Part shown: positions 1-64,000 of the stretch, one piece after another
How the letters are laid out: each line of letters opens with the position of its first letter
Position numbering within the stretch: position 1 is the stretch's first letter
Source: Pseudomonadota bacterium
GTDB taxonomy: Bacteria; Desulfobacterota; Desulfobacteria; Desulfobacterales; JBDRRP01
Direction of reading: 5' to 3'
Length of the DNA: 64,000 bases
Assembly: GCA_043825735.1 (NCBI GenBank)
Contig: JBDRRP010000071.1
Span: forward strand, 1-64,000
Position numbers and translations under genes: made by a program
The notes under the pieces: generated by a model
The model's database searches: none
What the model was told of the DNA's origin: nothing
Seen by the model: the letters and a program-made list of their open reading frames with translations, nothing else

Positions 1-4
1 TCAG

Positions 5-145
5 TACTGATGCATTCGTAAAAAGTGATTTTGAACCACAGAGACCGCAGAGGGCCGCAGAGAATATTATGAATAATTAATAAGTTATCTCTGCGCTCTC
101 TGCGTACTCTGTGGTGATTTCAGACTTTTTACGAGTTTGTCAGTA
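5..145. repeat. MITE/REP-like element, family A, complete copy
   Basis: Imperfect terminal IRs TACTGATGCATTCGTAAAAAGT ... ACTTTTTACGAGTTTGTCAGTA enclose three 9-10 nt (A)CC(A/G)CAGAG units, an AT-rich spacer and their inverted CTCTG(C/T)G counterparts. Related copies at 178, 4598, 22705 and 23521. Confidence 0.85.
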
Positions 146-177
146 ATACAATCCAAATTAATGCTCAATAATCAATT

Positions 178-303
178 TTGATGAAACTGTAAAAAGTAAT
201 TTTGAACCACAGAGAACGCAGCGGACCGCAGAGAATATATTGAATTTTTCCTTGGCGCGCTTGGCGTCTTTGCGAGAAGATTGCATTTTTACGCGTTAGT
301 CAA
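178..303. repeat. Family A element, chimeric copy
   Basis: Left half TTGATGAAACTGTAAAAAGTAATTTTGAACCACAGAG matches family A. Right half carries CTTGGCG units and ends TTTTTACGCGTTAGTCAA, matching 22299-22354. Confidence 0.75.
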
Positions 304-320
304 TTTTAAAGGGTTGCATC

Positions 321-1067
321 ATGCGCATTGTGGCCATCATTCCATCCCGCTACGGATCATCGCGTTTTGACGGAAAACCACTGGCCCTCATTGCCGGGGT
401 GCCCATGATCCAGCGGGTGGTTGAAAGCGCCTCAAGAGCGGAAACCGTGGAGACCGTCGTGGTGGCAACCGACGACCGGCGCATTGCCGATGCCGTCACC
501 GCCTTCGGTGGGCAAGTGGTGATGACTGCGGTTGAAAACCGTTCAGGAACCGACCGGGTGGCCGAAGCGGCGGCGGCAGTGGGATTGGCTGCCGATGACG
601 TCGTTATCAATATCCAGGGCGATCAACCTTTGCTTGATCCCCGGTGCCTCGATGCCCTCATTGCCCCCTTTATCAAGGAGACTGGGCGCGTTCACATGGC
701 CACGCTTGCCTATCGCATTGTCCGCGAATGCGAGATCACGGATCCCAAGGACGTCAAGGTGGTGTTCGATGCCCACTACAACGCCCTCTATTTTTCCAGG
801 GCGCCGATTCCCTTGTCCCGGGACGGTGGCCGTGACCATGACACGTACAAGCATTTGGGGGTCTACGCCTATACGGTGGCTTACCTTCAGGAGTTCCGCC
901 AGCTTCCCAGCGGGCGGATAGAATCCATCGAAAAGCTCGAGCAGCTCCGCGCCCTGGAGTACGGCCACGATATCCGCATCGTGGTGACCCCCTACGACTC
1001 CCCGGAAGTCGATCTCCCCGAAGATATCCCGCGCATTGAGGCACTATTAAGCACTTTCAGCCATTAA
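321..1067 (+). CDS. kdsB: 3-deoxy-manno-octulosonate cytidylyltransferase (CMP-Kdo synthetase)
   Basis: IIPSRYGSSRFDGKPL, VATDD, SGTDR, NIQGDQP, ALYFSRAPIP, HLGVYAY, EKLEQLRALE motifs. Confidence 0.95.
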   Translation: MRIVAIIPSRYGSSRFDGKPLALIAGVPMIQRVVESASRAETVETVVVATDDRRIADAVTAFGGQVVMTAVENRSGTDRVAEAAAAVGLAADDVVINIQGDQPLLDPRCLDALIAPFIKETGRVHMATLAYRIVRECEITDPKDVKVVFDAHYNALYFSRAPIPLSRDGGRDHDTYKHLGVYAYTVAYLQEFRQLPSGRIESIEKLEQLRALEYGHDIRIVVTPYDSPEVDLPEDIPRIEALLSTFSH

Positions 1068-1093
1068 TTGAGTATTTTTTTTGGCGGCACCGG

Positions 1094-2002
1094 TTATTTC
1101 AGCGGCTGTTCTAAGATTTGACCTTGTTTCGGGGCTGACGGGGTCGGCGCCGGGGTTTTGGCGGGGGTCGGCGGCTTGGATTGCGTTGGCGCCGGTTGCG
1201 ACGTCGTCGCCGGTTTGGGGGCGGCAGCGGAAGACGGTGCCGCTGATGGGACGGCGGCAGTGTTCCCCTGTAAGGCGGCCACTTGTCTTTGAATATCTTC
1301 CAAAGAAAGCTGCAGCATTTTCAGGTCTTTACCCCGGTTCTGGGCAATCCGCTCTTCCAGCAGTTTTAGCTCGCCGTTGAGGGTCACCCTGTCAACAGTG
1401 CCGGAGGACACGGTCACGATCTGGGCTTCCTGCTCGATCAGGCGGTTGTCGACAAGTTCCAGGCGAACCAGCAGTTTTTTAAGTTGGTCATTTACAGCCA
1501 GGTCCAGTGCTTCGATATTGGCATCCATGGTCTTGAGATCTTTTTGCAGGCTACTGACAGCGGCGTTCAGATCCGCTGCGATCTTTTTCACATCTGTCTC
1601 TGAAGCTTTCTCGGTCCTCAAGCGGTTGGTGTTGGATTCCACCTGTTTGACTGCCGAAGACAATGACGCGACGCCTTTATCCAGGGCCTGCATTTGTTTG
1701 CCCAGGTTTTCTTCCAGACTGGCATATTTTAACGAAAGGGATGAGAATTTGGATGCGGCATCGGCGGAAAGTTGCTGGTATTCCGTATTGCCGGTGACTT
1801 CTACTGTTGAGACTTTTCGCTTGATGTCTAAATACGAGACCACCAGGACCACTATGATGAGTATCGGCAGAAGAATGGTAATCAGGGTGACTTTGTTGTT
1901 GAGCCGCTCCAGCCGCAGCTCACTCCTTTCTTCCCGATATAAATCTTCTTGAGAGGCATCGCCGCCGTTGATTTGAAATCGCCGTTCTGTTTGTTCTGTC
2001 AT
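1094..2002 (-). CDS. Membrane-anchored coiled-coil protein with Pro/Ala-rich C-terminal tail, function unknown
   Basis: One hydrophobic helix (LITILLPILIIVVLVVSYL), long heptad-rich region, PAPT-rich tail. Directly downstream of guaA. Start uncertain (2002, 2032 or 2041). Confidence 0.75.
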   Translation of the reverse strand: MTEQTERRFQINGGDASQEDLYREERSELRLERLNNKVTLITILLPILIIVVLVVSYLDIKRKVSTVEVTGNTEYQQLSADAASKFSSLSLKYASLEENLGKQMQALDKGVASLSSAVKQVESNTNRLRTEKASETDVKKIAADLNAAVSSLQKDLKTMDANIEALDLAVNDQLKKLLVRLELVDNRLIEQEAQIVTVSSGTVDRVTLNGELKLLEERIAQNRGKDLKMLQLSLEDIQRQVAALQGNTAAVPSAAPSSAAAPKPATTSQPAPTQSKPPTPAKTPAPTPSAPKQGQILEQPLK

Positions 2003-2076
2003 CGTGCGCTTCGCGTCCTTTGAGGTTACCATAATAGCCACACACCATTCCTCAATTCATTGCACAGGGCGGTCGA

Positions 2077-3606
2077 CTACTCCCATTCAATGGTGCTCGG
2101 GGGTTTTGAGCTGATGTCGTAGACGACGCGATTCACGCCGCGGACTTCGTTGATGATCCGGTTGGATATGGTGCCCAGCAGGGCGTGAGGCAGTTTTGCC
2201 CAGTCGGCGGTCATGGCGTCTTTGCTGGTGACGGCGCGGATTGCCACGATATCTTCATACGTGCGGTGATCACCCATGATGCCGACACTCTTGAGGGGCA
2301 GCAGGACGGCGAAGGACTGCCAGAGTTTGCGGTAGTAACCCGCAGCCCGAATCTCCTCCAGAAGGAGGGCGTCGACTTCCCTAAGGACGCTCAAACGGTT
2401 TTTGGTCACCGCACCGATGATACGGATGGCGAGCCCAGGGCCTGGAAACGGCTGGCGCCAGACCATGTCGTCCGGCAGCCCGAGGGTCTTGCCCAAGTGC
2501 CGGACCTCGTCTTTGAAAAGATAGCGCAGCGGTTCCACCAGTTTGAGCTTCATGCGTTTGGGCAGTCCGCCCACGTTATGGTGGGATTTGATCACCGATG
2601 TTGGCCCCCCAAAGGCGCTTTGCGATTCGATGACATCGGGATATAGGGTTCCCTGGGCCAGGAATTCCGCATCCTTGATTTTTTTCGCCTCCGCCTCGAA
2701 GACATTCATGAACACCTTGCCGATGATCTTGCGCTTCTTCTCCGGATCAGTGACGTCTTTCAGTGCATCGAGAAACGCTTTCTGGGCGTTGATAAAACGG
2801 GTGTTGATGTGCAGGTGCTGCTTGAAGGTGGCCTTGAGTTTGATGGTCTCGTCTTTTCGAAGCAGTCCGTTATCCACGAAGATGCAGGTGAGCTGCTTGC
2901 CGACGGCCCTGTGGATCAAAACGGCCGCCACCGAGGAGTCCACCCCTCCGCTGAGACCGAGAATGACGCGCTTGTTGCCCACTTGCCGGGCGATGGTCGC
3001 GATGGCCTCTTCCGAAAAACTCTTCATGGTCCAGCTGCGGGTGCAGCCGCAGATATCGAAGAGAAAGTGTTTCAAGATGGCCATGCCCCGTGTGGTATGT
3101 GCCACCTCCGGGTGGAACTGGAGACCGTAAAGGCGCTTTTTTTCGTTGGAAGCAGCGGCGATTCGGGTATTTTGTGTGGATCCCAGGATTGTGAACCCGC
3201 GGGGCAGGCCTGTCACCGAGTCGCCATGGCTCATCCACACCTGGGTTGGGGCCTTCACCGATGCCATGAGGCGACCGGGCGATTTGATCTCAAGCTTGGC
3301 GAATCCATATTCGCGTTTCTGAGCCTGCTGTACCTTTCCGCCCAGGGCGTTGACCATGAACTGCATGCCATAGCAAATGCCCAGAACCGGGATGCCCATG
3401 CGGAAGATTCCATCGTCCACGCTGGGGCTGGTGGGCTCGTAGATGCTGGCCGGGCCGCCCGAGAGGATGATCCCCTGAGGGTTCATTGCCGTGATATCCG
3501 AAATGGATACGGTGGGGGGGACGATCTGGCAGTATACCCGGTTTTCACGGACGCGGCGGGCGATAAGTTGGTTGAACTGGGAGCCGAAATCGATGATTAA
3601 AATCAT
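2077..3606 (-). CDS. guaA: GMP synthase (glutamine-hydrolysing)
   Basis: IIDFGSQ, GICYGMQ, QFHPEV, LSGGVDSSV, IKSHHNVGG, PFPGPGL, SKPPSTIEWE. Confidence 0.98.
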   Translation of the reverse strand: MILIIDFGSQFNQLIARRVRENRVYCQIVPPTVSISDITAMNPQGIILSGGPASIYEPTSPSVDDGIFRMGIPVLGICYGMQFMVNALGGKVQQAQKREYGFAKLEIKSPGRLMASVKAPTQVWMSHGDSVTGLPRGFTILGSTQNTRIAAASNEKKRLYGLQFHPEVAHTTRGMAILKHFLFDICGCTRSWTMKSFSEEAIATIARQVGNKRVILGLSGGVDSSVAAVLIHRAVGKQLTCIFVDNGLLRKDETIKLKATFKQHLHINTRFINAQKAFLDALKDVTDPEKKRKIIGKVFMNVFEAEAKKIKDAEFLAQGTLYPDVIESQSAFGGPTSVIKSHHNVGGLPKRMKLKLVEPLRYLFKDEVRHLGKTLGLPDDMVWRQPFPGPGLAIRIIGAVTKNRLSVLREVDALLLEEIRAAGYYRKLWQSFAVLLPLKSVGIMGDHRTYEDIVAIRAVTSKDAMTADWAKLPHALLGTISNRIINEVRGVNRVVYDISSKPPSTIEWE

Positions 3607-3748
3607 TAAAAATATTTCCTAACTGGAGAGAATTGCTAATAATGTTAATCGGTTTGCCAAAGCACACCGAATATGGTAGAGAGCGCTCCAAAAGTCAACG
3701 CAAAACTCATATGAGTCGCTTCACGGATCGGAGATCAAGGGCAACAGG

Positions 3749-4489
3749 ATGATCGTTCAGGTGTATGAAATCCAGGAACCTGTTGAGGCCGAATCCGTGA
3801 TTTCCCTGGGGGTCGATCACGTCGGCAGCGTGATTCTATCCCCCGTGGTCTGGAAGCATCCTGTCATTCGAGAGACGATCCGCTCGGTGCAGTCCGCAGG
3901 GGCCCGCAGTTCGCTGATTCCCCTCTACCGTGAGCCGGAGGCGGTCTATCGCGCCCTGGACTACTATGGCCCGAACATCGTTCATTTTTGTGATCTTCTT
4001 TCCGACGCCGTCCTGCCCGAGCTGATAGCCCTTCAGGAAAGCGTGCGCACCCGATATCCGGAAATCGCCATCATGCGTTCCATCCCCATCGCTCCGGCCG
4101 GGCGTACTGACGGCGCACAGAATCTGAGCATTGCCGCAGCCCTGGCCCCTGTGAGTGACTGGTTTCTCACCGATACCCTCCTGGTGGACGACGCAAACGG
4201 GGCGGCGGATCAGCCCGTGGCGGGATTTGTGGGCATCACCGGCGCCACGTGCGACTGGGATACGGCGGCCCGTCTGGTCGCGTTGTTCAATGTGCCGGTG
4301 ATTCTGGCCGGCGGACTGGGTCCGGACAACGTGGCGGCGGCCGTCCGTGCCACCCGTCCTGCCGGTGTGGACAGCTGCACCCACACCAATGCCACCGCCA
4401 CTGACGGAGCGCCCATCCGTTTCAGGAAAAACATGGACGCCGTGGCCCGTTTCGTGACAGCAGCCCGCGCCGCGGCAGATGGGTGCTGA
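3749..4489 (+). CDS. Phosphoribosylanthranilate isomerase (TrpF)-like TIM-barrel protein, atypical
   Basis: TGATCDW, VILAGGLGPDNV, PAGVDS motifs of the PRAI family. The N-terminal KICG motif is replaced by QVYE. Confidence 0.75.
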   Translation: MIVQVYEIQEPVEAESVISLGVDHVGSVILSPVVWKHPVIRETIRSVQSAGARSSLIPLYREPEAVYRALDYYGPNIVHFCDLLSDAVLPELIALQESVRTRYPEIAIMRSIPIAPAGRTDGAQNLSIAAALAPVSDWFLTDTLLVDDANGAADQPVAGFVGITGATCDWDTAARLVALFNVPVILAGGLGPDNVAAAVRATRPAGVDSCTHTNATATDGAPIRFRKNMDAVARFVTAARAAADGC

Positions 4490-4597
4490 CCGAGATCATT
4501 GGAAGAAGCGGGGCCGAAAAGGGGTGCTTGAGACACGCGCTCATCCACGCATTTAAATTGTAGATCGTCCCGAATTGAATTATTAGAGAGAGTTGTA

Positions 4598-4641
4598 TTT
4601 GCGCGCTCTGCGGTGATTTCAAACTTTTTACGAATGCATCA
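4598..4641. repeat. Family A element, right half only
   Basis: CTCTGCGGTGATTTCAAACTTTTTACGAATGCATCA. The last 19 nt are the exact reverse complement of positions 8-26. Confidence 0.75.
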
Positions 4642-4684
4642 GGTGTTACAGCGTTTTTAACTTTCAAGATCAGAGGAGAACACC

Positions 4685-5245
4685 ATGTACGAAGCCAGCG
4701 ACCTCAGAAAGGGGTTGAAAATATCCATCGACGGTGATCCGTACGTTATCGTGACGTTCGATTTCGTCAAGCCGGGAAAAGGACAGGCGCTTTATAAATG
4801 CCGCCTGAAAAACATGATCACCGGCAGCCAGTTCGACAAGACCTACCGTTCCGGCGAAAAATTCGAGCCGGCCAGCCTCGAAGAAGTGAAGATGGAGTAC
4901 CTTTACGCCGACGGGCAGAATTACTGCTTCATGAACTCTACCTCCTATGAGCAGGAATTCCTCAGTGCCGATCAGGTCGGTGATGCGCTCAGCCTGCTCA
5001 AAGAGAATACGGTCTGCGATGTGCTGCTTTTCGACGGCAGACCCATCGGGGTGACGCTTCCGATTTTTATGGAATTAAAGATCGTGAAGGCCGATCCGTG
5101 GGTGAAAGGGGATACCGCTTCCGGTGATACCAAGCCCGCCACTGTTGAGACCGGATATATGCTTCAAGTCCCCCCGTTTCTCGAAGAAGGCCAAGTGATC
5201 CGCATCGACACCCGGACCGGCAACTACGTGGAGCGGGTAAAGTAG
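4685..5245 (+). CDS. efp: Translation elongation factor P
   Basis: DLRKGLKI, VKPGKGQA, KGDTASG, KPATVETG, VPPF, IDTRTGNYVER. AGGAG RBS upstream. Confidence 0.97.
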   Translation: MYEASDLRKGLKISIDGDPYVIVTFDFVKPGKGQALYKCRLKNMITGSQFDKTYRSGEKFEPASLEEVKMEYLYADGQNYCFMNSTSYEQEFLSADQVGDALSLLKENTVCDVLLFDGRPIGVTLPIFMELKIVKADPWVKGDTASGDTKPATVETGYMLQVPPFLEEGQVIRIDTRTGNYVERVK

Positions 5246-5389
5246 TGCCCATCCAGAAACGGCATCTTTTGGCCCAGCGCTGCGTTTTCGCACTTTTTGA
5301 AATCCTCAACGTAGCGGAGCTACGCCTCCGGTTTCAAAAATGCTCAGGCCTTGCGCTGAACCAAAATCTACCATTTCTGAATGGGCACT
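5244..5389. repeat. MITE-like nested-palindrome element, family B
   Basis: 16-bp terminal IR AGTGCCCATCCAGAAA / TTTCTGAATGGGCACT (1 mismatch). Inner IRs TTTTGGCCCAGCGC/GCGCTGAACCAAAA and TTTTTGAAA/TTTCAAAAA, plus hairpin CGTAGC-GGA-GCTACG. Overlaps the efp stop codon. Confidence 0.8.
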
Positions 5390-5417
5390 GGTCATAGAAA
5401 CGGCATCTTTGCCTTGA

Positions 5418-5440
5418 AACCCTGCGCGAGGCGCAGGGTT
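5418..5440. repeat. REP-like perfect hairpin (possible terminator between convergent genes)
   Basis: AACCCTGCGC-GAG-GCGCAGGGTT, 10-bp perfect stem. Confidence 0.6.
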
Positions 5441-5534
5441 CCAGGTGAAAATGTAGCCCAGGGCTGCCTTTTTAAGCCCCCTGATCACCGCGGGGGATTA
5501 CCAGTAAGGCATTAAACCATTGAAGTGTTTTTCA

Positions 5535-5568
5535 CTTGAACCCTCGACCCCTTGGACCCTTGAACCCT
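5535..5568. repeat. 8-nt degenerate tandem repeat (4 units)
   Basis: CTTGAACC CTCGACCC CTTGGACC CTTGAACC. Confidence 0.75.
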
Positions 5569-5587
5569 TCTTAGGCCGAATACCCAC

Positions 5588-6355
5588 TCATTTGGCATTA
5601 AATTCGATATCGCCGTAATAAGCGGTGGCCGACTCTCCGGTGTTATCCGAATCGGTCATGATGGCCACGCCGCTCACATCAGGCGGATCTGCGCCGAAAA
5701 CGCGGCGGTAATCGTCCACTAGGTTGCGTGATTCCGACAACCACTGGCCGGCCTGGTCCCCGCCGCTGCGCACCACGATCATCTTGACTTTATCCGTGTA
5801 CGGATTGGGAAACACGCCGCCAGAGGGAGCGTTGCTCGCCCAGATATAGGAAATCGCTCCCATGGGAGGGTACTCGCCGGTGACCAGGCGAGCCGTCTCG
5901 AATGTGGCACGATCCAGAAATCCGGCCACGGCTGGGTCATAATGAAAGGTCACATAGAGACGGGCCGGATAGTCGTCGCCGTCCTTGCGCGTCACGTCCC
6001 CCTTCCGGTAGATATTGTCAACCTTCCAGCGCCACCGGATCACCGGGTACAGCCGAGGATCTATTCGGGCTTTGATCATCATGCCCGAGGCGGCCGCGGC
6101 GCTGGTCGCTTTGACAACGACGGTGCCCGTGTCGGCCACCAGTTCATATCGCGAATGGCGTTTTATTTTGTTGAAGGTGAGGGGGGCCCACCCGTCCGGG
6201 AAAGCGCCTCCGGCAACGGCGGCCGAGAACGGCCCGAGAGACAGCATGTCTGGCGGTGTGAGGCGACGGTCGTCAGTGCTCCCGACTGACGACCAGATAA
6301 ACAGAAATAAGCACCCCGCCCATATCCGAAGGCAGGAGGCTGGGGGAAGGCTCAT
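5588..6355 (-). CDS. DUF3047-family exported protein
   Basis: Signal-peptide-like N-terminus, WRWKV, GDDYPARLYVTF, ISYIWAS, ESRNLVDDYRRVFG, AIMTDSDNTG. Confidence 0.85.
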   Translation of the reverse strand: MSLPPASCLRIWAGCLFLFIWSSVGSTDDRRLTPPDMLSLGPFSAAVAGGAFPDGWAPLTFNKIKRHSRYELVADTGTVVVKATSAAAASGMMIKARIDPRLYPVIRWRWKVDNIYRKGDVTRKDGDDYPARLYVTFHYDPAVAGFLDRATFETARLVTGEYPPMGAISYIWASNAPSGGVFPNPYTDKVKMIVVRSGGDQAGQWLSESRNLVDDYRRVFGADPPDVSGVAIMTDSDNTGESATAYYGDIEFNAK

Positions 6356-7572
6356 GATTTTTTTTTGACGATGTATTTGCGGATGCGGTTGCCGTCTTTT
6401 TCTTCCACCGTGATTTCGTAATGGCCGATGGTGAATTTTTCCTTTTCTTTGGGGATGCGTCCGATGTGATGGAGCACGTAGCCGGAGAAGGTATCGTATT
6501 CCTTGATGTCCGGGATATCGATGGGGATGACGTTGTTGACCTCATCGATTTCCGTTTTTCCCAGGATCATCCATTCACCTGGGTTGATCTCTACGATGAG
6601 GGTGTCTTCACGATCGGTTTCATCCCGGATTTCGCCCACCAGCTCTTCGATGGCGTCTTCCAGGGTGATCAGGCCGGAAACACCGCCGTGCTCGTCGATG
6701 ATGATTGCCATGTGGTGCTTGCGTGTCTTGAATTGCTGCAGCAGACTGTCGAGTTTTTTATTTTCCGGGACGAAATAGGGGGTATGCATGACCTCGCGCA
6801 GGGCAATGTCTTTTCCCGACGTCATGTACTGCATAAACAGGTCTTTGATGTGAACGATGCCCACCACGTTGTCGATGTCGCCTTCGATGACCGGAATTCG
6901 GGAGTAGCCGGAATCCAAAATGACCTGGAAGTCGACCGGTGCATCGGCATCGATGACAAACATGTCCCCGCGAGGGGTCATGATCTCTGATGCGGCGGTG
7001 TCGTCAAATTCGAAGATGTTGTGGATCAGCTCTTTTTCGGCTTCCTTGATCTCCCCCTCCTCTTCGACGACTTCCACGAAGGTCATCAGCTCCTCTTCGG
7101 TGATGGCCGGCGTCTTCTTGATTCTGCCGGTCATCCGCGGAATGAAGTTGAGAAACAGGATAAGGGGGTAAAGGAGGATGGAAATCCAGTATATGGGGTG
7201 GATGGTGAGCCGAGCGATGACCAGGTTGTTTCGCGTGGCCATCGATTTGGGGAACACTTCTCCGAACACGAGGATGAGAAACGTCATAACCCCGGTGGCC
7301 AGCCCCACGGCGTAGTCGGGAAACAACCGGAGGGTGACCGTGGTGGCCAGCGAGGCCGCCGCCACATTGACAATGTTGTTGCCGATGAGGATGGTGGAGA
7401 GCAGCCGGTGGGGGTCGTCCTTCATCCGCTGGATCAATTTACTGGTACGGTCATCCTGTTTGGCCAGATGACGCGCCTTGGTGCGGCTGATAGAAAACAG
7501 GGCGGTTTCGGCGGAGGAAAAGAAACCGGACAGCAGGAGCAGTACGATCAAAATGATGGCGTGAGTGGTCAT
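6352..7572 (-). CDS. CNNM/DUF21-CBS-CorC (HlyC/CorC family) divalent-cation transporter
   Basis: SGFFSSAETALFS, LIGNNIVN, FGEVFPK, IMTPR, YSRIPV, DEHGGVSGLITLEDAIEELVGEI, C-terminal CorC-type domain. Confidence 0.93.
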   Translation of the reverse strand: MTTHAIILIVLLLLSGFFSSAETALFSISRTKARHLAKQDDRTSKLIQRMKDDPHRLLSTILIGNNIVNVAAASLATTVTLRLFPDYAVGLATGVMTFLILVFGEVFPKSMATRNNLVIARLTIHPIYWISILLYPLILFLNFIPRMTGRIKKTPAITEEELMTFVEVVEEEGEIKEAEKELIHNIFEFDDTAASEIMTPRGDMFVIDADAPVDFQVILDSGYSRIPVIEGDIDNVVGIVHIKDLFMQYMTSGKDIALREVMHTPYFVPENKKLDSLLQQFKTRKHHMAIIIDEHGGVSGLITLEDAIEELVGEIRDETDREDTLIVEINPGEWMILGKTEIDEVNNVIPIDIPDIKEYDTFSGYVLHHIGRIPKEKEKFTIGHYEITVEEKDGNRIRKYIVKKKS

Positions 7573-7929
7573 ACTTTAAAAATTCCGATGACGGCCGTTT
7601 CGGTGATGATGACCGCAGGCCTCAGACTATTGGAAACCGTTCGCGCCGGCGAAGTGGCACACCCGCGCAAAATCCACGGCTGCCGGTTACTCGGCGTCGG
7701 TAGAGGGCGAATGCAAAAAGTGCCGTAAAGGGGTATTGCCCGCAGGGGAACGGTATGAGAAAAAGTCGGTATCAAATCGAATGGTCGAATGGGTGGTTGC
7801 CATGCGGCATGTCGCGCCCGCTAATTTGCCTCTCCTTTCGAGGTCTGGTGCAATTGTATCAATGTGACGCCTAATATACGCAAGATTTTTTTTATTTCAA
7901 GCAAATTAAACAGATAGGTTAAAAACCGG

Positions 7930-10900
7930 ATGCCCAGATCCACGCCATTGCCGATCGATGCCTTCATCAGCCGACTCACCACTTCACGGGAAATCGGTGG
8001 CGTGGTGGCGCATCATCAGGTCCTACCACCCCGGGTATCACGAACGGCCCCGTTGCCCCAGGCCTTGCCGGCCGCGCTGCAACAGTTGCTGGAATCACAA
8101 GGTATTCCGGCACTCTATGTCCACCAGCGCGTCGCTCTGGACCATGTGCGCGACAGGCGCGCGGTGATCATGGCCACGCCCACCGCCAGCGGAAAGAGCC
8201 TTGCCTATTTTCTGCCCATCCTGGAGTCAGCGCTGCAGTTGACCGGTCGCAAGGCGGTTTATGTCTCTCCGCTGAAAGCCTTGGCCCAGGATCAGCTGCG
8301 GCAGTTTCAACTATTGGCCGATCAGCTCGACGGCTGTCGGCCCAGTGCGGCTATTTACGATGGAGACACCCCTGCCGGCCAGCGGCGAAAGATTCGGGAA
8401 AATCCACCGAATCTGCTGCTCACCAACCCCGAGATGCTGCATCTGGGGCTGTTGCCCTATCACGATCTGTGGTCCGAATGGTTCGGCGCCGTGGGGCTGG
8501 TGGTTATCGATGAGGTGCACGCTTACCGCGGTGTGGCTGGCTCGCACATGGCCATGGTGTTCCGTCGTTTCCTCAGGTTGTGCCGTCATTACGGGGGTGA
8601 CCCCGCCCTGGTGTTCTGTTCGGCCACGGTGGCCAATCCCGGCGAACTTGCCACCCGGCTGACCGGGGCTCACCCGGTGGCCGTGGTCAAAGACAGCGGT
8701 GCGCCCCGGGGCCGGCGCCACATCGTATTAATGGAGCCCCTGGACGGCCTTTCCGGGCTCACCATCCGTCTCATTCGAATGGCCCTGGCGCATCGACTGC
8801 GCACTATTGTCTACACCCAGTCGCGCAAACTGGCCGAACTGTTGACGCTGTGGGTGGGGCGACGCGCAGAAGCCGCCGCTGAGCGCGTGAGTGTCTACCG
8901 CGCCGGGCTTCTGCCTGCGGAGCGCCGGGACATTGAAAGACGTCTGGCCTCCGGGCAGTTGCTGGTTGTGATTTCCACCAGTGCTCTTGAATTGGGTATC
9001 GACATCGGCGATTTGGATTTATGCATCCTGGTCGGGTATCCCGGATCCATGGTGGCCACCTGGCAGCGCAGCGGTCGCGTCGGGCGCAGCGGGCAGCCGT
9101 CGGCACTGGTGATGGTGGCCGGGGAGGATGCCTTGGACCGGTACTATCTCAGGCATCCGGGCGTGTTCATGAGAAAAGCGCCGGAAGCGGCCGTTCTCAA
9201 CCCTCACAACCCGAGGGTGCTGGCCGCTCACCTGGAATGCGCCGCTGCCGAGATGCCGATTGCAGTAGACGATCCGATGACCGATCATCCGGCCGTCGAC
9301 ACGGCGCTTCGAGCGCTCGAAAGGCAATCGGTGCTGCTGAAGAGTGCCGACGGGATGAGATGGCATGCCCGCCGCAAACGACCCCAACGGGACGTGGATC
9401 TGCGTGGCGCTGGCGATCGATTTACCATCGTCAATACGATAGACGACACGCCCATGGGAGAGATCGACGCCCACAGGGTGTACCGGGAAACTCATCCCGG
9501 GGCCGTTTACCTGCACCTGGCCCGAACATTTATTATCGACACTGTTGACCCGGAAACCCGCATCGTTTCGGCACGTCCGGACCGGGTGGATTTCACCACC
9601 CGGCCCCGGGGAAACAAGACCACGGACATCATCGCCGTGCTGGCGCGGCGCCTTTTGTTTGGTGCGTGGTGGTCCTACGGCCGGTTGAAGGTGACCGAGC
9701 AGGTCACCGGTTATGAGCGCTGGCATATTCGTGACCGGCGGCGCTCGACGGTGGTGCCGTTGGACCTGCCGCTGCAAAGCTGGGAGACCGAAGGGGTCTG
9801 GCTTGAGATCCCCCCGCATGTGGCGGCGGCCGCTGTCGGGCAGGGGCTGCATTTTATGGGCGGCATTCATGCCCTGGAGCATGCCGCCATCGGCATGCTG
9901 CCCCTCATCGTGCTGGCCGATCGAAACGATGTGGGCGGCATTGCCGTTCCCTTTCAGCCGGAGCTCGGCGCGGCGGTGGTGTTTATTTATGAGGGCGGGC
10001 AGGGCGGGGCCGGCCTCTGCGAGGCGGCGTTCAAGGACGGTGAAGCCTTGCTGACCCACACCCTGAGAACCATTTCCGATTGCGACTGTGAGAGCGGATG
10101 CCCGGCATGTATCCAGTCCCCCAAATGCGGCTCCGGCAACCGGCCTCTGGACAAGTCGGCGGCGCGGTTTTTGCTGGAGCAGATAATGACCGCGCAAGCG
10201 CCGCGCGTGGAAACGCGGCCCGAGCGGCCGGCGCCCTTTATGGACGCGCCGATCGATATCGCTCCGGTGGGCGTCGACATCCCAGCGCGGCGGCAACCGG
10301 GCGCCAGTGGCGTTTCCCGACTCGGCAGAAAGCGGCTGCGAAAACAGGGGCGACGAGTTGCTCAAGCGACGGCGGCGCCCATGACCGCGACCCCGGGGTC
10401 AGAAAGGCCGACACCGGCGGCGTCAGTTAGGCCCGTTCGTCTACCGTCATCCGCCCCTGGTCACTACGCGGTTTTGGATATCGAAACCCAGCGCTCGGCC
10501 CAGGAGGTGGGCGGCTGGCACCGGGCGGATCTCATGCGGGTCAGCGTGGCGGTCTTGTACGATTCCCTGGAAGATGATTACACGGTATACACCGAGGACA
10601 AAATCCCCGATTTGCTGGCGCGGCTGAAGCAGGTGCCCCGGGTGGTGGGGTTCAACATCAATCGATTCGATTATCGGGTTCTCAGCGGTTATGCCGATAT
10701 GGCCTGGGAGCAGCTGCCCACTGTGGATCTTCTCGAGTATGTTCACCGGCAGCTTGGTTTTCGCCTGTCGCTGGACCACCTGGCCGGTCAGACCCTGGGT
10801 GCCGAAAAAACCGCTGACGGGCTTCAGGCCCTCCGGTGGTGGAAAAACGGTCAGCTGCAGGAGATCATCGACTATTGCCGCCAGGATGTTAAGATCACCC

Positions 10901-11010
10901 GGGATTTGTACCGGTTCGGCCTGGAAAACGGCTACCTGCTGTTCAAGAACAAGGCCGGCCAGCAAGTCCGCGTGCCGGCCGGCTGGGCAACGGCGCCGGG
11001 GCTGGATTAG
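7930..11010 (+). CDS. DEAD/DEAH-box helicase of MrfA/Hrq1/SftH type (DUF1998) fused to a C-terminal RNase H-like (YprB/MrfB-type) exonuclease
   Basis: TPTASGKS, DEVH, CSAT, LELGIDIG, QRSGRVGR, CDCESGCPACIQSPKC. After a low-complexity linker: LDIETQ, GFNINRFDY, YCRQDV. Confidence 0.9.
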   Translation: MPRSTPLPIDAFISRLTTSREIGGVVAHHQVLPPRVSRTAPLPQALPAALQQLLESQGIPALYVHQRVALDHVRDRRAVIMATPTASGKSLAYFLPILESALQLTGRKAVYVSPLKALAQDQLRQFQLLADQLDGCRPSAAIYDGDTPAGQRRKIRENPPNLLLTNPEMLHLGLLPYHDLWSEWFGAVGLVVIDEVHAYRGVAGSHMAMVFRRFLRLCRHYGGDPALVFCSATVANPGELATRLTGAHPVAVVKDSGAPRGRRHIVLMEPLDGLSGLTIRLIRMALAHRLRTIVYTQSRKLAELLTLWVGRRAEAAAERVSVYRAGLLPAERRDIERRLASGQLLVVISTSALELGIDIGDLDLCILVGYPGSMVATWQRSGRVGRSGQPSALVMVAGEDALDRYYLRHPGVFMRKAPEAAVLNPHNPRVLAAHLECAAAEMPIAVDDPMTDHPAVDTALRALERQSVLLKSADGMRWHARRKRPQRDVDLRGAGDRFTIVNTIDDTPMGEIDAHRVYRETHPGAVYLHLARTFIIDTVDPETRIVSARPDRVDFTTRPRGNKTTDIIAVLARRLLFGAWWSYGRLKVTEQVTGYERWHIRDRRRSTVVPLDLPLQSWETEGVWLEIPPHVAAAAVGQGLHFMGGIHALEHAAIGMLPLIVLADRNDVGGIAVPFQPELGAAVVFIYEGGQGGAGLCEAAFKDGEALLTHTLRTISDCDCESGCPACIQSPKCGSGNRPLDKSAARFLLEQIMTAQAPRVETRPERPAPFMDAPIDIAPVGVDIPARRQPGASGVSRLGRKRLRKQGRRVAQATAAPMTATPGSERPTPAASVRPVRLPSSAPGHYAVLDIETQRSAQEVGGWHRADLMRVSVAVLYDSLEDDYTVYTEDKIPDLLARLKQVPRVVGFNINRFDYRVLSGYADMAWEQLPTVDLLEYVHRQLGFRLSLDHLAGQTLGAEKTADGLQALRWWKNGQLQEIIDYCRQDVKITRDLYRFGLENGYLLFKNKAGQQVRVPAGWATAPGLD

Positions 11011-11015
11011 ATGCG

Positions 11016-11185
11016 CATTGTCATAAGCACGTTCCTCTTAAACAGCGATGCCGGATGTACATCGCTATCGCTATCGGTATCGAAATCGCTATCGGCCGTG
11101 GTAACAATCGATACCGATCCCGATATCGATCCCGACCCCGAGAGGATCCTGGGATAAAACGGAACACTATTCTGACAAACACTAT
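11016..11185. repeat. MITE-like element, family C (hexamer arrays)
   Basis: CATTGTCATAAG... then (ATCGNN)x6 and an inverted (NNCGAT/C)x5-6 array, ending AAACGGAACACTATTCTGACAAACACTAT. Second copy at 23982-24145. Confidence 0.85.
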
Positions 11186-11259
11186 AAATGCCCATTGACG
11201 TCAAATTTCGGGTATTCTGCATAACAATATAAGAGAAAAGACAGCTCAGGAGGTGCCAT

Positions 11260-14001
11260 ATCACTTACGCCGTTTTCATTATACTGGGGCTCATCTTCGG
11301 TGCCGCTGTCGGGGATACGGCGGGTGCCGTTGTCTGCGCTGTCGTGGGATATCTTCTCGCTGACGGCCATCGACTGAAGAACCGTCTTACTGCACTGGAA
11401 GAAAAACTCGAGCTGGTGATTCAAGGTCTCAGTGCCCGCGAGCCGAAATCATCTGCTGCCGGGCGAACGGCTCAGGGCCGCACCGACGAACCACCGCTAC
11501 CGGTTAAGAAAGCCGTGGTACCGGCCGCGGCAGATGTCCTCGAGAAGCTTGCGCCGCCGCTTGCCGCCAAGCACGCACCCGCGCTTTCACAAGTTGTAGA
11601 AACCATTGAAGAAATGAATCCGCCGGCAGTCGATTCGGACACGGAGTCCTTTTTGAGCGACGGGCCCGCTCCAGCGGATGATTGGATACAGCGGGTTCGA
11701 TCGTGGCTGGTGAGCGGCAATCCGGTGGCCCGCATTGGCATCGTGATTCTATTTTTCGGGGTCGCCTTCCTGCTGAAATATGCAGCAGAGCACCGGCTGC
11801 TGCCCATCGAGTTCCGTCTGGCCGGCGCCTTTCTTGCAGGCATGGGAATGCTGGGCATCGGGTGGCGCCTGCGGAACTCGCGACGAATGTTCGCGCTACT
11901 GCTTCAGGGCGGGGGCGTGGGCATCATGTATCTGACGCTTTTCGCGGCCGCGCGGCTCTACGCCCTGGTGCCCATGCCGTTGACCTTTGCCCTGCTGGTG
12001 GTGCTGGTGACATTTTCAGCGGTTCTCGCGGTGCTTCAGGACGCCCTGCCCATGGCACAGTTCGGTGTGGCCGGCGGGTTTCTCGCGCCCATTCTCACCT
12101 CGACGGGCAGTGGCAGCCACGTCATGCTTTTTTCTTACTACGCCCTGCTCAATGCCGGGATCGTGGGCATCGCCTGGTTTCGATCCTGGCGCACCCTGAA
12201 CCTGACAGGGTTCATCTTCACTTTCGGCATCGGCGCTCTCTGGGGGTGGCGCGCCTACCGACCGGTGCATTTTGCCAGCACCGAGCCGTTTCTGATTCTG
12301 TTTTTCCTCTTTTACATTGTGATTGCCGTTCTTTTTACCCACCGGGGGACGTCCCGGCTGTCCGGCTATGTCGATGGGTCCCTGGTTTTCGGCGTGCCGC
12401 TGGCGACATTTTCCCTGCAGGCCGGACTCGTGCGAAATCATCCGTACGGAATCGCCATCAGTGCGCTGGTTATGGGCGGTTTTTATATCGGGTTGGCCCG
12501 TTGGCTCTGGCAGCGGGGAGATGCCCGACTTCGGCTGATGGTAGAGGCCTTTTTGGCGCTCGGTGTTGTCTTTGCTTCGGTGGCCATTCCCCTGGGGCTC
12601 GACGGTCGATGGACCGCCGCGGCCTGGGGGCTGGAAGGGGCGGCGCTGGTCTGGGTCGGTCTGCGCCAGCAGCGATTGACGGCGCGCTGCTTTGGTCTGG
12701 TGCTCCAGATTGGCGCCGGAATCGCATTCATTTCCGCCATCGGGGGGCCGACGGGTCAGATACCGGTGCTCAACGGGGTTTGCTTGGGTGGTGTGCTGCT
12801 CAGCCTGGCGGCGCTTGCCTCGGGCTACCTCCTGTGGCAGCGAGGCGAAGTGCTGAAGGAATGGGAGAAAAGCTTTCCGGTAGTGGTCAGCACCATCGGT
12901 CTGCTGTGGTGGCTGGGCATCGGGCTCATGGAAATCGACCGGCATGTCCCCGGCCTCCAGGCGCCGGCGGCATCGCTGCTGTTTGTCGCCATCAGCCTCC
13001 TGGTGCTGACGCATGTCGGTCAAAAGCTCCAGTGGCCTTTCTGCCGGTTCCCGCCCATTGGGCTCTTGCCGGTCATGGTCGCCGCCCATTTTGCTTTCCT
13101 GGAGAGGCGGGCCCTGGCCCATCCCTTGTCAGGCGTGGGGCTTCTTGCCTGGCCGTTGGCGCTGGCGATATTCTACCACCTGATGAAGGTTTTAGAAAAC
13201 GGTTGGGATGCGCGCGTTGTGCGCTGGTGGCACACGCTGAGTCTGTGGCTCTGCGTGGTGCTGTTGTTGCGGGAAGTCGATTGGCTGATGGCGGATGTTA
13301 TCGGCGCCCACCATACCTGGCGGTTCGCTGTCTGGGGACTTGTCGCCGGCGTTTGCATCATGGGGTTGTCCCGGCTGGCCGATCGTATCGTCTGGCCTTT
13401 CCGAGCGCATCCGGAGGCTTATGGCGACAGCGGCCTGGGGATATGCATCATCGCCGGCGCCCTCTGGGGCTGGATCGTGATCGGCTGCCTGGCTGAAGGC
13501 ACGCCAAAACCGCTGGAATATCTGCCGCTGATCAATCCACTGGAGTTGACGGGGCTTTTCGCCATTTATGTGTTGACGCGATGGATGATGCGTCAGGCGA
13601 AAGACGGCCTGCTGCCGGATACCGTCATAAAGTGGGCACTGGCAGCGGCGCTCTTTGGAATGATGAACGCGGTAACGGCGCGATGCGTCCACACCTTCGG
13701 AGAGATTGCCTGGTCGCATCGACTCTTCGAAGCAACGCCATTCCAGTCAGCCATCGCCGTGCTCTGGGCCATTATTGCACTTGGGGCCATGGTCTGGGCG
13801 GCGCGCAGCGCCAGTCGCCCGGTCTGGTTCGCCGCGGCGGGGCTTCTGGGCGTGGATGTGGTAAAGCTCTTTATCGTTGATCTGTCAGGCTCCGGCAGCA
13901 TTTCCCGTATCGTCTCGTTTATTGCAGTGGGGGCGCTCATGCTGCTGGTGGGATTCTTTTCCCCGCTGCCGCCGGCGTCCGGAAAGGCGCACGACCGATG
14001 A
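11260..14001 (+). CDS. DUF2339-family polytopic membrane protein
   Basis: GNPVARIGIVILFFGVAFLLKYA, GGFLAPIL, KLFIVDL, RIVSFIAVG, more than 20 hydrophobic segments. The frame is open back to an ATC at 11260, 6 nt after AGGAGG; the ORF track start is GTG at 11344. Confidence 0.85.
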   Translation: MTYAVFIILGLIFGAAVGDTAGAVVCAVVGYLLADGHRLKNRLTALEEKLELVIQGLSAREPKSSAAGRTAQGRTDEPPLPVKKAVVPAAADVLEKLAPPLAAKHAPALSQVVETIEEMNPPAVDSDTESFLSDGPAPADDWIQRVRSWLVSGNPVARIGIVILFFGVAFLLKYAAEHRLLPIEFRLAGAFLAGMGMLGIGWRLRNSRRMFALLLQGGGVGIMYLTLFAAARLYALVPMPLTFALLVVLVTFSAVLAVLQDALPMAQFGVAGGFLAPILTSTGSGSHVMLFSYYALLNAGIVGIAWFRSWRTLNLTGFIFTFGIGALWGWRAYRPVHFASTEPFLILFFLFYIVIAVLFTHRGTSRLSGYVDGSLVFGVPLATFSLQAGLVRNHPYGIAISALVMGGFYIGLARWLWQRGDARLRLMVEAFLALGVVFASVAIPLGLDGRWTAAAWGLEGAALVWVGLRQQRLTARCFGLVLQIGAGIAFISAIGGPTGQIPVLNGVCLGGVLLSLAALASGYLLWQRGEVLKEWEKSFPVVVSTIGLLWWLGIGLMEIDRHVPGLQAPAASLLFVAISLLVLTHVGQKLQWPFCRFPPIGLLPVMVAAHFAFLERRALAHPLSGVGLLAWPLALAIFYHLMKVLENGWDARVVRWWHTLSLWLCVVLLLREVDWLMADVIGAHHTWRFAVWGLVAGVCIMGLSRLADRIVWPFRAHPEAYGDSGLGICIIAGALWGWIVIGCLAEGTPKPLEYLPLINPLELTGLFAIYVLTRWMMRQAKDGLLPDTVIKWALAAALFGMMNAVTARCVHTFGEIAWSHRLFEATPFQSAIAVLWAIIALGAMVWAARSASRPVWFAAAGLLGVDVVKLFIVDLSGSGSISRIVSFIAVGALMLLVGFFSPLPPASGKAHDR

Positions 14002-15353
14002 TGCGACTGATTCCCGTTTTGTTGGCGATCCTTCTTGCCCGACCTGCGCTCGCTGTCGACATCGGTGATTTTTCCCAGGCCATACCGCTGACAGTGGAGC
14101 GGTCCGGGGGGATTTACGCCGTTGACCTGCCCGAGGCGGTGTACCGCAGTCTGGCCCGGACCGATTTCGGCGATCTGAGGGTTTTCAACGGCGATGATCG
14201 GATTGTGCCGCATAGCCTCAGGCGTAGCGGCGTTGGCAGCGCGGCATCTCCTGATGATTGGTCTGCCGTGCCGGTGTATCCGCTGCCATCGACAGCTCCG
14301 GCAGCAGCGACGCCCGATATCAGGATTGATGCAACAGCCCACCGGACCCGGGTCGATATCGGTTCAGCAGAACCGGCGGTGACGGCACCTGTCCGGGAGT
14401 GGGTGGTGGATACCCGGTCCTTGAGCGGGCCTATTGACCGCCTGCGACTTTCCTGGACCACTGATGATGAGGATGCAGGCATCCTCAGATTTAGGATCGA
14501 TCGCAGCGATGATCTGAGCGGTTGGCGCCAGGTCCCGGCCAGCGGGGTTATCGCGGCGCTTTCCCACGAAGGCCTTCGTTTGGTTCACCGCACGCTGAAG
14601 CTGCCGGCAGATCGGTATCAGTATCTGCGCCTGCAGCTCACCTCGCGCGTGTCCGGCGGTTTCGCCATCGATGCGGTCCGTGTACGAAGACTATCGAACC
14701 CGGCGGCGCCGCATCGGTATCGGCAGACCGCCGTGGGTCGTTTTGTCACTGGAAAATCTCCCGGCTATCTTTTTACCTTCACTGGCGTACGACCCGCTGA
14801 CAGGGCCATCCTTGCGCTTTCCAGCGACGGGCAGATCCTTCAGGGCGCCTTATCTTCCCGGCCGGGACCCGCAACCGACTGGCATCGACGGTATGCCGGG
14901 ATTTTTTATCGGATTCGAAGCGGGGACGACACCATCGACAGCGGCGCTGCCGACCTTTCCATGGTAACGGATCGGTACTGGAAGCTTGACATCTCCTCGA
15001 AGGATCCGCACGCCGGCGCTGCGCCGACGCTGACCCTTGAATGGATCCCCCATGAACTGGTTTTTGCCGCCGAGGGCCGGCCGCCGTACCGATTGGCCTA
15101 TGGTAGCGACCGCGTCACGCCCCCGGACAACGAGGCCATGGGGGCACTGATGGCGCGGCTCGGGGCCAACGAAACCGATCGGCTGATCGGTAGGGCGAGC
15201 GTCGGTCAACCGGTGCCAATGGCCGGTGAGGCGGCCTACCAACGCTTTCACCTGCCCGCGGCATGGCGCCGGTGGGGCCTGTGGGCGGTGCTGTGCGCCG
15301 GTGCCCTGATGCTCATCGTCCTGGCATGGCGCCAATTCAAACGGATGGGATAA
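13998..15353 (+). CDS. DUF3999-family exported protein with C-terminal membrane anchor
   Basis: Signal peptide, LPEAVY...DLRVFNG, LVFAAEGRPPYRLAYG, C-terminal LWAVL helix. 4-nt overlap with the DUF2339 gene. Confidence 0.8.
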   Translation: MMRLIPVLLAILLARPALAVDIGDFSQAIPLTVERSGGIYAVDLPEAVYRSLARTDFGDLRVFNGDDRIVPHSLRRSGVGSAASPDDWSAVPVYPLPSTAPAAATPDIRIDATAHRTRVDIGSAEPAVTAPVREWVVDTRSLSGPIDRLRLSWTTDDEDAGILRFRIDRSDDLSGWRQVPASGVIAALSHEGLRLVHRTLKLPADRYQYLRLQLTSRVSGGFAIDAVRVRRLSNPAAPHRYRQTAVGRFVTGKSPGYLFTFTGVRPADRAILALSSDGQILQGALSSRPGPATDWHRRYAGIFYRIRSGDDTIDSGAADLSMVTDRYWKLDISSKDPHAGAAPTLTLEWIPHELVFAAEGRPPYRLAYGSDRVTPPDNEAMGALMARLGANETDRLIGRASVGQPVPMAGEAAYQRFHLPAAWRRWGLWAVLCAGALMLIVLAWRQFKRMG

Positions 15354-15432
15354 GGGGGCATGGCTTTTCAGCATCGTGACGATACCGGTTCATGGCACAG
15401 TAAAACCGAGCCAATCCGCGCAGGAGAGATCA

Positions 15433-15903
15433 TTGAAGAAACAAATCGCCGCCGCTATGGAGTGGATCCGGCCAATCGGATTAAGTGTGGTTTTCTTTTT
15501 GGCCTATTATTTCGGGAAAAATCCGGCAGAGATCCTGCACATCATGGGGCCCTTCACGGTCATCGTGATGGCCGGAACCATATCATTCGAGTCGCTGGTT
15601 CTGGGAGAGATCGCCTCAGCGAAGATCGGGTATGCACCTAACCGCGAATACCAGATACAATCGGGGCTGAACAATCTGGCCACCGCGCTGACCGCGGCGA
15701 TGGTGTTTGTTCTCGATTGGGGCAAATACGCCGATGCCACCGTTCTTTCCGTATATCTGATCTTCCAGCTGCTGTCCGGCTGCAATCACGCCAGGACGAT
15801 CATTACGGAAAAAAACCTTTCCCGAACCAACGTGCTGCGTCCGATCCTTTCGCTGGTGCTTCTGGCGGCCCTGGTGCCGCACATCGTCATGGCGTTGAAG
15901 TAG
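15433..15903 (+). CDS. Small polytopic membrane protein, function unknown
   Basis: Four to five hydrophobic helices, YQIQSGLNNLA. TTG start after AGGAGA (ORF track start 15376). Confidence 0.7.
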   Translation: MKKQIAAAMEWIRPIGLSVVFFLAYYFGKNPAEILHIMGPFTVIVMAGTISFESLVLGEIASAKIGYAPNREYQIQSGLNNLATALTAAMVFVLDWGKYADATVLSVYLIFQLLSGCNHARTIITEKNLSRTNVLRPILSLVLLAALVPHIVMALK

Positions 15904-15911
15904 ACGCAATT

Positions 15912-16793
15912 TCAAACGGACAGCCAGGCGCCCACGAACACCGCAAATGCCACAACGGCGCAGACCACCTGAACCGGCCGCGACGGCGGCCGGGACCAGC
16001 GCATCCCATAGACCGCCCCCAGAAACCCGCCAGCCAGCATCCCCAGCAGATGGGCCATGATGTCCACCCGCGGCCCTGCACTGAGAAACCCGAGCAAGGC
16101 CATGCCGGCGCCCACTGGGAGGAACGTGCGCCATGTGAGGCCGCCGGGGCGGGTGATGCGATGGCGGACCTGGTGGGCCACCAGGACACCCACCGCTCCG
16201 AATACCGCCGTTGATGCCCCTACCGAAAGATGGTGGCTCTGGTGGAGTGCAGCAGTGAGCAGGTTTCCGCAGAGGCCCGCCGCCGAAATCAACAAAATGC
16301 CCACGCCGGCACCGGTGATGCCGCACACGGCCGAACCGAAAATCGCCAGGCCCACCATATTGCCGATGAGATGCGGGGCGTCGGCGTGAATGAGCAGCGC
16401 CGTGGCGCACCGAAACCACTCTCCTTGAAGAATGCCCGCCGCCGAAGCCCCCATGGAGGAAAAAATCCGCGGCATGTCGGATGTCGATGATACGGCCAGG
16501 TGGACCCCCAGCAGGGCGCAGGCGGCCCAGACCCCTCACCAGGAAGCCTGGCGAAGGGCGCGGGTGGTGGAAGTCGCGCTGTCCGAGGCCGCCGTCTCCG
16601 GGTTTTCGTGGCGGTAGCGGTCAATGGCGAGGATCGCTCGGGCGCCGTGGCGCTCCGGCACCAGGATTGACCATCCCGACCACGCTTTGATCATATGATA
16701 GGGGATGCCCTCGGCGGTGAGCACCAAGGCGTATATATCCGCCGCTTCGGCTGACAGATGTTGCAGAATAAAAATCATTGAATTTTGGATCAT
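15912..16793 (-). pseudogene. Rhomboid-family intramembrane serine protease interrupted by one in-frame TGA (16536-16538)
   Basis: WFRCATALLIHAD..HLIGN, GASTAVFG, AHLLG motifs. The N-terminal soluble domain (ALVLTAEGIPY) is in the same frame, separated only by W-TGA-GVWAACALLGVH. Confidence 0.7.
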
Positions 16794-16861
16794 CTCCCAA
16801 AAAGTTGGCCCCTTGAACCCTTTTCTCCAACTAAATGGGAGAAGACCCTGAATTTTTAATG

Positions 16862-18700
16862 TCACGCCCCTGGTAAATTCTGAAGGCGCCGGTCGTGCAT
16901 GGTGCCCACCCCATATTCCTTTCGGCGCATGAAACGCTCTTTTGACGGGCCGATGATCTGCATTTCCGGGTAGCACTGCTGCACGTCCACGGCGATGTGC
17001 ATCTCTTTTGTGCAGCCGGTGCTGTAGGTGGCGTCCTTGCCCACCCATTCGGGCGGCACCTTACGCCTCAGGATCTGAAAGGCCGTGGTGATGTCATCGT
17101 AGGTCTGGAACCGCCAGATGTCGATTTGTCCGCTGCGCTGAACGATTTCCCACATGTACATCAGATCATCGGCGTCCATGCCCGGTTCATAGTAGACCGA
17201 CGGGTTGATGATGAATATGTCGGCCATCTGGTCCATCAGATGCTGGATGAAGACGGTCATGATATTTTTGGCCATATCGATCTTGCCCGGGATGGAACCG
17301 ATGATGCCCGAATAGAACATCACGCTCTTGCCGTTGGCCTTGGCCGATTTCATCTGGTCGATGATGGTCTCCGCCTTTTTCTCAAGATCCCTGTGCGAGA
17401 ACTTGATGACGGCCGGGTGGCGCTCTTTACGGGTGATCAGTGGGGCGCCGTCAGGACCTGCGCTCAGATTGAAGATCTCCTGGGTGAACCGGAAATGGGT
17501 GTCAAAGAAGCGCCGCTTCTGGTCTTCGCCGCGGCTGATGACCCCATCCACCTCCTTGAACAGGCGAGCGAAAGTGGTGGTGGCCAGCAGCAGGTTGAGG
17601 TTTTCACGGGTGCCGTCGGACAGGACGAAGATGTCGCGGTCACTGCGCAGGGTCCGCACCAGATCGTTCTTGCTCAGTGACGGATCGCTGATGAATTCGG
17701 CGCCCTGAAGAACCATCGACAGCGTCTGGTCTTCCCGGGCGTCGACGATGGATGCCTTGGTAAACAGGCTTCCGCCCTTTACGGCGACGATCACCTTATG
17801 CCCCAGGCGGACGAGGAAGCGGATGACGGCCATGTCTGCAATGATCTCTCCGGACTCATCGGCCAGCCAGAGGATTTTTTTGGACGGAACGCTCACCTCC
17901 TGAACAGGCCCCAAGGGAACCCCCAGAAAGTCGAAGAGGCGGTTTGTCCCGTCCCCCTGCAACGGGCGTTTGAAAATGGTCATGTAGTGATCTGCGGCGT
18001 ATTTTTCGGCCTCTTCGCACGCCCACAGGGACTTGTCCACGCACAGGCTCAGCAGGCGCTGCAGTTCGATCTGCCGGACCCGGTGGGTCACCGCCGCCAG
18101 TGTTTTCGGCGGGTCGGCGAAATGCTCCGGGGAGATGGTATTGAATGCTTTTTTCAAGGCTTGCGAGGAAATGGCCCCGTAAGTGTTTCGGTTCCTGGCG
18201 GTTTTGGTCTCGATGTAGGGGTCCTCGATCTGTGTGCGTTTGATAAAAATGGTGAGCAGGCGTTTTTCCAGCCGCGAGGGAATCATGATCTCATCGCGGG
18301 TCTCGTGCTTGAACTTCACCACGATGAGCGATTCCAGGTAGCTCTTCTCAGAGGGGTCTTCGATCTGCTCATCAACCAGTTTAAGGATGACATTCAGGAC
18401 ATCGTTGTATTTTCGCTGGAGAAAGGCAGACTGCCGGCGGCCCATGATGGCGGTGAACATGCGATCGGAGCAGGGGTAGTAGCGCTCACCCTCATCGGTG
18501 TAGACCATGAACCGGACCTGCTCCGGGGTGGCTGCCTGATCCGGCTGGGTGTAGTAGTCCAGGTGGTTTTCAATGAGAAAGGCGGTGAACCACGCATCCA
18601 TTTCCGGGCTTTGGCCGGGGCGATAGACTTTTTGAAGCTCTTCCTGGGTCAGGCTGATTGATTCGGTGTCCTGCTGATTCATGAAATCATCCTTATTCAT
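16862..18700 (-). CDS. ARMT1/DUF89-like domain protein, long form with extra C-terminal domain
   Basis: ILWLADESGEIIAD..IRFL...GHKVIVAVKGG and DGVISRG resemble the DUF89 DNxGE core. Alternative start at 18682. Confidence 0.65.
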   Translation of the reverse strand: MNKDDFMNQQDTESISLTQEELQKVYRPGQSPEMDAWFTAFLIENHLDYYTQPDQAATPEQVRFMVYTDEGERYYPCSDRMFTAIMGRRQSAFLQRKYNDVLNVILKLVDEQIEDPSEKSYLESLIVVKFKHETRDEIMIPSRLEKRLLTIFIKRTQIEDPYIETKTARNRNTYGAISSQALKKAFNTISPEHFADPPKTLAAVTHRVRQIELQRLLSLCVDKSLWACEEAEKYAADHYMTIFKRPLQGDGTNRLFDFLGVPLGPVQEVSVPSKKILWLADESGEIIADMAVIRFLVRLGHKVIVAVKGGSLFTKASIVDAREDQTLSMVLQGAEFISDPSLSKNDLVRTLRSDRDIFVLSDGTRENLNLLLATTTFARLFKEVDGVISRGEDQKRRFFDTHFRFTQEIFNLSAGPDGAPLITRKERHPAVIKFSHRDLEKKAETIIDQMKSAKANGKSVMFYSGIIGSIPGKIDMAKNIMTVFIQHLMDQMADIFIINPSVYYEPGMDADDLMYMWEIVQRSGQIDIWRFQTYDDITTAFQILRRKVPPEWVGKDATYSTGCTKEMHIAVDVQQCYPEMQIIGPSKERFMRRKEYGVGTMHDRRLQNLPGA

Positions 18701-18732
18701 GTGGGAGGAACCCTTTTTCCGAGGAGGATAAT

Positions 18733-18896
18733 ACCACGAAGTTCACGAAGAACACGAAGATATTCGGGGAAAGAAAGAGCGGATCAGATAGCTGTTCGTG
18801 ATTGCCTTAAAAAAACGGGGCGGATAGACATCAAAGGTTAAGGAAACATCACGACATGAGGAACGCTAACTGCCGTTTTCTATTTACCTTCGTGGT
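18733..18896. repeat. Degenerate 9-nt CACGAAG tandem element with an inverted partner
   Basis: ACCACGAAG TTCACGAAG AACACGAAG at 18733-18759 and CTTCGTGGT at 18888-18896. Confidence 0.6.
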
Positions 18897-18922
18897 TTCT
18901 TGGATTTTCACAGCAGCAAGGG

Positions 18923-20596
18923 TCACTTTACCCCGGCAACCCCTTGAGCTACGTTGTAGCAGTAATCGCCGATTTTTTCAAAATTGGAAAGGATGTCGCT
19001 GAACATGAGCCCCGGCTCGTTGGAACAGACTCCGTCGCGCAGGCGGCATATGTGGTTTTGTCTCATTTCTTCTCTCATAAAGTCGATATTGTCTTCGATG
19101 GTCTGGGCGTTGACCATGAAATTGGGCCCCTTTTTCTGGATGCCTTCGATGATGAGCATCACAAAGGCCACGGCTTGGTTGGACAGCACCTTGACGTCGC
19201 TCATGGCATCATCGGAAAAGGTGATGTTCGCTTCGGTGATCTCTTCGGCCATCTGGGCGATGTTTTCCACGGCATCGCCCACCCGCTCGATGTTATTGGA
19301 CATGCGGATCATGCTGCTGATTTCCTTGGCCTCGGATTCGTTGACCCCGTTTTGAAAGAGCCGGGTGAGGTAGGCATTGATCTCCTTTTGCATCAGATCG
19401 AGATGACTCTCGTAGCGTTGCCACTTGGAGAGCTTTTTCGGATCCCTTTGTTCCAATGCCTCAACCGTATTTTTGAGGGTGATCAGGGCGATCTGGGCCA
19501 TCCGGATGATTTCACCGCGAACCTGGGTCAGGGCGGCGATTGGGTTGTCAAGGAACCGGTCATCTAACTGCGGATGGCGGAGGAGATCGATATCCTCTTC
19601 ATGTTCACGGGGTGACAAGAACGTGGCCACCTTGATGAGCATCGGTAGAAAAATCAGGAAGACCATTGCGTTGATCACGTTGAACGTGGTGTGGCCGTTG
19701 GCGATGTATCGCGGCACGTTGACCAGGTCGCCATCCACCACTTGTGAGACCGGTCCGCTCCCCAAGGCCCCGGTACTCCATTCGATCAGCGTAAGGAAAT
19801 AGGGGAACACCGTGAGCATCAGACCGACACCGATCACATTGAACATGGTGTGGGCTCTGGCCGCACGATGGGCATTGACATTGGTGGATCCGATGGTGGC
19901 CAGTTCAGCGGTGATCGTGGTGCCGATGTTTTCGCCCAATACCAGGGCCATTGCCGCCGGAAAATTGATCAGACCCTGAGTGGCCAGGGTCATTGTCAAA
20001 CCAACGGTGGCCGAAGAACTCTGGACCATGATGGTCAGCGCAGCGCCGGTCACCACGCAAAGCAGTATGCCGCCGAAGGAGTCCGCGTTGAAGCGCGTAA
20101 AAAACTCGATGAAAGCAGGGTCCTTTTTGATCGGTGCCAACCCCTGGCTCATGACGGTCATGCCGAAAAAAAGGAGGCCGAACCCGAGGATGACTTCGCC
20201 GATATAGCGGTTGCGGCGTTTTTTTGAAAAATATTTGAGCATCACGCCAATGGCGATGGCCGGAAGCGCCAGATTTGTCAGCTTGAATGCGATCATCTGG
20301 GCGGTGACCGTGGTGCCGATATTCGCTCCGAGAATGACGCCAACCGCCTGCTGGAGACTCATCATGCCGGCACCCACAAAGCTGATCAGCATCACCGTGG
20401 TCGCCGATGACGATTGCACCACGGCCGTGACGAAGGCACCCGTGGCGCATCCGACGACGCGGTTTGAAGACACTGCGCTCAGGATCTTTTTGATGCGGTC
20501 GCCGGCAGTCATCTGCAATCCTTCGGTCATGATTTTCATGCCGAGGATAAATAGGCCAAGCCCGCCGAGTGTTTGAATGAGGACCTTGAGCAGCAT
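18923..20596 (-). CDS. Na/Pi cotransporter family protein with C-terminal PhoU-like domains
   Basis: Two QSSS repeats, GANIGTT and GENIGTT, IERVGD, FEKIGDY. Confidence 0.93.
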   Translation of the reverse strand: MLLKVLIQTLGGLGLFILGMKIMTEGLQMTAGDRIKKILSAVSSNRVVGCATGAFVTAVVQSSSATTVMLISFVGAGMMSLQQAVGVILGANIGTTVTAQMIAFKLTNLALPAIAIGVMLKYFSKKRRNRYIGEVILGFGLLFFGMTVMSQGLAPIKKDPAFIEFFTRFNADSFGGILLCVVTGAALTIMVQSSSATVGLTMTLATQGLINFPAAMALVLGENIGTTITAELATIGSTNVNAHRAARAHTMFNVIGVGLMLTVFPYFLTLIEWSTGALGSGPVSQVVDGDLVNVPRYIANGHTTFNVINAMVFLIFLPMLIKVATFLSPREHEEDIDLLRHPQLDDRFLDNPIAALTQVRGEIIRMAQIALITLKNTVEALEQRDPKKLSKWQRYESHLDLMQKEINAYLTRLFQNGVNESEAKEISSMIRMSNNIERVGDAVENIAQMAEEITEANITFSDDAMSDVKVLSNQAVAFVMLIIEGIQKKGPNFMVNAQTIEDNIDFMREEMRQNHICRLRDGVCSNEPGLMFSDILSNFEKIGDYCYNVAQGVAGVK

Positions 20597-20942
20597 GGAC
20601 AGACACCTGTCAATCGTTTTTGGGATTCAGTGCGAAAATAGGATAAAAATATAATGATAAAAGATGGTTAACGCATTCGAGAACAGAGTGTTGCGTGTTT
20701 ATAACAAGGCCGGCCACGAGTGTAAATACCCATTTGCTAACAAAAAACTCATGAAAAACTGACATGTAAAGTGCACCTGCGGTAACCTTGCGGCATCAAT
20801 ACCGTTTTGACCTGGGCATTCATTTAATGACATACTGCCGATCATTAATTCTCTGATGACCGACGAAGGCGGCGTCGAGAGAATCCGATCGGTGATGCCG
20901 GGCCGGGGCATCTTTCGGAATGGGGCTTATCGAAAGGGCAGC

Positions 20943-22169
20943 ATGATGGAAGATTGCAAAGATATTTTAGCCATGAAAAATGAGATCCAGACCTATGCCT
21001 GGGGCTCCCGGACGGCCATCGCCGACCTGTGCGGGCTGCCGTCGCCGTCGGCGACCCCCCAGGCCGAATTGTGGATGGGGGCGCACCCCAGAGCCCCCTC
21101 TCAGGTATCGGTCGATGGCCGCTGGATGCCCCTGGATCGCTTTATCGCCGCTGACCCGGCAGCGGTATTGGGCGCGCGCGTAGCGCAGCGGTTCAACAGC
21201 CGGCTGCCCTATCTGTTGAAAATTTTGGCGGTGGAAAAACCATTGAGTGTGCAGGCCCACCCCGACGCGCGGCAGGCGGCCGAAGGGTTCGCCCGGGAAA
21301 ACGCCGCCGGCATTGCCATGGACGCCCCGAACCGCAACTACAAGGATCCGAGCGGCAAACCGGAAATCATCTGCGCCGTTACGGATTTCTATGGGCTGAA
21401 CGGGTTTCGGCCCGAAAAGGACATCCGAGACAACCTGGCCGCCTACTGCCCGCGCCTTTGCTCACTGATGCCGAAGGCATCAACGGCGGCGGCCGCCGGC
21501 AGCGATGACGACCAGCGATTGCGTGACCTGTACCGGTTTGTCATGACCCTCCCTTTGGGGTTACAGCGCCAGGTGACCGCAGACTGCCTCAACCATCTCG
21601 ATGGCGCCGACCCGGTGCTGGAGGACTGGATCCAGCGGCTGAGCGATGCTTACCCGGGCGACATCGGCATCATTTCCACGCTGCTGCTGAACTTTGTACA
21701 CTTGAAGCCCGGCGAGGCCATGTACCTGCCGGCCGGGCAGCTTCACGCTTACCTGGAAGGCACCGGGATCGAGCTCATGGCCAATTCCGACAACGTGCTG
21801 CGCGGGGGGCTGACCCCCAAGCACATCGATGTCCCCGAACTGCTTCGGATATTGCGGTTTGCGCCCACAACGGTGGAAAGGCTGACCTGTCGCCGCCGCA
21901 ACGCGCAGATGTGCCGATACGACACACCGGCAGCAATGTTTCAGCTGTCGGTGATCCGCACTCAAGGGGGGGATGCCTATACTGCTAAGCCCAGCGGGGG
22001 CCCCCAGATACTTCTGGCCGCGGCCGGTGAGGCGACGGTGTCCTGGGGCGGCGGGCAACGGCAGCTCATACTGACTAAAGGCTCATCGGCTCTGGTGCCA
22101 GCGGTCGTCAAGGGATACCGCGTGTCGGGGGATGCCGTCATCTACGTGGCAAGTGTACCGACGGATTGA
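20943..22169 (+). CDS. manA: Mannose-6-phosphate isomerase, class I
   Basis: YAWGS, AELWMGAHP, LPYLLKIL, PLSVQAHP, HAYLEG, ELMANSDNVLRGGLTPKHIDV. Confidence 0.95.
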   Translation: MMEDCKDILAMKNEIQTYAWGSRTAIADLCGLPSPSATPQAELWMGAHPRAPSQVSVDGRWMPLDRFIAADPAAVLGARVAQRFNSRLPYLLKILAVEKPLSVQAHPDARQAAEGFARENAAGIAMDAPNRNYKDPSGKPEIICAVTDFYGLNGFRPEKDIRDNLAAYCPRLCSLMPKASTAAAAGSDDDQRLRDLYRFVMTLPLGLQRQVTADCLNHLDGADPVLEDWIQRLSDAYPGDIGIISTLLLNFVHLKPGEAMYLPAGQLHAYLEGTGIELMANSDNVLRGGLTPKHIDVPELLRILRFAPTTVERLTCRRRNAQMCRYDTPAAMFQLSVIRTQGGDAYTAKPSGGPQILLAAAGEATVSWGGGQRQLILTKGSSALVPAVVKGYRVSGDAVIYVASVPTD

Positions 22170-22264
22170 CAGGTGCGGCAACGAAGCTATCTTTATGACA
22201 CCAATGAAAAACTGAAACGCTATCCTTAACATCTGCCATTTTGGTTTTGCTTTTCAATTCACCA

Positions 22265-22354
22265 TTCGATGTTGGACGTTCGATGTTCAGCGTTCGGTTT
22301 TCTTGGCGGACTTGGCGCCTTCGCGAGAAAATTGATTTTCTACGCATTTGTCAA
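22265..22354. repeat. 7-nt tandem array followed by the right half of a family A-type element
   Basis: TTCGATG TTGGACG TTCGATG TTCAGCG TTCGGT, then CTTGGCGGACTTGGCGCCTTCGCGAGAAAATTGATTTTCTACGCATTTGTCAA, similar to 251-303. Confidence 0.7.
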
Positions 22355-22372
22355 ACTTGAAGGAAAACGCCC

Positions 22373-22708
22373 ATGAGCACTCAGCTGACGGTACCCACAG
22401 CGACTCCCATCAACCTTGAAAACGAAGTGGCCTATGGCCTCGGTGCCGTTGTCAGCAAGACGCTGTTGAAGAAAGACACCGGGAACATCACGCTGTTTTC
22501 CTTCGACACCGGGCAGGGGTTGAGCGAGCACACGGCACCCTTCGATGCCGTGGTCTATATCGTGGACGGAGTGGCAGACATAACCATCGGCGGAGAGCCC
22601 CGGGTGGTGAAAAAGGGGGAAATAATCGTGATGCCGGCGGGAATTCCCCACGCGCTCAACGCACCGGAGCCGTTCAAGATGCTTCTGGTGATGATTCGAG
22701 GGGCATGA
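22373..22708 (+). CDS. Cupin-domain protein
   Basis: TLFSFDTGQGLSEHTAPFDA, MPAGIPHAL. Confidence 0.9.
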   Translation: MSTQLTVPTATPINLENEVAYGLGAVVSKTLLKKDTGNITLFSFDTGQGLSEHTAPFDAVVYIVDGVADITIGGEPRVVKKGEIIVMPAGIPHALNAPEPFKMLLVMIRGA

Positions 22709-22837
22709 CCCCGTAAAAAGTAATTTTGAACCGCAGAGAGCGCAGAGGAACGCAGAGAATATGTTTAATAATTAATGGTTTGCCTCCGTGATCTCTGCGT
22801 CCTCTGTGGTGATTTCAGACTTTTTACAGGGTCATCA
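22705..22837. repeat. Family A element, complete copy
   Basis: ATGACCCCGTAAAAAGT ... ACTTTTTACAGGGTCAT terminal IR with internal CGCAGAG/CTCTG(C/T)G arrays. Contains the cupin stop codon. Confidence 0.85.
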
Positions 22838-22853
22838 AACCGCATCAGGGGGC

Positions 22854-23444
22854 ATGATGAAGCCGCAATACACCGGCATCAACCATCTGGCCATGGTCAC
22901 CGGCGACATGGACGCCACCGTCCGGTTCTGGCGGGATCTGCTGGGCATGCGCCTGGTTGCGGGTCTGGGCCGGCCGGGCTACCGGCACTATTTCTTCGAG
23001 ATCAGCGGCGAGGACATGATCGCCTTTTTCGAGTGGCCGGGGGCGGAACCTTTGGCGGAAAAAGACCACGGGGTTCCGGTCGCGGGACCTTGCGGGTTCG
23101 ACCACGTGAGCATTGCCGTGGCCTCTGATGACGATATCTGGGAGGTGAAAGACCGGCTGACGGCGGCCGGCCACTGGGTGAGCGAGGTCATCGACCACGG
23201 ATTCATCCACTCTATCTACGCCTTTGACCCCAACAACATTCCCATCGAGTTCAGCGCGCCGGTAGCGGCGGTGGATCTGCGCCGGCACCCCCAAATGCTG
23301 GATCGCTCCCCGTCGGCGATTGCCGGGGAAGGACCCGACCCGCAACCCGGCCATTGGCCGGATGTCCCCAGCCCCACACCCCCCGAAGAGCGCACCGTCT
23401 ATACGGGAGAGGGAGCGGTGTTTGCAAAGAAGGCGGCCGACTGA
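22854..23444 (+). CDS. VOC (glyoxalase/bleomycin-resistance/dioxygenase) family protein
   Basis: GINHLAMVTGDMDATVRFW, FDHVSIAV, SIYAFDPNNIPIEF. Confidence 0.88.
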   Translation: MMKPQYTGINHLAMVTGDMDATVRFWRDLLGMRLVAGLGRPGYRHYFFEISGEDMIAFFEWPGAEPLAEKDHGVPVAGPCGFDHVSIAVASDDDIWEVKDRLTAAGHWVSEVIDHGFIHSIYAFDPNNIPIEFSAPVAAVDLRRHPQMLDRSPSAIAGEGPDPQPGHWPDVPSPTPPEERTVYTGEGAVFAKKAAD

Positions 23445-23520
23445 TTTATCCTCGATACCTGTTGATTTCCTCGGACAGGGGGGGATCGGCCGATCGCTCC
23501 TGTGTGTAACCCCCGAATGC

Positions 23521-23625
23521 TTGATGAGACCGTGAAAAGTGATTTCGAACCACAGAGTTCGCAGAGAACCGCAGCGAATTATTCGAATTATTAATAACGC
23601 TCTCTGTGTCCTCTGTGGTGATTCA
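23521..23625. repeat. Family A element, right end eroded
   Basis: TTGATGAGACCGTGAAAAGTGATTTCGAACCACAGAG ... CTCTGTGTCCTCTGTGGTGATTC. Confidence 0.8.
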
Positions 23626-23661
23626 GGGCTTTAAATGGTCTTGGTCCTTTTGACCGACTTT

Positions 23662-23886
23662 TTACTCATAATTTCCCCGATCCGAAACATACCCCACAAA
23701 ATCTTTTTCCATGACAAACCGGGTGAGCAGTCGGTTCACCATTTCGGCGGTGTCCACCTGGTAGTGTCCCTTCTGGTTTCTGCCGCTCATCTGGCGGGCG
23801 GTTTCCACGATGACCTGCAGGGCCGCGGCCGGCACTTCGATGGTGGCACTGATCAACACGTTGTCGTCTGTTTGGGGGGCCATCAT
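23662..23886 (-). CDS. Small hypothetical protein (74 aa)
   Basis: AAAGGA RBS upstream, globular composition (VDTAEMVNRLLTRF), no competing gene. Confidence 0.7.
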   Translation of the reverse strand: MMAPQTDDNVLISATIEVPAAALQVIVETARQMSGRNQKGHYQVDTAEMVNRLLTRFVMEKDFVGYVSDRGNYE

Positions 23887-23907
23887 CTAATCATCCTTTC
23901 GATAATT

Positions 23908-23940
23908 TAAAGCCACCGGCTTTGCCGGTGGTCGTTTTTT
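23908..23940. mobile_element. Isolated IS200/IS605-type terminal hairpin (REP-like remnant)
   Basis: TAAAGCCACCGGC-TTT-GCCGGTGGTCG, 8-bp perfect stem resembling Y1-transposase end palindromes. No transposase nearby. Confidence 0.5.
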
Positions 23941-23981
23941 CAGTCTCTGACACGCCTCAAACGAACAGAGCCGTATAGAGC

Positions 23982-24145
23982 CATTGTCATAAAACCGTTT
24001 CATTTAAACAACGACGCCGGGTGTACTTCGGTATCGCTATCGGTATCGCTATCGGCTGTAGAAACACTCGATAGCGATCCCGATAGCGATCCCGACCCCG
24101 CGAGGGTCCTGAGGTGAAACGGAACATTATTCTGACAAATACTAT
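23982..24145. repeat. Family C element, second copy
   Basis: CATTGTCATAAA..., (ATCG(C/G)T)n then (AG/CC)CGAT arrays, ending AAACGGAACATTATTCTGACAAATACTAT. Confidence 0.85.
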
Positions 24146-24504
24146 AAGCCGCCGCTGACACATGCGTAAAAACGCAAATAGCGAAATCGGCGACGTTTCA
24201 GACAGCCTGATAAACAGCTTCCGGAGCGTCGCGTCAATTAAAATCTCGGCCGGAAGTCTCATCTTGGTGGTGCCGGCCGTGCACAGATCATTGTGCATGA
24301 TGCACTGAAAACTGGGCATGACCACAGATATAAAAAATCCCACGCCCAGTGTCGCCATCTTCTCTGAAGTTTTTATAACCGATGCGCACAATCGATATTC
24401 TGCCAGTTATTCTAAACAATTCCAGATAGATGAAAATGTTGCCGGCGCACGCTTGATTCTCAGAATGCCTCCACCTCAATGTTGGCATGTCGCAAGGCCA
24501 AGGC

Positions 24505-24520
24505 TGGCACAGATATTGGA
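24505..24520 (+). promoter_or_regulatory. Possible sigma-54 promoter of comEA (imperfect -12)
   Basis: TGGCAC-AGATA-TTGGA versus consensus TGGCAC-N5-TTGC. Confidence 0.3.
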
Positions 24521-24595
24521 CTAATGGAATCCCGTGATGCGTCGATGGCCGAAGGGGTCATCGTTAACGGGGTGACAGCGAAAAGGAGGCAAGAC

Positions 24596-24895
24596 ATGAG
24601 AATGCGAAAAAAAAGTTTGGGAATCTTGGTGGTGGCAACTGTGGTGGCACTACTGGCAGCAGGCATTGCCACGGCCGGCAGTCCCACCATCGACATCAAC
24701 ACCGCATCGGTTGAGGAACTGGCTTCCCTGCAACGGGTGGGCAAGTCCTACGCCGAGCGCATTGTGGCCTACCGTGAGGCCAACGGACCGTTCAACAGCC
24801 CGGAGGAGATCATGAACGTGAAGGGCATCGGCCAACGCACCTTTGAGCAAAACAAGGACATCATCGTCGTGAGCACGCCCAAGAAGAAAAAATAA
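24596..24895 (+). CDS. comEA: ComEA-family helix-hairpin-helix DNA-binding protein
   Basis: Signal peptide, IDINTASVEELASL, AERIVAYREANGPF, VKGIG. AGGAGG RBS 6 nt upstream. Confidence 0.9.
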   Translation: MRMRKKSLGILVVATVVALLAAGIATAGSPTIDINTASVEELASLQRVGKSYAERIVAYREANGPFNSPEEIMNVKGIGQRTFEQNKDIIVVSTPKKKK

Positions 24896-25090
24896 GTCCC
24901 CGCTTCTGGATGGACACAAATGGGTAAAAGACCAACACAATCCCTTTAAGCGCCGTCGACGCATCGCCAAACTTTACACATTTGCGTTTAAATCTTTCGG
25001 GCTTATCTACCAAAAAAAGGTTGTACCGGGTGGTGTCCGCGACACCCCATCGGCGGACAGGCCCGTTGCAACAAGCCGCTTTGCAATACT

Positions 25091-25250
25091 TTTCGTGTGT
25101 TTCGTGGTTGAAAGCAGTTACTGCGGTCAAAAGTGGAGATGGGATAGCGCTTGGTGCGCCCCCACCGGCCACAGCCAGAAAAAGGTTCTTATCTCTTTTT
25201 CTTCTACCAAAAAAGAACCATAAACCACGAAACACACGAAACACACGAAA
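25091..25250. repeat. 9-nt CACACGAAA tandem arrays in both orientations
   Basis: TTTCGTGTG TTTCGTGGTT (25091-25109) and AACCACGAAA CACACGAAA CACACGAAA (25223-25250). Confidence 0.75.
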
Positions 25251-25390
25251 GAAAAATGGATGAACGATGACGGGCTGATCTACCCCAAAAAGCGTGCACC
25301 GGGCGGCGCCATGGCAATGGGGCCGCGCCTTTAATTCGTAGATAATTGCGAAATCTTTTAACACCACATATCGCCAGACAGGAGGTTCCG

Positions 25391-25633
25391 ATGACTGAAG
25401 TCGAGTTGGATATCAAACAGTGGGGGAATAATCTGGGTGTGCGCCTGCCGGCAGCGGTGGCGCGTGCCGCGCAGCTTCATCTCGACCAACGGGTCCGCAT
25501 TTCCGTCGAGGACAGGGTTATTGTCATCCGGCCTATCGATGATGCGATTTTGACATTGAACCAGCGCTTCGAACACTTTGATCCGGCCCACCAGGGCGGT
25601 GAAGCGATGCAGAATCAGACGGTCGGGGCCTGA
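25391..25633 (+). CDS. AbrB/MazE-family antitoxin (orphan)
   Basis: IKQWGNNLGVRLP, VRISVE..IVIRP. AGGAGG RBS. Confidence 0.85.
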   Translation: MTEVELDIKQWGNNLGVRLPAAVARAAQLHLDQRVRISVEDRVIVIRPIDDAILTLNQRFEHFDPAHQGGEAMQNQTVGA

Positions 25634-25672
25634 CCGGTAGTAACCTCACACTGAAGCATCAAAACTGGCCCA

Positions 25673-25717
25673 CGGGTTCCGGCTCGGTGGAATGTCATCG
25701 GGGCTGTATTCATCCCC
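25673..25717 (+). pseudogene. Possible eroded N-terminus of a MazF/PemK toxin
   Basis: Reads RVPARWNVIGAVFIP, similar to the MazF start xVPxRGDVIWxDFNP. No start codon, and the rest of the gene is absent. Confidence 0.4.
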
Positions 25718-25748
25718 CGTTTTTGCCTTGACTTTGTCCCGCCGTCAT

Positions 25749-25778
25749 GTTCAATTTCTGAACGTTCAGATATTGAAC
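25749..25778. promoter_or_regulatory. Tandem palindromic operator (GTTCA-N5-TGAAC)x2 upstream of the glycan cluster
   Basis: GTTCAATTTCTGAAC GTTCAGATATTGAAC. A TTGACT -35-like hexamer sits at 25728-25733. Confidence 0.7.
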
Positions 25779-25888
25779 GCAAGTTGTTTCTATATCCTAG
25801 ATTCCAATAATAATTCCCGTAAGTTATAGGTATTTTCCCACTGTAACCCAAAGGGCGGAGCCCCATATGGCGTTCCCATAGAGAAACA

Positions 25889-26533
25889 ATGAATCAAGAG
25901 AGCGCGAATAATAACAACATTTACTGGCACAACGGTGAGGTGTCGCGAGAACTGCGGGAAAAGCTCCATGGGCACAAAGGCATACTCCTGTGGTTCACCG
26001 GCCTTTCATCATCTGGAAAATCCACAATCGCTCATGCCGTTGAGGGGTTGCTGCACAAAATGCGCTGCTCCACTTACGTTTTTGATGGTGACAACGTGCG
26101 TCACGGGCTCTGCAGCGACCTCGGGTTCAGCGAGAAAGACCGTCGGGAAAATATCCGCAGGATCGGCGAAATGTGTCATCTGTTTATTGACGCCGGTATC
26201 ATTGCCATCTCCGCCTTCATCTCGCCCTACCGGTCGGACCGGGCCCGGATCCGCGATCTGGTGGGCAGCGATCGATTCACAGAAATCCACGTGGACTGCC
26301 CGGTGGAAATTTGTGCGCAGCGCGACCCAAAGGGGAATTACAAGAAGGCCATGGCTGGAATTATTCACAATTACACCGGTGTGTCAGCCCCCTACGAGGC
26401 CCCCGAAACCCCAGATCTCAGAATTGAATCTCACCGGGTCAGCATTGATGACGCGGCGCAATCCGTCATCCGACTTCTAAAAGAACGTGGCTTGGCGCTG
26501 CCTATTGCAAAGCCCCCATCGTTCAGAAGATAA
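25889..26533 (+). CDS. cysC: Adenylyl-sulfate (APS) kinase
   Basis: WFTGLSSSGKSTIA, DGDNVRHGL, DLGFS..DR.ENIRR, FISPY, RDPKG.Y, TGVSAPYE. Confidence 0.96.
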   Translation: MNQESANNNNIYWHNGEVSRELREKLHGHKGILLWFTGLSSSGKSTIAHAVEGLLHKMRCSTYVFDGDNVRHGLCSDLGFSEKDRRENIRRIGEMCHLFIDAGIIAISAFISPYRSDRARIRDLVGSDRFTEIHVDCPVEICAQRDPKGNYKKAMAGIIHNYTGVSAPYEAPETPDLRIESHRVSIDDAAQSVIRLLKERGLALPIAKPPSFRR

Positions 26534-26536
26534 ACT

Positions 26537-27118
26537 ATGGACACCCAAGACATTAGAACCCTGAAGATTCTCGAGGAAATGGATCAGGATGAAGCGCCCA
26601 GCCAGCGCCACCTGGCCACCAAGCTGAACGTATCGCTGGGGTTGGTGAACAGCTTCATAAAGCGCCTCGTGAAAAAGGGTTATTTCAAGGTTTCCACCAT
26701 CCCGGCAAACCGGGTTCGATACATCCTCACTCCGAAGGGGGCTGCCGAGAAGACGCGCCTGACTTACGAGTATGTTCAGCAGTCCTTTCTTGTTTACAGA
26801 GACACCCGAAGGAAACTCAGCAAAATATTCAAACGGCTCGAAAATCAAGAAATCAAAAAAGTCGTTTTTCTGGGCGTGAGCGAAATCGCCGAAATTGCGT
26901 ATATCTCGCTACAGGAAACCGCCGTGGAACTTGTGGGGATTGTCGATCGAGCGCATGCAGGAGAAAAATTCTTTGGATTCAAGGTATTCACGCCCGAAGA
27001 GGTGTCGGCCGTCAATTTTGAAAGAATGCTGGTAACAGGTGCTGAGGCTACGGACAGTGTAATAAATGATATTCTGGATCTGGGGATTGCCAAAAACCGG
27101 ATCGTCCTGTTGCAATAA
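26537..27118 (+). CDS. EPS-associated MarR-type winged-helix regulator with C-terminal Rossmann-like domain
   Basis: SQRHLATKLNVSLGLVNSFIKRLVKKGY, YILTPKG..EK.RLT, then VVFLGVSEIAE...LVGIVD. Confidence 0.88.
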   Translation: MDTQDIRTLKILEEMDQDEAPSQRHLATKLNVSLGLVNSFIKRLVKKGYFKVSTIPANRVRYILTPKGAAEKTRLTYEYVQQSFLVYRDTRRKLSKIFKRLENQEIKKVVFLGVSEIAEIAYISLQETAVELVGIVDRAHAGEKFFGFKVFTPEEVSAVNFERMLVTGAEATDSVINDILDLGIAKNRIVLLQ

Positions 27119-27157
27119 CCGCTATCGTTTTAGCACCAATTTCTGAAGGTCGTTACA

Positions 27158-29335
27158 GTGCAGCAAGCCATCATTAAAAACGGCAAAGTTTTGACTGCGG
27201 CTGTCCCGGCACCGATCGTTTCGCCAGGGGCCCTGCTCATAAAGGTAGTGCGTTCCTGCATCAGTGCGGGGACCGAGCTTGCCGGCGCCCAGGCCAGCGG
27301 TAAGAGCTTGATCCGGCGCGCTTTGCAGCAGCCTGAAAACATCAGAAAAGCCTTCAACATGGCCCGTGCAGAGGGTTTTGTTAAAACGGCGCGCTTCATT
27401 AAAAGAAGCAAGGAATCAGGCCAACCAACCGGCTACTCAATTGCCGGGGTGGTCATCGGTATCGGTGACGGCGTGTCTGGATTTACTGTCGGCGACCGCG
27501 TCGCTGCGGCCGGCGCAGGGTTGGCCAATCATGCAGAATACGTCGATATCCCAAAAAATTTGGTCGTAAAAGTACCGGATGGCGTCGATGACAACGGCGC
27601 CGCCACCGTTGCCGTGGGCAGCATTGCCATGCACGGCGTCCGAAGGGCGGCGGTCCAATTGGGGGAATACGTCGTCGTATTCGGAACCGGGCTTTTGGGG
27701 CAGCTCGCCGTGCAGATGGTGACGGCGGCCGGTGGAAGAGTGATCGCCGTCGACATTGACGCGCGGCGCCTTGAAATGGCGACGCATTCAGGGGCCGAGA
27801 ACGCTTTCAATGCGGCAGATGCCGATTGCATCAACAGCGTGTTTCACGCTACGGGCGGCCACGGGGCGGACGCTGTTTTGTTTTGCGCCGCGACTAATGA
27901 TCCTCGCGCGCTTTCCGATGCGCTTTCCATGTGCCGCCGAAAAGGACGACTGGTGATGGTGGGCGTCTGGGGAAACGAGATCCGCAGGGAAGACCTGTAC
28001 GCGAAGGAGATCGATTTTCTGATATCGACCTCCTATGGACCGGGGCGCTATGACGACCGCTATGAACTGCTCGGGCAGGATTACCCATATGGATATGTGC
28101 GATGGACCGAGAACCGAAACATGCTGGAATATTTGCGTCTTCAGGCTCAAGGGCGAATCGACATAAAACCGATGCTGCACGCTGTCTTTCCGATCGAAAA
28201 CGTTCAGGAGGCCTTTACTTCGCTGGGCTCTGACGTCAAGCCGCTTCTGGTGTTGCTGGATTATGGCTGCAAGTTGCCGGATGGGTTCATTGGCGATAAA
28301 CCCGAAAACGGCAAACTGGCCTTTGGGCCGGCCGTAAGGAAGGTGTCCGGCAATCGCGTGCGTGTGGGGCTGATCGGTGCCGGGGAGTTCGCCCGGGCAA
28401 TCCATCTGCCGAACCTGTTGAAATTGAAAAACCAGTACCAGATCCGTGCGATCTGCAACCGGTCCGGGTTGAAGGCCCGGGAAACCGCGCAGCAGTGCGG
28501 CGCGGCATATGCCACTTCAGACTACCGTGAGATCATAGCCGATCCGGATGTGGATCTGGTGATGATCTGTACTCGGCACAACCTGCACGGCCAGATGGTA
28601 TTGGACAGTCTAAACGCCGGCAAGCATACATTCGTCGAAAAGCCGCTGTGCACCCGATTGGACGAACTGGAAAAAATCGAAGCGTTTTACGCGGTCAAGA
28701 CACCCGATGGTATCGACGAGGGCCTGGCGTGCAGCAAACCAATGCTGGCCGTGGGTTTCAACCGGCGTTTCTCGCCATACGCCCGGGAAATCCGCCAAAA
28801 GGTCGAGGGCAGATTGAATCCGCTCATGATCCACTACCGGATGAATGCCGGCTACATTCCTTACGGGCACTGGGTTCATACCGAAGAGGGCGGTGGGCGG
28901 ATTATCGGCGAGGCATGCCATATCATCGACCTTTTCTCTTATTTGATCGGAGCTCCCGTCAAAGCAATCAGCGCTTTCGACCTTTCGCCGATGACTGAAA
29001 GTATTCAGTCATCGGACAACAAGTCGGTGACTCTTGAATACGCGGACGGATCCGTGGCGGTGCTCCAGTACTTCAGCGTCGGTAGCAAAGATTTGCCAAA
29101 GGAGCGCCTTGAGCTGCATTTCGACGGAAAAACTATCGTGATGGATAATTACAAATCCATGCAGGGATTTGGAATTGACATAAATCAAGTCGGCCGACAG
29201 ATTATGGACAAAGGGTATTTGAACGAGCTGACTGAATTGGCTGAAAGTCTGAAGGGCGGTGGCGCCTTGTGGCCAATGTCTCCGAGATCCATTTTCGAAA
29301 CCACCCGGATATGCATTGAACTTTCCAAATGGTAA
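27158..29335 (+). CDS. Bi-domain oxidoreductase (MDR/Zn-ADH-like plus Gfo/Idh/MocA)
   Basis: ISAGTE, GTGLLG, SYGPGRYD, RWTENRN, second GLIGAG, VEKP, VGFNRRF, GEACH. Confidence 0.9.
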   Translation: MQQAIIKNGKVLTAAVPAPIVSPGALLIKVVRSCISAGTELAGAQASGKSLIRRALQQPENIRKAFNMARAEGFVKTARFIKRSKESGQPTGYSIAGVVIGIGDGVSGFTVGDRVAAAGAGLANHAEYVDIPKNLVVKVPDGVDDNGAATVAVGSIAMHGVRRAAVQLGEYVVVFGTGLLGQLAVQMVTAAGGRVIAVDIDARRLEMATHSGAENAFNAADADCINSVFHATGGHGADAVLFCAATNDPRALSDALSMCRRKGRLVMVGVWGNEIRREDLYAKEIDFLISTSYGPGRYDDRYELLGQDYPYGYVRWTENRNMLEYLRLQAQGRIDIKPMLHAVFPIENVQEAFTSLGSDVKPLLVLLDYGCKLPDGFIGDKPENGKLAFGPAVRKVSGNRVRVGLIGAGEFARAIHLPNLLKLKNQYQIRAICNRSGLKARETAQQCGAAYATSDYREIIADPDVDLVMICTRHNLHGQMVLDSLNAGKHTFVEKPLCTRLDELEKIEAFYAVKTPDGIDEGLACSKPMLAVGFNRRFSPYAREIRQKVEGRLNPLMIHYRMNAGYIPYGHWVHTEEGGGRIIGEACHIIDLFSYLIGAPVKAISAFDLSPMTESIQSSDNKSVTLEYADGSVAVLQYFSVGSKDLPKERLELHFDGKTIVMDNYKSMQGFGIDINQVGRQIMDKGYLNELTELAESLKGGGALWPMSPRSIFETTRICIELSKW

Positions 29336-29360
29336 TATACCCGGCCATGAGACGGATAGT

Positions 29361-29891
29361 ATGCCTGATTTCCCAAAGGTAGATGAAAGAATCTCTGTTT
29401 ACGCTACACGATGGTTTAGTCTGGAGCAGAAATCGATTCAGTTTGAGCCAGGCAAAATGGAACTGTACTATTCCATTCGTGAAGGAGACCACATAGCGGT
29501 GGTCGCTGAAGATGACCGGAAAAATATTTTACTCATAAAGCAGTACCGCCCGGCTATTGAGGATTACGTTATCGAACTGCCTGGCGGACATGTTGAAAAC
29601 TCCGACCCGGAACAGTCGGCACATGCGGAATTGATCGAAGAAACCGGATACAGAGCTGAACGGATGCAGTTGACCGGTAAAACCATTGTGGATTCAGGTA
29701 GAAACCAGGGATACCTTTACTGTTACTACGGCAGTGGACTTGAAAAAATCGGAAACCCTTCGTCGGGGATTGAACTGTTGCCAGTGGCAAAAAACAACAT
29801 CCGTGAGATGATCGTGAATGGTGATTTTTCACACTCGCTCAATTTGAGCGCTGTCTTTTTAGCATGTCTGCAGGGTTTACTGTCAATTTGA
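29361..29891 (+). CDS. NUDIX hydrolase (NDP-sugar/ADP-ribose pyrophosphatase-like)
   Basis: KQYRP, IELPGG...ELIEETGY. Confidence 0.85.
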   Translation: MPDFPKVDERISVYATRWFSLEQKSIQFEPGKMELYYSIREGDHIAVVAEDDRKNILLIKQYRPAIEDYVIELPGGHVENSDPEQSAHAELIEETGYRAERMQLTGKTIVDSGRNQGYLYCYYGSGLEKIGNPSSGIELLPVAKNNIREMIVNGDFSHSLNLSAVFLACLQGLLSI

Positions 29892-29937
29892 TTTTTTTCA
29901 GCCTGTCTATTTTGTGCCGTGATGAGGGTTGTAGACG

Positions 29938-31749
29938 TTGAACCTATACACGCTGCTGTGTGAAATAAAAAAGCACCTGCCCCGAAAGAGAAAAAAACAG
30001 CTTGTTTTCTTGCTGATGTGTATGTGCTTGGGCGCTCTGGTTGAAAGCGGTACACTAGGGTTGATAGCGATCTATGCGTCTGCCGTGAATGATACGGAAA
30101 CAATTTACCATTCACAGCGGGCGACCGTTGTTTTCAGGTATTTTGGCCAGTATGCGCCTGCAACACCAAAAGCTTTTTTCATAATGCTCAGTATTGTCGT
30201 TGTTTTGGCCATCGGTATCAAAAATGCGTTGAGTACCGGCCTGCAATATTTGATAGCGAAATTTGCGACCCTGGTGAGTGGCTTTTTCGGCGAAAAATTA
30301 GTCCGAGGTCTTTTGCTGATGCCCTATGAATGGCACCTGAGGCAAAATTCATCCGACCTGGTGACGACCTTTGCCTGGCGGGACCAGGTTGCCAATATAA
30401 TGCTCAACTGCCTGCAGTTTTCGATCGATTTCATATTGATATGTTTTCTTTTTTTCGGGCTGTTATTTATCAATCCAATTGTAACAACGGGTTTGATCCT
30501 GCTTGTAGGTGGGCCGGCATTCCTAATTTTCCGGGAAACCCGCCCACGAATTGACCGCCAGGCGGTAACTATTAAAGAAACCTCGATCCTCCTGAACCGG
30601 CAGGCTACACAGATTGTTCACGGCATAAAGGATATTAAAATGATAGCGCCCGACAATCTGATGGCAAATCTAAGTACACGATTGTACGCTTTGGCCAACA
30701 CTCAGGGGATGCAAGCCCTTTTCCTGAAGATGCCGCACAATATGATAGAGTTTATCGGCTTCTTCATGCTTTGTGGCACCATTTTGCTACTCAATCTGTA
30801 TGCTGAGATCTCCACCATTGAGATTACCGGTATTGCGGCCTTGCTAGCTGTAACTGCTTGGCGTGTTTTACCTGCGATTGTGAGAATAATTGCGAATCTG
30901 TCTGTCATCCGGGCCAATTTGCCGGTTGCCAGCCGGGTTTTGAAATTTGTTACCCTATTTGAGGAGAACACGTCTTCTCAGATTGCGGAAAATACCGGAG
31001 GTGTGCCGCCGTGTATTGAGCAGACGATCAGTGTCAGGGGGGTGTTTTTTTCCTATGAAGGCGCCACCGTCGAGTCTCTTTCGGATATAAACCTGGACAT
31101 CAACAAGGGTGAAAGCATCGGGATTATAGGCACTTCCGGGGCGGGGAAAAGCACTTTGGCCGATATTTTGATCGGTTTCCTGAAGCCGGTTCGAGGCACT
31201 ATATGGATCGATGGTAATAAACTGGGGGAAAATAAAAGTGTAAACTGGATGCGAAACATTGGCTATGTTGCACAGACTCCCTATATCTGCGACGATTCGC
31301 TGCTCGCGAATATTGCTCTTGAGCAGGGCGCCGAATTGGCTAACCGGGAATTTGCCATGGAGTGCTGCAAAATGGCCAACATTGATGATTTTTTAGGACA
31401 GCTGGCCGACGGCATTGACACTCAGATCGGCGAGCGGGGTGTTTTGCTCTCAGGGGGACAACGGCAGCGGGTTGCCATCGCGCGGGCCCTATACCGCAGG
31501 CCGAGCTTTATCGTCTTTGATGAAGCCACAAGCGCGTTAGACACCAAAAGTGAAAATGAAATCCAGAAAACCATTTTGCAGTTGCACGGGAAAATGACGA
31601 TGGTCCTTATTGCCCATCGGTTGAGTACTGTCGAGTACTGCGACCGAGTCGTATGGCTTGAAAAAGGAAGCGTGAAAATGGTCGGCAAGCCTGAAGCGGT
31701 TTTGCCTCGCTACGTTGATTCCATGGCCGTTGAGGAGAAGTCGGCATAA
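29938..31749 (+). CDS. ABC transporter permease/ATPase, PglK/MsbA-like glycan flippase
   Basis: N-terminal TM domain, GTSGAGKST, LSGGQRQR, VFDEATSALD, IAHRLST. Confidence 0.9.
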   Translation: MNLYTLLCEIKKHLPRKRKKQLVFLLMCMCLGALVESGTLGLIAIYASAVNDTETIYHSQRATVVFRYFGQYAPATPKAFFIMLSIVVVLAIGIKNALSTGLQYLIAKFATLVSGFFGEKLVRGLLLMPYEWHLRQNSSDLVTTFAWRDQVANIMLNCLQFSIDFILICFLFFGLLFINPIVTTGLILLVGGPAFLIFRETRPRIDRQAVTIKETSILLNRQATQIVHGIKDIKMIAPDNLMANLSTRLYALANTQGMQALFLKMPHNMIEFIGFFMLCGTILLLNLYAEISTIEITGIAALLAVTAWRVLPAIVRIIANLSVIRANLPVASRVLKFVTLFEENTSSQIAENTGGVPPCIEQTISVRGVFFSYEGATVESLSDINLDINKGESIGIIGTSGAGKSTLADILIGFLKPVRGTIWIDGNKLGENKSVNWMRNIGYVAQTPYICDDSLLANIALEQGAELANREFAMECCKMANIDDFLGQLADGIDTQIGERGVLLSGGQRQRVAIARALYRRPSFIVFDEATSALDTKSENEIQKTILQLHGKMTMVLIAHRLSTVEYCDRVVWLEKGSVKMVGKPEAVLPRYVDSMAVEEKSA

Positions 31750-31809
31750 CGTAGAAATCGGTTAAACCATAACATATAATATATTATATTTGTAATCAGG
31801 AGAATTAAA

Positions 31810-32586
31810 ATGGGAAAAAATGTTGAAAGAATAGGCGGAACTTATTCGCACGATCAAGAGATGTGGGATCAATTGGAGGAAGTTGTAAAAGAAAGCGGTC
31901 ACCCGCTCAGGGATGTGCTCGAATCATTTCCGGTTTACGCTCGCCGCGTGAATCTGAGTCGATTTCTGGTACATTACGAAATCTTCAAAATGATCAAAGA
32001 TGTTCCAGGAAGTATAGTAGAATGCGGTGTTTACAGGGGTTCTAGCCTGTTGACCTTCGCAAAATTGCTTGAGATCTACTGCCCAGGAGACAGGACCAGA
32101 AAGGTTATCGGCTTTGATAATTTTGCGGGTTTCACCGAACTTAGCGAGGAAGATGGTGCAGAAGACCCTAACTGCTCTAAAGTCGTGGGAGGGTGGAACT
32201 CATCACCCTACTACAACGAACTGCTGAAACATATCGATATTTTTCACGCTGACAGTTTTATCCCCAGGGCTAAAAGAGTTGAACTCGTTGTAGGGAATCT
32301 TGAAGAGACCGCTACTGATTACCTTGAGAAGAATTCAGGGTTGCGTATATCACTTCTTCACCTGGATTGTGATGTTTATAAACCCACTATGGCTGCCCTG
32401 GAGGCATTTTATCCACTGGTGGTTCCCGGTGGAATTGTTCTTTTGGATGAATACGGAATGGCAGCCTGGGGCGGCGAGAGTGCCGCATTTGATGAGTACT
32501 TTGGGAAAGACACCAAGCACAAACTCAAGACGTTTCCGCTCAGTTCTACTCCGACTGCATACTTCATCAAAGGAGAGACGGTATGA
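31810..32586 (+). CDS. TylF/MycF/NovP-family O-methyltransferase
   Basis: VPGSIVECGVYRG, GFDNFAGF, LHLDCDVY, LLDEY. Confidence 0.88.
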   Translation: MGKNVERIGGTYSHDQEMWDQLEEVVKESGHPLRDVLESFPVYARRVNLSRFLVHYEIFKMIKDVPGSIVECGVYRGSSLLTFAKLLEIYCPGDRTRKVIGFDNFAGFTELSEEDGAEDPNCSKVVGGWNSSPYYNELLKHIDIFHADSFIPRAKRVELVVGNLEETATDYLEKNSGLRISLLHLDCDVYKPTMAALEAFYPLVVPGGIVLLDEYGMAAWGGESAAFDEYFGKDTKHKLKTFPLSSTPTAYFIKGETV

Positions 32587-33767
32587 GAATCTTTATGCGC
32601 GGGTTGAATGCCTGCGCTATGCGGAAGGCGGACATCGCTCGTTATAAGGACAGCCTCGTAGCGGCGGGACACGAGTTGGTCAATGACCCTGCCAAGAGCG
32701 ACACCGTTTTAGTATGGACCTGTGCTTTCAGACAGGACTATCGCGAAAACAGTATTCGCGTATTAAATGAATACAGGGATAAAAACAAGAAAAGAGTAGT
32801 AGCCTGCGGTTGTTTGCCTTCAATCAATCCGCAGATATTGGCTGAAAGGTTCGAGGGGGAAAGTTTCGAGTGGAAAAATGACCGGCAGGCACTGGCCAAA
32901 CTTTTTAATTCGAATCTGCCCGAAACCCAGCGCTACTTTGTTGAAAAGGCGATAGACATTCCCATTGAAGAATACAAGGCCCGGAATCCAGGTGTCAAAA
33001 CCACTCACTGTGATCAATTCGTAAAACTGTTTATCACTGAAGGCTGTAATTTTAAATGCACCTACTGCGCTGAAATCCTTGCATTCCCGCCATTTAAAAG
33101 TTTTCCCTTGGAAAGCGTCGTCAATAAATTTAAGAAAGTAATGAATGAATTCGGTGAGAAACGGGTCATTTTGCATGGCGACTGCGTTGGGGAATATGGA
33201 AAAGAAATTGGCAGCTCGATAGTTGAATTGATTGAAAATCTCCTATCGACTGCCTCTGGAGTAAAAATTGGTATCCGTAATCTTTACCCTGGAAATTTCA
33301 TAGAATATTATGACGAATTGATGCGTTTTATAAAGAATGGCGATTTGTTTCTGTTGGAAACCCCAATTCAGTCGGCATCAGATGATGTGTTGAAGCTTAT
33401 GGGGCGGCACTACAGACAGAGAGATCTGAAAAGAATATTTGACGGCCTTGTCGGCAGTGGATTCAAAGAGTTCGAAACTCATATCCTTGTTGGTTACCCA
33501 TCGGAAACCGAAGCGCAGTTCCAGGAAACCGTTGATTTTATCACTCGGTACCGTCCTAAATATGTTCTCATTAGTGGCTACATGGGTTCTCCGCTGTTGA
33601 AATCAGCGGATCTGCCTGGGCAGATCGATGAAGAAATAATCCGCGCTCGAGTACTTGAAGCTTATGAAGCCATTAACAAAGAGGGGGTCATCTGTAATTA
33701 CAACATGTGCGATCTGATCAAGGAAAGGTTCGAGTCGTCGTATGTGGACGGCCTGATATATCAATAG
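32583..33767 (+). CDS. Radical SAM methylthiotransferase-like protein (MiaB/RimO/MtaB fold) lacking the TRAM domain
   Basis: N-terminal Cys triad (NACAMR, WTCAF, CGCLP), EGCNFKCTYC, PIQSAS..VLKLMGRHY, ILVGYPSETE..F.ET. Confidence 0.85.
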   Translation: MRIFMRGLNACAMRKADIARYKDSLVAAGHELVNDPAKSDTVLVWTCAFRQDYRENSIRVLNEYRDKNKKRVVACGCLPSINPQILAERFEGESFEWKNDRQALAKLFNSNLPETQRYFVEKAIDIPIEEYKARNPGVKTTHCDQFVKLFITEGCNFKCTYCAEILAFPPFKSFPLESVVNKFKKVMNEFGEKRVILHGDCVGEYGKEIGSSIVELIENLLSTASGVKIGIRNLYPGNFIEYYDELMRFIKNGDLFLLETPIQSASDDVLKLMGRHYRQRDLKRIFDGLVGSGFKEFETHILVGYPSETEAQFQETVDFITRYRPKYVLISGYMGSPLLKSADLPGQIDEEIIRARVLEAYEAINKEGVICNYNMCDLIKERFESSYVDGLIYQ

Positions 33768-33815
33768 CGCCAGAGAAAAAGAATTCACGCGTTCCGCAAA
33801 CCGAAATAAATTACT

Positions 33816-35057
33816 ATGCCTAAATTTTCAATTATAATACCAACCACTCGGGCCCATTACTTGCCGTATTCCCTTAGAAGTGCCCTAAACCAGGATTATG
33901 ATGATTATGAAGTGATCGTCGTGGATAACCAGGCTGAAGGCGCAGATGCCGTTGTCAGGGAGTTTGCTGATCCCAAAGTGTCCTGTGTGCACACGCCTGA
34001 AAAACTGGCGATGTCATACAACTGGGAGTTTGGATTAAGACACGCAAAAGGTGAGTATATCACTTTTTTGGGTGACGATGACGTATTTATCCCTCAGTTG
34101 CTATCAACCGTGGCGGATGCCATTACACAATACCCTTCAGTTAATATTTTCAACTGGAAATGGGGCAGCTATATCTATCCATCCTTTCCTGTCCCGGAAC
34201 TGAGAAATCAACTGACCTGGAGTGACTCAAGTGACGGGCTTTATAAGGTTGAAAGCGCAGAGGTCCTAAGAGATTTCTATAACCCGGTCGACATCTACAG
34301 GTACTCTGAAAGAAAACGGTTGCTCCCGAGCATATTTCATGCCTGCTGCCACCGGCAGATTATTGAGACTGCACAGGAAAAGGGCGGCAAATTCTTTTTC
34401 CCAAGCTGCCCTGATTTTTCCTCCGCTTTTGTGTCGCTGGCTTTCAGTGAAGAGGAAGTGTTGATCGACAAGCCGATGGTCATCTATTCTTCATCTTTTG
34501 ACAGCAATGGCGTTTGCATGGTGGGGGAACGCGGGAAAATCGATGATTTTCTAAAAGAGTACAAAGATGAAATTTACAGGACGACTCCCCTGCAGACGCG
34601 AAAAGTAACTCATAACGGGATAGCGGATACAATGCTGATAACCCAGGCCGCATTCCCCGCAGAATTGGGCAGTTTTGAATTTGGCTGGGTAAGTTATTTT
34701 AATTGTTGCTACCGCGAGATTGTGATCCTTGAAGAAAATGGCCTTGATATGTCGGAGGACCGCAGAGAGTTCGAAAAGGTCCTCGCCGGACAACCTGATG
34801 ATATCCGCTTCGAAGTCCAGCAATGGATCATCAACCAGGGCAGCATGACGACCGGCAAACAAAGCAGGGTGCGTCGGGTGGCCAGATATGTTCAGGATAA
34901 GTTTCCGGCCTTAAGGCGTTTCCGTCAGAAAATGAACTCTATGCGAACGTCTTCCAGAAGCAGGCCTGCCGGCGTGATCGACGCCCGGGAAAAAGGACTG
35001 GACTCAATATACGATTGTTCAGTGTACGTGGGAAAAGTGATCAGAGGGCAAGCCTAA
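33816..35057 (+). CDS. Glycosyltransferase family 2
   Basis: FSIIIPT, EVIVVDN, AKGEYITFLGDDD. Confidence 0.9.
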   Translation: MPKFSIIIPTTRAHYLPYSLRSALNQDYDDYEVIVVDNQAEGADAVVREFADPKVSCVHTPEKLAMSYNWEFGLRHAKGEYITFLGDDDVFIPQLLSTVADAITQYPSVNIFNWKWGSYIYPSFPVPELRNQLTWSDSSDGLYKVESAEVLRDFYNPVDIYRYSERKRLLPSIFHACCHRQIIETAQEKGGKFFFPSCPDFSSAFVSLAFSEEEVLIDKPMVIYSSSFDSNGVCMVGERGKIDDFLKEYKDEIYRTTPLQTRKVTHNGIADTMLITQAAFPAELGSFEFGWVSYFNCCYREIVILEENGLDMSEDRREFEKVLAGQPDDIRFEVQQWIINQGSMTTGKQSRVRRVARYVQDKFPALRRFRQKMNSMRTSSRSRPAGVIDAREKGLDSIYDCSVYVGKVIRGQA

Positions 35058-35115
35058 ATGAACAGCTGAGAACGACCTCTCATTTTAAATGCAAAATTAT
35101 TTCGGGAGAAGTGAA

Positions 35116-35898
35116 ATGCAGGTTGTTATACTTTGTGGCGGGCTTGGGACCCGGTTGCGGGAAGAGACCGAATTCAGGCCGAAGCCCATGGTCAATATCG
35201 GGAGCCGCCCGATACTATGGCACATCATGAAGATATATGCCCACTACAATATCAGTGAGTTCGTTCTTGCCTTGGGCTATAAAGGTGAAATGATCAAAGA
35301 CTATTTTATTCATTATGAGATAATGAACAACGACGTCACTATTGAACTGGGCAGTCCTAAATCCATGCATCTTCACAATTGCCATGATGAATCCGGGTGG
35401 AAAATCACTCTAGCCAATACGGGCGACAAAGCGATGAAAGGGGCAAGGTTAAAAAAAGTTGAAAATTATATTCATGGTGAAAATTTTATGCTCACCTATG
35501 GAGATGGGGTTGCGGATATCAATATAGAATCCTTGATAAAGTTCCATAAGCAGCATGGCAAAATTGCTACTGTCACCGGGGTCAATCCGGCGGCCCAGTT
35601 CGGCGAATTAAAAATCAACGGTGACAGCGTTCAAGCTTTTTCGGAAAAACCCAAAATCTCTGAAAGAGGATATGTTAACGGCGGCTTTTTTGTTTTCAAA
35701 AGAGCGATCTTTGATTACCTGGAGATTAATGATGCATGTGACCTCGAATATGGTGTCTTGGAAAAATTGGCTGCCGAAGGTGAGCTAAAGGTATACAAGC
35801 ACCAGGGATTTTGGGCGTGCATGGATACAATCAGGGACATGGAGTACCTGAACAGCCTATGGGGGCAGAATAGAGCTCAGTGGAAGATATGGAAATAA
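35116..35898 (+). CDS. rfbF: Glucose-1-phosphate cytidylyltransferase
   Basis: ILCGGLGTRLREET..RPKPMV, LTYGDGVAD, NGGFFV, GFWACMDT.RD. Confidence 0.95.
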   Translation: MQVVILCGGLGTRLREETEFRPKPMVNIGSRPILWHIMKIYAHYNISEFVLALGYKGEMIKDYFIHYEIMNNDVTIELGSPKSMHLHNCHDESGWKITLANTGDKAMKGARLKKVENYIHGENFMLTYGDGVADINIESLIKFHKQHGKIATVTGVNPAAQFGELKINGDSVQAFSEKPKISERGYVNGGFFVFKRAIFDYLEINDACDLEYGVLEKLAAEGELKVYKHQGFWACMDTIRDMEYLNSLWGQNRAQWKIWK

Positions 35899-35907
35899 CA
35901 AACAGGC

Positions 35908-37026
35908 ATGTTCAACAACATCTATAAAAACAGAATAGTGCTTATAACCGGGCATACCGGTTTCAAAGGGTCGTGGCTGGCTCTGTGGCTCTGTGAACTG
36001 GGCGCCCGGGTCTTTGGGTATGCTCTAAAGCCGCCTACTGAACCGAACCACTACGATTTGATCAATTTGGGAATCGAAGGTGTGCTTGAAGACATTCGCA
36101 ACGCTGATGCAGTAAACAAGGCCGTAAAGTCTTATCGACCAGAGATTGTTTTCCATCTTGCCGCGCAATCGCTTGTACGCGAATCCTATCGGTCCCCTGT
36201 CGAAACCTTCGACACGAATGTCATGGGGACGGTGAACGTACTTGAAGCTTGTCGTTTGTCTGGTTCCGTTAAGGCGGTCGTCAACATTACCAGCGACAAA
36301 TGCTACGAAAACACAGAGCAAGGGGCCAGCAGTTACAGGGAAACCGCCCGACTCGGCGGATATGACCCGTACAGTGCCTCAAAAGGGTGTGCCGAAATTG
36401 TCACAAGTGCTTATCTGCGATCATTTTTCCCCCCGGAAGATTATCTGAAGACACATACAACCCTTATAGCAAGTGCCAGGGCGGGCAATGTCATTGGTGG
36501 GGGCGACTGGGCCAAAGATCGCCTTGTTCCGGACATTGTTAAGTCTGCAGCAAGAGGTGAAAAAGTCATTATCCGAAATCCTAGAGCTGTACGACCCTGG
36601 CAGCATGTCCTGGAACCACTGAGCGGTTACCTGCGTCTCGGGCAACGACTGCTTGAGGGCGAAATCGCATGTGCAGGTGCCTGGAATTTCGGCCCTGACG
36701 ATAGGGGGCACCTGACCGTCAAGGAAGTTTTGGATGCGCTAAGAGAGAACTGGAGTGCAATCGATTTTAGGATTCATGACATCAATCCGGCAGCACCTCA
36801 TGAAGCCGGCACTCTTATGCTCGACTGCACCAAGGCTCGCAGGGAACTCAACTGGCGGCCAACCTGGAAAAGTGCGGAAATGATAAAAGAAACGGCACAG
36901 TGGTATCGGGATTATTATACGCACCGATATGTGTCCAGCCACCAACAATTGCAAGCGTACATCCGGGATGCCGCCGCACAAAAACTTGTTTGGTCAAGAA
37001 ATGAAAATAACTCCGACCCGGATTGA
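35908..37026 (+). CDS. rfbG: CDP-glucose 4,6-dehydratase
   Basis: TGHTGFKGSWL, HLAAQSLVR, TSDKCY, DPYSASK, RAGNVIGGGDW, RPWQHVLEPL. Confidence 0.95.
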   Translation: MFNNIYKNRIVLITGHTGFKGSWLALWLCELGARVFGYALKPPTEPNHYDLINLGIEGVLEDIRNADAVNKAVKSYRPEIVFHLAAQSLVRESYRSPVETFDTNVMGTVNVLEACRLSGSVKAVVNITSDKCYENTEQGASSYRETARLGGYDPYSASKGCAEIVTSAYLRSFFPPEDYLKTHTTLIASARAGNVIGGGDWAKDRLVPDIVKSAARGEKVIIRNPRAVRPWQHVLEPLSGYLRLGQRLLEGEIACAGAWNFGPDDRGHLTVKEVLDALRENWSAIDFRIHDINPAAPHEAGTLMLDCTKARRELNWRPTWKSAEMIKETAQWYRDYYTHRYVSSHQQLQAYIRDAAAQKLVWSRNENNSDPD

Positions 37027-37552
37027 ACATCTTCAAACAGTTGAAATCGAACCTTTCCAGGATGAAAGGGGCCGTTTCGCTCGCATTTTTTGCATAAGAG
37101 AGATGGAAAGGCTACTAGGCGAAAGGGCAGTGTGCCAGGTCAATCAGTCCGTAACTGTGAACAAAGGTGCTTTGCGCGGTATGCATTTTCAATATCCCCC
37201 CGCAGCCGAAATGAAACTGATAAAGTGTACGCGGGGTGCGGTCTTCGATGTGGCCATTGATATCAGACAAAACTCACCAACTTTTCTGAAATGGCACGGC
37301 GAAATTCTGTCGGCCGACAACAATAAAATGATCTGTATCCCGGAAGGGTGCGCACACGGCTTCCAGACGCTTGAATACGGTTCTGAACTGATCTATTTCC
37401 ACACGAATTTCTATGCACCGACACTTGAAGGCGGGATTCGGTTTGATGACCCTCGGATAGCAATCGACTGGCCCATTGAAATTGCGGAGATATCCGACCG
37501 GGACCGCTCCCATAAATATTTGACTAACAGTTTCAGTGGTATTGCCATATGA
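37001..37552 (+). CDS. NDP-4-keto-6-deoxyhexose 3,5-epimerase (RmlC/RfbC family)
   Basis: DERGRF, LRGMHFQ, DVAIDIR, IPEGCAHGFQTL. Confidence 0.92.
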   Translation: MKITPTRIEHLQTVEIEPFQDERGRFARIFCIREMERLLGERAVCQVNQSVTVNKGALRGMHFQYPPAAEMKLIKCTRGAVFDVAIDIRQNSPTFLKWHGEILSADNNKMICIPEGCAHGFQTLEYGSELIYFHTNFYAPTLEGGIRFDDPRIAIDWPIEIAEISDRDRSHKYLTNSFSGIAI

Positions 37553-38808
37553 ACTGCAGATTTTGTGGCACCCGTTTACAACACGAATTTATCGATATGG
37601 TCAACGCGCCGCCATCAAATTCATTTCTAACCCGGCGTGGTTTGGATGAACCCGAAACATTTTATCCACTGAAACTTTATGTCTGCGAGAGCTGTTTTCT
37701 AGTCCAGATCGACGAGTACAAGCGGTCGAATGAGATTTTCAGCGAGGATTATATCTATTATTCGTCTTTCTCGAAAACTTGGCTCGATCACGCGCGTACC
37801 TATGTCGGCATGATCTGCGAGCGTTTCGGTTTTGACAAAAATTCGTTTGTTATCGAAATAGCATCCAACGATGGCTACCTGCTGCAAAACTTTGTGGCTA
37901 AGGGCATTCCATGTCTGGGAATCGAACCATCCTGCAAAGTCGCCGAGGTGGCCCGGGGAAAAGGGATCGATGTCATTACACGGTTTTTTTGTGCCGATCT
38001 GGCTGGGCGCCTTGTCGCTGAAGGCCGAAGCGCTGATTTAATGATTGGCAATAATGTCTTGGCGCATGTCCCGGATATAAACGATTTTGTTGCTGCCCTG
38101 AAACTATGCTTGAATGAACGCGGAGTGGTAACGCTTGAGTTTCCCCACCTGCTGCAGTTGATTGAAAAATGTCAGTTCGACACGATTTACCACGAACATT
38201 TCTCATACCTTTCATTGCTGGCCGCGCGGCGCATTTTTGTTAGTCATGGGCTGGACTTGTTCGACGTTGAAGAATTGGAAACCCATGGCGGGTCACTGCG
38301 GGTGTATCTCAAACACGTCGAGGATCGATCCAGGCAGGTTGTTCCCGCAGTCGACGATTTGATGCGACGCGAAGAGGCGCTTGGGATGCGATTCCTGGAT
38401 TACTACAGGGGATTTCAGGTCCGGGCGGACAACGCCAAATATGCGCTATTGACGTTTCTGATCGAAAAAAAACTCGCTGGACAAACAGTTGCAGCTTATG
38501 GTGCAGCCGCCAAGGGGAATACCCTTTTGAATTATTGCGGCGTTAAGAAAGATTTGATTGAATTCGTAGTGGATGCCTCTCCGCACAAACAGGGCAAATT
38601 CCTGCCGGGAAGCCACATCCCCGTGGTGAACGAAAGCCGGATTAAAGACTGCCGGCCAGATTACGTGCTGATCCTGCCTTGGAATATTCGACGGGAAATT
38701 ATAGATCAGCTTGACTATATCAGTGATTGGGGGGGCAAATTCATTTCGCTTCATGAAGGTCGGTTCGTGGTGACTGCCGGGAGATCAAATAAGGGGTTGG
38801 CGCTGTGA
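37549..38808 (+). CDS. NDP-sugar C-3 methyltransferase (Zn-binding, class I SAM)
   Basis: CRFC...CESC, EIASNDG, NNVLAH, FDTIYHEH, THGGSLR, YGAAAKG, LPWN. Confidence 0.9.
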   Translation: MNCRFCGTRLQHEFIDMVNAPPSNSFLTRRGLDEPETFYPLKLYVCESCFLVQIDEYKRSNEIFSEDYIYYSSFSKTWLDHARTYVGMICERFGFDKNSFVIEIASNDGYLLQNFVAKGIPCLGIEPSCKVAEVARGKGIDVITRFFCADLAGRLVAEGRSADLMIGNNVLAHVPDINDFVAALKLCLNERGVVTLEFPHLLQLIEKCQFDTIYHEHFSYLSLLAARRIFVSHGLDLFDVEELETHGGSLRVYLKHVEDRSRQVVPAVDDLMRREEALGMRFLDYYRGFQVRADNAKYALLTFLIEKKLAGQTVAAYGAAAKGNTLLNYCGVKKDLIEFVVDASPHKQGKFLPGSHIPVVNESRIKDCRPDYVLILPWNIRREIIDQLDYISDWGGKFISLHEGRFVVTAGRSNKGLAL

Positions 38809-38890
38809 TAGGCAAAATAATACAATCACAAGTGAAACTGGTGATTAATTCGCATTGCTTGGATTCGTTCAAACTGCTTTCGATAGAGCT

Positions 38891-39673
38891 ATGAGTGTTT
38901 TGCAGATAAAACCAGTTAAGAAGATAGTCATTTCACAACCACTATTTCTACCTTGGAAAGGCATGTTCGATCAGACCCGCATGGCCAAGGCTTATGTTTT
39001 TCGTGATGAGGCCCAGTTGCCTATCAGCCACGGAAGTAAAAAAGGATTCATCGTCAGGGTGCAGATTAAAATTGAAAATGGCTGGAAATGGCTTACCGTG
39101 CCTATTAGAAAAATTAAAGACCGGACACAGTCTATAAGGGAAACCCGTTTTGCCGATGACCACTGGCGCAAACAACACATAACCGACATTCGAAATGCCT
39201 ATAAGAGAGCGCCATTTTTCGAAGATATTTTTGAAACGGTTGTACAACCGATATACAGTTTTAATACGGAATTTTTGTGCGAATTCAATATCCATGCGTT
39301 TAAACTGTTGTGTGATCGGATAGGAATATCAACCAATTTTTACTTTGCCTCCGAACTTCCTTCCGCACAGTCGGAAGCTCGTTCAAGTGAGTATGTCCTG
39401 GAAATATGTCAACAGTTCGATGCCAAAGAGTATATCACGGCACATGGGGCACGCAATTATCTGGATCACGAGCTTTTTGAAAGGGCCGGAGTCAGGGTTA
39501 TGTATATGGCTTATAACCTGACTCCGTATCCCCAGATAAACGGGCCGTTTACCCCCTACGTGTCAATACTGGATTTGCTGTTCAATGTGAATCGAGATGC
39601 ATCGGATTATCTCGGGGCCGGCTGTACCTATTGGAAAGAAGACAGACAATTAAATTTAGAAGGGACGGATTGA
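38891..39673 (+). CDS. WbqC-family protein (putative glycyl/acyl transferase)
   Basis: ISQPLFLPW.G, WLTVP, AY.RAPFF, YPQ, SILDLLFN. Confidence 0.88.
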   Translation: MSVLQIKPVKKIVISQPLFLPWKGMFDQTRMAKAYVFRDEAQLPISHGSKKGFIVRVQIKIENGWKWLTVPIRKIKDRTQSIRETRFADDHWRKQHITDIRNAYKRAPFFEDIFETVVQPIYSFNTEFLCEFNIHAFKLLCDRIGISTNFYFASELPSAQSEARSSEYVLEICQQFDAKEYITAHGARNYLDHELFERAGVRVMYMAYNLTPYPQINGPFTPYVSILDLLFNVNRDASDYLGAGCTYWKEDRQLNLEGTD

Positions 39674-39678
39674 AAAGG

Positions 39679-40422
39679 ATGCAAGCATTTCCGGAAATCG
39701 CCAATACTATGCAGAATGTTAAGGCCATGGCCGCCGATGCGGATATTCAGTCTATCCGCAAAAGACTTTACGCGCACATTATTGAGTATAAATACGCTTA
39801 TAATTTTACTTGGTACGGCAGGCCGATTATTCAATTTCCGGAAGATATACTGGCTCTTCAGGAAATTATCTTAACCGTAAAACCGGATTTGATTTTGGAA
39901 ACAGGAATCGCTCATGGTGGTTCGCTCATTTTTTCGGCCTCCATGCTTGAACTGTTGGGAGGTGACAGACGGGTCCTGGGGGTCGATATCGATATTCGGG
40001 AACATAACCGCATCGAAATAGAAAAACACCCCTTGTTCAAAAGGATAACAATGCTGCAAGGCTCTTCAGTCGACCGGCAGATTGTTGAAACTGTACATAA
40101 GATTGCCGCAGGCCGGAGGAAAGTGATGGTTATTCTGGATTCAAATCATTCTCATGCTCATGTTGCTGCCGAATTGGAGGCTTATGCGGGTATCGTTGAC
40201 AAAGGCAGCTACCTGGTAGTTTTCGATACGGTCATCGAAGATGTCGATGATGGGGCGTTCCCTGATCGAAACTGGGGCAAGGGAAACAATCCCAAGACTG
40301 CCGTGCGTGAATTCCTGGCAAAGAATGATCGCTTTGCAGTGGACAAGGATATTGAGGACCGTTTGTTAATCACAGTCGCCCCCGGGGGATATTTAAAATG
40401 CGTGAAGGATAAATCACTATGA
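39679..40422 (+). CDS. CmcI-family (rhamnosyl O-methyltransferase-like) SAM-dependent enzyme
   Basis: YNFTWYGRPIIQFP, KPDLILETGIAHGGS, ILDSNHSH.HV..EL, GNNPKTAV. Start may be TTG at 39670. Confidence 0.88.
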   Translation: MQAFPEIANTMQNVKAMAADADIQSIRKRLYAHIIEYKYAYNFTWYGRPIIQFPEDILALQEIILTVKPDLILETGIAHGGSLIFSASMLELLGGDRRVLGVDIDIREHNRIEIEKHPLFKRITMLQGSSVDRQIVETVHKIAAGRRKVMVILDSNHSHAHVAAELEAYAGIVDKGSYLVVFDTVIEDVDDGAFPDRNWGKGNNPKTAVREFLAKNDRFAVDKDIEDRLLITVAPGGYLKCVKDKSL

Positions 40423-41321
40423 GTGACGGTATGAATTATATTCCTAAACACTTGCAAATCGAACCCACCAACGGCATTTGCTCGTCCAGATGCACGATGT
40501 GCACTTTTGAAGACTGGACCCGTAAGCCGCACACAATGACCAACGAAACCTTCAAGCGCATTCTGGAAAAATTCAAACCCTATACGCAGGCGATCAACTA
40601 CCTCACTTTGCACGGTTGCGGTGAACCGCTGATGGACAGGCAGTTGATTGCGAAGGTGGCCTTAGCCAAAGAGATGGGGTTTAATGGCATCGGGTTTGCT
40701 ACCAACTGTACGCACCTTAATGCAAGCACGGCCAAGGGGTTGATTAAGGCCGGGTTGGACACGGTATTGTGCAGTATAGACGGGACGCGGAAAGAGACAC
40801 ACGAGGCTATCAGGGTCGGTACTAGTTTTGAATCTGTCGTAAACAATGTTAAGGATTTTATAAAGATTAGGAACGAAAGCGGACACACTAAAGTGATTGT
40901 TCGTTTTATTAGGCAGGAATTGAACAAGGCGGAATGGCCTGAATTTTACGAATACTGGTCAGCGCAGGTAAACCCGGATTTTGGTGATTTTGTGACCAAG
41001 TTCGATGTCCATAACTGGGGCTCGGCCTTAGAAGATTACAAGGGAAAGGATGTAAACGACGAACTTTCGATTGAAAAACTGGTCTGCCAGGATCTGTTTG
41101 AAAGGCTGTGGATTTTTTCAGATGGGCATCTGGGCTTTTGCACGGCTGATGACAATGGTTTCTTTGATTTCGGTAGTGTGCTGGAGCAGGACCCGATCGA
41201 GATGTACAACAACGAAACCTTCAACCATTACCGGCAGATGATGGAAAAAGGGTGTATCGCCGAACTGGAGCACTGTAATAACTGTACAATCCCCAGATCG
41301 AGAGCTTTGAAAGAAACATGA
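40419..41321 (+). CDS. Radical SAM protein with SPASM/Twitch domain
   Basis: CSSRCTMC, GEPL, SIDG, C-terminal C...GHLGFC...CNNC. Confidence 0.88.
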   Translation: MSDGMNYIPKHLQIEPTNGICSSRCTMCTFEDWTRKPHTMTNETFKRILEKFKPYTQAINYLTLHGCGEPLMDRQLIAKVALAKEMGFNGIGFATNCTHLNASTAKGLIKAGLDTVLCSIDGTRKETHEAIRVGTSFESVVNNVKDFIKIRNESGHTKVIVRFIRQELNKAEWPEFYEYWSAQVNPDFGDFVTKFDVHNWGSALEDYKGKDVNDELSIEKLVCQDLFERLWIFSDGHLGFCTADDNGFFDFGSVLEQDPIEMYNNETFNHYRQMMEKGCIAELEHCNNCTIPRSRALKET

Positions 41322-42451
41322 AGAACAAAGACTACATCCCGGTTTCCGGCCCCTGGATAACTCAAAGGGAAATTGAATATGTGGCTGACGCAGCGGCCAA
41401 TGCCTGGTATGCGAACGCCAATACCTATTACGACCGGTTCGAGAAGACTTTCAGCGCTTATCTTGGCGTTAGGTACGCCGTGGCGCTGCCATCCTGTACA
41501 GCCGCTATTCACCTCTCGCTGATGGCGCTGGGCATCGGCCCAGGGGACGAGGTGATCGTGCCGGATGTAACTTGGATTGCCACAGCCGCACCGGTTTCCT
41601 ATGTCGGTGCCGAACCGGTGTTCGCGGACATAGACCCTGACAGTTGGTGCATGTCGGCCGAGGCATTTCAGGCAAACATCACATCGCGAACCAAAGCAGT
41701 CATACCGGTCGACCTCTATGGAGGCCTCCCCGAATGGGACGCTATTTCGGCGATTGCGGAGAAAGCCGGGATCGCCGTAATCGAAGATGCCGCCGAGGCC
41801 ATCGGTTCAGAATACCATGGCAGAAAGGCCGGCAGCTTAGGGACCACGGGGACTTTCAGCTTTCACGGGTCGAAAACGATGACAACTGGTGAAGGCGGCA
41901 TTCTAGTTACCGATGATGAAAAAGTTCACAAGCAGGTACTTTTTCTCAGGGACCACGGACGCAAACCGGGGGATGTGATGTTCTTTAATGAACAGGTCGC
42001 ATATAAGTACAAAATGAGTGCAATGCAGGCCGCCATGGGGCTTGCCCAGATAGAGAGAATAGAAGAACTCGTCAACCGAAAACGGGAAATTTTCGACTGG
42101 TATCGGGAAGAACTCGCGGGCGTCGATTGCTTGACACTCAATGCTCAAAAAGCCGGTATAAAAAATTCCTATTGGATGATCACAGTCATTCTTGACTCTG
42201 CTGCAGGAGTGCTCAAAGAAGATATAATGCGGAAAATGGAGGAGAAAAATATTGCCACCCGCCCATTTTTTCATCCACTGAGCTCTATTCCGGCATATCG
42301 GAAACTTCCACAATCTGCTGCTGCCAGGGAAAAAAACAAGGTGAGTTATGCTATAAGCCCATACGGCGTTAACCTTCCCAGCGGTTTGAACATGGACCGT
42401 GAAAAAGTAGCCCGAGTTTGCAACGCCTTAAAAACAATTATCAATGCTTAG
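41318..42451 (+). CDS. DegT/DnrJ/EryC1/StrS aminotransferase (perosamine-synthase-like)
   Basis: SCTAAIHL, IEDAAEAIG, SFHGSKTMTTGEGG, NLPS. Confidence 0.93.
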   Translation: MKNKDYIPVSGPWITQREIEYVADAAANAWYANANTYYDRFEKTFSAYLGVRYAVALPSCTAAIHLSLMALGIGPGDEVIVPDVTWIATAAPVSYVGAEPVFADIDPDSWCMSAEAFQANITSRTKAVIPVDLYGGLPEWDAISAIAEKAGIAVIEDAAEAIGSEYHGRKAGSLGTTGTFSFHGSKTMTTGEGGILVTDDEKVHKQVLFLRDHGRKPGDVMFFNEQVAYKYKMSAMQAAMGLAQIERIEELVNRKREIFDWYREELAGVDCLTLNAQKAGIKNSYWMITVILDSAAGVLKEDIMRKMEEKNIATRPFFHPLSSIPAYRKLPQSAAAREKNKVSYAISPYGVNLPSGLNMDREKVARVCNALKTIINA

Positions 42452-42682
42452 AAACGATTCCAAAATTCTTGATAAGGTTTAAGAACCTGTCTTCACTCTG
42501 CGTCCTACGCCTGACAGGCAAGGCCACCGATAATATCAACCCAATGGAATTCTTTCCTATTGCGTGGATTTGAGTCGAACTACCAAATATCAGAAATCTT
42601 CTGAATAGGAAATCTTGCAGACCTTTTTTATGCATGCTCGGACTTGCCCGATGCAAGGCTGAAGAGAAATGGAGTAATCTGA

Positions 42683-43519
42683 ATGCACCTTGACGATTTT
42701 TTGAAAAAGGCTGTTTATAAAGTGGCCGGCCAACGGTACGCAAGCATATTTGGGGCCGGACTGCACGCAATGGCAAGAGAGTACAACGAAGTTTCCTCGA
42801 AGCCCAAAGGACCCGGCGTGTTGGTGATATCGATTCCTAAATCCGGGACCGTATACATAAGCGATACCCTTGAAAAAATTCTCAATTATGCCCCCCTGTC
42901 GATTTCCGCACAAACATTTCCGGACGATGTCGTCTGGCAAAAAGAGATCATTAAACTGAATCAGGGAAACCTTTACAGTCGCGGACACATACCACCGACT
43001 CCCTATAATACCTACATGTTGACCAAACATATGGATCGATTTGTGGTGCACGTTCGAGATCCGAGACAGGCCACGCTCTCCTGGGTTCACCATATCGACC
43101 GCCTGGGAAATGAAGAACCAGGGTTGACTCTGAACATGGCGATTCCCTTTCTGCCCGCCGGCTACTTTGACATGCCCTTTTCAGAAAAAATCGATTGGGC
43201 CCTGGAAAACCACATGAAAAAGCTGATTGCGTGGATTGAAGGTTGGACCCGGATGGAACGCGATACTCTTTTGTTTACCGATTTTAAGGATATGAAAGAA
43301 GACCCGGTAAACTTCTTTAACAGGATTCTGGCTTTTTATGGTCTAAGTGCACCAAGGGAACTTGTTGAACGGTCTGCCATCCGGCCCCGGGAAGGTAAGC
43401 TCCATTTCAGAAAAGGACGGGTAAACGAATGGCTCGAAGTGTTTAACGAACGGCAAATTGAAACAGCAAAAAGCATGATCCCACCGTCATTGTGCGCTCG
43501 TTATGGTTGGGAAATCTGA
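42683..43519 (+). CDS. PAPS-dependent sulfotransferase
   Basis: 5'-PSB loop IPKSGTVY, 3'-PB RDPRQATLSW, C-terminal HFRKG...W. Confidence 0.85.
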   Translation: MHLDDFLKKAVYKVAGQRYASIFGAGLHAMAREYNEVSSKPKGPGVLVISIPKSGTVYISDTLEKILNYAPLSISAQTFPDDVVWQKEIIKLNQGNLYSRGHIPPTPYNTYMLTKHMDRFVVHVRDPRQATLSWVHHIDRLGNEEPGLTLNMAIPFLPAGYFDMPFSEKIDWALENHMKKLIAWIEGWTRMERDTLLFTDFKDMKEDPVNFFNRILAFYGLSAPRELVERSAIRPREGKLHFRKGRVNEWLEVFNERQIETAKSMIPPSLCARYGWEI

Positions 43520-43621
43520 AGGGCTTTCAGATCGGTAGTGATGCCTGATCGGGGAACCGCCGAAAGGTCCCATTAACCGAATACGGCACGTCTGCTGCCG
43601 GCAAATGGAAACAGGAAATTC

Positions 43622-44989
43622 ATGTCTATAATACCTATATCATTCAAGGATAAAAACATCTGTGTTCTCGGTCTGGGGTACGTGGGCCTGACGCTCGCCA
43701 CGGTAATGGCTGAAACGGGATTCACAGTAAGTGGCATAGAGATCCGGGAAGATGTTCTGGGATTGCTCAACCAGGGCCGGCCTCATTTTTTTGAACCGGG
43801 GCTTGAGGATCGCCTTTGCAGCATCATCAGAGACGGTAAATTGATGTGCGCAAAAACCATCCAGGAAGGACGCCCTTCGACGGTTTACATCATCACAGTG
43901 GGAACGCCCCTGGGAGACAACGGCAAAGTAAGGGTCGATATGATTGCCGGTGTTGCCAAAGAGATTGCCAGTCACCTGAAACACAAAGACCTGGTGATCA
44001 TGCGATCCACGGTCAAGCTGGGAACCACCCGTCAAATTGTCCTACCGATTTTACAGGAATCCGGTGTTGAATTTGACTTGGCGTTTTGTCCGGAAAGAAC
44101 CATAGAAGGAAATGCCCTGAATGAACTCCGGGAACTGCCCCAGATCGTGGGCGGCCTTAACGTGAATTCAGCCGTACGAGCCAGTCAGTTGTTTCACCTT
44201 ATCACGCCGACGGTTGTGCGGGTCAGCGATATTGAAACCGCTGAATTGATCAAGATGATCGACAACTCTTACCGGGATACGACCTTGGCCTATGCCAATG
44301 AAATAGCCCGTATTGCTGATGCCGTCGGTGTCAGCGCCACGGAGACGATCAGGGCCGGCACCCTGGGGTACCCCAGGGTGACCTTGCCGATACCCGGTCC
44401 GGTAGGGGGGCCTTGTCTGGAAAAGGACCCATATATTCTGGCCGAGGGGCTGGAGCCTTTTGGGATACAGCCGGAAATCACCTTGGCGGCCAGGAAGGTC
44501 AACGAGCGACTGCCTGCGGAATCCGCCGCCTATGTCGCCGGTGTGACGCAACGGCTTCCTGGTTGGCCGGAAACTCCGACCATTACCCTCATGGGGATAG
44601 CATTTAAGGGAAAACCGGAAACAGACGATCTGCGTGGCACAATGGCCCGGCCAATCTTCAGACAGTTCAAAAAATATTTTCCCGATGCTGTTTTCAGGGG
44701 ATTTGACCCGGTTGTAGGCGAGAAGGATATTGCCGCTTTTGGCCTGGAGCCATTTAACCGGGTGGAAACTGCCGCAGCCGGAGCCAATTTGCTGGTCATC
44801 ATGAACAACCACCCGTTCTTTTCGAAGTTGCATATCGAAAATCTTGCAAGGGGTATGGCAAGACCGGGTCTGATCTATGACTTCTGGAATAATTTTAACG
44901 CATCGGATCTGAATATGCCGGCCGGTACCGGATATGCCGGGCTGGGCAGCCACGGCAAGGCCCGGTTGCCGGAAGGAATTCAGTCATGA
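43622..44989 (+). CDS. Nucleotide-sugar 6-dehydrogenase (WecC/UDP-HexNAc type)
   Basis: GLGYVGL, TVGTP, RSTV..GTT, FCPER, GVGGPC-like PVGGPCLEKD, AFKG..DD.R. Confidence 0.92.
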   Translation: MSIIPISFKDKNICVLGLGYVGLTLATVMAETGFTVSGIEIREDVLGLLNQGRPHFFEPGLEDRLCSIIRDGKLMCAKTIQEGRPSTVYIITVGTPLGDNGKVRVDMIAGVAKEIASHLKHKDLVIMRSTVKLGTTRQIVLPILQESGVEFDLAFCPERTIEGNALNELRELPQIVGGLNVNSAVRASQLFHLITPTVVRVSDIETAELIKMIDNSYRDTTLAYANEIARIADAVGVSATETIRAGTLGYPRVTLPIPGPVGGPCLEKDPYILAEGLEPFGIQPEITLAARKVNERLPAESAAYVAGVTQRLPGWPETPTITLMGIAFKGKPETDDLRGTMARPIFRQFKKYFPDAVFRGFDPVVGEKDIAAFGLEPFNRVETAAAGANLLVIMNNHPFFSKLHIENLARGMARPGLIYDFWNNFNASDLNMPAGTGYAGLGSHGKARLPEGIQS

Positions 44990-45948
44990 AAAAAAAATAC
45001 CTGGTCACCGGGGGCACCGGATTTATTGGCGCCGCTCTTGTAAAAAGACTGCTATCGGAAGGCCATGCCGTCAAGGTGATTGACAATAATTCCAGGGGAG
45101 CGGTGGCCAAATTAGGGACGGCATTCGACCACATTGAATTTGTCGAGGCGGATGTCCGCGATACTGCCACGGTGACGCAAGCCGCCAAGGGTGTCGAAAG
45201 CATCATCCATCTTGCGTTTATAAATGGGACCGAGCATTTTTACAGCAACCCCGAACTGGTCCTGGATGTCGGCATCCGTGGCATGTTGTCTGTGATCGAC
45301 GCCTGCCGAATCAACGGCATCGGAGAGCTTGTGCTGGCTTCCAGTTCCGAGGTCTACCAAACGCCGCCGGAAATCCCTACCGCCGAGGATGCCCCCCTGT
45401 CGATACCGGACCCGTTGAATCCGCGCTACTCGTATGCCGGCGGCAAGATCATCAGTGAGCTGATAGCGATCAATTACGGCCGGACTGATTTCGAAAGAGT
45501 CATGATATTCCGGCCGCACAATATCTATGGCCCTGACATGGGGTGGGAGCATGTCATTCCCCAGTTTATTAAGCGTGCGGGGGAACAGATTGAGCGCCGG
45601 ATGGGCGACGTAATACCTTTTGACATTCAGGGCGACGGCAGGCAGACCCGCGCGTTCTGCTATATAGACGATTTCGTGGACGGTCTACAATGCGTGCTCA
45701 CCCGCGGGACCCACCTGGGGATCTACCACATTGGAAACCCGGAGGAGATCACGATTCAAGAGGTGGCCGAAAAGGTGGTCGGCTGTTTTGGGAAAAAGGC
45801 ACGGATTATTCCCGGCGACTATCTTGAGGGCGGCACGCATAGGCGCTGTCCTGCTATCGGCCGCCTTGCGGAAATTGGTTACAAACCCATAGTTCCTTTT
45901 GATGATGGGCTTACAAGAACGGTTGCCTGGTACCGAGCCCACTTATAA
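44986..45948 (+). CDS. NAD-dependent epimerase/dehydratase/decarboxylase (extended SDR)
   Basis: TGGTGFIG, ASSSEVY, YAGGK, NIYGP, QTRAFCYIDD. Confidence 0.9.
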   Translation: MKKKYLVTGGTGFIGAALVKRLLSEGHAVKVIDNNSRGAVAKLGTAFDHIEFVEADVRDTATVTQAAKGVESIIHLAFINGTEHFYSNPELVLDVGIRGMLSVIDACRINGIGELVLASSSEVYQTPPEIPTAEDAPLSIPDPLNPRYSYAGGKIISELIAINYGRTDFERVMIFRPHNIYGPDMGWEHVIPQFIKRAGEQIERRMGDVIPFDIQGDGRQTRAFCYIDDFVDGLQCVLTRGTHLGIYHIGNPEEITIQEVAEKVVGCFGKKARIIPGDYLEGGTHRRCPAIGRLAEIGYKPIVPFDDGLTRTVAWYRAHL

Positions 45949-45967
45949 TTTTGTCCAAAGAGGGAAA

Positions 45968-46990
45968 ATGCGAGAGAAAATTAAAAACAGAACACTCAAT
46001 TTACTAAAGAAAAATGATCTGACGTTGAACCTGGTGGACGTGGGATCCCGCAACGGGATTCTGCACCTGTCCGATTATGCTCAATTTACCAAGGCTGTCG
46101 GTTTTGAACCAAATCCCGCAGAATACGAAAAACTTCTTACCGGAAATACTGACGCTGCCGCCTACGGGATTGTATCGCCGGATTACAAAACGATCAAATA
46201 CTATCCATACGCAATCAGCAATCGGGAAGGGACTGCCAAGTTTTACGTAACGCCGGGTCCCGGGGCGGCCGGTCTGCTCGAACCGAACATGGAACCGTTG
46301 AATGAAATCCATTATCACGGCAGCCGTCCCTGCAGGGAGAGCTTCGGAAAAGATGTTTTCGACAATTTCAAGGTGATCGAAGTTGAAACGAAAACCCTAA
46401 ACACTGTCTGCGAGAAGGAACAGATCGAGCACATAGACCTGCTGAAGATAGATGTAGAGGGGGCTGAATACGAGGTGCTGGAAGGCGCCCGCTCCATTTT
46501 GCCGCTAACCGGTGTTATCTTTGTTGAGACATGCCTGATTCCATTCAGGAAGAACCAGAAGCTCTTTTCGCATGTGGACCTGCTGCTACGGGACTTCAAT
46601 TTCGATCTGCTGCATTACCAAATCGTTCAGGAGCAAATCGGGTACAAAGTTCTGAAAGGACCTGCGCATTACATCCCGCCATTTTACTACGATCCGCACG
46701 GGCAGCCATTGTCCTGTGATGCGGTATACATCAATCGAACTGTTGAGGACCATGATCGTATTCTGTGCCAGGCCCTGATTCTTTTGGCCAACATGCTGAT
46801 CGATGAAGGTCTGTACCTGCTCGAGAAGAAGTTGGAAATGTCCCATGACCCTGACGTCAGGAAACTGCGCAGGGTCAATGACTACTTTTCTCCTGGGCAG
46901 TTGTTCCGGCACAACAGTTACAGGGCTATCGACAAGACCGCAGTTTTGATTGGGAAAATCATTAAAAAAATTAAGGAGATGATCAAATAA
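45968..46990 (+). CDS. FkbM-family methyltransferase
   Basis: VDVGSR.G, GFEP, IDLLKIDVEGAEYEVLEG. Confidence 0.88.
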   Translation: MREKIKNRTLNLLKKNDLTLNLVDVGSRNGILHLSDYAQFTKAVGFEPNPAEYEKLLTGNTDAAAYGIVSPDYKTIKYYPYAISNREGTAKFYVTPGPGAAGLLEPNMEPLNEIHYHGSRPCRESFGKDVFDNFKVIEVETKTLNTVCEKEQIEHIDLLKIDVEGAEYEVLEGARSILPLTGVIFVETCLIPFRKNQKLFSHVDLLLRDFNFDLLHYQIVQEQIGYKVLKGPAHYIPPFYYDPHGQPLSCDAVYINRTVEDHDRILCQALILLANMLIDEGLYLLEKKLEMSHDPDVRKLRRVNDYFSPGQLFRHNSYRAIDKTAVLIGKIIKKIKEMIK

Positions 46991-46991
46991 A

Positions 46992-48251
46992 ATGGATGAT
47001 AAGACACAAGCCACTTCACGGCCGATCAAAACCTGCCAGATCTGCGGACGTCCAAAATTGGACAATGTCCTCTTTTTAGGATTCATTCCACCGGTGAATA
47101 CAATGCCGGCGGTGGGATCAACCCCTGTGGAGCAGACTGCCTACCCGTTATCACTGCTGCGGTGCAATGACTGTACCCTGGTTCAGATCGGTCTCGAGGT
47201 TGATGCCGAGGTGCTTTTTCCCTATTCCTATCCCTATCTGAGTGGCAGTACACGTATCTTGAGGGAAAACTTTGCCGAACTGTACGCAGAGAGCGCGGCA
47301 ATGATAAAAATTGGGCCGAATGATCTGGTCATCGATATCGGCTCCAACGACGGCACCTTGCTTTCCAACTACAAGGCAGGCGGGCACAAAGTCCTTGGCG
47401 TCGAGCCTTCCCAGGCGGGTGAGGTGGCGAGAGAAAAGGGTATCGAGACGATTACGGCTTACTTCAACCTCAAAACCGCCCAATCCCTGCTTACGCAATA
47501 CGGGTCGGCCAGGATCGTCACCGCGGCAAACGTGTTTGCCCACATCGGCGATATCGATACGGTCGTAAAGGGGATTCTGGAGATTCTTGAACCCGGCGGT
47601 GTTTTCATTTCGGAATCCCACTACCTGCTAAGCCTTATAGAAACCCTGCAATACGATACGATTTACCATGAGCACCTTCGGTATTATTCGGTAGAAAGCC
47701 TGCAGTACCTGCTCAATAAACACGGTCTAGAAGTTTTCCATGCCAAGAAAATCCCCACCCATGGCGGATCCGTCCGGGTATATGCCGCTCGCAAGGGAGC
47801 GTACCCCGTCGGGGAAAGCGTTGTCGCAATACTGGCGGAAGAAAAAGAATGTGGCTTGGCCGATGGCAGTGCTTTACGGGCTTTCAGGAAAAGAGTGCTC
47901 CAGTCCAAAATGGACCTGATGGCCCTTTTGAAAAAGATTACAGAAGAGGGCGGCCGTGTGTTCGGTATCGGTGCGCCGTCGCGGTCCAGCACATTGATCA
48001 ATTATACCGGGTTGGACGACGGTATTCTCGATGCGGTCATGGAAATTAAAACCTCGCACAAAGTAGGTAAGTATGTCCCAGGCACTCTTATACCGGTTTT
48101 GGATGAGGCCCTGCTTTTTGAGCAACAGCCAGAGTACGCATTGCTGCTTTCCTGGCACATTGCGGATGAACTCATTGAAAATTTGAGACGCAAGGGCTAC
48201 CAAGGCAAGTTCATCGTTCCGCTTCCGAAACCGCGGATTGTTACAGGGTAA
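46992..48251 (+). CDS. Second NDP-sugar C-methyltransferase (Zn-binding)
   Basis: CQIC...CNDC, DIGSNDG, ANVFAH, YDTIYHEH, THGGSVR, LSWH. Confidence 0.9.
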   Translation: MDDKTQATSRPIKTCQICGRPKLDNVLFLGFIPPVNTMPAVGSTPVEQTAYPLSLLRCNDCTLVQIGLEVDAEVLFPYSYPYLSGSTRILRENFAELYAESAAMIKIGPNDLVIDIGSNDGTLLSNYKAGGHKVLGVEPSQAGEVAREKGIETITAYFNLKTAQSLLTQYGSARIVTAANVFAHIGDIDTVVKGILEILEPGGVFISESHYLLSLIETLQYDTIYHEHLRYYSVESLQYLLNKHGLEVFHAKKIPTHGGSVRVYAARKGAYPVGESVVAILAEEKECGLADGSALRAFRKRVLQSKMDLMALLKKITEEGGRVFGIGAPSRSSTLINYTGLDDGILDAVMEIKTSHKVGKYVPGTLIPVLDEALLFEQQPEYALLLSWHIADELIENLRRKGYQGKFIVPLPKPRIVTG

Positions 48252-48255
48252 ATCT

Positions 48256-49521
48256 GTGCACGTGCTGTTTCTCAGTTCAGTGTTCCCACGATTCGGCCAT
48301 TCGGAAGCCGTTGAAACAGTCCTGGCCGTCCTATTGAAAGCGGCTGTGGAGGCCGGACATCGCGTCAGTTGGGCGACAGTTGCCCCCGGAAACCGATTCG
48401 ACGAAAAAACACGGGATCGGTTGCAGGGTCTTGGGATCAGCTATGCTGGTGATTTTTCGGGGAGTGTCAGCTGGGGGCAGCATAAAAGAGGCCTGATAAA
48501 AAAAATCCATACCTTGCGATCGGCTTTCAGTCGGCGTTATGAAAGTGAACTGCCGCACTTTCTGAATCCGGATGTGACCGCCGGGCAACTCGAGCGTACT
48601 GGGGCCGACGCGATCTTACTCCACTGGGATTCTTACTTTGAGTATCTGCTGCCATGGATCCGAAATACCCCGGTGTACGCTTACTGGGCACGTCCACGAT
48701 TCGCTTCGGCGCTGAGCACCATTGAGAATGAGCCCTTTGAAGGGCGTCTCGGTAAGCGAATTCGTCGGTGGCTCACTCGAAGAATACTGCAGATTCAGGC
48801 CACTCGACACTTTACCAGAGCAGGGTACCTGGCCGGTATCGCCAACATCTGCGCCTTGGACGCTAAAAGCTATGTCGCGGCTGGGAAAGCCTGCCGGTAC
48901 ATACCCAATACTTGGCCGGACGCTTTTGGGGATCAGTGTTTGCTGAAAAGAAAAGAGTTTGAACGCCGGTCAGGTGCATTTGACATCCTTGGAGGACTTG
49001 GGATGTTGAACGCAACTGGCAACTACTATGGGTTGTCATACCTGGCGGATAAAATCTTGCCAATTTTGAAAGCAGAACTTCTGGATCAAAACTGGCGCGT
49101 GAACATCTGCGGCAAGGGGTTCGAGAAGCTTCACAAGAGGCTGCAGCAGCGTTTGGGAACAGGGCATGTACATTACAAGGGGTTTGTCGACGATATCGAC
49201 GGAGAGTTCCTGAGCAATTCGGTCTTTCTGATGTGCAACAACGCAGGGCCTTACACCGGTGGGTACACGCGGGTTGTCTACGCAATGTCAGCCGGAGCAT
49301 GCCTTATCGGTCACAAGAAACTGAGTGATTCGATGCCGGAAATCGTCAACGGGAAAAACGCATTGCTGGGCGAGAGTCCGTCAGAAATCGGGGGAATGGT
49401 AATCGCGGCCTTCAGAAATCCTGAAATGCGGTGGAAAATTGCTACGGCCGCCAGAAAAACATACCAGGAACACTTTGCCCCGCACCAGGTTTTTAAACAG
49501 ATAAACGCAATGATAATGTGA
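48256..49521 (+). CDS. Glycosyltransferase (GT-B, GT4-like)
   Basis: HYKGFVDD, TRVVYAMSAG, EIVNGKNALL C-terminal GT-B signature. Confidence 0.75.
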   Translation: MHVLFLSSVFPRFGHSEAVETVLAVLLKAAVEAGHRVSWATVAPGNRFDEKTRDRLQGLGISYAGDFSGSVSWGQHKRGLIKKIHTLRSAFSRRYESELPHFLNPDVTAGQLERTGADAILLHWDSYFEYLLPWIRNTPVYAYWARPRFASALSTIENEPFEGRLGKRIRRWLTRRILQIQATRHFTRAGYLAGIANICALDAKSYVAAGKACRYIPNTWPDAFGDQCLLKRKEFERRSGAFDILGGLGMLNATGNYYGLSYLADKILPILKAELLDQNWRVNICGKGFEKLHKRLQQRLGTGHVHYKGFVDDIDGEFLSNSVFLMCNNAGPYTGGYTRVVYAMSAGACLIGHKKLSDSMPEIVNGKNALLGESPSEIGGMVIAAFRNPEMRWKIATAARKTYQEHFAPHQVFKQINAMIM

Positions 49522-50153
49522 TTACAATGCCGCCTGCTCGAAAAGTCGTTGCTGTTAGCCTTGACAAAGATGCGCTCGAGTTGATTCAGGGCCAGGACCT
49601 GGAACTTTGCGGAATAATTGACCCGGCTCCTTTCAAAAGCCACAACGGCATTCCAAATCTGGGTAAAGATGATGACTGGGACCAGATCCGCGACGCCTTC
49701 GGCGGTAACTTGAAGGCTGTCATGCTGTTGGACCCTCCACTGCTAAAGCGCCAGTTGGTGAAAATTTACGGCTGCGAAAATCTGACAGGGTTGATTTCGA
49801 AGGACGCCAGAATCTCGGCATCCGTAAAAATCGGTAAAGGGTGTGTGGTTCAAAGCGGTGTCCGGCTGCTCCCTGATGTAACTTTGGGTATGTGCTGCAA
49901 AATCAATGTGGATGTCACCATTCACCATGACTGCTCGGTCGGTGATTTTTGCACGCTGGCTCCCGGAAGCAGGCTGCTGGGGAATGTAACCCTGGCAGAT
50001 GAAGTCTTCGTGGGCGCCGGCGCAATAGTCCTGCCGGGTGTTACGGTTGCCAAAGGGGCTGTCGTAGGCGCAGGGGCTGTCGTCATTTCAGACGTGGCGC
50101 CGGGAGCAACGGTTGTCGGTGTGCCGGCTAAACCTCTAAAACTATCGGTATAA
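49518..50153 (+). CDS. NeuD/PglD-family hexapeptide acetyltransferase
   Basis: Left-handed beta-helix repeats, IHHDC, VGAGAVV, VVGVPA. Confidence 0.9.
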   Translation: MITMPPARKVVAVSLDKDALELIQGQDLELCGIIDPAPFKSHNGIPNLGKDDDWDQIRDAFGGNLKAVMLLDPPLLKRQLVKIYGCENLTGLISKDARISASVKIGKGCVVQSGVRLLPDVTLGMCCKINVDVTIHHDCSVGDFCTLAPGSRLLGNVTLADEVFVGAGAIVLPGVTVAKGAVVGAGAVVISDVAPGATVVGVPAKPLKLSV

Positions 50154-50154
50154 A

Positions 50155-51258
50155 ATGGAAAAGAAAATACCCTGGTTTTTGCCTTCCATGGGCAGGCGTG
50201 ATTCGGAACTCGTCCAGCACGTTTTGGAAAGCAACTATATCAATGACGGAGACGTTACCCGGAAATTTGAAAAGCGCGTAGCGGAAATTATCGGCGCACG
50301 ATACTGTGTTGCAGTCACCAGCGGTACCGCCGCCATCGCCTTGGCGCTCATGGCCGCCGGGATAGGCCGGGGGGATGAGGTCCTTGTTCCGGATCTCACC
50401 TTTATCGCGACCGCAAATGCCGTTCACCTTTCTGGCGCTGATGTCCGGCTGGTAGATGTGGATGCGGCAACCTTTACTATTGACCCGGCAATGATCGAAG
50501 CGGCGATTGGCCCCCTGACGCGTGCAGTGGTGACCGTTGACGTAAATGGCCGGGGTGCTGATTACAAGGCCATTGAAAGAATCTGTGAACGGTACGGTCT
50601 GGTGCTGGTATGTGATTCGGCTGAAGCACTGGGCTCCCGGCAGGGGAAGCAATACTTGGGGACATTCGGAGATGCCGGCTGTTTTTCATTTTCTCCGAAT
50701 AAAACGGTTACTTGCGGTCAGGGGGGTATGGTTGCAACCGATCGCGTGGATATTTATCACAATCTCCTAGAACTGAAAGACCAGGGCAGGCGGCAGCAGG
50801 GGACCGGCGGCGACGACCTCCATCCAGTAATCGGATACAATTTTAAGCTGACCAATCTGCAGGCGGCAGTCGGCCTGGCTCAATTGGAACTACTTGATCA
50901 ACGGCTCGAAGGCTTCGTAAGAAGAGATACCCATTACGCCGCAAGATTAGAGGGACATCCCGGGTTGGAGGTTCCGCAATGGGAACGGGCTTCCGGCCAG
51001 GTCAAGCAGTGGATGGACGTCCTGATCGCAGACAGGCCGGCGGTGTGTCGGGCTCTGGAAAATGCGGGAATTGGAAATCGGCCTTTTTGGTTTCCGCTGC
51101 ATACCCAGAAACCCTATTCATTAAATAATTCTTCATTTCAGAACGCTGTTGGCATTTCCAAGAGAGGCTTATGGCTGCCGTCCTATTTTGACCTGACCAC
51201 AGACGAAATAGACCGAACATGTGATGTAATTTTGATGGCGATCAGGCGCCGGAAGTGA
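50155..51258 (+). CDS. DegT/DnrJ/EryC1/StrS aminotransferase
   Basis: TSGTAA, TFIATANA, DSAEALG, SFSPNK...GQGG, GYNFK, WLPS. Confidence 0.93.
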   Translation: MEKKIPWFLPSMGRRDSELVQHVLESNYINDGDVTRKFEKRVAEIIGARYCVAVTSGTAAIALALMAAGIGRGDEVLVPDLTFIATANAVHLSGADVRLVDVDAATFTIDPAMIEAAIGPLTRAVVTVDVNGRGADYKAIERICERYGLVLVCDSAEALGSRQGKQYLGTFGDAGCFSFSPNKTVTCGQGGMVATDRVDIYHNLLELKDQGRRQQGTGGDDLHPVIGYNFKLTNLQAAVGLAQLELLDQRLEGFVRRDTHYAARLEGHPGLEVPQWERASGQVKQWMDVLIADRPAVCRALENAGIGNRPFWFPLHTQKPYSLNNSSFQNAVGISKRGLWLPSYFDLTTDEIDRTCDVILMAIRRRK

Positions 51259-51391
51259 GGTGTGGTGATAGAAGGTTTATTAATAGAATGTATTAAATAT
51301 TGGCGATTGATTGAATGATGAGAGTATTATGTCGAGCATATATTAAGACTCTTCACATTTGGTTGAATGGACTATACAAGGAACTTAAAAT

Positions 51392-52417
51392 ATGTCTGAA
51401 AATAACTTATACGAATGCGCGTTAAAAACATATAGTTTGTTAATGGTGAAGAGGATGGCATCAGGATTGCCACCAGACCCTTGGTTTGATAGCTTTGATG
51501 CTGCTAAAAATTTTTATTATAGATATATTGAATTATTTGAAAGCATGATAGGGAATAAGGAATGGGGGAGTAGAATAGAAATTGGTGCTGGGAGCGGAAT
51601 GGGATCTGCAATTCTTTCGAATTTTCCAAATGTTAATCAAATAGCAATTTCTGATAATAGTGAGTTACTTGTAGAGAAAGTGATACCAAGATGTGCAGAA
51701 TTATTTGGAGATATTACGAAAATTGTACCTCTTCAAGTTGATTATCTGAAAATGTCTGAAAAAATACACGAAATGGATTTTGTTCTGGCTTTTGCTACTT
51801 TACACCATTCACCAGAATTGCGTCAAACTATTTCAGAAATATATAAATCTTTGAAAAAAGGAGGTTATTTGCTGGCCGTGGAAAGAGCTCATCCAGATAC
51901 TATGTCAGACAGAAAAATGAAAGAACAACTATATAGCCTCATTGGAAATGAAACAAAAAAACTTTACGGGTTTTCTGAGAAAACTAAAATCACTAGAATG
52001 GATCTTGGTGAACACGAACTCAGGATGTGTGAATGGAAGAAAGTTTTTACTGATAATGGTTTTGAACTATTGGCAATTTGGGGCGAACATTCTAAAATGT
52101 ATAACCCTTGGTTCAACGTCGCTTTTTGGGCTTTTGGGCCATTGCTGGCAGTGAAAAAAATGTATCGTTTTTTTATTGGTTCTGACAATTTATTTCTTAG
52201 TAATTTAAAAATCAAATTGCAACAAATCTATTCTAATCCACGATTGAACATATTTTACTATTTATTTATTCCCAGATATGTCAAATCAATATTATTCAAG
52301 GCTAATAACCTTAAGCTTGATAAGAAAGGGAATATTTACATCAGAGATCATAGGTGGATTTTTAGGAGTGAAAAGCCCCATGCCGTCAACGCACTTTTTG
52401 TATGCCGCAAAGTATGA
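51392..52417 (+). CDS. Class I SAM-dependent methyltransferase (AT-rich gene)
   Basis: EIGAGSG, DFVLAFATLHH, SLKKGGYL. Confidence 0.8.
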   Translation: MSENNLYECALKTYSLLMVKRMASGLPPDPWFDSFDAAKNFYYRYIELFESMIGNKEWGSRIEIGAGSGMGSAILSNFPNVNQIAISDNSELLVEKVIPRCAELFGDITKIVPLQVDYLKMSEKIHEMDFVLAFATLHHSPELRQTISEIYKSLKKGGYLLAVERAHPDTMSDRKMKEQLYSLIGNETKKLYGFSEKTKITRMDLGEHELRMCEWKKVFTDNGFELLAIWGEHSKMYNPWFNVAFWAFGPLLAVKKMYRFFIGSDNLFLSNLKIKLQQIYSNPRLNIFYYLFIPRYVKSILFKANNLKLDKKGNIYIRDHRWIFRSEKPHAVNALFVCRKV

Positions 52418-52555
52418 CGATACTATTCTGAACCATGTAAGCAATTTACGGTTAAAAATGGAATATAACTATAGCAAATTTCATTTCTTCCTAAATATCA
52501 ATTCAACCCAATAACCAATTATATTGGTAACCTACTTGCTCGAGGGGGATTTTTG

Positions 52556-53578
52556 ATGGGAATTTCCTTCAGTTTAGACCGAATTCGGCAAAACGCGTGT
52601 TTCGTGATCGCCGAAGGATGTGACAACCACTTGGGGGACATGGGCGCCGCCCGAGAGATGGTGCGCCAGGCCAAATTGGCCGGCGCGGATGCCATCAAGT
52701 TCCAACATCACCTGCCAGATGAGGAGATGCTGCCCGACGTGCCTGTTTCAGACAATTTCGACACGCCCCTGTACGAATTTTTGAAGGCACACGCCCTCCG
52801 CCTCGATGACCATATCCAGCTGAAAAAGTATTGCGAGGAGATCGGAATCCTCTATATGTGCACCCCTTTCAGCCTCAAGGCTGCCCAGGAAATGAACGCC
52901 ATCGGTCTGCCGGTATTCAAAATAGGATCCGGAGAAATGACCGATATCCCGACCCTGACGGCCATCGCGCGTTTCGGCAAGCCGATGATCGTCTCCACGG
53001 GGATGTCCACCTGGGAAGAAATCGACCGGACTTACAGTGTCCTGGTCGAAATGCAGACCCCGCTGGCCCTGATGAACTGCGTCAGTGAATATCCCCCGGT
53101 CTATGAGGATATCAACCTGAATGTCATCCCCGAATTTATCCGGCGCTACCCTGACGCGGTCATCGGGCATTCCGATCACACGCCGGATATTTACACCTGT
53201 TTTGCGGCAGTGGCGTTAGGGGCCAGGATAATTGAAAAACATGTCATTCTCGATAAACGGCAACCCGGTCCGGACCAGAGTGTATCAATCGATTTTAAGG
53301 ATCTGGCTCAATTGGTCGATGGCGTCCGCAAGATCGAAGCCGCATCGGGTTCCGAGAAGAAAATCCACATGAAAGAGGCGCCGATTCGTGAATGGGCATT
53401 TAGGAGCATCGTCTCCATCAAACCTATCGCCCGGGGGCAAAGTATCAACCACAACATGATCTGGTCTAAAAGGCCGGGCACCGGAATACCATCGCACGAG
53501 ATGAACCAAGTGATTGGTCGGGTGGCAAAAAAAGATATACCCGTAAACACGCTTATCGCCTGGGAGGATTTGGAGTAA
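52556..53578 (+). CDS. neuB: Nonulosonic-acid synthase (NeuB/LegI family) with C-terminal SAF domain
   Basis: IAE...NH.GD, ADAIKFQ, KIGSGE, VSTGM, SEYP, GHSDHT, IEKH, KRPGTGI. Confidence 0.92.
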   Translation: MGISFSLDRIRQNACFVIAEGCDNHLGDMGAAREMVRQAKLAGADAIKFQHHLPDEEMLPDVPVSDNFDTPLYEFLKAHALRLDDHIQLKKYCEEIGILYMCTPFSLKAAQEMNAIGLPVFKIGSGEMTDIPTLTAIARFGKPMIVSTGMSTWEEIDRTYSVLVEMQTPLALMNCVSEYPPVYEDINLNVIPEFIRRYPDAVIGHSDHTPDIYTCFAAVALGARIIEKHVILDKRQPGPDQSVSIDFKDLAQLVDGVRKIEAASGSEKKIHMKEAPIREWAFRSIVSIKPIARGQSINHNMIWSKRPGTGIPSHEMNQVIGRVAKKDIPVNTLIAWEDLE

Positions 53579-53579
53579 C

Positions 53580-54716
53580 ATGAGACTGCTTTTTCTAACG
53601 GGCAGCCGGGGCGAGTGGGGATATATCCGTCCTATTTTGAAGCTCTGCCGGAAACGGAACATCGATTTCAAACTGTGCGTCACCAATATGCACCTGCTGC
53701 CGGCTTACGGCCTGTCCAAAAAAGAAATCGAGGCAGACGGGTTTTCCATCGACGAGCCGATATTCATGGCCCTCCAGGGCAGCAACCACTACACAATGGC
53801 AAAATCGCTGGGTGTGTGTCTTATGTCCCTGGTGGATCTGTTGTACAGAATCAGACCTGACTGGGTGGTGCTTTCCGGAGATCGCGGTGAGCAACTCATG
53901 GGAGCTGTCGCCGGCGCCTACACCAATACACCGGTAGCCCACATACAGGCCGGCGAGGTCTCCGGAAACATCGACGGGCAGGCGCGGCATGCCATAGGGA
54001 AATTTGTCCACATGCACTTTGCTTCCAACCAGGATGCGGCCGATCGTCTTATCCGGCTGGGTGAAGAGGCGCATCGTGTCAGATTGGTCGGCGCACCGCA
54101 ACTCGATGAACTGGTGCAGGGGGAATATACCGGACTGTCAGACCTCAAGGAGAAATACGATTTTCCCTTTGACGTGGACTTCATTCTGGTGCTGCAACAT
54201 CCAGTCACTGAAGAATATGACAAAGCCCGCGATCAGATCGATGCGACGCTGAGCGCCCTCAAACAGTTTGCCGTGCCGAAGTTCTGGATCATGCCAAATA
54301 ATGACGCCGGCAACGAGATTGTCAGGGAAGGCATTGTCGCCAGGCGCTCCGCCGACACCTTCCTGATCAAAAACGTCAAACGCCAGGACTTTCTCGGAAT
54401 CATGAAGGCCTGCCGCTGCATGGTCGGCAATTCCAGTGCAGGGCTACTTGAGGCGCCGACCTTTAAAATTCCGGCGGTCAATATCGGCCGGCGCCAGTAT
54501 AAGCGCGTCCGTGGCGGAAATGTTATAGATGTCGCTGATTTCGATGCCGACAGGATCGTGGCGGCCATCAGACAGGCGTTTTCAACAGAATTCAGACAGG
54601 GGTTGGCCGGATTGTCCAACCCTTACGGAGACGGCGACTCTTCGGAGCGGATTTTGGAAATACTCCAGAATACGAAAAGGGATGCAAAGCTGTTGATAAA
54701 AGAATTGACCTATTAA
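53580..54716 (+). CDS. neuC: Hydrolysing NDP-HexNAc 2-epimerase (NeuC/LegG family)
   Basis: TGSRGEW, GDRGE, HIQAGE.SG.ID, QHPVT, GNSS, NIGRRQ, NPYGDG. Confidence 0.92.
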   Translation: MRLLFLTGSRGEWGYIRPILKLCRKRNIDFKLCVTNMHLLPAYGLSKKEIEADGFSIDEPIFMALQGSNHYTMAKSLGVCLMSLVDLLYRIRPDWVVLSGDRGEQLMGAVAGAYTNTPVAHIQAGEVSGNIDGQARHAIGKFVHMHFASNQDAADRLIRLGEEAHRVRLVGAPQLDELVQGEYTGLSDLKEKYDFPFDVDFILVLQHPVTEEYDKARDQIDATLSALKQFAVPKFWIMPNNDAGNEIVREGIVARRSADTFLIKNVKRQDFLGIMKACRCMVGNSSAGLLEAPTFKIPAVNIGRRQYKRVRGGNVIDVADFDADRIVAAIRQAFSTEFRQGLAGLSNPYGDGDSSERILEILQNTKRDAKLLIKELTY

Positions 54717-54803
54717 CAGCGGGTCCAAAGATGGTTTTTTAAAAGGGGTCTGTTACACCCCGAGCCGGTTAGTGAGACAACAAAATAATACAGGGGTGAG
54801 TCG

Positions 54804-55148
54804 ATGAACGAACTGTCGCCATTCAAGGTCTCAGAAAGCGCGACCTTATTGCAGGCTGTAGAGAAGATTGAAAAGAACAGATCCAGGGCCGCAATCGTAG
54901 AATCGGACGGCAAAGTGATCGGCGTGATCAGCGAGGGAGATATCATGCGTGCGCTGCTGCAGGGCGCCAATATCCACTCCCCCATTGAATCGTTCATCAT
55001 CTATTCTTTTAAATACCTCACAGATCGGGACCTGCCCCAGGCTCGCAAACTGTTTGCCAAACACCTTATAACGCTGCTGCCGGTGCTCGATGACGACTTC
55101 AGACTTGTCGGCGTCATCACCCTGCGTGACATATTGAATGCCGTTTAG
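54804..55148 (+). CDS. Stand-alone CBS-pair protein
   Basis: GVISEGDIMRALL, LPVLDD...VGVIT. Confidence 0.8.
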   Translation: MNELSPFKVSESATLLQAVEKIEKNRSRAAIVESDGKVIGVISEGDIMRALLQGANIHSPIESFIIYSFKYLTDRDLPQARKLFAKHLITLLPVLDDDFRLVGVITLRDILNAV

Positions 55149-55188
55149 CGCCGCCAGTCCTTCCCTGACACGACCATTATAAATTACC

Positions 55189-55932
55189 ATGACTTCAACA
55201 CAACGAATGCCGATACCGCTGGCAGTGTTTATACCCGCCCGGTGCGGGTCCAAAAGGGTGCCTCTGAAGAATATCAAGCCGTTGGCCGGGCGACCGCTGA
55301 TCCACTACACGATCAGCGCCGCCATTGAGGCAGGGCTCACAGAGGCTGTTTTTGTTTCGACCGACTGCGAAGAGATCGCCGGTGTCGCCGTCAAATGCGG
55401 CGCAGAGGTGGTGATGCGGCCTGAACAATATGCAAGGGACGAATCCAGCACAGAGGACGCCATGCTCGATTTTATTGAGCAACTCGGAGCGCAGGACCAA
55501 CGACCGGAATGGGTGATGACCCTGCCGCCGACCTCACCCTTGAGAACAGCAGACACCATTGTACGTGCCTGGAAGCTTGCCCTGGAGACGCCTGACGAGG
55601 TCGATTGCCTGTTCTCGGTTCATCCTACCCGGGAAGATTTCTGGGTCGGTGATACTCCTGGAAGTATTGCCAGATTGTTTCCAGAGGCCCCACGGAGGCA
55701 GCAGGATCGAAAACCCCTGTGGGTAGAAAACAGCTGTATTTATTTGACCAGGACAGCTGCATTGGTCAGAACCGGGTTCATATTGGGTGAAAAACATTCC
55801 GGGTTTGAAATTTCTGTCGAAGAAGGTTTTGATATCAATTCGGAAGCGGACTTTATCATTGCCGAGCAGCTTTTTAAAAACCTCGCAAAAGAGACACCGA
55901 AAAAAACCACGTCTTTTCAGAAAATGATTTGA
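55189..55932 (+). CDS. neuA: Acylneuraminate cytidylyltransferase (NeuA/LegF family)
   Basis: IPARCGSKRVPLKN, VSTD, PTSPLR, DINSEADF. Confidence 0.9.
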   Translation: MTSTQRMPIPLAVFIPARCGSKRVPLKNIKPLAGRPLIHYTISAAIEAGLTEAVFVSTDCEEIAGVAVKCGAEVVMRPEQYARDESSTEDAMLDFIEQLGAQDQRPEWVMTLPPTSPLRTADTIVRAWKLALETPDEVDCLFSVHPTREDFWVGDTPGSIARLFPEAPRRQQDRKPLWVENSCIYLTRTAALVRTGFILGEKHSGFEISVEEGFDINSEADFIIAEQLFKNLAKETPKKTTSFQKMI

Positions 55933-55956
55933 AGAGGCGACGTTGAAAGATCAGAT

Positions 55957-57636
55957 ATGGGCATTAAAAAAAATATAAGGAGAATTCCGGGCGCTATTCG
56001 AGCTCTCCGGTTTTTGCGTTCTCCGAAATCCGAGATCCGGTGTATCATCAGCTGCTTCCAGTTCTTCTTAAAATACAGACACCTGGGGCGGTCAGAACAA
56101 CCAGGACTCAGAGGCAATCTGCTGGTGATCAGTATGATGGGTGATTTAATCGAGGGCAGCAAATTTGAGAGCTTGTTCGTCAAGTCAATTCAAGCAAAAG
56201 GGTATCAACCGATTATCGTCAACGCTCGGGGCTCTTTCGCAAATTTTATATACAGAGTTATAGGCGTCTCGAGATGCCTTTTTTATGAAGATTTCATTGA
56301 TAAAGCTCGACAGCAGAACCAAACTGAAACCATTGCCTGCGAGTTGTTTGAGAACTGCGTTGATCTGCAAAGTCTGTTAGCCATTCATTACAGAGGTGTG
56401 AATGTCGGAAAATATGCATGCTCCACTGTATTGCGGCAAACTCACAGCGGTGAAGTAGACTTCTCGTCACGGGACTTTTTAAAGATCGTAAAACAGTATG
56501 TGCAGGCCGCCATTGAAAATGTCCTGGCCGCTGAACTGATTTATGAACTGGTAAATCCGGCGAAAACTCTTTTTCTGGAAAGGGGCTATTCGCCCTACGG
56601 CGAATTTTTCGATATATCCGTTAACCGCGGTATCGATACGATCCAGTGGATCGGCTGCCATACGCCAAAGGCAGTCATCTTGAAGCGCTACAATCGTAAC
56701 AACACCGGCTTTCACCCGTCATCCCTGTCAAACAAAAGCTGGGATTGCATAAAAGACCTTCCTTGGAATGAATCCCTGGGTAATGCGGTAAAAAACGAAT
56801 TATACAACACATATGCCTCAGGAGAGTGGTTCAACGAAGTCGGCACCCAGTTCAACACCCGGATGACTGATCGCCAGTCACTCTACCGGCAGTTGGAGTT
56901 AGACCCCGGTAAGAAGGTCGGCATCATATTTTCGCATATTCTCTGGGATGCCACTTTCTTCTATGGCGAAGACCTGTTTGCGGATTACAAGGATTGGCTC
57001 ATCGAAACCGTCAAAGCGGCTATGGCGAATACCCACATGAACTGGGTCATTAAAATTCACCCAGCAAATGTAATTAAAAAATACCGTGAAAACTACCGGG
57101 GGCAGTGGGCAGAGTTCGAGGCGGTTGAGTCGGCCCTTGGCAAACTGCCAGAACATATCAAGTGGCTGCTGCCGGACACTTCCATCAGTACCTATTCCCT
57201 GTTCGAATTTATGGACTACTGCATTACCGTAAGAGGCACCATAGGGCTGGAAGCTGCCTTATTCGGAGTGCCGGTGTTGACGGCCGGTACCGGGCGGTAC
57301 GACAACCACGGCTTCACGATCGATTCCACAAGCCGAGAGTCTTATCTGGGAAAAATAGCGAATCTGCATGAGATTCCGCCGCTTACTGAAAAACAGAAAC
57401 AGCTCGCGCAAAAGTTCGCCCATGGCATATTTTGCCTGCGCCCCTTTCCACTGCGGAGCATAACCGTCAATTATGCAAAGGATAGCACCGCCACCATGAA
57501 AGTGACCTACAATGTCAGAAACATGGGTGAATGGGCCGCCTCAACGGACTTTAACTATTTCGGCGACTGGGTCGTCAATTCACAGGATGAAGACTTTTTG
57601 AGTCCTGACCTTCTGAAAGCGGTTTGCCAAAACTGA
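55957..57636 (+). CDS. Capsule-synthesis (KpsS-like) GT-B protein, candidate ulosonate transferase
   Basis: WVIKIHP, ITVRGTIGLEAALFGVPVLTAG...Y. Directly follows neuA. Confidence 0.65.
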   Translation: MGIKKNIRRIPGAIRALRFLRSPKSEIRCIISCFQFFLKYRHLGRSEQPGLRGNLLVISMMGDLIEGSKFESLFVKSIQAKGYQPIIVNARGSFANFIYRVIGVSRCLFYEDFIDKARQQNQTETIACELFENCVDLQSLLAIHYRGVNVGKYACSTVLRQTHSGEVDFSSRDFLKIVKQYVQAAIENVLAAELIYELVNPAKTLFLERGYSPYGEFFDISVNRGIDTIQWIGCHTPKAVILKRYNRNNTGFHPSSLSNKSWDCIKDLPWNESLGNAVKNELYNTYASGEWFNEVGTQFNTRMTDRQSLYRQLELDPGKKVGIIFSHILWDATFFYGEDLFADYKDWLIETVKAAMANTHMNWVIKIHPANVIKKYRENYRGQWAEFEAVESALGKLPEHIKWLLPDTSISTYSLFEFMDYCITVRGTIGLEAALFGVPVLTAGTGRYDNHGFTIDSTSRESYLGKIANLHEIPPLTEKQKQLAQKFAHGIFCLRPFPLRSITVNYAKDSTATMKVTYNVRNMGEWAASTDFNYFGDWVVNSQDEDFLSPDLLKAVCQN

Positions 57637-57679
57637 ATCTGCCCGCACAGGGCCGTTCAAAGTGAATGGATGTGAACGG

Positions 57680-58627
57680 ATGACGATGACTGTCGGTCTT
57701 CTGGGGTGTTACGGATTCCTCGGATCCCACATTCTCAAAGCGCTGTGTGATGCAAACATCGCCGTTACCGGAATCGACAGATACAATTCGGTTCCCGCCT
57801 GGCGAAAGGCTATCGTGCCTCCTGGATTCAAGGCCACCCCCGGAGATTTGATGGATGAACAGACCCATGCAGAGACTCTGGGGACGGTGGACGCGATCGT
57901 TTTCGCGGCCGGCAACCCGGTACCGACATCGACGTCCTTTGATCTGCTTTTTGGCGAAGAGCTTCGCATCGTCGTCAATCTGCTGGCGTTTCTGGCCAGG
58001 GAAAACCCCGGCGCCAAGCTGGTATTTATATCCTCCGGAGGAACCGTCTACGGTGATAGACCGATAGGGGCGCTCTGCCGTGAGGATGAGCCCCTATCGC
58101 CCGTATCCCTTTATGGCGTCATGAAGGCCGCGTGCGAAAACGCCATTCGGGTCTACGCCCGTCGATACGGGCTGAACGCAACCATCCTAAGGGCAGCCAA
58201 CCCATACGGGCCGGGGCAGAACCCCAAAGCCGCTCAAGGCCTGGTTCCGGTGGTTCTCTACAAGCTGATCAGCGGCGAGAAAATCGATATCTGGGGGGAT
58301 GGGCACGTCTACCGGGATTACTTCTACGTTGAGGAACTGGGCCGTCTCGTTGCGATGATCGTACAGGGTGGATTTTCAGGCGGCACCTTCAATGCCGGTT
58401 CCGGCCGCGGTGTGTCGGTCATGGAAATCGTGGAACTGGCAGCAGCGGTGACCGGCCGTGTGTCGGATATCCGATTTCACCCCCCCCGTCCCCAGGATCT
58501 TCACTGGAACGCCCTATCGACGGAAAAGACGCGGCAGCAGTTCGGGTGGGAGCCCCGGGTGCCGCTCGAGGAAGGCCTCGCCGAAACCGCCCGCTGGATC
58601 CGGGCCTGCCTGGAGGGGCTGAAATAA
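57680..58627 (+). CDS. NAD-dependent epimerase/dehydratase
   Basis: GCYGFLG, SSGGTVYG, YGVMK, NPYGPGQ, WGDG..RDY. Confidence 0.9.
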   Translation: MTMTVGLLGCYGFLGSHILKALCDANIAVTGIDRYNSVPAWRKAIVPPGFKATPGDLMDEQTHAETLGTVDAIVFAAGNPVPTSTSFDLLFGEELRIVVNLLAFLARENPGAKLVFISSGGTVYGDRPIGALCREDEPLSPVSLYGVMKAACENAIRVYARRYGLNATILRAANPYGPGQNPKAAQGLVPVVLYKLISGEKIDIWGDGHVYRDYFYVEELGRLVAMIVQGGFSGGTFNAGSGRGVSVMEIVELAAAVTGRVSDIRFHPPRPQDLHWNALSTEKTRQQFGWEPRVPLEEGLAETARWIRACLEGLK

Positions 58628-58631
58628 CCCG

Positions 58632-59681
58632 GTGAAGATCTGTTACACAACCATCTGCGATGTCAACTATATAGCCCCGGCGCTGGCATTGTACGCTTCC
58701 TTGCGGGATGTCAGCGACCATGCCTTCCGGTTTTACACCCTGGATGACGACGCTGCCGTCCATCTGTCCGGGCTGAAATTGCCCGGCGCAGGGGTGTTCG
58801 CACCGGGCGACTATATTCCCGAACCGGTGGCGGCTCTGAGGTCGACCCGGTCAGAAGGGGCGTTTGCGTTTACGGTCAAGCCTGTGGCGCTGTTGCACGC
58901 CATGCAGGCCGGCCCCGAATTTGAGTGGGTGGGGCATCTGGACGTGGATATGTGGGCGTTTGCCGATCCCGGCAAAATTCTTACATCACTGGATGACCTC
59001 AAGACCGTCTCCCTGACGCCGCATAGGTTTACAGCGTCTTTCCGGAAGTATGAATCCACCGCCGGTCGTTTCAACGCCGGTTATGCCGCATTTCGGAGCA
59101 CCGATTCCGGGAAGGCGATACTCCAACACTGGCGGGCGCTGTGCATCGAGTGGTGCCATGACTATGTGGCCGGCGAGCGTTACGGCGATCAAAAATATCT
59201 CGAAGTGCTGGCCGATACTTACAGCGCCGTCGATGTCTGCCGTCACAAAGGGGCGAACACCGCTCCATGGAATGTTTCACCGGAGATGCTGTCGACGCGT
59301 GGCGGCGCCATTTACATCGACGACGATCCGCTGCTTTTTTATCATTTTCAGGGGCTTAAACTTTACGGCCCGCGCTTGGCCACCCTTTATGCCGGCAGCG
59401 AACTGATGGTCGATGGACGGCTGCGGGAACTGGTTTACCTGCCGTACGTGAACGCGCTGTTTGCAGCCAACCGGCAGCTTGAACTGGAGACGGCGTGGGT
59501 GCCCCGCTATGTTCGGAGAGCCCCCAAGACCAAGCTCAAGGCGCTGGTTAACCGGATGCTGGGAAAGCCGCACAATTTTTACCGGCACCACACCGACAGC
59601 CGATGCGGGGTGCTGCCCGACGGTGGCGGAAACACGCTCCCAATGGTTGAAAAAACCCGGAGATCTGATGCCCAGCCATGA
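58632..59681 (+). CDS. Putative glycosyltransferase (GT-A, DxD)
   Basis: YTTICDVNY, HLDVD, LTPH, FNAG, DQKYL, APWN, FYHF. Confidence 0.75.
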   Translation: MKICYTTICDVNYIAPALALYASLRDVSDHAFRFYTLDDDAAVHLSGLKLPGAGVFAPGDYIPEPVAALRSTRSEGAFAFTVKPVALLHAMQAGPEFEWVGHLDVDMWAFADPGKILTSLDDLKTVSLTPHRFTASFRKYESTAGRFNAGYAAFRSTDSGKAILQHWRALCIEWCHDYVAGERYGDQKYLEVLADTYSAVDVCRHKGANTAPWNVSPEMLSTRGGAIYIDDDPLLFYHFQGLKLYGPRLATLYAGSELMVDGRLRELVYLPYVNALFAANRQLELETAWVPRYVRRAPKTKLKALVNRMLGKPHNFYRHHTDSRCGVLPDGGGNTLPMVEKTRRSDAQP

Positions 59682-60651
59682 AAACGCCACACGTGCCTGC
59701 CCGCTGTGCGCGAGCCGGAAAATCGCCGACATGGAGCGCATTGACGCCATGGCCCTCGGCAGGATGTATGCCGATTTTCTGGGAAAGTCTGTCGGGCATC
59801 TTTTTGAGGGCAGCCCGGTGCTCATCAAGAAACGGTGTGAACGATGCCATCTCGTATTTTTTGATCCGCCGGCCTCCGGCGATGCGGCCTTTTATGAGCG
59901 GCTTTCCGAGAAGAAATTCTATTACCCAACACAAAAAGACGAGTATGAATACTCCCTGCGCCATATCCAAAATGCTGAGAAGGTCCTGGATATCGGGTGC
60001 GGTGCGGGTGAGTTCGCGTCAATGGTCAAAAACTACACCGGCATCGATATCAATGCCGGCGCTGTTAGCAAGGCGCGCGAAAAAGGGCTGCGGGTTTTTT
60101 GGGAAACCCTCGAAGAACACATTGCAACGCATCCGGCCGCATACGACGTCATCTGCGCGTTTCAGGTCCTCGAACACATCATCGATCCCCGGGCGTTTAT
60201 CGGGGAGATGATCAAGGGCCTCAGCGAGGGGGGGCGGATCGTCCTGTCCGTTCCGAGCGCGGAGTCGTTCATCGCGCTGGCCCAAAACCATCTCTTGAAT
60301 CTGCCGCCGCACCACCTGACCTGGTGGCCTGACCATACCTTAAAAAGCGTAGCGCAACGATTTCCCCTCGAACTGATCGACATCTATCACGAGCCGGTCC
60401 AGGACATCCACCTGGATGCTTATGTCATCACGCTCTACACACAGATCCTGAACACCCTGCTGCCTTTCAGGCACTACACCCTGCGGGAGCGGCCGGGGGT
60501 CGCCGAGCGTATCCGAAACCGGGCGGCGGTCATGCTCTGCAATAAGACCATCGGCGTATTCAAAAGCCTCCGGTTCCGCCCTATCGGACATACGGTCACC
60601 GCCGTCTTTCGCCTGAAAACGCGGCCGACATCAAAGAGCGCTGAGCGGTGA
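59668..60651 (+). CDS. Class I SAM methyltransferase with N-terminal Cys pairs
   Basis: CPLC, CERC, LDIGCGAG, FQVLEH, PPHHLTWW. ATG follows GGAG. Confidence 0.88.
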   Translation: MPSHENATRACPLCASRKIADMERIDAMALGRMYADFLGKSVGHLFEGSPVLIKKRCERCHLVFFDPPASGDAAFYERLSEKKFYYPTQKDEYEYSLRHIQNAEKVLDIGCGAGEFASMVKNYTGIDINAGAVSKAREKGLRVFWETLEEHIATHPAAYDVICAFQVLEHIIDPRAFIGEMIKGLSEGGRIVLSVPSAESFIALAQNHLLNLPPHHLTWWPDHTLKSVAQRFPLELIDIYHEPVQDIHLDAYVITLYTQILNTLLPFRHYTLRERPGVAERIRNRAAVMLCNKTIGVFKSLRFRPIGHTVTAVFRLKTRPTSKSAER

Positions 60652-61985
60652 AACCGGCAGATTTTCCACGAGTGCTGTTCATCACGCCCTGCGCGTTTAA
60701 CAGGCTGACCGGTGGCGGCATCACTTTTACCAGTCTTTTCAGGGGGTGGCCTGAAGGTAAAATTGCCACCATTACCGGCGACAGGGTTCCTGTAACCCGG
60801 GATGTGTGCAGGCATTACTATTTCCTGACCGGGAAGGAGTTAAAAAAGATTCGTCCCTTCTCATGGGTGTGGCAAGGATCGACCAGCCATACGCCTTTAG
60901 GCATGGAAAGCGCGGTAGCGGACGGTCCGGCGGCCCACCGCGCCGCGCTATACCGGTTTGCTAAAACCTTGCTGGGCGAGGCCGGGATACCGGACCGGGG
61001 CGATTTGAGTCAAGATCTCAAGAAATGGGTCGATGCCTTCAGGCCGGAATTGATCTACACCATCCTGGGCACACCCGGGTATGCCGATCTCGTGACGAAG
61101 ATCAGCCGGCGCAATCACTTGCCAGTGGTCGTGCATCTGATGGACGACGGGGAGACCGACCCGGTCCGAAGCGGTCTTCTGGGCCCCCATCTGCGCGGTT
61201 TATACCGCCGAAAACTGCGGGCGACCTTCCGTGAAACCCGGCAGGCCATCGCCATATGCGAACAGATGGCGGATGCCTACAGGCGAAGATACGGGATTCC
61301 ATTCATTCATTTTCAGAATGCCGTCGATCTCCAAAGATGGAAACCTGCCGAAGAAAAACACGTTGACATTGAAAGCTCTCCACGGATTGTCTACATCGGT
61401 TCTGTTTTGAAATCCGCCCAGGCGGACAGCCTGCTGGATTGTTGCGCCGCTGTAAGGCTATTGAACGAGCAGGGATTCAAAATCAGTTTCGATATCTTTT
61501 CGCAGCTCGCGATGATGCAGCGAAAGCCAGAAGATTACCGTCTTCACGAAAATATTCGGATCCAAAACGCCCCCGAGGATGATCACGCATTTTTCGATAT
61601 CCTCAAGAAAGCGGATCTGCTGTTATTGCCGGTCAACTTCGACAAAGCATCTTTTCGCTATATCCGATATTCAATGCCCACCAAGATACCCTCGTATCTG
61701 GTCAGCGGCACCCCGGTTCTGGTTTACGGCCCCGGCGGCGTCGCCCAGGTTGAATATGCCCGCGATGAAGGATGGGGACACGTGGTCGACAAGGCGGATG
61801 TGCCGCTGCTTGCCGGCACCATCCGTGAACTGATGGCAACGCCGCAAAAACGGGAAGCACTCTCAACAAGAGCCTTGGAAATCGTTGCTAAAAACCATGA
61901 TATCCAGATCGTCAGGACGGGATTCCAGAGCGCCCTTGCGAAGGTCGTCAAAAAAGAGGCCCCGTCAATCCATATGCAGCAGTAA
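60648..61985 (+). CDS. Glycosyltransferase (GT-B, GT4-like)
   Basis: GGGIT, VHLMDD, IVYIGS, ADLLLLP, SMPTKIPSYL.SG.P. Confidence 0.82.
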   Translation: MKPADFPRVLFITPCAFNRLTGGGITFTSLFRGWPEGKIATITGDRVPVTRDVCRHYYFLTGKELKKIRPFSWVWQGSTSHTPLGMESAVADGPAAHRAALYRFAKTLLGEAGIPDRGDLSQDLKKWVDAFRPELIYTILGTPGYADLVTKISRRNHLPVVVHLMDDGETDPVRSGLLGPHLRGLYRRKLRATFRETRQAIAICEQMADAYRRRYGIPFIHFQNAVDLQRWKPAEEKHVDIESSPRIVYIGSVLKSAQADSLLDCCAAVRLLNEQGFKISFDIFSQLAMMQRKPEDYRLHENIRIQNAPEDDHAFFDILKKADLLLLPVNFDKASFRYIRYSMPTKIPSYLVSGTPVLVYGPGGVAQVEYARDEGWGHVVDKADVPLLAGTIRELMATPQKREALSTRALEIVAKNHDIQIVRTGFQSALAKVVKKEAPSIHMQQ

Positions 61986-62012
61986 TTAAGGCGGCAAGAA
62001 TAGGTCATTGCC

Positions 62013-62819
62013 ATGAATAGTGAACAGAGGCTGTCAGCCGGCATTCGGGCAGCGGAAATGGAACGTGCGGAAAGTGCCTTCCCCAGCCAGTGGTATGAAC
62101 TGGGCGGTGAGACGCATTTCTGGTTCCAGTGGCGGCTGGCCGTTTTCCTGAATCAACTGGCCTGCCTGCCGGTTTCTGTCGACCGGCCCTTGCGGTGTTT
62201 AGACATCGGCTGTGGCCACGGTATTCTGCGCCGACAGTTGGAACGGCACACCGCCTGGCAAATAGACGGAACAGATCTGAATGCAGACATACTGCAATAC
62301 CAGAGCGGCTTCCGCGGCGACACTTTGCTCTATGACATCTTGGAAAAACGCCCGGATCTTTGCGAAGCTTACGACGGCTTGTTTCTGTTCGATGTCATCG
62401 AGCACATCGCGGACACGTCAACCTTTCTGGATGCCGCCCTGTACCATTTGAAGCCAAAGGGATGGCTTTTCATAAATGTGCCGGCAATAGAACCACTGTA
62501 CAGTGTATATGACGCGGTGGCGGGGCATATCCGCCGCTATGATAAGGATTTGCTTTTAAGAACGGTTGCGGATCAACCCGCTGAGGTAAAGGACATGCGT
62601 TACTGGGGGTTGAGCATGGTGCCGATTTTGATTGCGAGAAAATTGGTGTTGCAAGTGAAAAAAATGGATGCGGCGGCCACGCTCCAGACGGGGTTTCAGC
62701 CCAAGTTCGCGTTTATCAATAATCTGTTCAGGATCATGATGCGGATTGAAACAACCATTCTGACAAATCCGTTTGTCGGGACATCCCTGATTGCCGCCGT
62801 TCAGAAATCGGATCATTAG
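62013..62819 (+). CDS. Class I SAM methyltransferase
   Basis: HFWF..R, LDIGCGHG, FDVIEHI, NVPA, GHIRRY. Confidence 0.88.
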   Translation: MNSEQRLSAGIRAAEMERAESAFPSQWYELGGETHFWFQWRLAVFLNQLACLPVSVDRPLRCLDIGCGHGILRRQLERHTAWQIDGTDLNADILQYQSGFRGDTLLYDILEKRPDLCEAYDGLFLFDVIEHIADTSTFLDAALYHLKPKGWLFINVPAIEPLYSVYDAVAGHIRRYDKDLLLRTVADQPAEVKDMRYWGLSMVPILIARKLVLQVKKMDAAATLQTGFQPKFAFINNLFRIMMRIETTILTNPFVGTSLIAAVQKSDH

Positions 62820-63451
62820 TGGCTGCGATGATACAGAACTACCTGCTCAGAAAACCCAAATTCTATGAATGCATGCATGCGGTTTTCTCGGACGTGAAAA
62901 ATGAATACCTTCTGCGGCACCTATCCGGCTATAGGGTGGCAGAAAAGATCCGGGTAATCGATCTGGGATGCGGGCCAGGCACAAACGCTCACCTGTTTAT
63001 CGATCCGGGAAGATATGAATATCTGGGGATTGACAACAACCCGGGCTATATCAAGCAGGCACGGAAGAAATTCCCCCTTGAATTCCGGTGTGCGGATATC
63101 GTTGACGCACTCGAAGACCCCGCGCGTTACGATATCGTGCTGATCAACAGCGTTATTCACCATATCGATGAATCGACGGCGCGCCTGGTTTTTCAGGCGG
63201 CCGCCGGTCTCCTGACGCCGGAGGGTGAATGCCTGGTGCTGGATATGGTACACCCGGATGTTCGCAAACCGGCGAACCTGCTTCAGCGCGCGCTGATCAG
63301 TTTGGATCGGGGCACGTACTGCCGCAGTTTCGGTCAGCTCCAAAAGGAAATCGGTTCATTTTTTAACATCCAGAAAGTTTACGACTTCTCAATCAGCCCG
63401 GGAGCCCTTTTGCTGTGGGACCTGCGCCTGCTCGTTTGCCGCCCGAGGTAA
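62819..63451 (+). CDS. Class I SAM methyltransferase
   Basis: IDLGCGPG, YLGID, SVIHH, DRG. Confidence 0.85.
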   Translation: MAAMIQNYLLRKPKFYECMHAVFSDVKNEYLLRHLSGYRVAEKIRVIDLGCGPGTNAHLFIDPGRYEYLGIDNNPGYIKQARKKFPLEFRCADIVDALEDPARYDIVLINSVIHHIDESTARLVFQAAAGLLTPEGECLVLDMVHPDVRKPANLLQRALISLDRGTYCRSFGQLQKEIGSFFNIQKVYDFSISPGALLLWDLRLLVCRPR

Positions 63452-63481
63452 TTGCCGCAATTGAAAACTCAGGAGACCCAA

Positions 63482-64000
63482 ATGAGGACCGTGGCGGCAT
63501 CCGGCACCAGATTGAAAATATGGGTTGTGCCGCTATTTGTCGTGGCCCTGACCGCGTGCATCACATCGAGTCTTTTCAAGTCATACCTGATTTCCAGAGT
63601 CGCCGACGGCAACGTGATTTCGGCCCTTGAAAAACAAACCGACAGGGCGACCGTCGGCTGGGACGAATTTTGCTACATCCCGCGTATGAACGCGGTCGCC
63701 AACGGGCAGCCGTTTTCCGATCCGTGGAACAGCCATAATCCCGCGTATCGCGGGTGGGGGACGTTTGGGCTGCTGCCAGCGTTGGTGGGGGGTGCATGCG
63801 TCTATCTTTTTGGCGCTTTCTTTCTGTCGATGACTGTGTGGGGCCTTGTCAATTTCCCTCTGATCATTCTGCTTTCCTACTTCATATTCAGGTCTGCGCC
63901 GATATCCTGCTCACCGGCAGCGTCGATTGTGGGGACTTTTCTGCTGATGAGCCAGCTGTGGTTTGCCTCACAGCCATTGTCCTGGTTCTGGAATGTGTCT
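63482..64000 (+). CDS. Polytopic membrane protein, GT-C-like, 3' end beyond window
   Basis: Read manually. AGGAGA RBS, ATG at 63482, open to the window end: MRTVAASGTRLKIWVVPLFVVAL...GWDEFCYIPR...further hydrophobic helices. Absent from the ORF track because no stop codon is reached. Confidence 0.7.
   Translation, partial: MRTVAASGTRLKIWVVPLFVVALTACITSSLFKSYLISRVADGNVISALEKQTDRATVGWDEFCYIPRMNAVANGQPFSDPWNSHNPAYRGWGTFGLLPALVGGACVYLFGAFFLSMTVWGLVNFPLIILLSYFIFRSAPISCSPAASIVGTFLLMSQLWFASQPLSWFWNVS

Follow-up and report, generated by a model that had tools for sequence, protein, structure and literature searches.

The radical SAM gene and its glycan locus

The stretch of DNA analysed here (the window, 64,000 nucleotides) carries a gene for a radical SAM protein of 394 residues, situated directly behind the gene for a TylF-like methyltransferase and within a glycan locus composed of the following features.

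25889–26533: APS kinase
29938–31749, plus strand: PglK/MsbA-like ABC exporter, permease and ATPase fused (ABC_tran)
31810–32586, plus strand: TylF-family (metal-dependent, class I) methyltransferase, 258 residues (PF05711, 61 bits, cut-off 23)
32569–32577, plus strand: Shine-Dalgarno-like AAAGGAGAG, within the end of the TylF-like gene and 5 nt before the radical SAM ATG
32583–33767, plus strand: TRAM-less radical SAM protein of the MiaB/RimO superfamily, 394 residues (UPF0004 and radical SAM core)
33816–35057, plus strand: family 2 glycosyltransferase, GT2 (PF00535, 79.9 bits)
35089–35898, plus strand: glucose-1-phosphate cytidylyltransferase, RfbF (TIGR02623, 340 bits, cut-off 300)
35908–37026, plus strand: CDP-glucose 4,6-dehydratase, RfbG (TIGR02622, 471 bits, cut-off 278)
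36929–37552, plus strand: RmlC-like cupin of the sugar 3,5-epimerase/isomerase family (PF00908, 191 bits; TIGR01221, 157 bits, cut-off 156)
37549–38808, plus strand: nucleotide-sugar C-methyltransferase, Methyltransf_13/14 (PF08484, 206 bits; PF08421, 79.5 bits)
38855–39673, plus strand: WbqC-like protein (PF08889, 212.6 bits)
39631–40422, plus strand: CmcI/rhamnosyl O-methyltransferase family protein (PF04989, 302 bits)
40419–41321, plus strand: second radical SAM protein in this locus, carrying a SPASM domain (PF04055, 61 bits; PF13186, 22.6 bits)
41318–42451, plus strand: DegT-family sugar aminotransferase (PF01041, 383 bits; LegC family 307 bits, below cut-off)
42683–43519: sulfotransferase

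The exporter scored 255 bits with NF050066 (PglK) and 248 bits with TIGR02203 (MsbA), both below the respective cut-offs, and the RmlC-like gene probably starts downstream of the ATG listed. The stop codon of the TylF-like gene and the start codon of the radical SAM gene overlap in the ATGA at 32583–32586, an arrangement that, together with the Shine-Dalgarno-like AAAGGAGAG, fits a putative translational coupling of the two genes. This overlap and the succession of GT2 and rfbFG genes had been pointed out in the initial annotation and were found again in the sequence and in the Pfam and NCBIfam matches. The APS kinase and the sulfotransferase were considered as a supply of sulfur to the radical enzyme, and this idea was rejected, as both point to O-sulfation through PAPS instead.

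Domain composition and the absence of TRAM

Pfam assigned UPF0004 (PF00919) to residues 11–90 of the 394-residue protein (49.2 bits, cut-off 27) and Radical_SAM (PF04055) to residues 151–320 (71.3 bits, cut-off 29.5). The three cysteines of the UPF0004 domain, Cys11, Cys47 and Cys77, align with their canonical counterparts and are invariant in an alignment of 106 family sequences, and so is the CxxxCxxC motif of the radical SAM core (C155-x3-C159-x2-C162). With P261-I-Q-S-A-S and V-G304-Y-P306-S-E308-T also present, the three-cysteine N-terminal domain, the CxxxCxxC and the QSxS and VGxPxET motifs described in the initial annotation are confirmed by Pfam, alignment and sequence alike. The B12-binding domain PF02310 was not matched at E ≤ 0.01 in Pfam, the N-terminal domain being the one matched by UPF0004, and NCBIfam models of B12-dependent radical SAM proteins gave weak partial matches of about 39–41 bits. 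A pseudogene or a chance open reading frame at 32583–33767 can be ruled out, since homologues were found down to E 1e-215 with all cofactor ligands conserved. The ESM Atlas yielded nothing beyond unnamed clusters labelled 'Radical SAM/UPF0004', about 395 residues in length. One DNA run from a groundwater metagenome contains 0.79 of the sampled words from positions 31810–33767 of the window, and no RNA run is listed as containing this segment.

MiaB, MtaB and RimO attach -SCH3 to tRNA or to protein S12 and use their TRAM domain for substrate binding. Within the 394-residue protein no TRAM family was matched by Pfam at E ≤ 0.01; this negative result is weak on its own because the MiaB and MtaB of the same genome likewise lack a Pfam TRAM match at E ≤ 0.001, only RimO matching TRAM_2, and Pfam was therefore dropped as a stand-alone test. 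In the NCBIfam alignment with TIGR00089, residues 11–357 of the protein correspond to profile positions 9–352 of 429. The tail following the GxPxET motif has a median length of 83 residues in the family (motif found in 36 of 38 rows) versus 129 in the canonical enzymes (25 of 36 rows). The AlphaFold2 model, predicted with a pLDDT of 95.1 and a pTM of 0.92, ends in a helix (350–366), a four-residue strand and a further helix (378–384) without any β-barrel. Its residues 1–370 align to residues 2–368 of the 451 of MtaB, 18–391 of the 441 of MiaB and 3–366 of the 421 of RimO, and structural superposition left the TRAM parts of these three chains without a counterpart. Profile coverage, tail length and predicted structure thus uphold the earlier view that the protein leaves no room for a TRAM domain, and the radical SAM protein encoded at 32583–33767 is without one.

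Relation to MiaB, MtaB and RimO

The nearest solved structures are those of MtaB, MiaB and RimO (Foldseek E 1e-20 to 4e-24; VIA Z 29–31 over about model residues 1–370), and the next folds follow at VIA Z 21–25. By sequence profile the top match in the PDB is RimO of T. maritima (4JC0; E 7e-50, profile 1–362 to chain 1–353), the methylthiotransferase of Asp88 in ribosomal protein S12. It likewise possesses a UPF0004 domain with three cysteines, a CxxxCxxC core and the PxQSxS and GFPxET motifs, and it superimposes on the model with a VIA Z of 30.1 and an rmsd of 3.2 Å over 332 residues; however, it has a C-terminal TRAM of its own (the chain continues unmatched to 421–438), acts on a protein, and forms a clade outside of which the 394-residue protein is placed. 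MiaB and MtaB/e-MtaB (tRNA A37; 7MJV–7MJZ, 9A6D) have the two-cluster architecture and the fold in common with the protein but carry TRAM, and residues invariant in them are changed in the family (N14R, N45W, RG168–169FP). Of the 42 positions conserved to at least 85% in 36 canonical MiaB, MtaB, RimO and e-MtaB sequences, 24 hold the same residue in the family, including G154, Y161, S173, Y205-G206, P261/Q263, M273, R275, G304-F-P-x-E308 and R356. The near-invariant residues replaced are, in addition to N14 (to Arg), N45 (to Trp) and R168-G169 (to Phe-Pro), R230 (to Ala or Gly), F331 (to Ser) and also T339, from which it follows that the active site between the two clusters has been remodelled in the family. 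The residues lining this pocket are R14, W45, F168-P169, D200 and H300.

None of the curated models accommodates the protein: it scored 180.8 bits with the subfamily model TIGR00089 (cut-off 251), 104.5 with the MiaB equivalog TIGR01574 (355.3), 138.9 with MtaB TIGR01579 (357.05), 130.5 with RimO TIGR01125 (356.95) and 163.4 with e-MtaB TIGR01578 (314.7), the last being the best equivalog-type score. The genome encodes canonical MiaB (477 bits, cut-off 355), MtaB (412 bits, 357) and RimO (424 bits, 357) elsewhere, each above its equivalog cut-off, so that the protein is not the sole copy and represents a fourth paralog.

Evolutionary relatedness and distribution

In the evolutionary tree the family of the 394-residue protein (39 rows, about 392 residues) forms a clade with an SH-aLRT support of 100 and a stem of 0.62, disjoint from the clade of the canonical TRAM-bearing enzymes (36 rows, SH-aLRT 99). 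The protein is thus nested in none of MiaB, RimO and MtaB, and belongs to a distinct family outside the TRAM-bearing clade. The homologues are auto-annotated as MtaB, MiaB or CDKAL1, labels that are very probably wrong.

The family does not stand alone, as the superfamily contains many lineages without TRAM, a point absent from the initial annotation. The other MiaB/RimO-like lineages of this kind (P0168–P0240, loci L046–L087) comprise proteins of about 360–430 residues with UPF0004 and Radical_SAM, their TIGR00089 alignments stop at positions 351–369 of 429, and none exceeds an equivalog cut-off. As in the family, they have arginine at position 14 (73%); they differ in being only 23–33% identical to the 394-residue protein and in their heterogeneous genomic contexts. 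A search for longer or fused forms of the family itself, weak as a negative, gave none at E ≤ 1e-30, and the long distant relatives P0179 and P0244 are non-family TRAM-less domains fused to B12 radical SAM modules. There is no curated family model that covers the protein, and characterisation is so far lacking for family members and TRAM-less relatives alike.

Among the best 80 of 162 confirmed loci, 37 orthologous and 42 more distant ones were counted. The former scored 457–612 bits on the family profile, apart from two trimmed by contig ends (301 and 325 bits), and the latter 150–270 bits. The 37 orthologous loci in this sample represent roughly a dozen phyla, with two archaea among their sources, and all belong to metagenome-assembled genomes of uncultured organisms. 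Within its own phylum the family is present in two of 201 sampled genomes, the source genome included, which fits an accessory gene and not a part of the translation machinery.

Genomic context and the methyltransferase partner

In these best 80 of 162 loci, which are not phylogenetically independent, so that the counts over 37, 42 and 33 loci have to be read with that in mind, the flanks as fetched contain a TylF-like gene at 32 of the 37 orthologous loci versus 0 of the 42 distant ones. Sixteen of the counted loci had gone into the profile used for this count (A3), but a tblastn search with the TylF protein of the window arrived at the identical 32 of 37. A close TylF orthologue occurs in 20 of the 37, directly adjacent in 18 and either upstream or downstream. 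Pfam scanning of three open reading frames on each side (173 in all) in 33 orthologous loci from the same sample revealed a sugar-modification family among the neighbours in 31. These neighbours include a split transketolase (17 loci), a B12-binding radical SAM protein (16), an SDR epimerase (12), FkbM (7), DegT (6) and RmlC-like proteins (6), and glycosyltransferases too. One locus from the Desulfovibrionaceae (L009) shares with the window RfbF, RfbG, RmlC-like, C-methyltransferase, TylF, CmcI and DegT genes around the radical SAM gene. Homologues of the protein are accordingly strongly tied to sugar-modification loci and the distant relatives are not; the conserved partner of the family is the TylF-like methyltransferase, rather than the GT2 and rfbFG genes, a point that the initial annotation did not make.

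The TylF-like protein of the window matches positions 89–232 of the 264 of the PF05711 profile, and its residues E71-x-G73, D103, H184-x-D186-x-D188 and D213, which presumably bind SAM or metal, are invariant in 17 orthologues. Complex prediction of the radical SAM protein (A2) with the TylF-like protein (A3) gave an ipSAE of 0.00 in both runs, which were made without controls.

This context bears on whether the protein could still be a methylthiotransferase of tRNA or protein that has dispensed with TRAM, recognises its substrate via another protein and lies in a glycan locus by chance. The automatic labels of the homologues and the e-MtaB model as the top equivalog-type match would agree with such a role; however, that score amounts to roughly half its cut-off, canonical MiaB, MtaB and RimO are encoded in the same genome, the TylF-partnered context recurs across many phyla in the sampled loci, and the family is scarce within its phylum. 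We regard this explanation as very improbable. Because the TylF-partnered sugar-modification context is recurrent, the substrate is instead very likely a nucleotide sugar or a glycan, and not tRNA or S12.

Proposed reaction

Taken as a whole, the evidence places the protein in a distinct, previously uncurated TRAM-less family of the methylthiotransferase type, whose substrate is very likely a deoxy or branched sugar, either nucleotide-activated or bound in a glycan, and neither tRNA nor S12. The complete proposal, with the reaction described below, is given an even chance. Insertion of sulfur or of a methylthio group, suggested by analogy because both cluster cysteine triads and the SAM-binding motifs are retained, appears slightly less than evenly probable as the outcome. 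On the model of MiaB and RimO, the [4Fe-4S] cluster of the radical SAM core (Cys155/159/162) would split SAM to yield a 5'-deoxyadenosyl radical, which would remove hydrogen from an sp3 carbon of the sugar that is not activated. This carbon might be that of a 6-deoxy methyl or deoxy CH2 group, of a C-methyl or two-carbon branch, or of an O-methyl group. Sulfur of the auxiliary [4Fe-4S] cluster (Cys11/47/77), most likely in methylated form, could then capture the substrate radical to give a thioether (-SCH3) sugar. The coupled TylF-like methyltransferase would perform an adjacent step on the same sugar, either O-methylating a neighbouring hydroxyl or supplying or completing the group handled by the radical enzyme; in one variant, the radical enzyme may functionalise the very methyl or O-methyl group that the TylF-like protein has introduced.

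Canonical methylthiotransferases, which use two SAM for the methylthiolation of a C–H bond and methylate the cluster-bound sulfur themselves, need no separate methyltransferase, and the TylF-like protein as an obligatory partner is therefore left unexplained by the canonical mechanism. It would be accounted for if the radical SAM enzyme inserted sulfur only, to give a thiol or thiosugar that is S-methylated by the TylF-like protein or used for another linkage; the nearly constant adjacency of a methyltransferase (in L033 a CmcI-type gene, which would act likewise, lies directly downstream of the radical SAM gene) and the overlapping start and stop codons in the window are in keeping with this division of labour. 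Nevertheless, both TylF and CmcI carry family annotations as O-methyltransferases, canonical enzymes of this fold complete the methylthio group unaided, and the SAM-binding motifs are retained in the family; this route is considered improbable.

A sugar could also be acted on by radical chemistry without any transfer of sulfur, the N-terminal cluster serving substrate binding or electron transfer. The reaction might in that case be an epimerisation, a dehydration or deoxygenation, a dehydrogenation, C–C bond formation or rearrangement, or alkylation of a methyl or O-methyl group. To our knowledge, chemistry of such kinds is what every radical SAM enzyme so far characterised from a sugar pathway performs (DesII, BtrN, AprD4, GenK). 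Two enzymes among the structural neighbours of the model are of interest in this respect: AprD4 (VIA Z 21.5, in a structure with its sugar substrate), a diol dehydratase, which acts on an aminoglycoside sugar, and CysS, which alkylates a methoxy group. The remodelled active site, the B12 radical SAM genes beside the gene in 16 of the 33 scanned loci and the fusion of P0179 and P0244 to B12 radical SAM modules lend themselves to the same explanation, and the last two features suggest iterative tailoring. On the other hand, AprD4 and the class B methylases TsrM, TokK, CysS and MgmA, although they likewise combine a Rossmann-like N-terminal domain with a radical SAM barrel (Z 17–25), either are devoid of the three-cysteine UPF0004 auxiliary cluster or bind cobalamin instead, whereas the 394-residue protein has UPF0004 and no PF02310. 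The methylthiotransferases are nearest by a wide margin (Z of 30 versus 21–25), and the three auxiliary-cluster cysteines do not vary in the 106 sequences. We know of no enzyme of the MiaB/RimO fold with an activity other than methylthiolation. The substrates of methylthiotransferases named in the available part of PMC10702137 are only tRNA A37 and ribosomal protein S12. The retained auxiliary-cluster cysteines do not prove sulfur insertion; sulfur-free chemistry on a sugar is nevertheless considered rather unlikely.

Significance

The methylthioxylofuranose (MTX) of mycobacteria has its origin in the methylthio-ribose moiety of SAM/MTA metabolism, and is not known to be made by a radical SAM methylthiotransferase. 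As a thioether sugar, the MTX of mycobacterial lipoarabinomannan is of the same product type as the one proposed here and, according to the part of PMC12088412 available, no other thioether sugar is known from glycans of bacteria. We know of no chemical product for which the family would account. According to PMC10702137, the enzyme that forms the methylthio group in 17²-methylthio-F430 has yet to be found. Among the papers listed from the CC-licensed PMC and bioRxiv library, judged mainly by titles and abstracts, none describes an enzyme of the methylthiotransferase type with a sugar or glycan as its substrate. It is a bolder and distinctly tentative suggestion that the family would be the first of methylthiotransferase-type radical SAM enzymes with a small-molecule substrate, placing -SCH3 on a sugar with a dedicated TylF-like partner.

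A model specific for the family could correct the automatic annotation of its homologues as MtaB, MiaB or CDKAL1. If the proposed reaction is true, many uncultured anaerobes would carry thioether sugars on their surface, beyond the MTX of mycobacteria, and the loss of TRAM would mark a general shift within the superfamily, away from macromolecules and towards metabolites as substrates. Surface glycans bearing a thioether would offer a rare chemical handle, that of mycobacterial MTX having been used for selective labelling (PMC12088412, in the part available). A TRAM-less family residing in sugar operons would widen the methylthiotransferase class to metabolites, and it would provide a concrete candidate with which new sulfur chemistry of glycans can be put to the test.

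Domain composition and predicted structure

The open reading frame at 32583–33767 (+) encodes a protein of 394 amino acids with UPF0004 at residues 11–90 and Radical_SAM at residues 151–320 (Pfam). Residues C11, C47, C77, C155, C159 and C162 are invariant in an alignment of 106 sequences of its family (orthologs of about 392 amino acids), in agreement with the three-Cys N-terminal domain and radical SAM Cys motif described in the initial annotation. The top NCBIfam model is TIGR00089 (MiaB/RimO subfamily), with 180.8 bits against a cut-off of 251 and an alignment spanning profile positions 9–352 of 429 only. The equivalog scores, e-MtaB 163.4, MtaB 138.9, RimO 130.5 and MiaB 104.5 bits, are all far under their cut-offs, and neither NCBIfam nor Pfam holds a family-level model for the family.

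The protein had also been claimed to lack the TRAM domain of the canonical methylthiotransferases (MiaB, MtaB, e-MtaB and RimO). A Pfam scan found no TRAM family in it, a negative that is an unreliable test because the bona fide MiaB and MtaB of the same genome are also unmatched at E ≤ 0.001 and only its RimO has a match, to TRAM_2. In the AF2 model (pLDDT 95.1, pTM 0.92; 106-sequence alignment), the core is followed by a helix (350–366), a four-residue strand, a helix (378–384) and nothing else. VIA-align places model residues 1–370 on residues 2–368 of 451 in MtaB (Z 30.8), 18–391 of 441 in MiaB (Z 30.3) and 3–366 of 421 in RimO (Z 30.1), and the TRAM barrels of these three chains are unmatched in the model. 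The top three Foldseek hits are MtaB, MiaB and RimO as well, and a profile search of PDB sequences aligned profile positions 1–362 to RimO 4JC0 (E 7e-50). The median number of residues after the GxPxET motif is 83 in the family versus 129 in the canonical enzymes. Model, structural alignments and tail length agree and settle the claim: the protein lacks a TRAM domain.

Evolutionary relationships

A word-indexed protein search with the studied protein returned 173 proteins at E ≤ 0.001, and an exhaustive representative search 180 cluster representatives at E ≤ 1e-30. Among the 120 matches listed of the 173, which are 311–420 amino acids long, PF04055 and PF00919 occur together in 119 and PF04055 alone in one, and no TRAM family is annotated; names, where given, are the generic 'radical SAM protein' or tRNA-enzyme labels (MtaB, MiaB, CDKAL1).

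The maximum-likelihood tree (IQ-TREE quick search, LG+G4, SH-aLRT support alone, 115 rows) comprised 38 family members, the 36 nearest non-family matches, four archaeal e-MtaB, five other archaeal short forms and, drawn from 14 further genomes of the phylum, 11 MiaB, 11 MtaB and 10 RimO; it omits a RimO locus with no complete ORF (L117), a short fragment (L132) and the three canonical copies of the own genome, for which NCBIfam supplied the classification. The family, together with one archaeal ORF identical to the homologous protein P0032, forms a clade (support 100, stem 0.62), and a second clade, separate from it, holds the 36 canonical enzymes (support 99). The root is midpoint only, and the two splits are disjoint under any root, so that the studied protein falls outside MiaB, RimO and MtaB. 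Nor is its gene a sole copy, since MiaB (477 bits), MtaB (412) and RimO (424) are encoded elsewhere in the genome, each over its equivalog cut-off. Neither result speaks against the earlier reading of the protein as a candidate sugar-modifying homolog, and judged by its sequences the family is distinct and no degenerate copy of any of them. Although TRAM domain, score cut-off and clade placement all set it outside MiaB, MtaB, RimO and the TIGR00089 subfamily, it still resembles them structurally in how the enzyme works.

The nearest non-family relatives (127–160 bits to the studied protein) are likewise short, and in the midpoint-rooted tree such relatives branch as several lineages that lie between the canonical clade and the family. 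When 71 non-family relatives were scanned at E ≤ 1e-70, 29 matched TIGR00089 alone, 41 matched nothing and one (P0187) matched TIGR00089 together with MtaB and e-MtaB, both of the latter under cut-offs; none reached an equivalog cut-off, and where TIGR00089 matched, the alignment ran no further than profile positions 351–369 of 429. By sequence comparison, the studied family is thus one among many TRAM-less lineages. The other such MiaB/RimO-like lineages form a broad set (loci L046–L087, proteins P0168–P0240, about 360–430 amino acids). Long distant relatives are fusions in metagenomic proteins with TRAM-less UPF0004/radical SAM modules: a B12-binding radical SAM with one such module (P0179), five radical SAM domains with four B12-binding matches and a SPASM domain (P0244), and MurB_C with two modules (P0177). 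At three Thermoplasmatales loci (L048, L056, L066), the TRAM-less relative lies in a conserved block with thiolase, short-chain dehydrogenase, GNAT acetyltransferase and 2-hydroxyglutaryl-CoA dehydratase D-component, a context very different from the glycan one.

Genomic context

Nearly all genes between about 25.9 kb and the end of the window are co-directional and glycan-related. Features with coordinates are:

25889–64000, co-directional glycan locus, about 38 kb
27158–29335, 725-aa fusion of zinc-type alcohol dehydrogenase and GFO/IDH/MocA oxidoreductase, at the locus head
31810–32586 (+), TylF-like methyltransferase (TylF family, Pfam)
37549–38808 and 46992–48251, two Methyltransf_13/14 C-methyltransferases
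40419–41321, second radical SAM enzyme (SPASM type), between a CmcI-like methyltransferase and DegT
52553–55932, NeuB/NeuC/cytidylyltransferase set, nonulosonic acid

The locus begins with APS kinase, MarR, the ADH/GFO fusion, NUDIX and a PglK/MsbA-like ABC exporter. The TylF-like gene, the studied gene, GT2, RfbF (glucose-1-phosphate cytidylyltransferase), RfbG (CDP-glucose 4,6-dehydratase) and an RmlC-like protein follow, RfbF and RfbG both over equivalog cut-offs. The start of the studied gene shares bases with the upstream stop codon (gtATGAg), and AAAGGAGAG sits five bases 5' of it; the ATGA overlap with a TylF-type methyltransferase and the downstream GT2 and rfbFG were therefore correctly read at the outset. 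Further on lie a C-methyltransferase, WbqC, CmcI, the SPASM protein and DegT; sulfotransferase, UDP-sugar dehydrogenase, epimerase and FkbM; the second C-methyltransferase, GT1, acetyltransferase and a second DegT; NeuB-like, NeuC (over cut-off) and cytidylyltransferase; and finally more methyltransferases and GT4. Besides the two C-methyltransferases the locus holds at least eight methyltransferase genes, as well as APS kinase and sulfotransferase. The SPASM protein matches NCBIfam models only weakly, these being models of metalloenzyme maturases (94 bits against a cut-off of 380), and SPASM radical SAM genes adjoin the family at loci L041 and L045 too. Among 201 genomes sampled from the phylum, two matched the family profile (E ≤ 1e-70), own genome counted, and G+C is 45–50% at 30–44 kb versus 53–63% at 8–24 kb, which fits an accessory, mobile glycan-island gene.

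A scan of genome contigs gave 162 confirmed relatives, the best of which represent 79 distinct loci. Orthologous loci number 37 (L009–L045; 457–612 bits on the family profile, but 301 and 325 for two truncated ones), and the other 42 score 150–270 bits. All 37 come from metagenome-assembled genomes, which by their record titles include Desulfovibrionaceae, Geobacteraceae, Desulfomonilaceae, Syntrophorhabdus, Magnetococcales, Rhodospirillales, Rhodobacterales, Pirellulales, Sedimentisphaerales, Omnitrophota, Methylomirabilia, Anaerolineaceae, Dehalococcoidales, Fibrobacterota, Chlorobium, Victivallaceae and, among archaea, Ca. Methanoperedens and one Woesearchaeota archaeon.

The fetched flanking sequence contains a TylF-like gene at 32 of the 37 orthologous loci versus none of the 42 others (tblastn with the window TylF; profile). 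A close TylF ortholog (at least 360 bits) occurs in 20 of the 37 and directly adjoins the family gene in 18, mostly just 3' of it; the window and L009 have it on the 5' side, and at L022 it is divergent. No TylF-like gene was found at five loci: L017, L041, L033, where a CmcI-type methyltransferase occupies its place, and L036 and L042, both ending at contig edges. The Desulfovibrionaceae locus L009 carries two family members in tandem (5275–8515), a TylF-like gene beside each, and its RfbF, RfbG, RmlC-like, C-methyltransferase, CmcI and DegT genes are syntenic with the window.

Neighbours were scanned with Pfam, three ORFs per side, in 33 orthologous loci (173 ORFs), omitting L014, L022 and L036 (gene not isolated by ORF calling) and L032 (size). 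Split transketolase was found in 17 of the 33, B12-binding radical SAM in 16, SDR epimerase/dehydratase in 12, FkbM methyltransferase in 7, and DegT, RmlC-like and glycosyltransferase in 6 each. At least one of these occurs in 31 of 33 loci (exceptions L023 and L044), these neighbour and co-occurrence counts being phylogenetically non-independent; glycan loci thus recur around the homologs, as the proposed sugar modification implied. The split transketolase (L010, L012, L015, L016, L019–L021, L024–L027, L029–L031, L035, L037, L039), with N-terminal and pyrimidine-binding/C-terminal subunits in two genes, lies just 5' of the family gene, often with SDR epimerase next, an arrangement suggestive of a pathway for a two-carbon-branched sugar; the window has no split transketolase. 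In the control (39 distant loci, 140 ORFs, two on each side), the neighbours included no TylF and were heterogeneous, with thiolase/SDR/GNAT/HGD-D in Thermoplasmatales and FeoB/DnaE in Actinobacteria; some control loci have glycosyltransferases, FkbM or B12 radical SAM genes nearby.

Active site and possible reaction

Of 42 positions at least 85% conserved in the canonical enzymes, 24 keep their residue in the family, among them both Cys triads and the SAM-binding motifs; D200 and H300 are also present. Near-invariant canonical residues near the cluster ligands are swapped for family-invariant ones (N14 to R, N45 to W, R168-G169 to F-P). This pattern may be read as cofactor machinery that was kept and a substrate pocket that was rebuilt.

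On the precedent of MiaB and RimO, the enzyme would most likely abstract a hydrogen from an unactivated carbon in a branched or deoxy sugar, and the resulting radical would then be captured by (methyl)sulfide bound to the auxiliary cluster. The target is unlikely to be a carbinol carbon, because the product would be an unstable hemithioketal. Target methyl groups could plausibly come from branch-forming enzymes and the ever-present methyltransferase, candidate branch formers being the C-methyltransferases of the window and of L009 and, at other loci, split transketolase or B12 radical SAM. The canonical mechanism leaves the need for a partner methyltransferase unexplained, and two further readings are kept for this reason: the radical SAM enzyme may insert sulfur that the separate methyltransferase S-methylates afterwards, or it may perform radical chemistry without sulfur.

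In the passages of PMC10702137 that concern them, only tRNA and S12 are named as methylthiotransferase substrates, and the enzyme making methylthio-F430 is stated as unknown. A full-text search of openly licensed papers found no description of a methylthiotransferase-type enzyme acting on sugars. The sulfur chemistry of the studied enzyme, drawn from analogy, is an unproven candidate; the protein itself is a real, well-defined and previously unmodelled variant of the methylthiotransferase-type enzymes, and its substrate is very likely a sugar or glycan.
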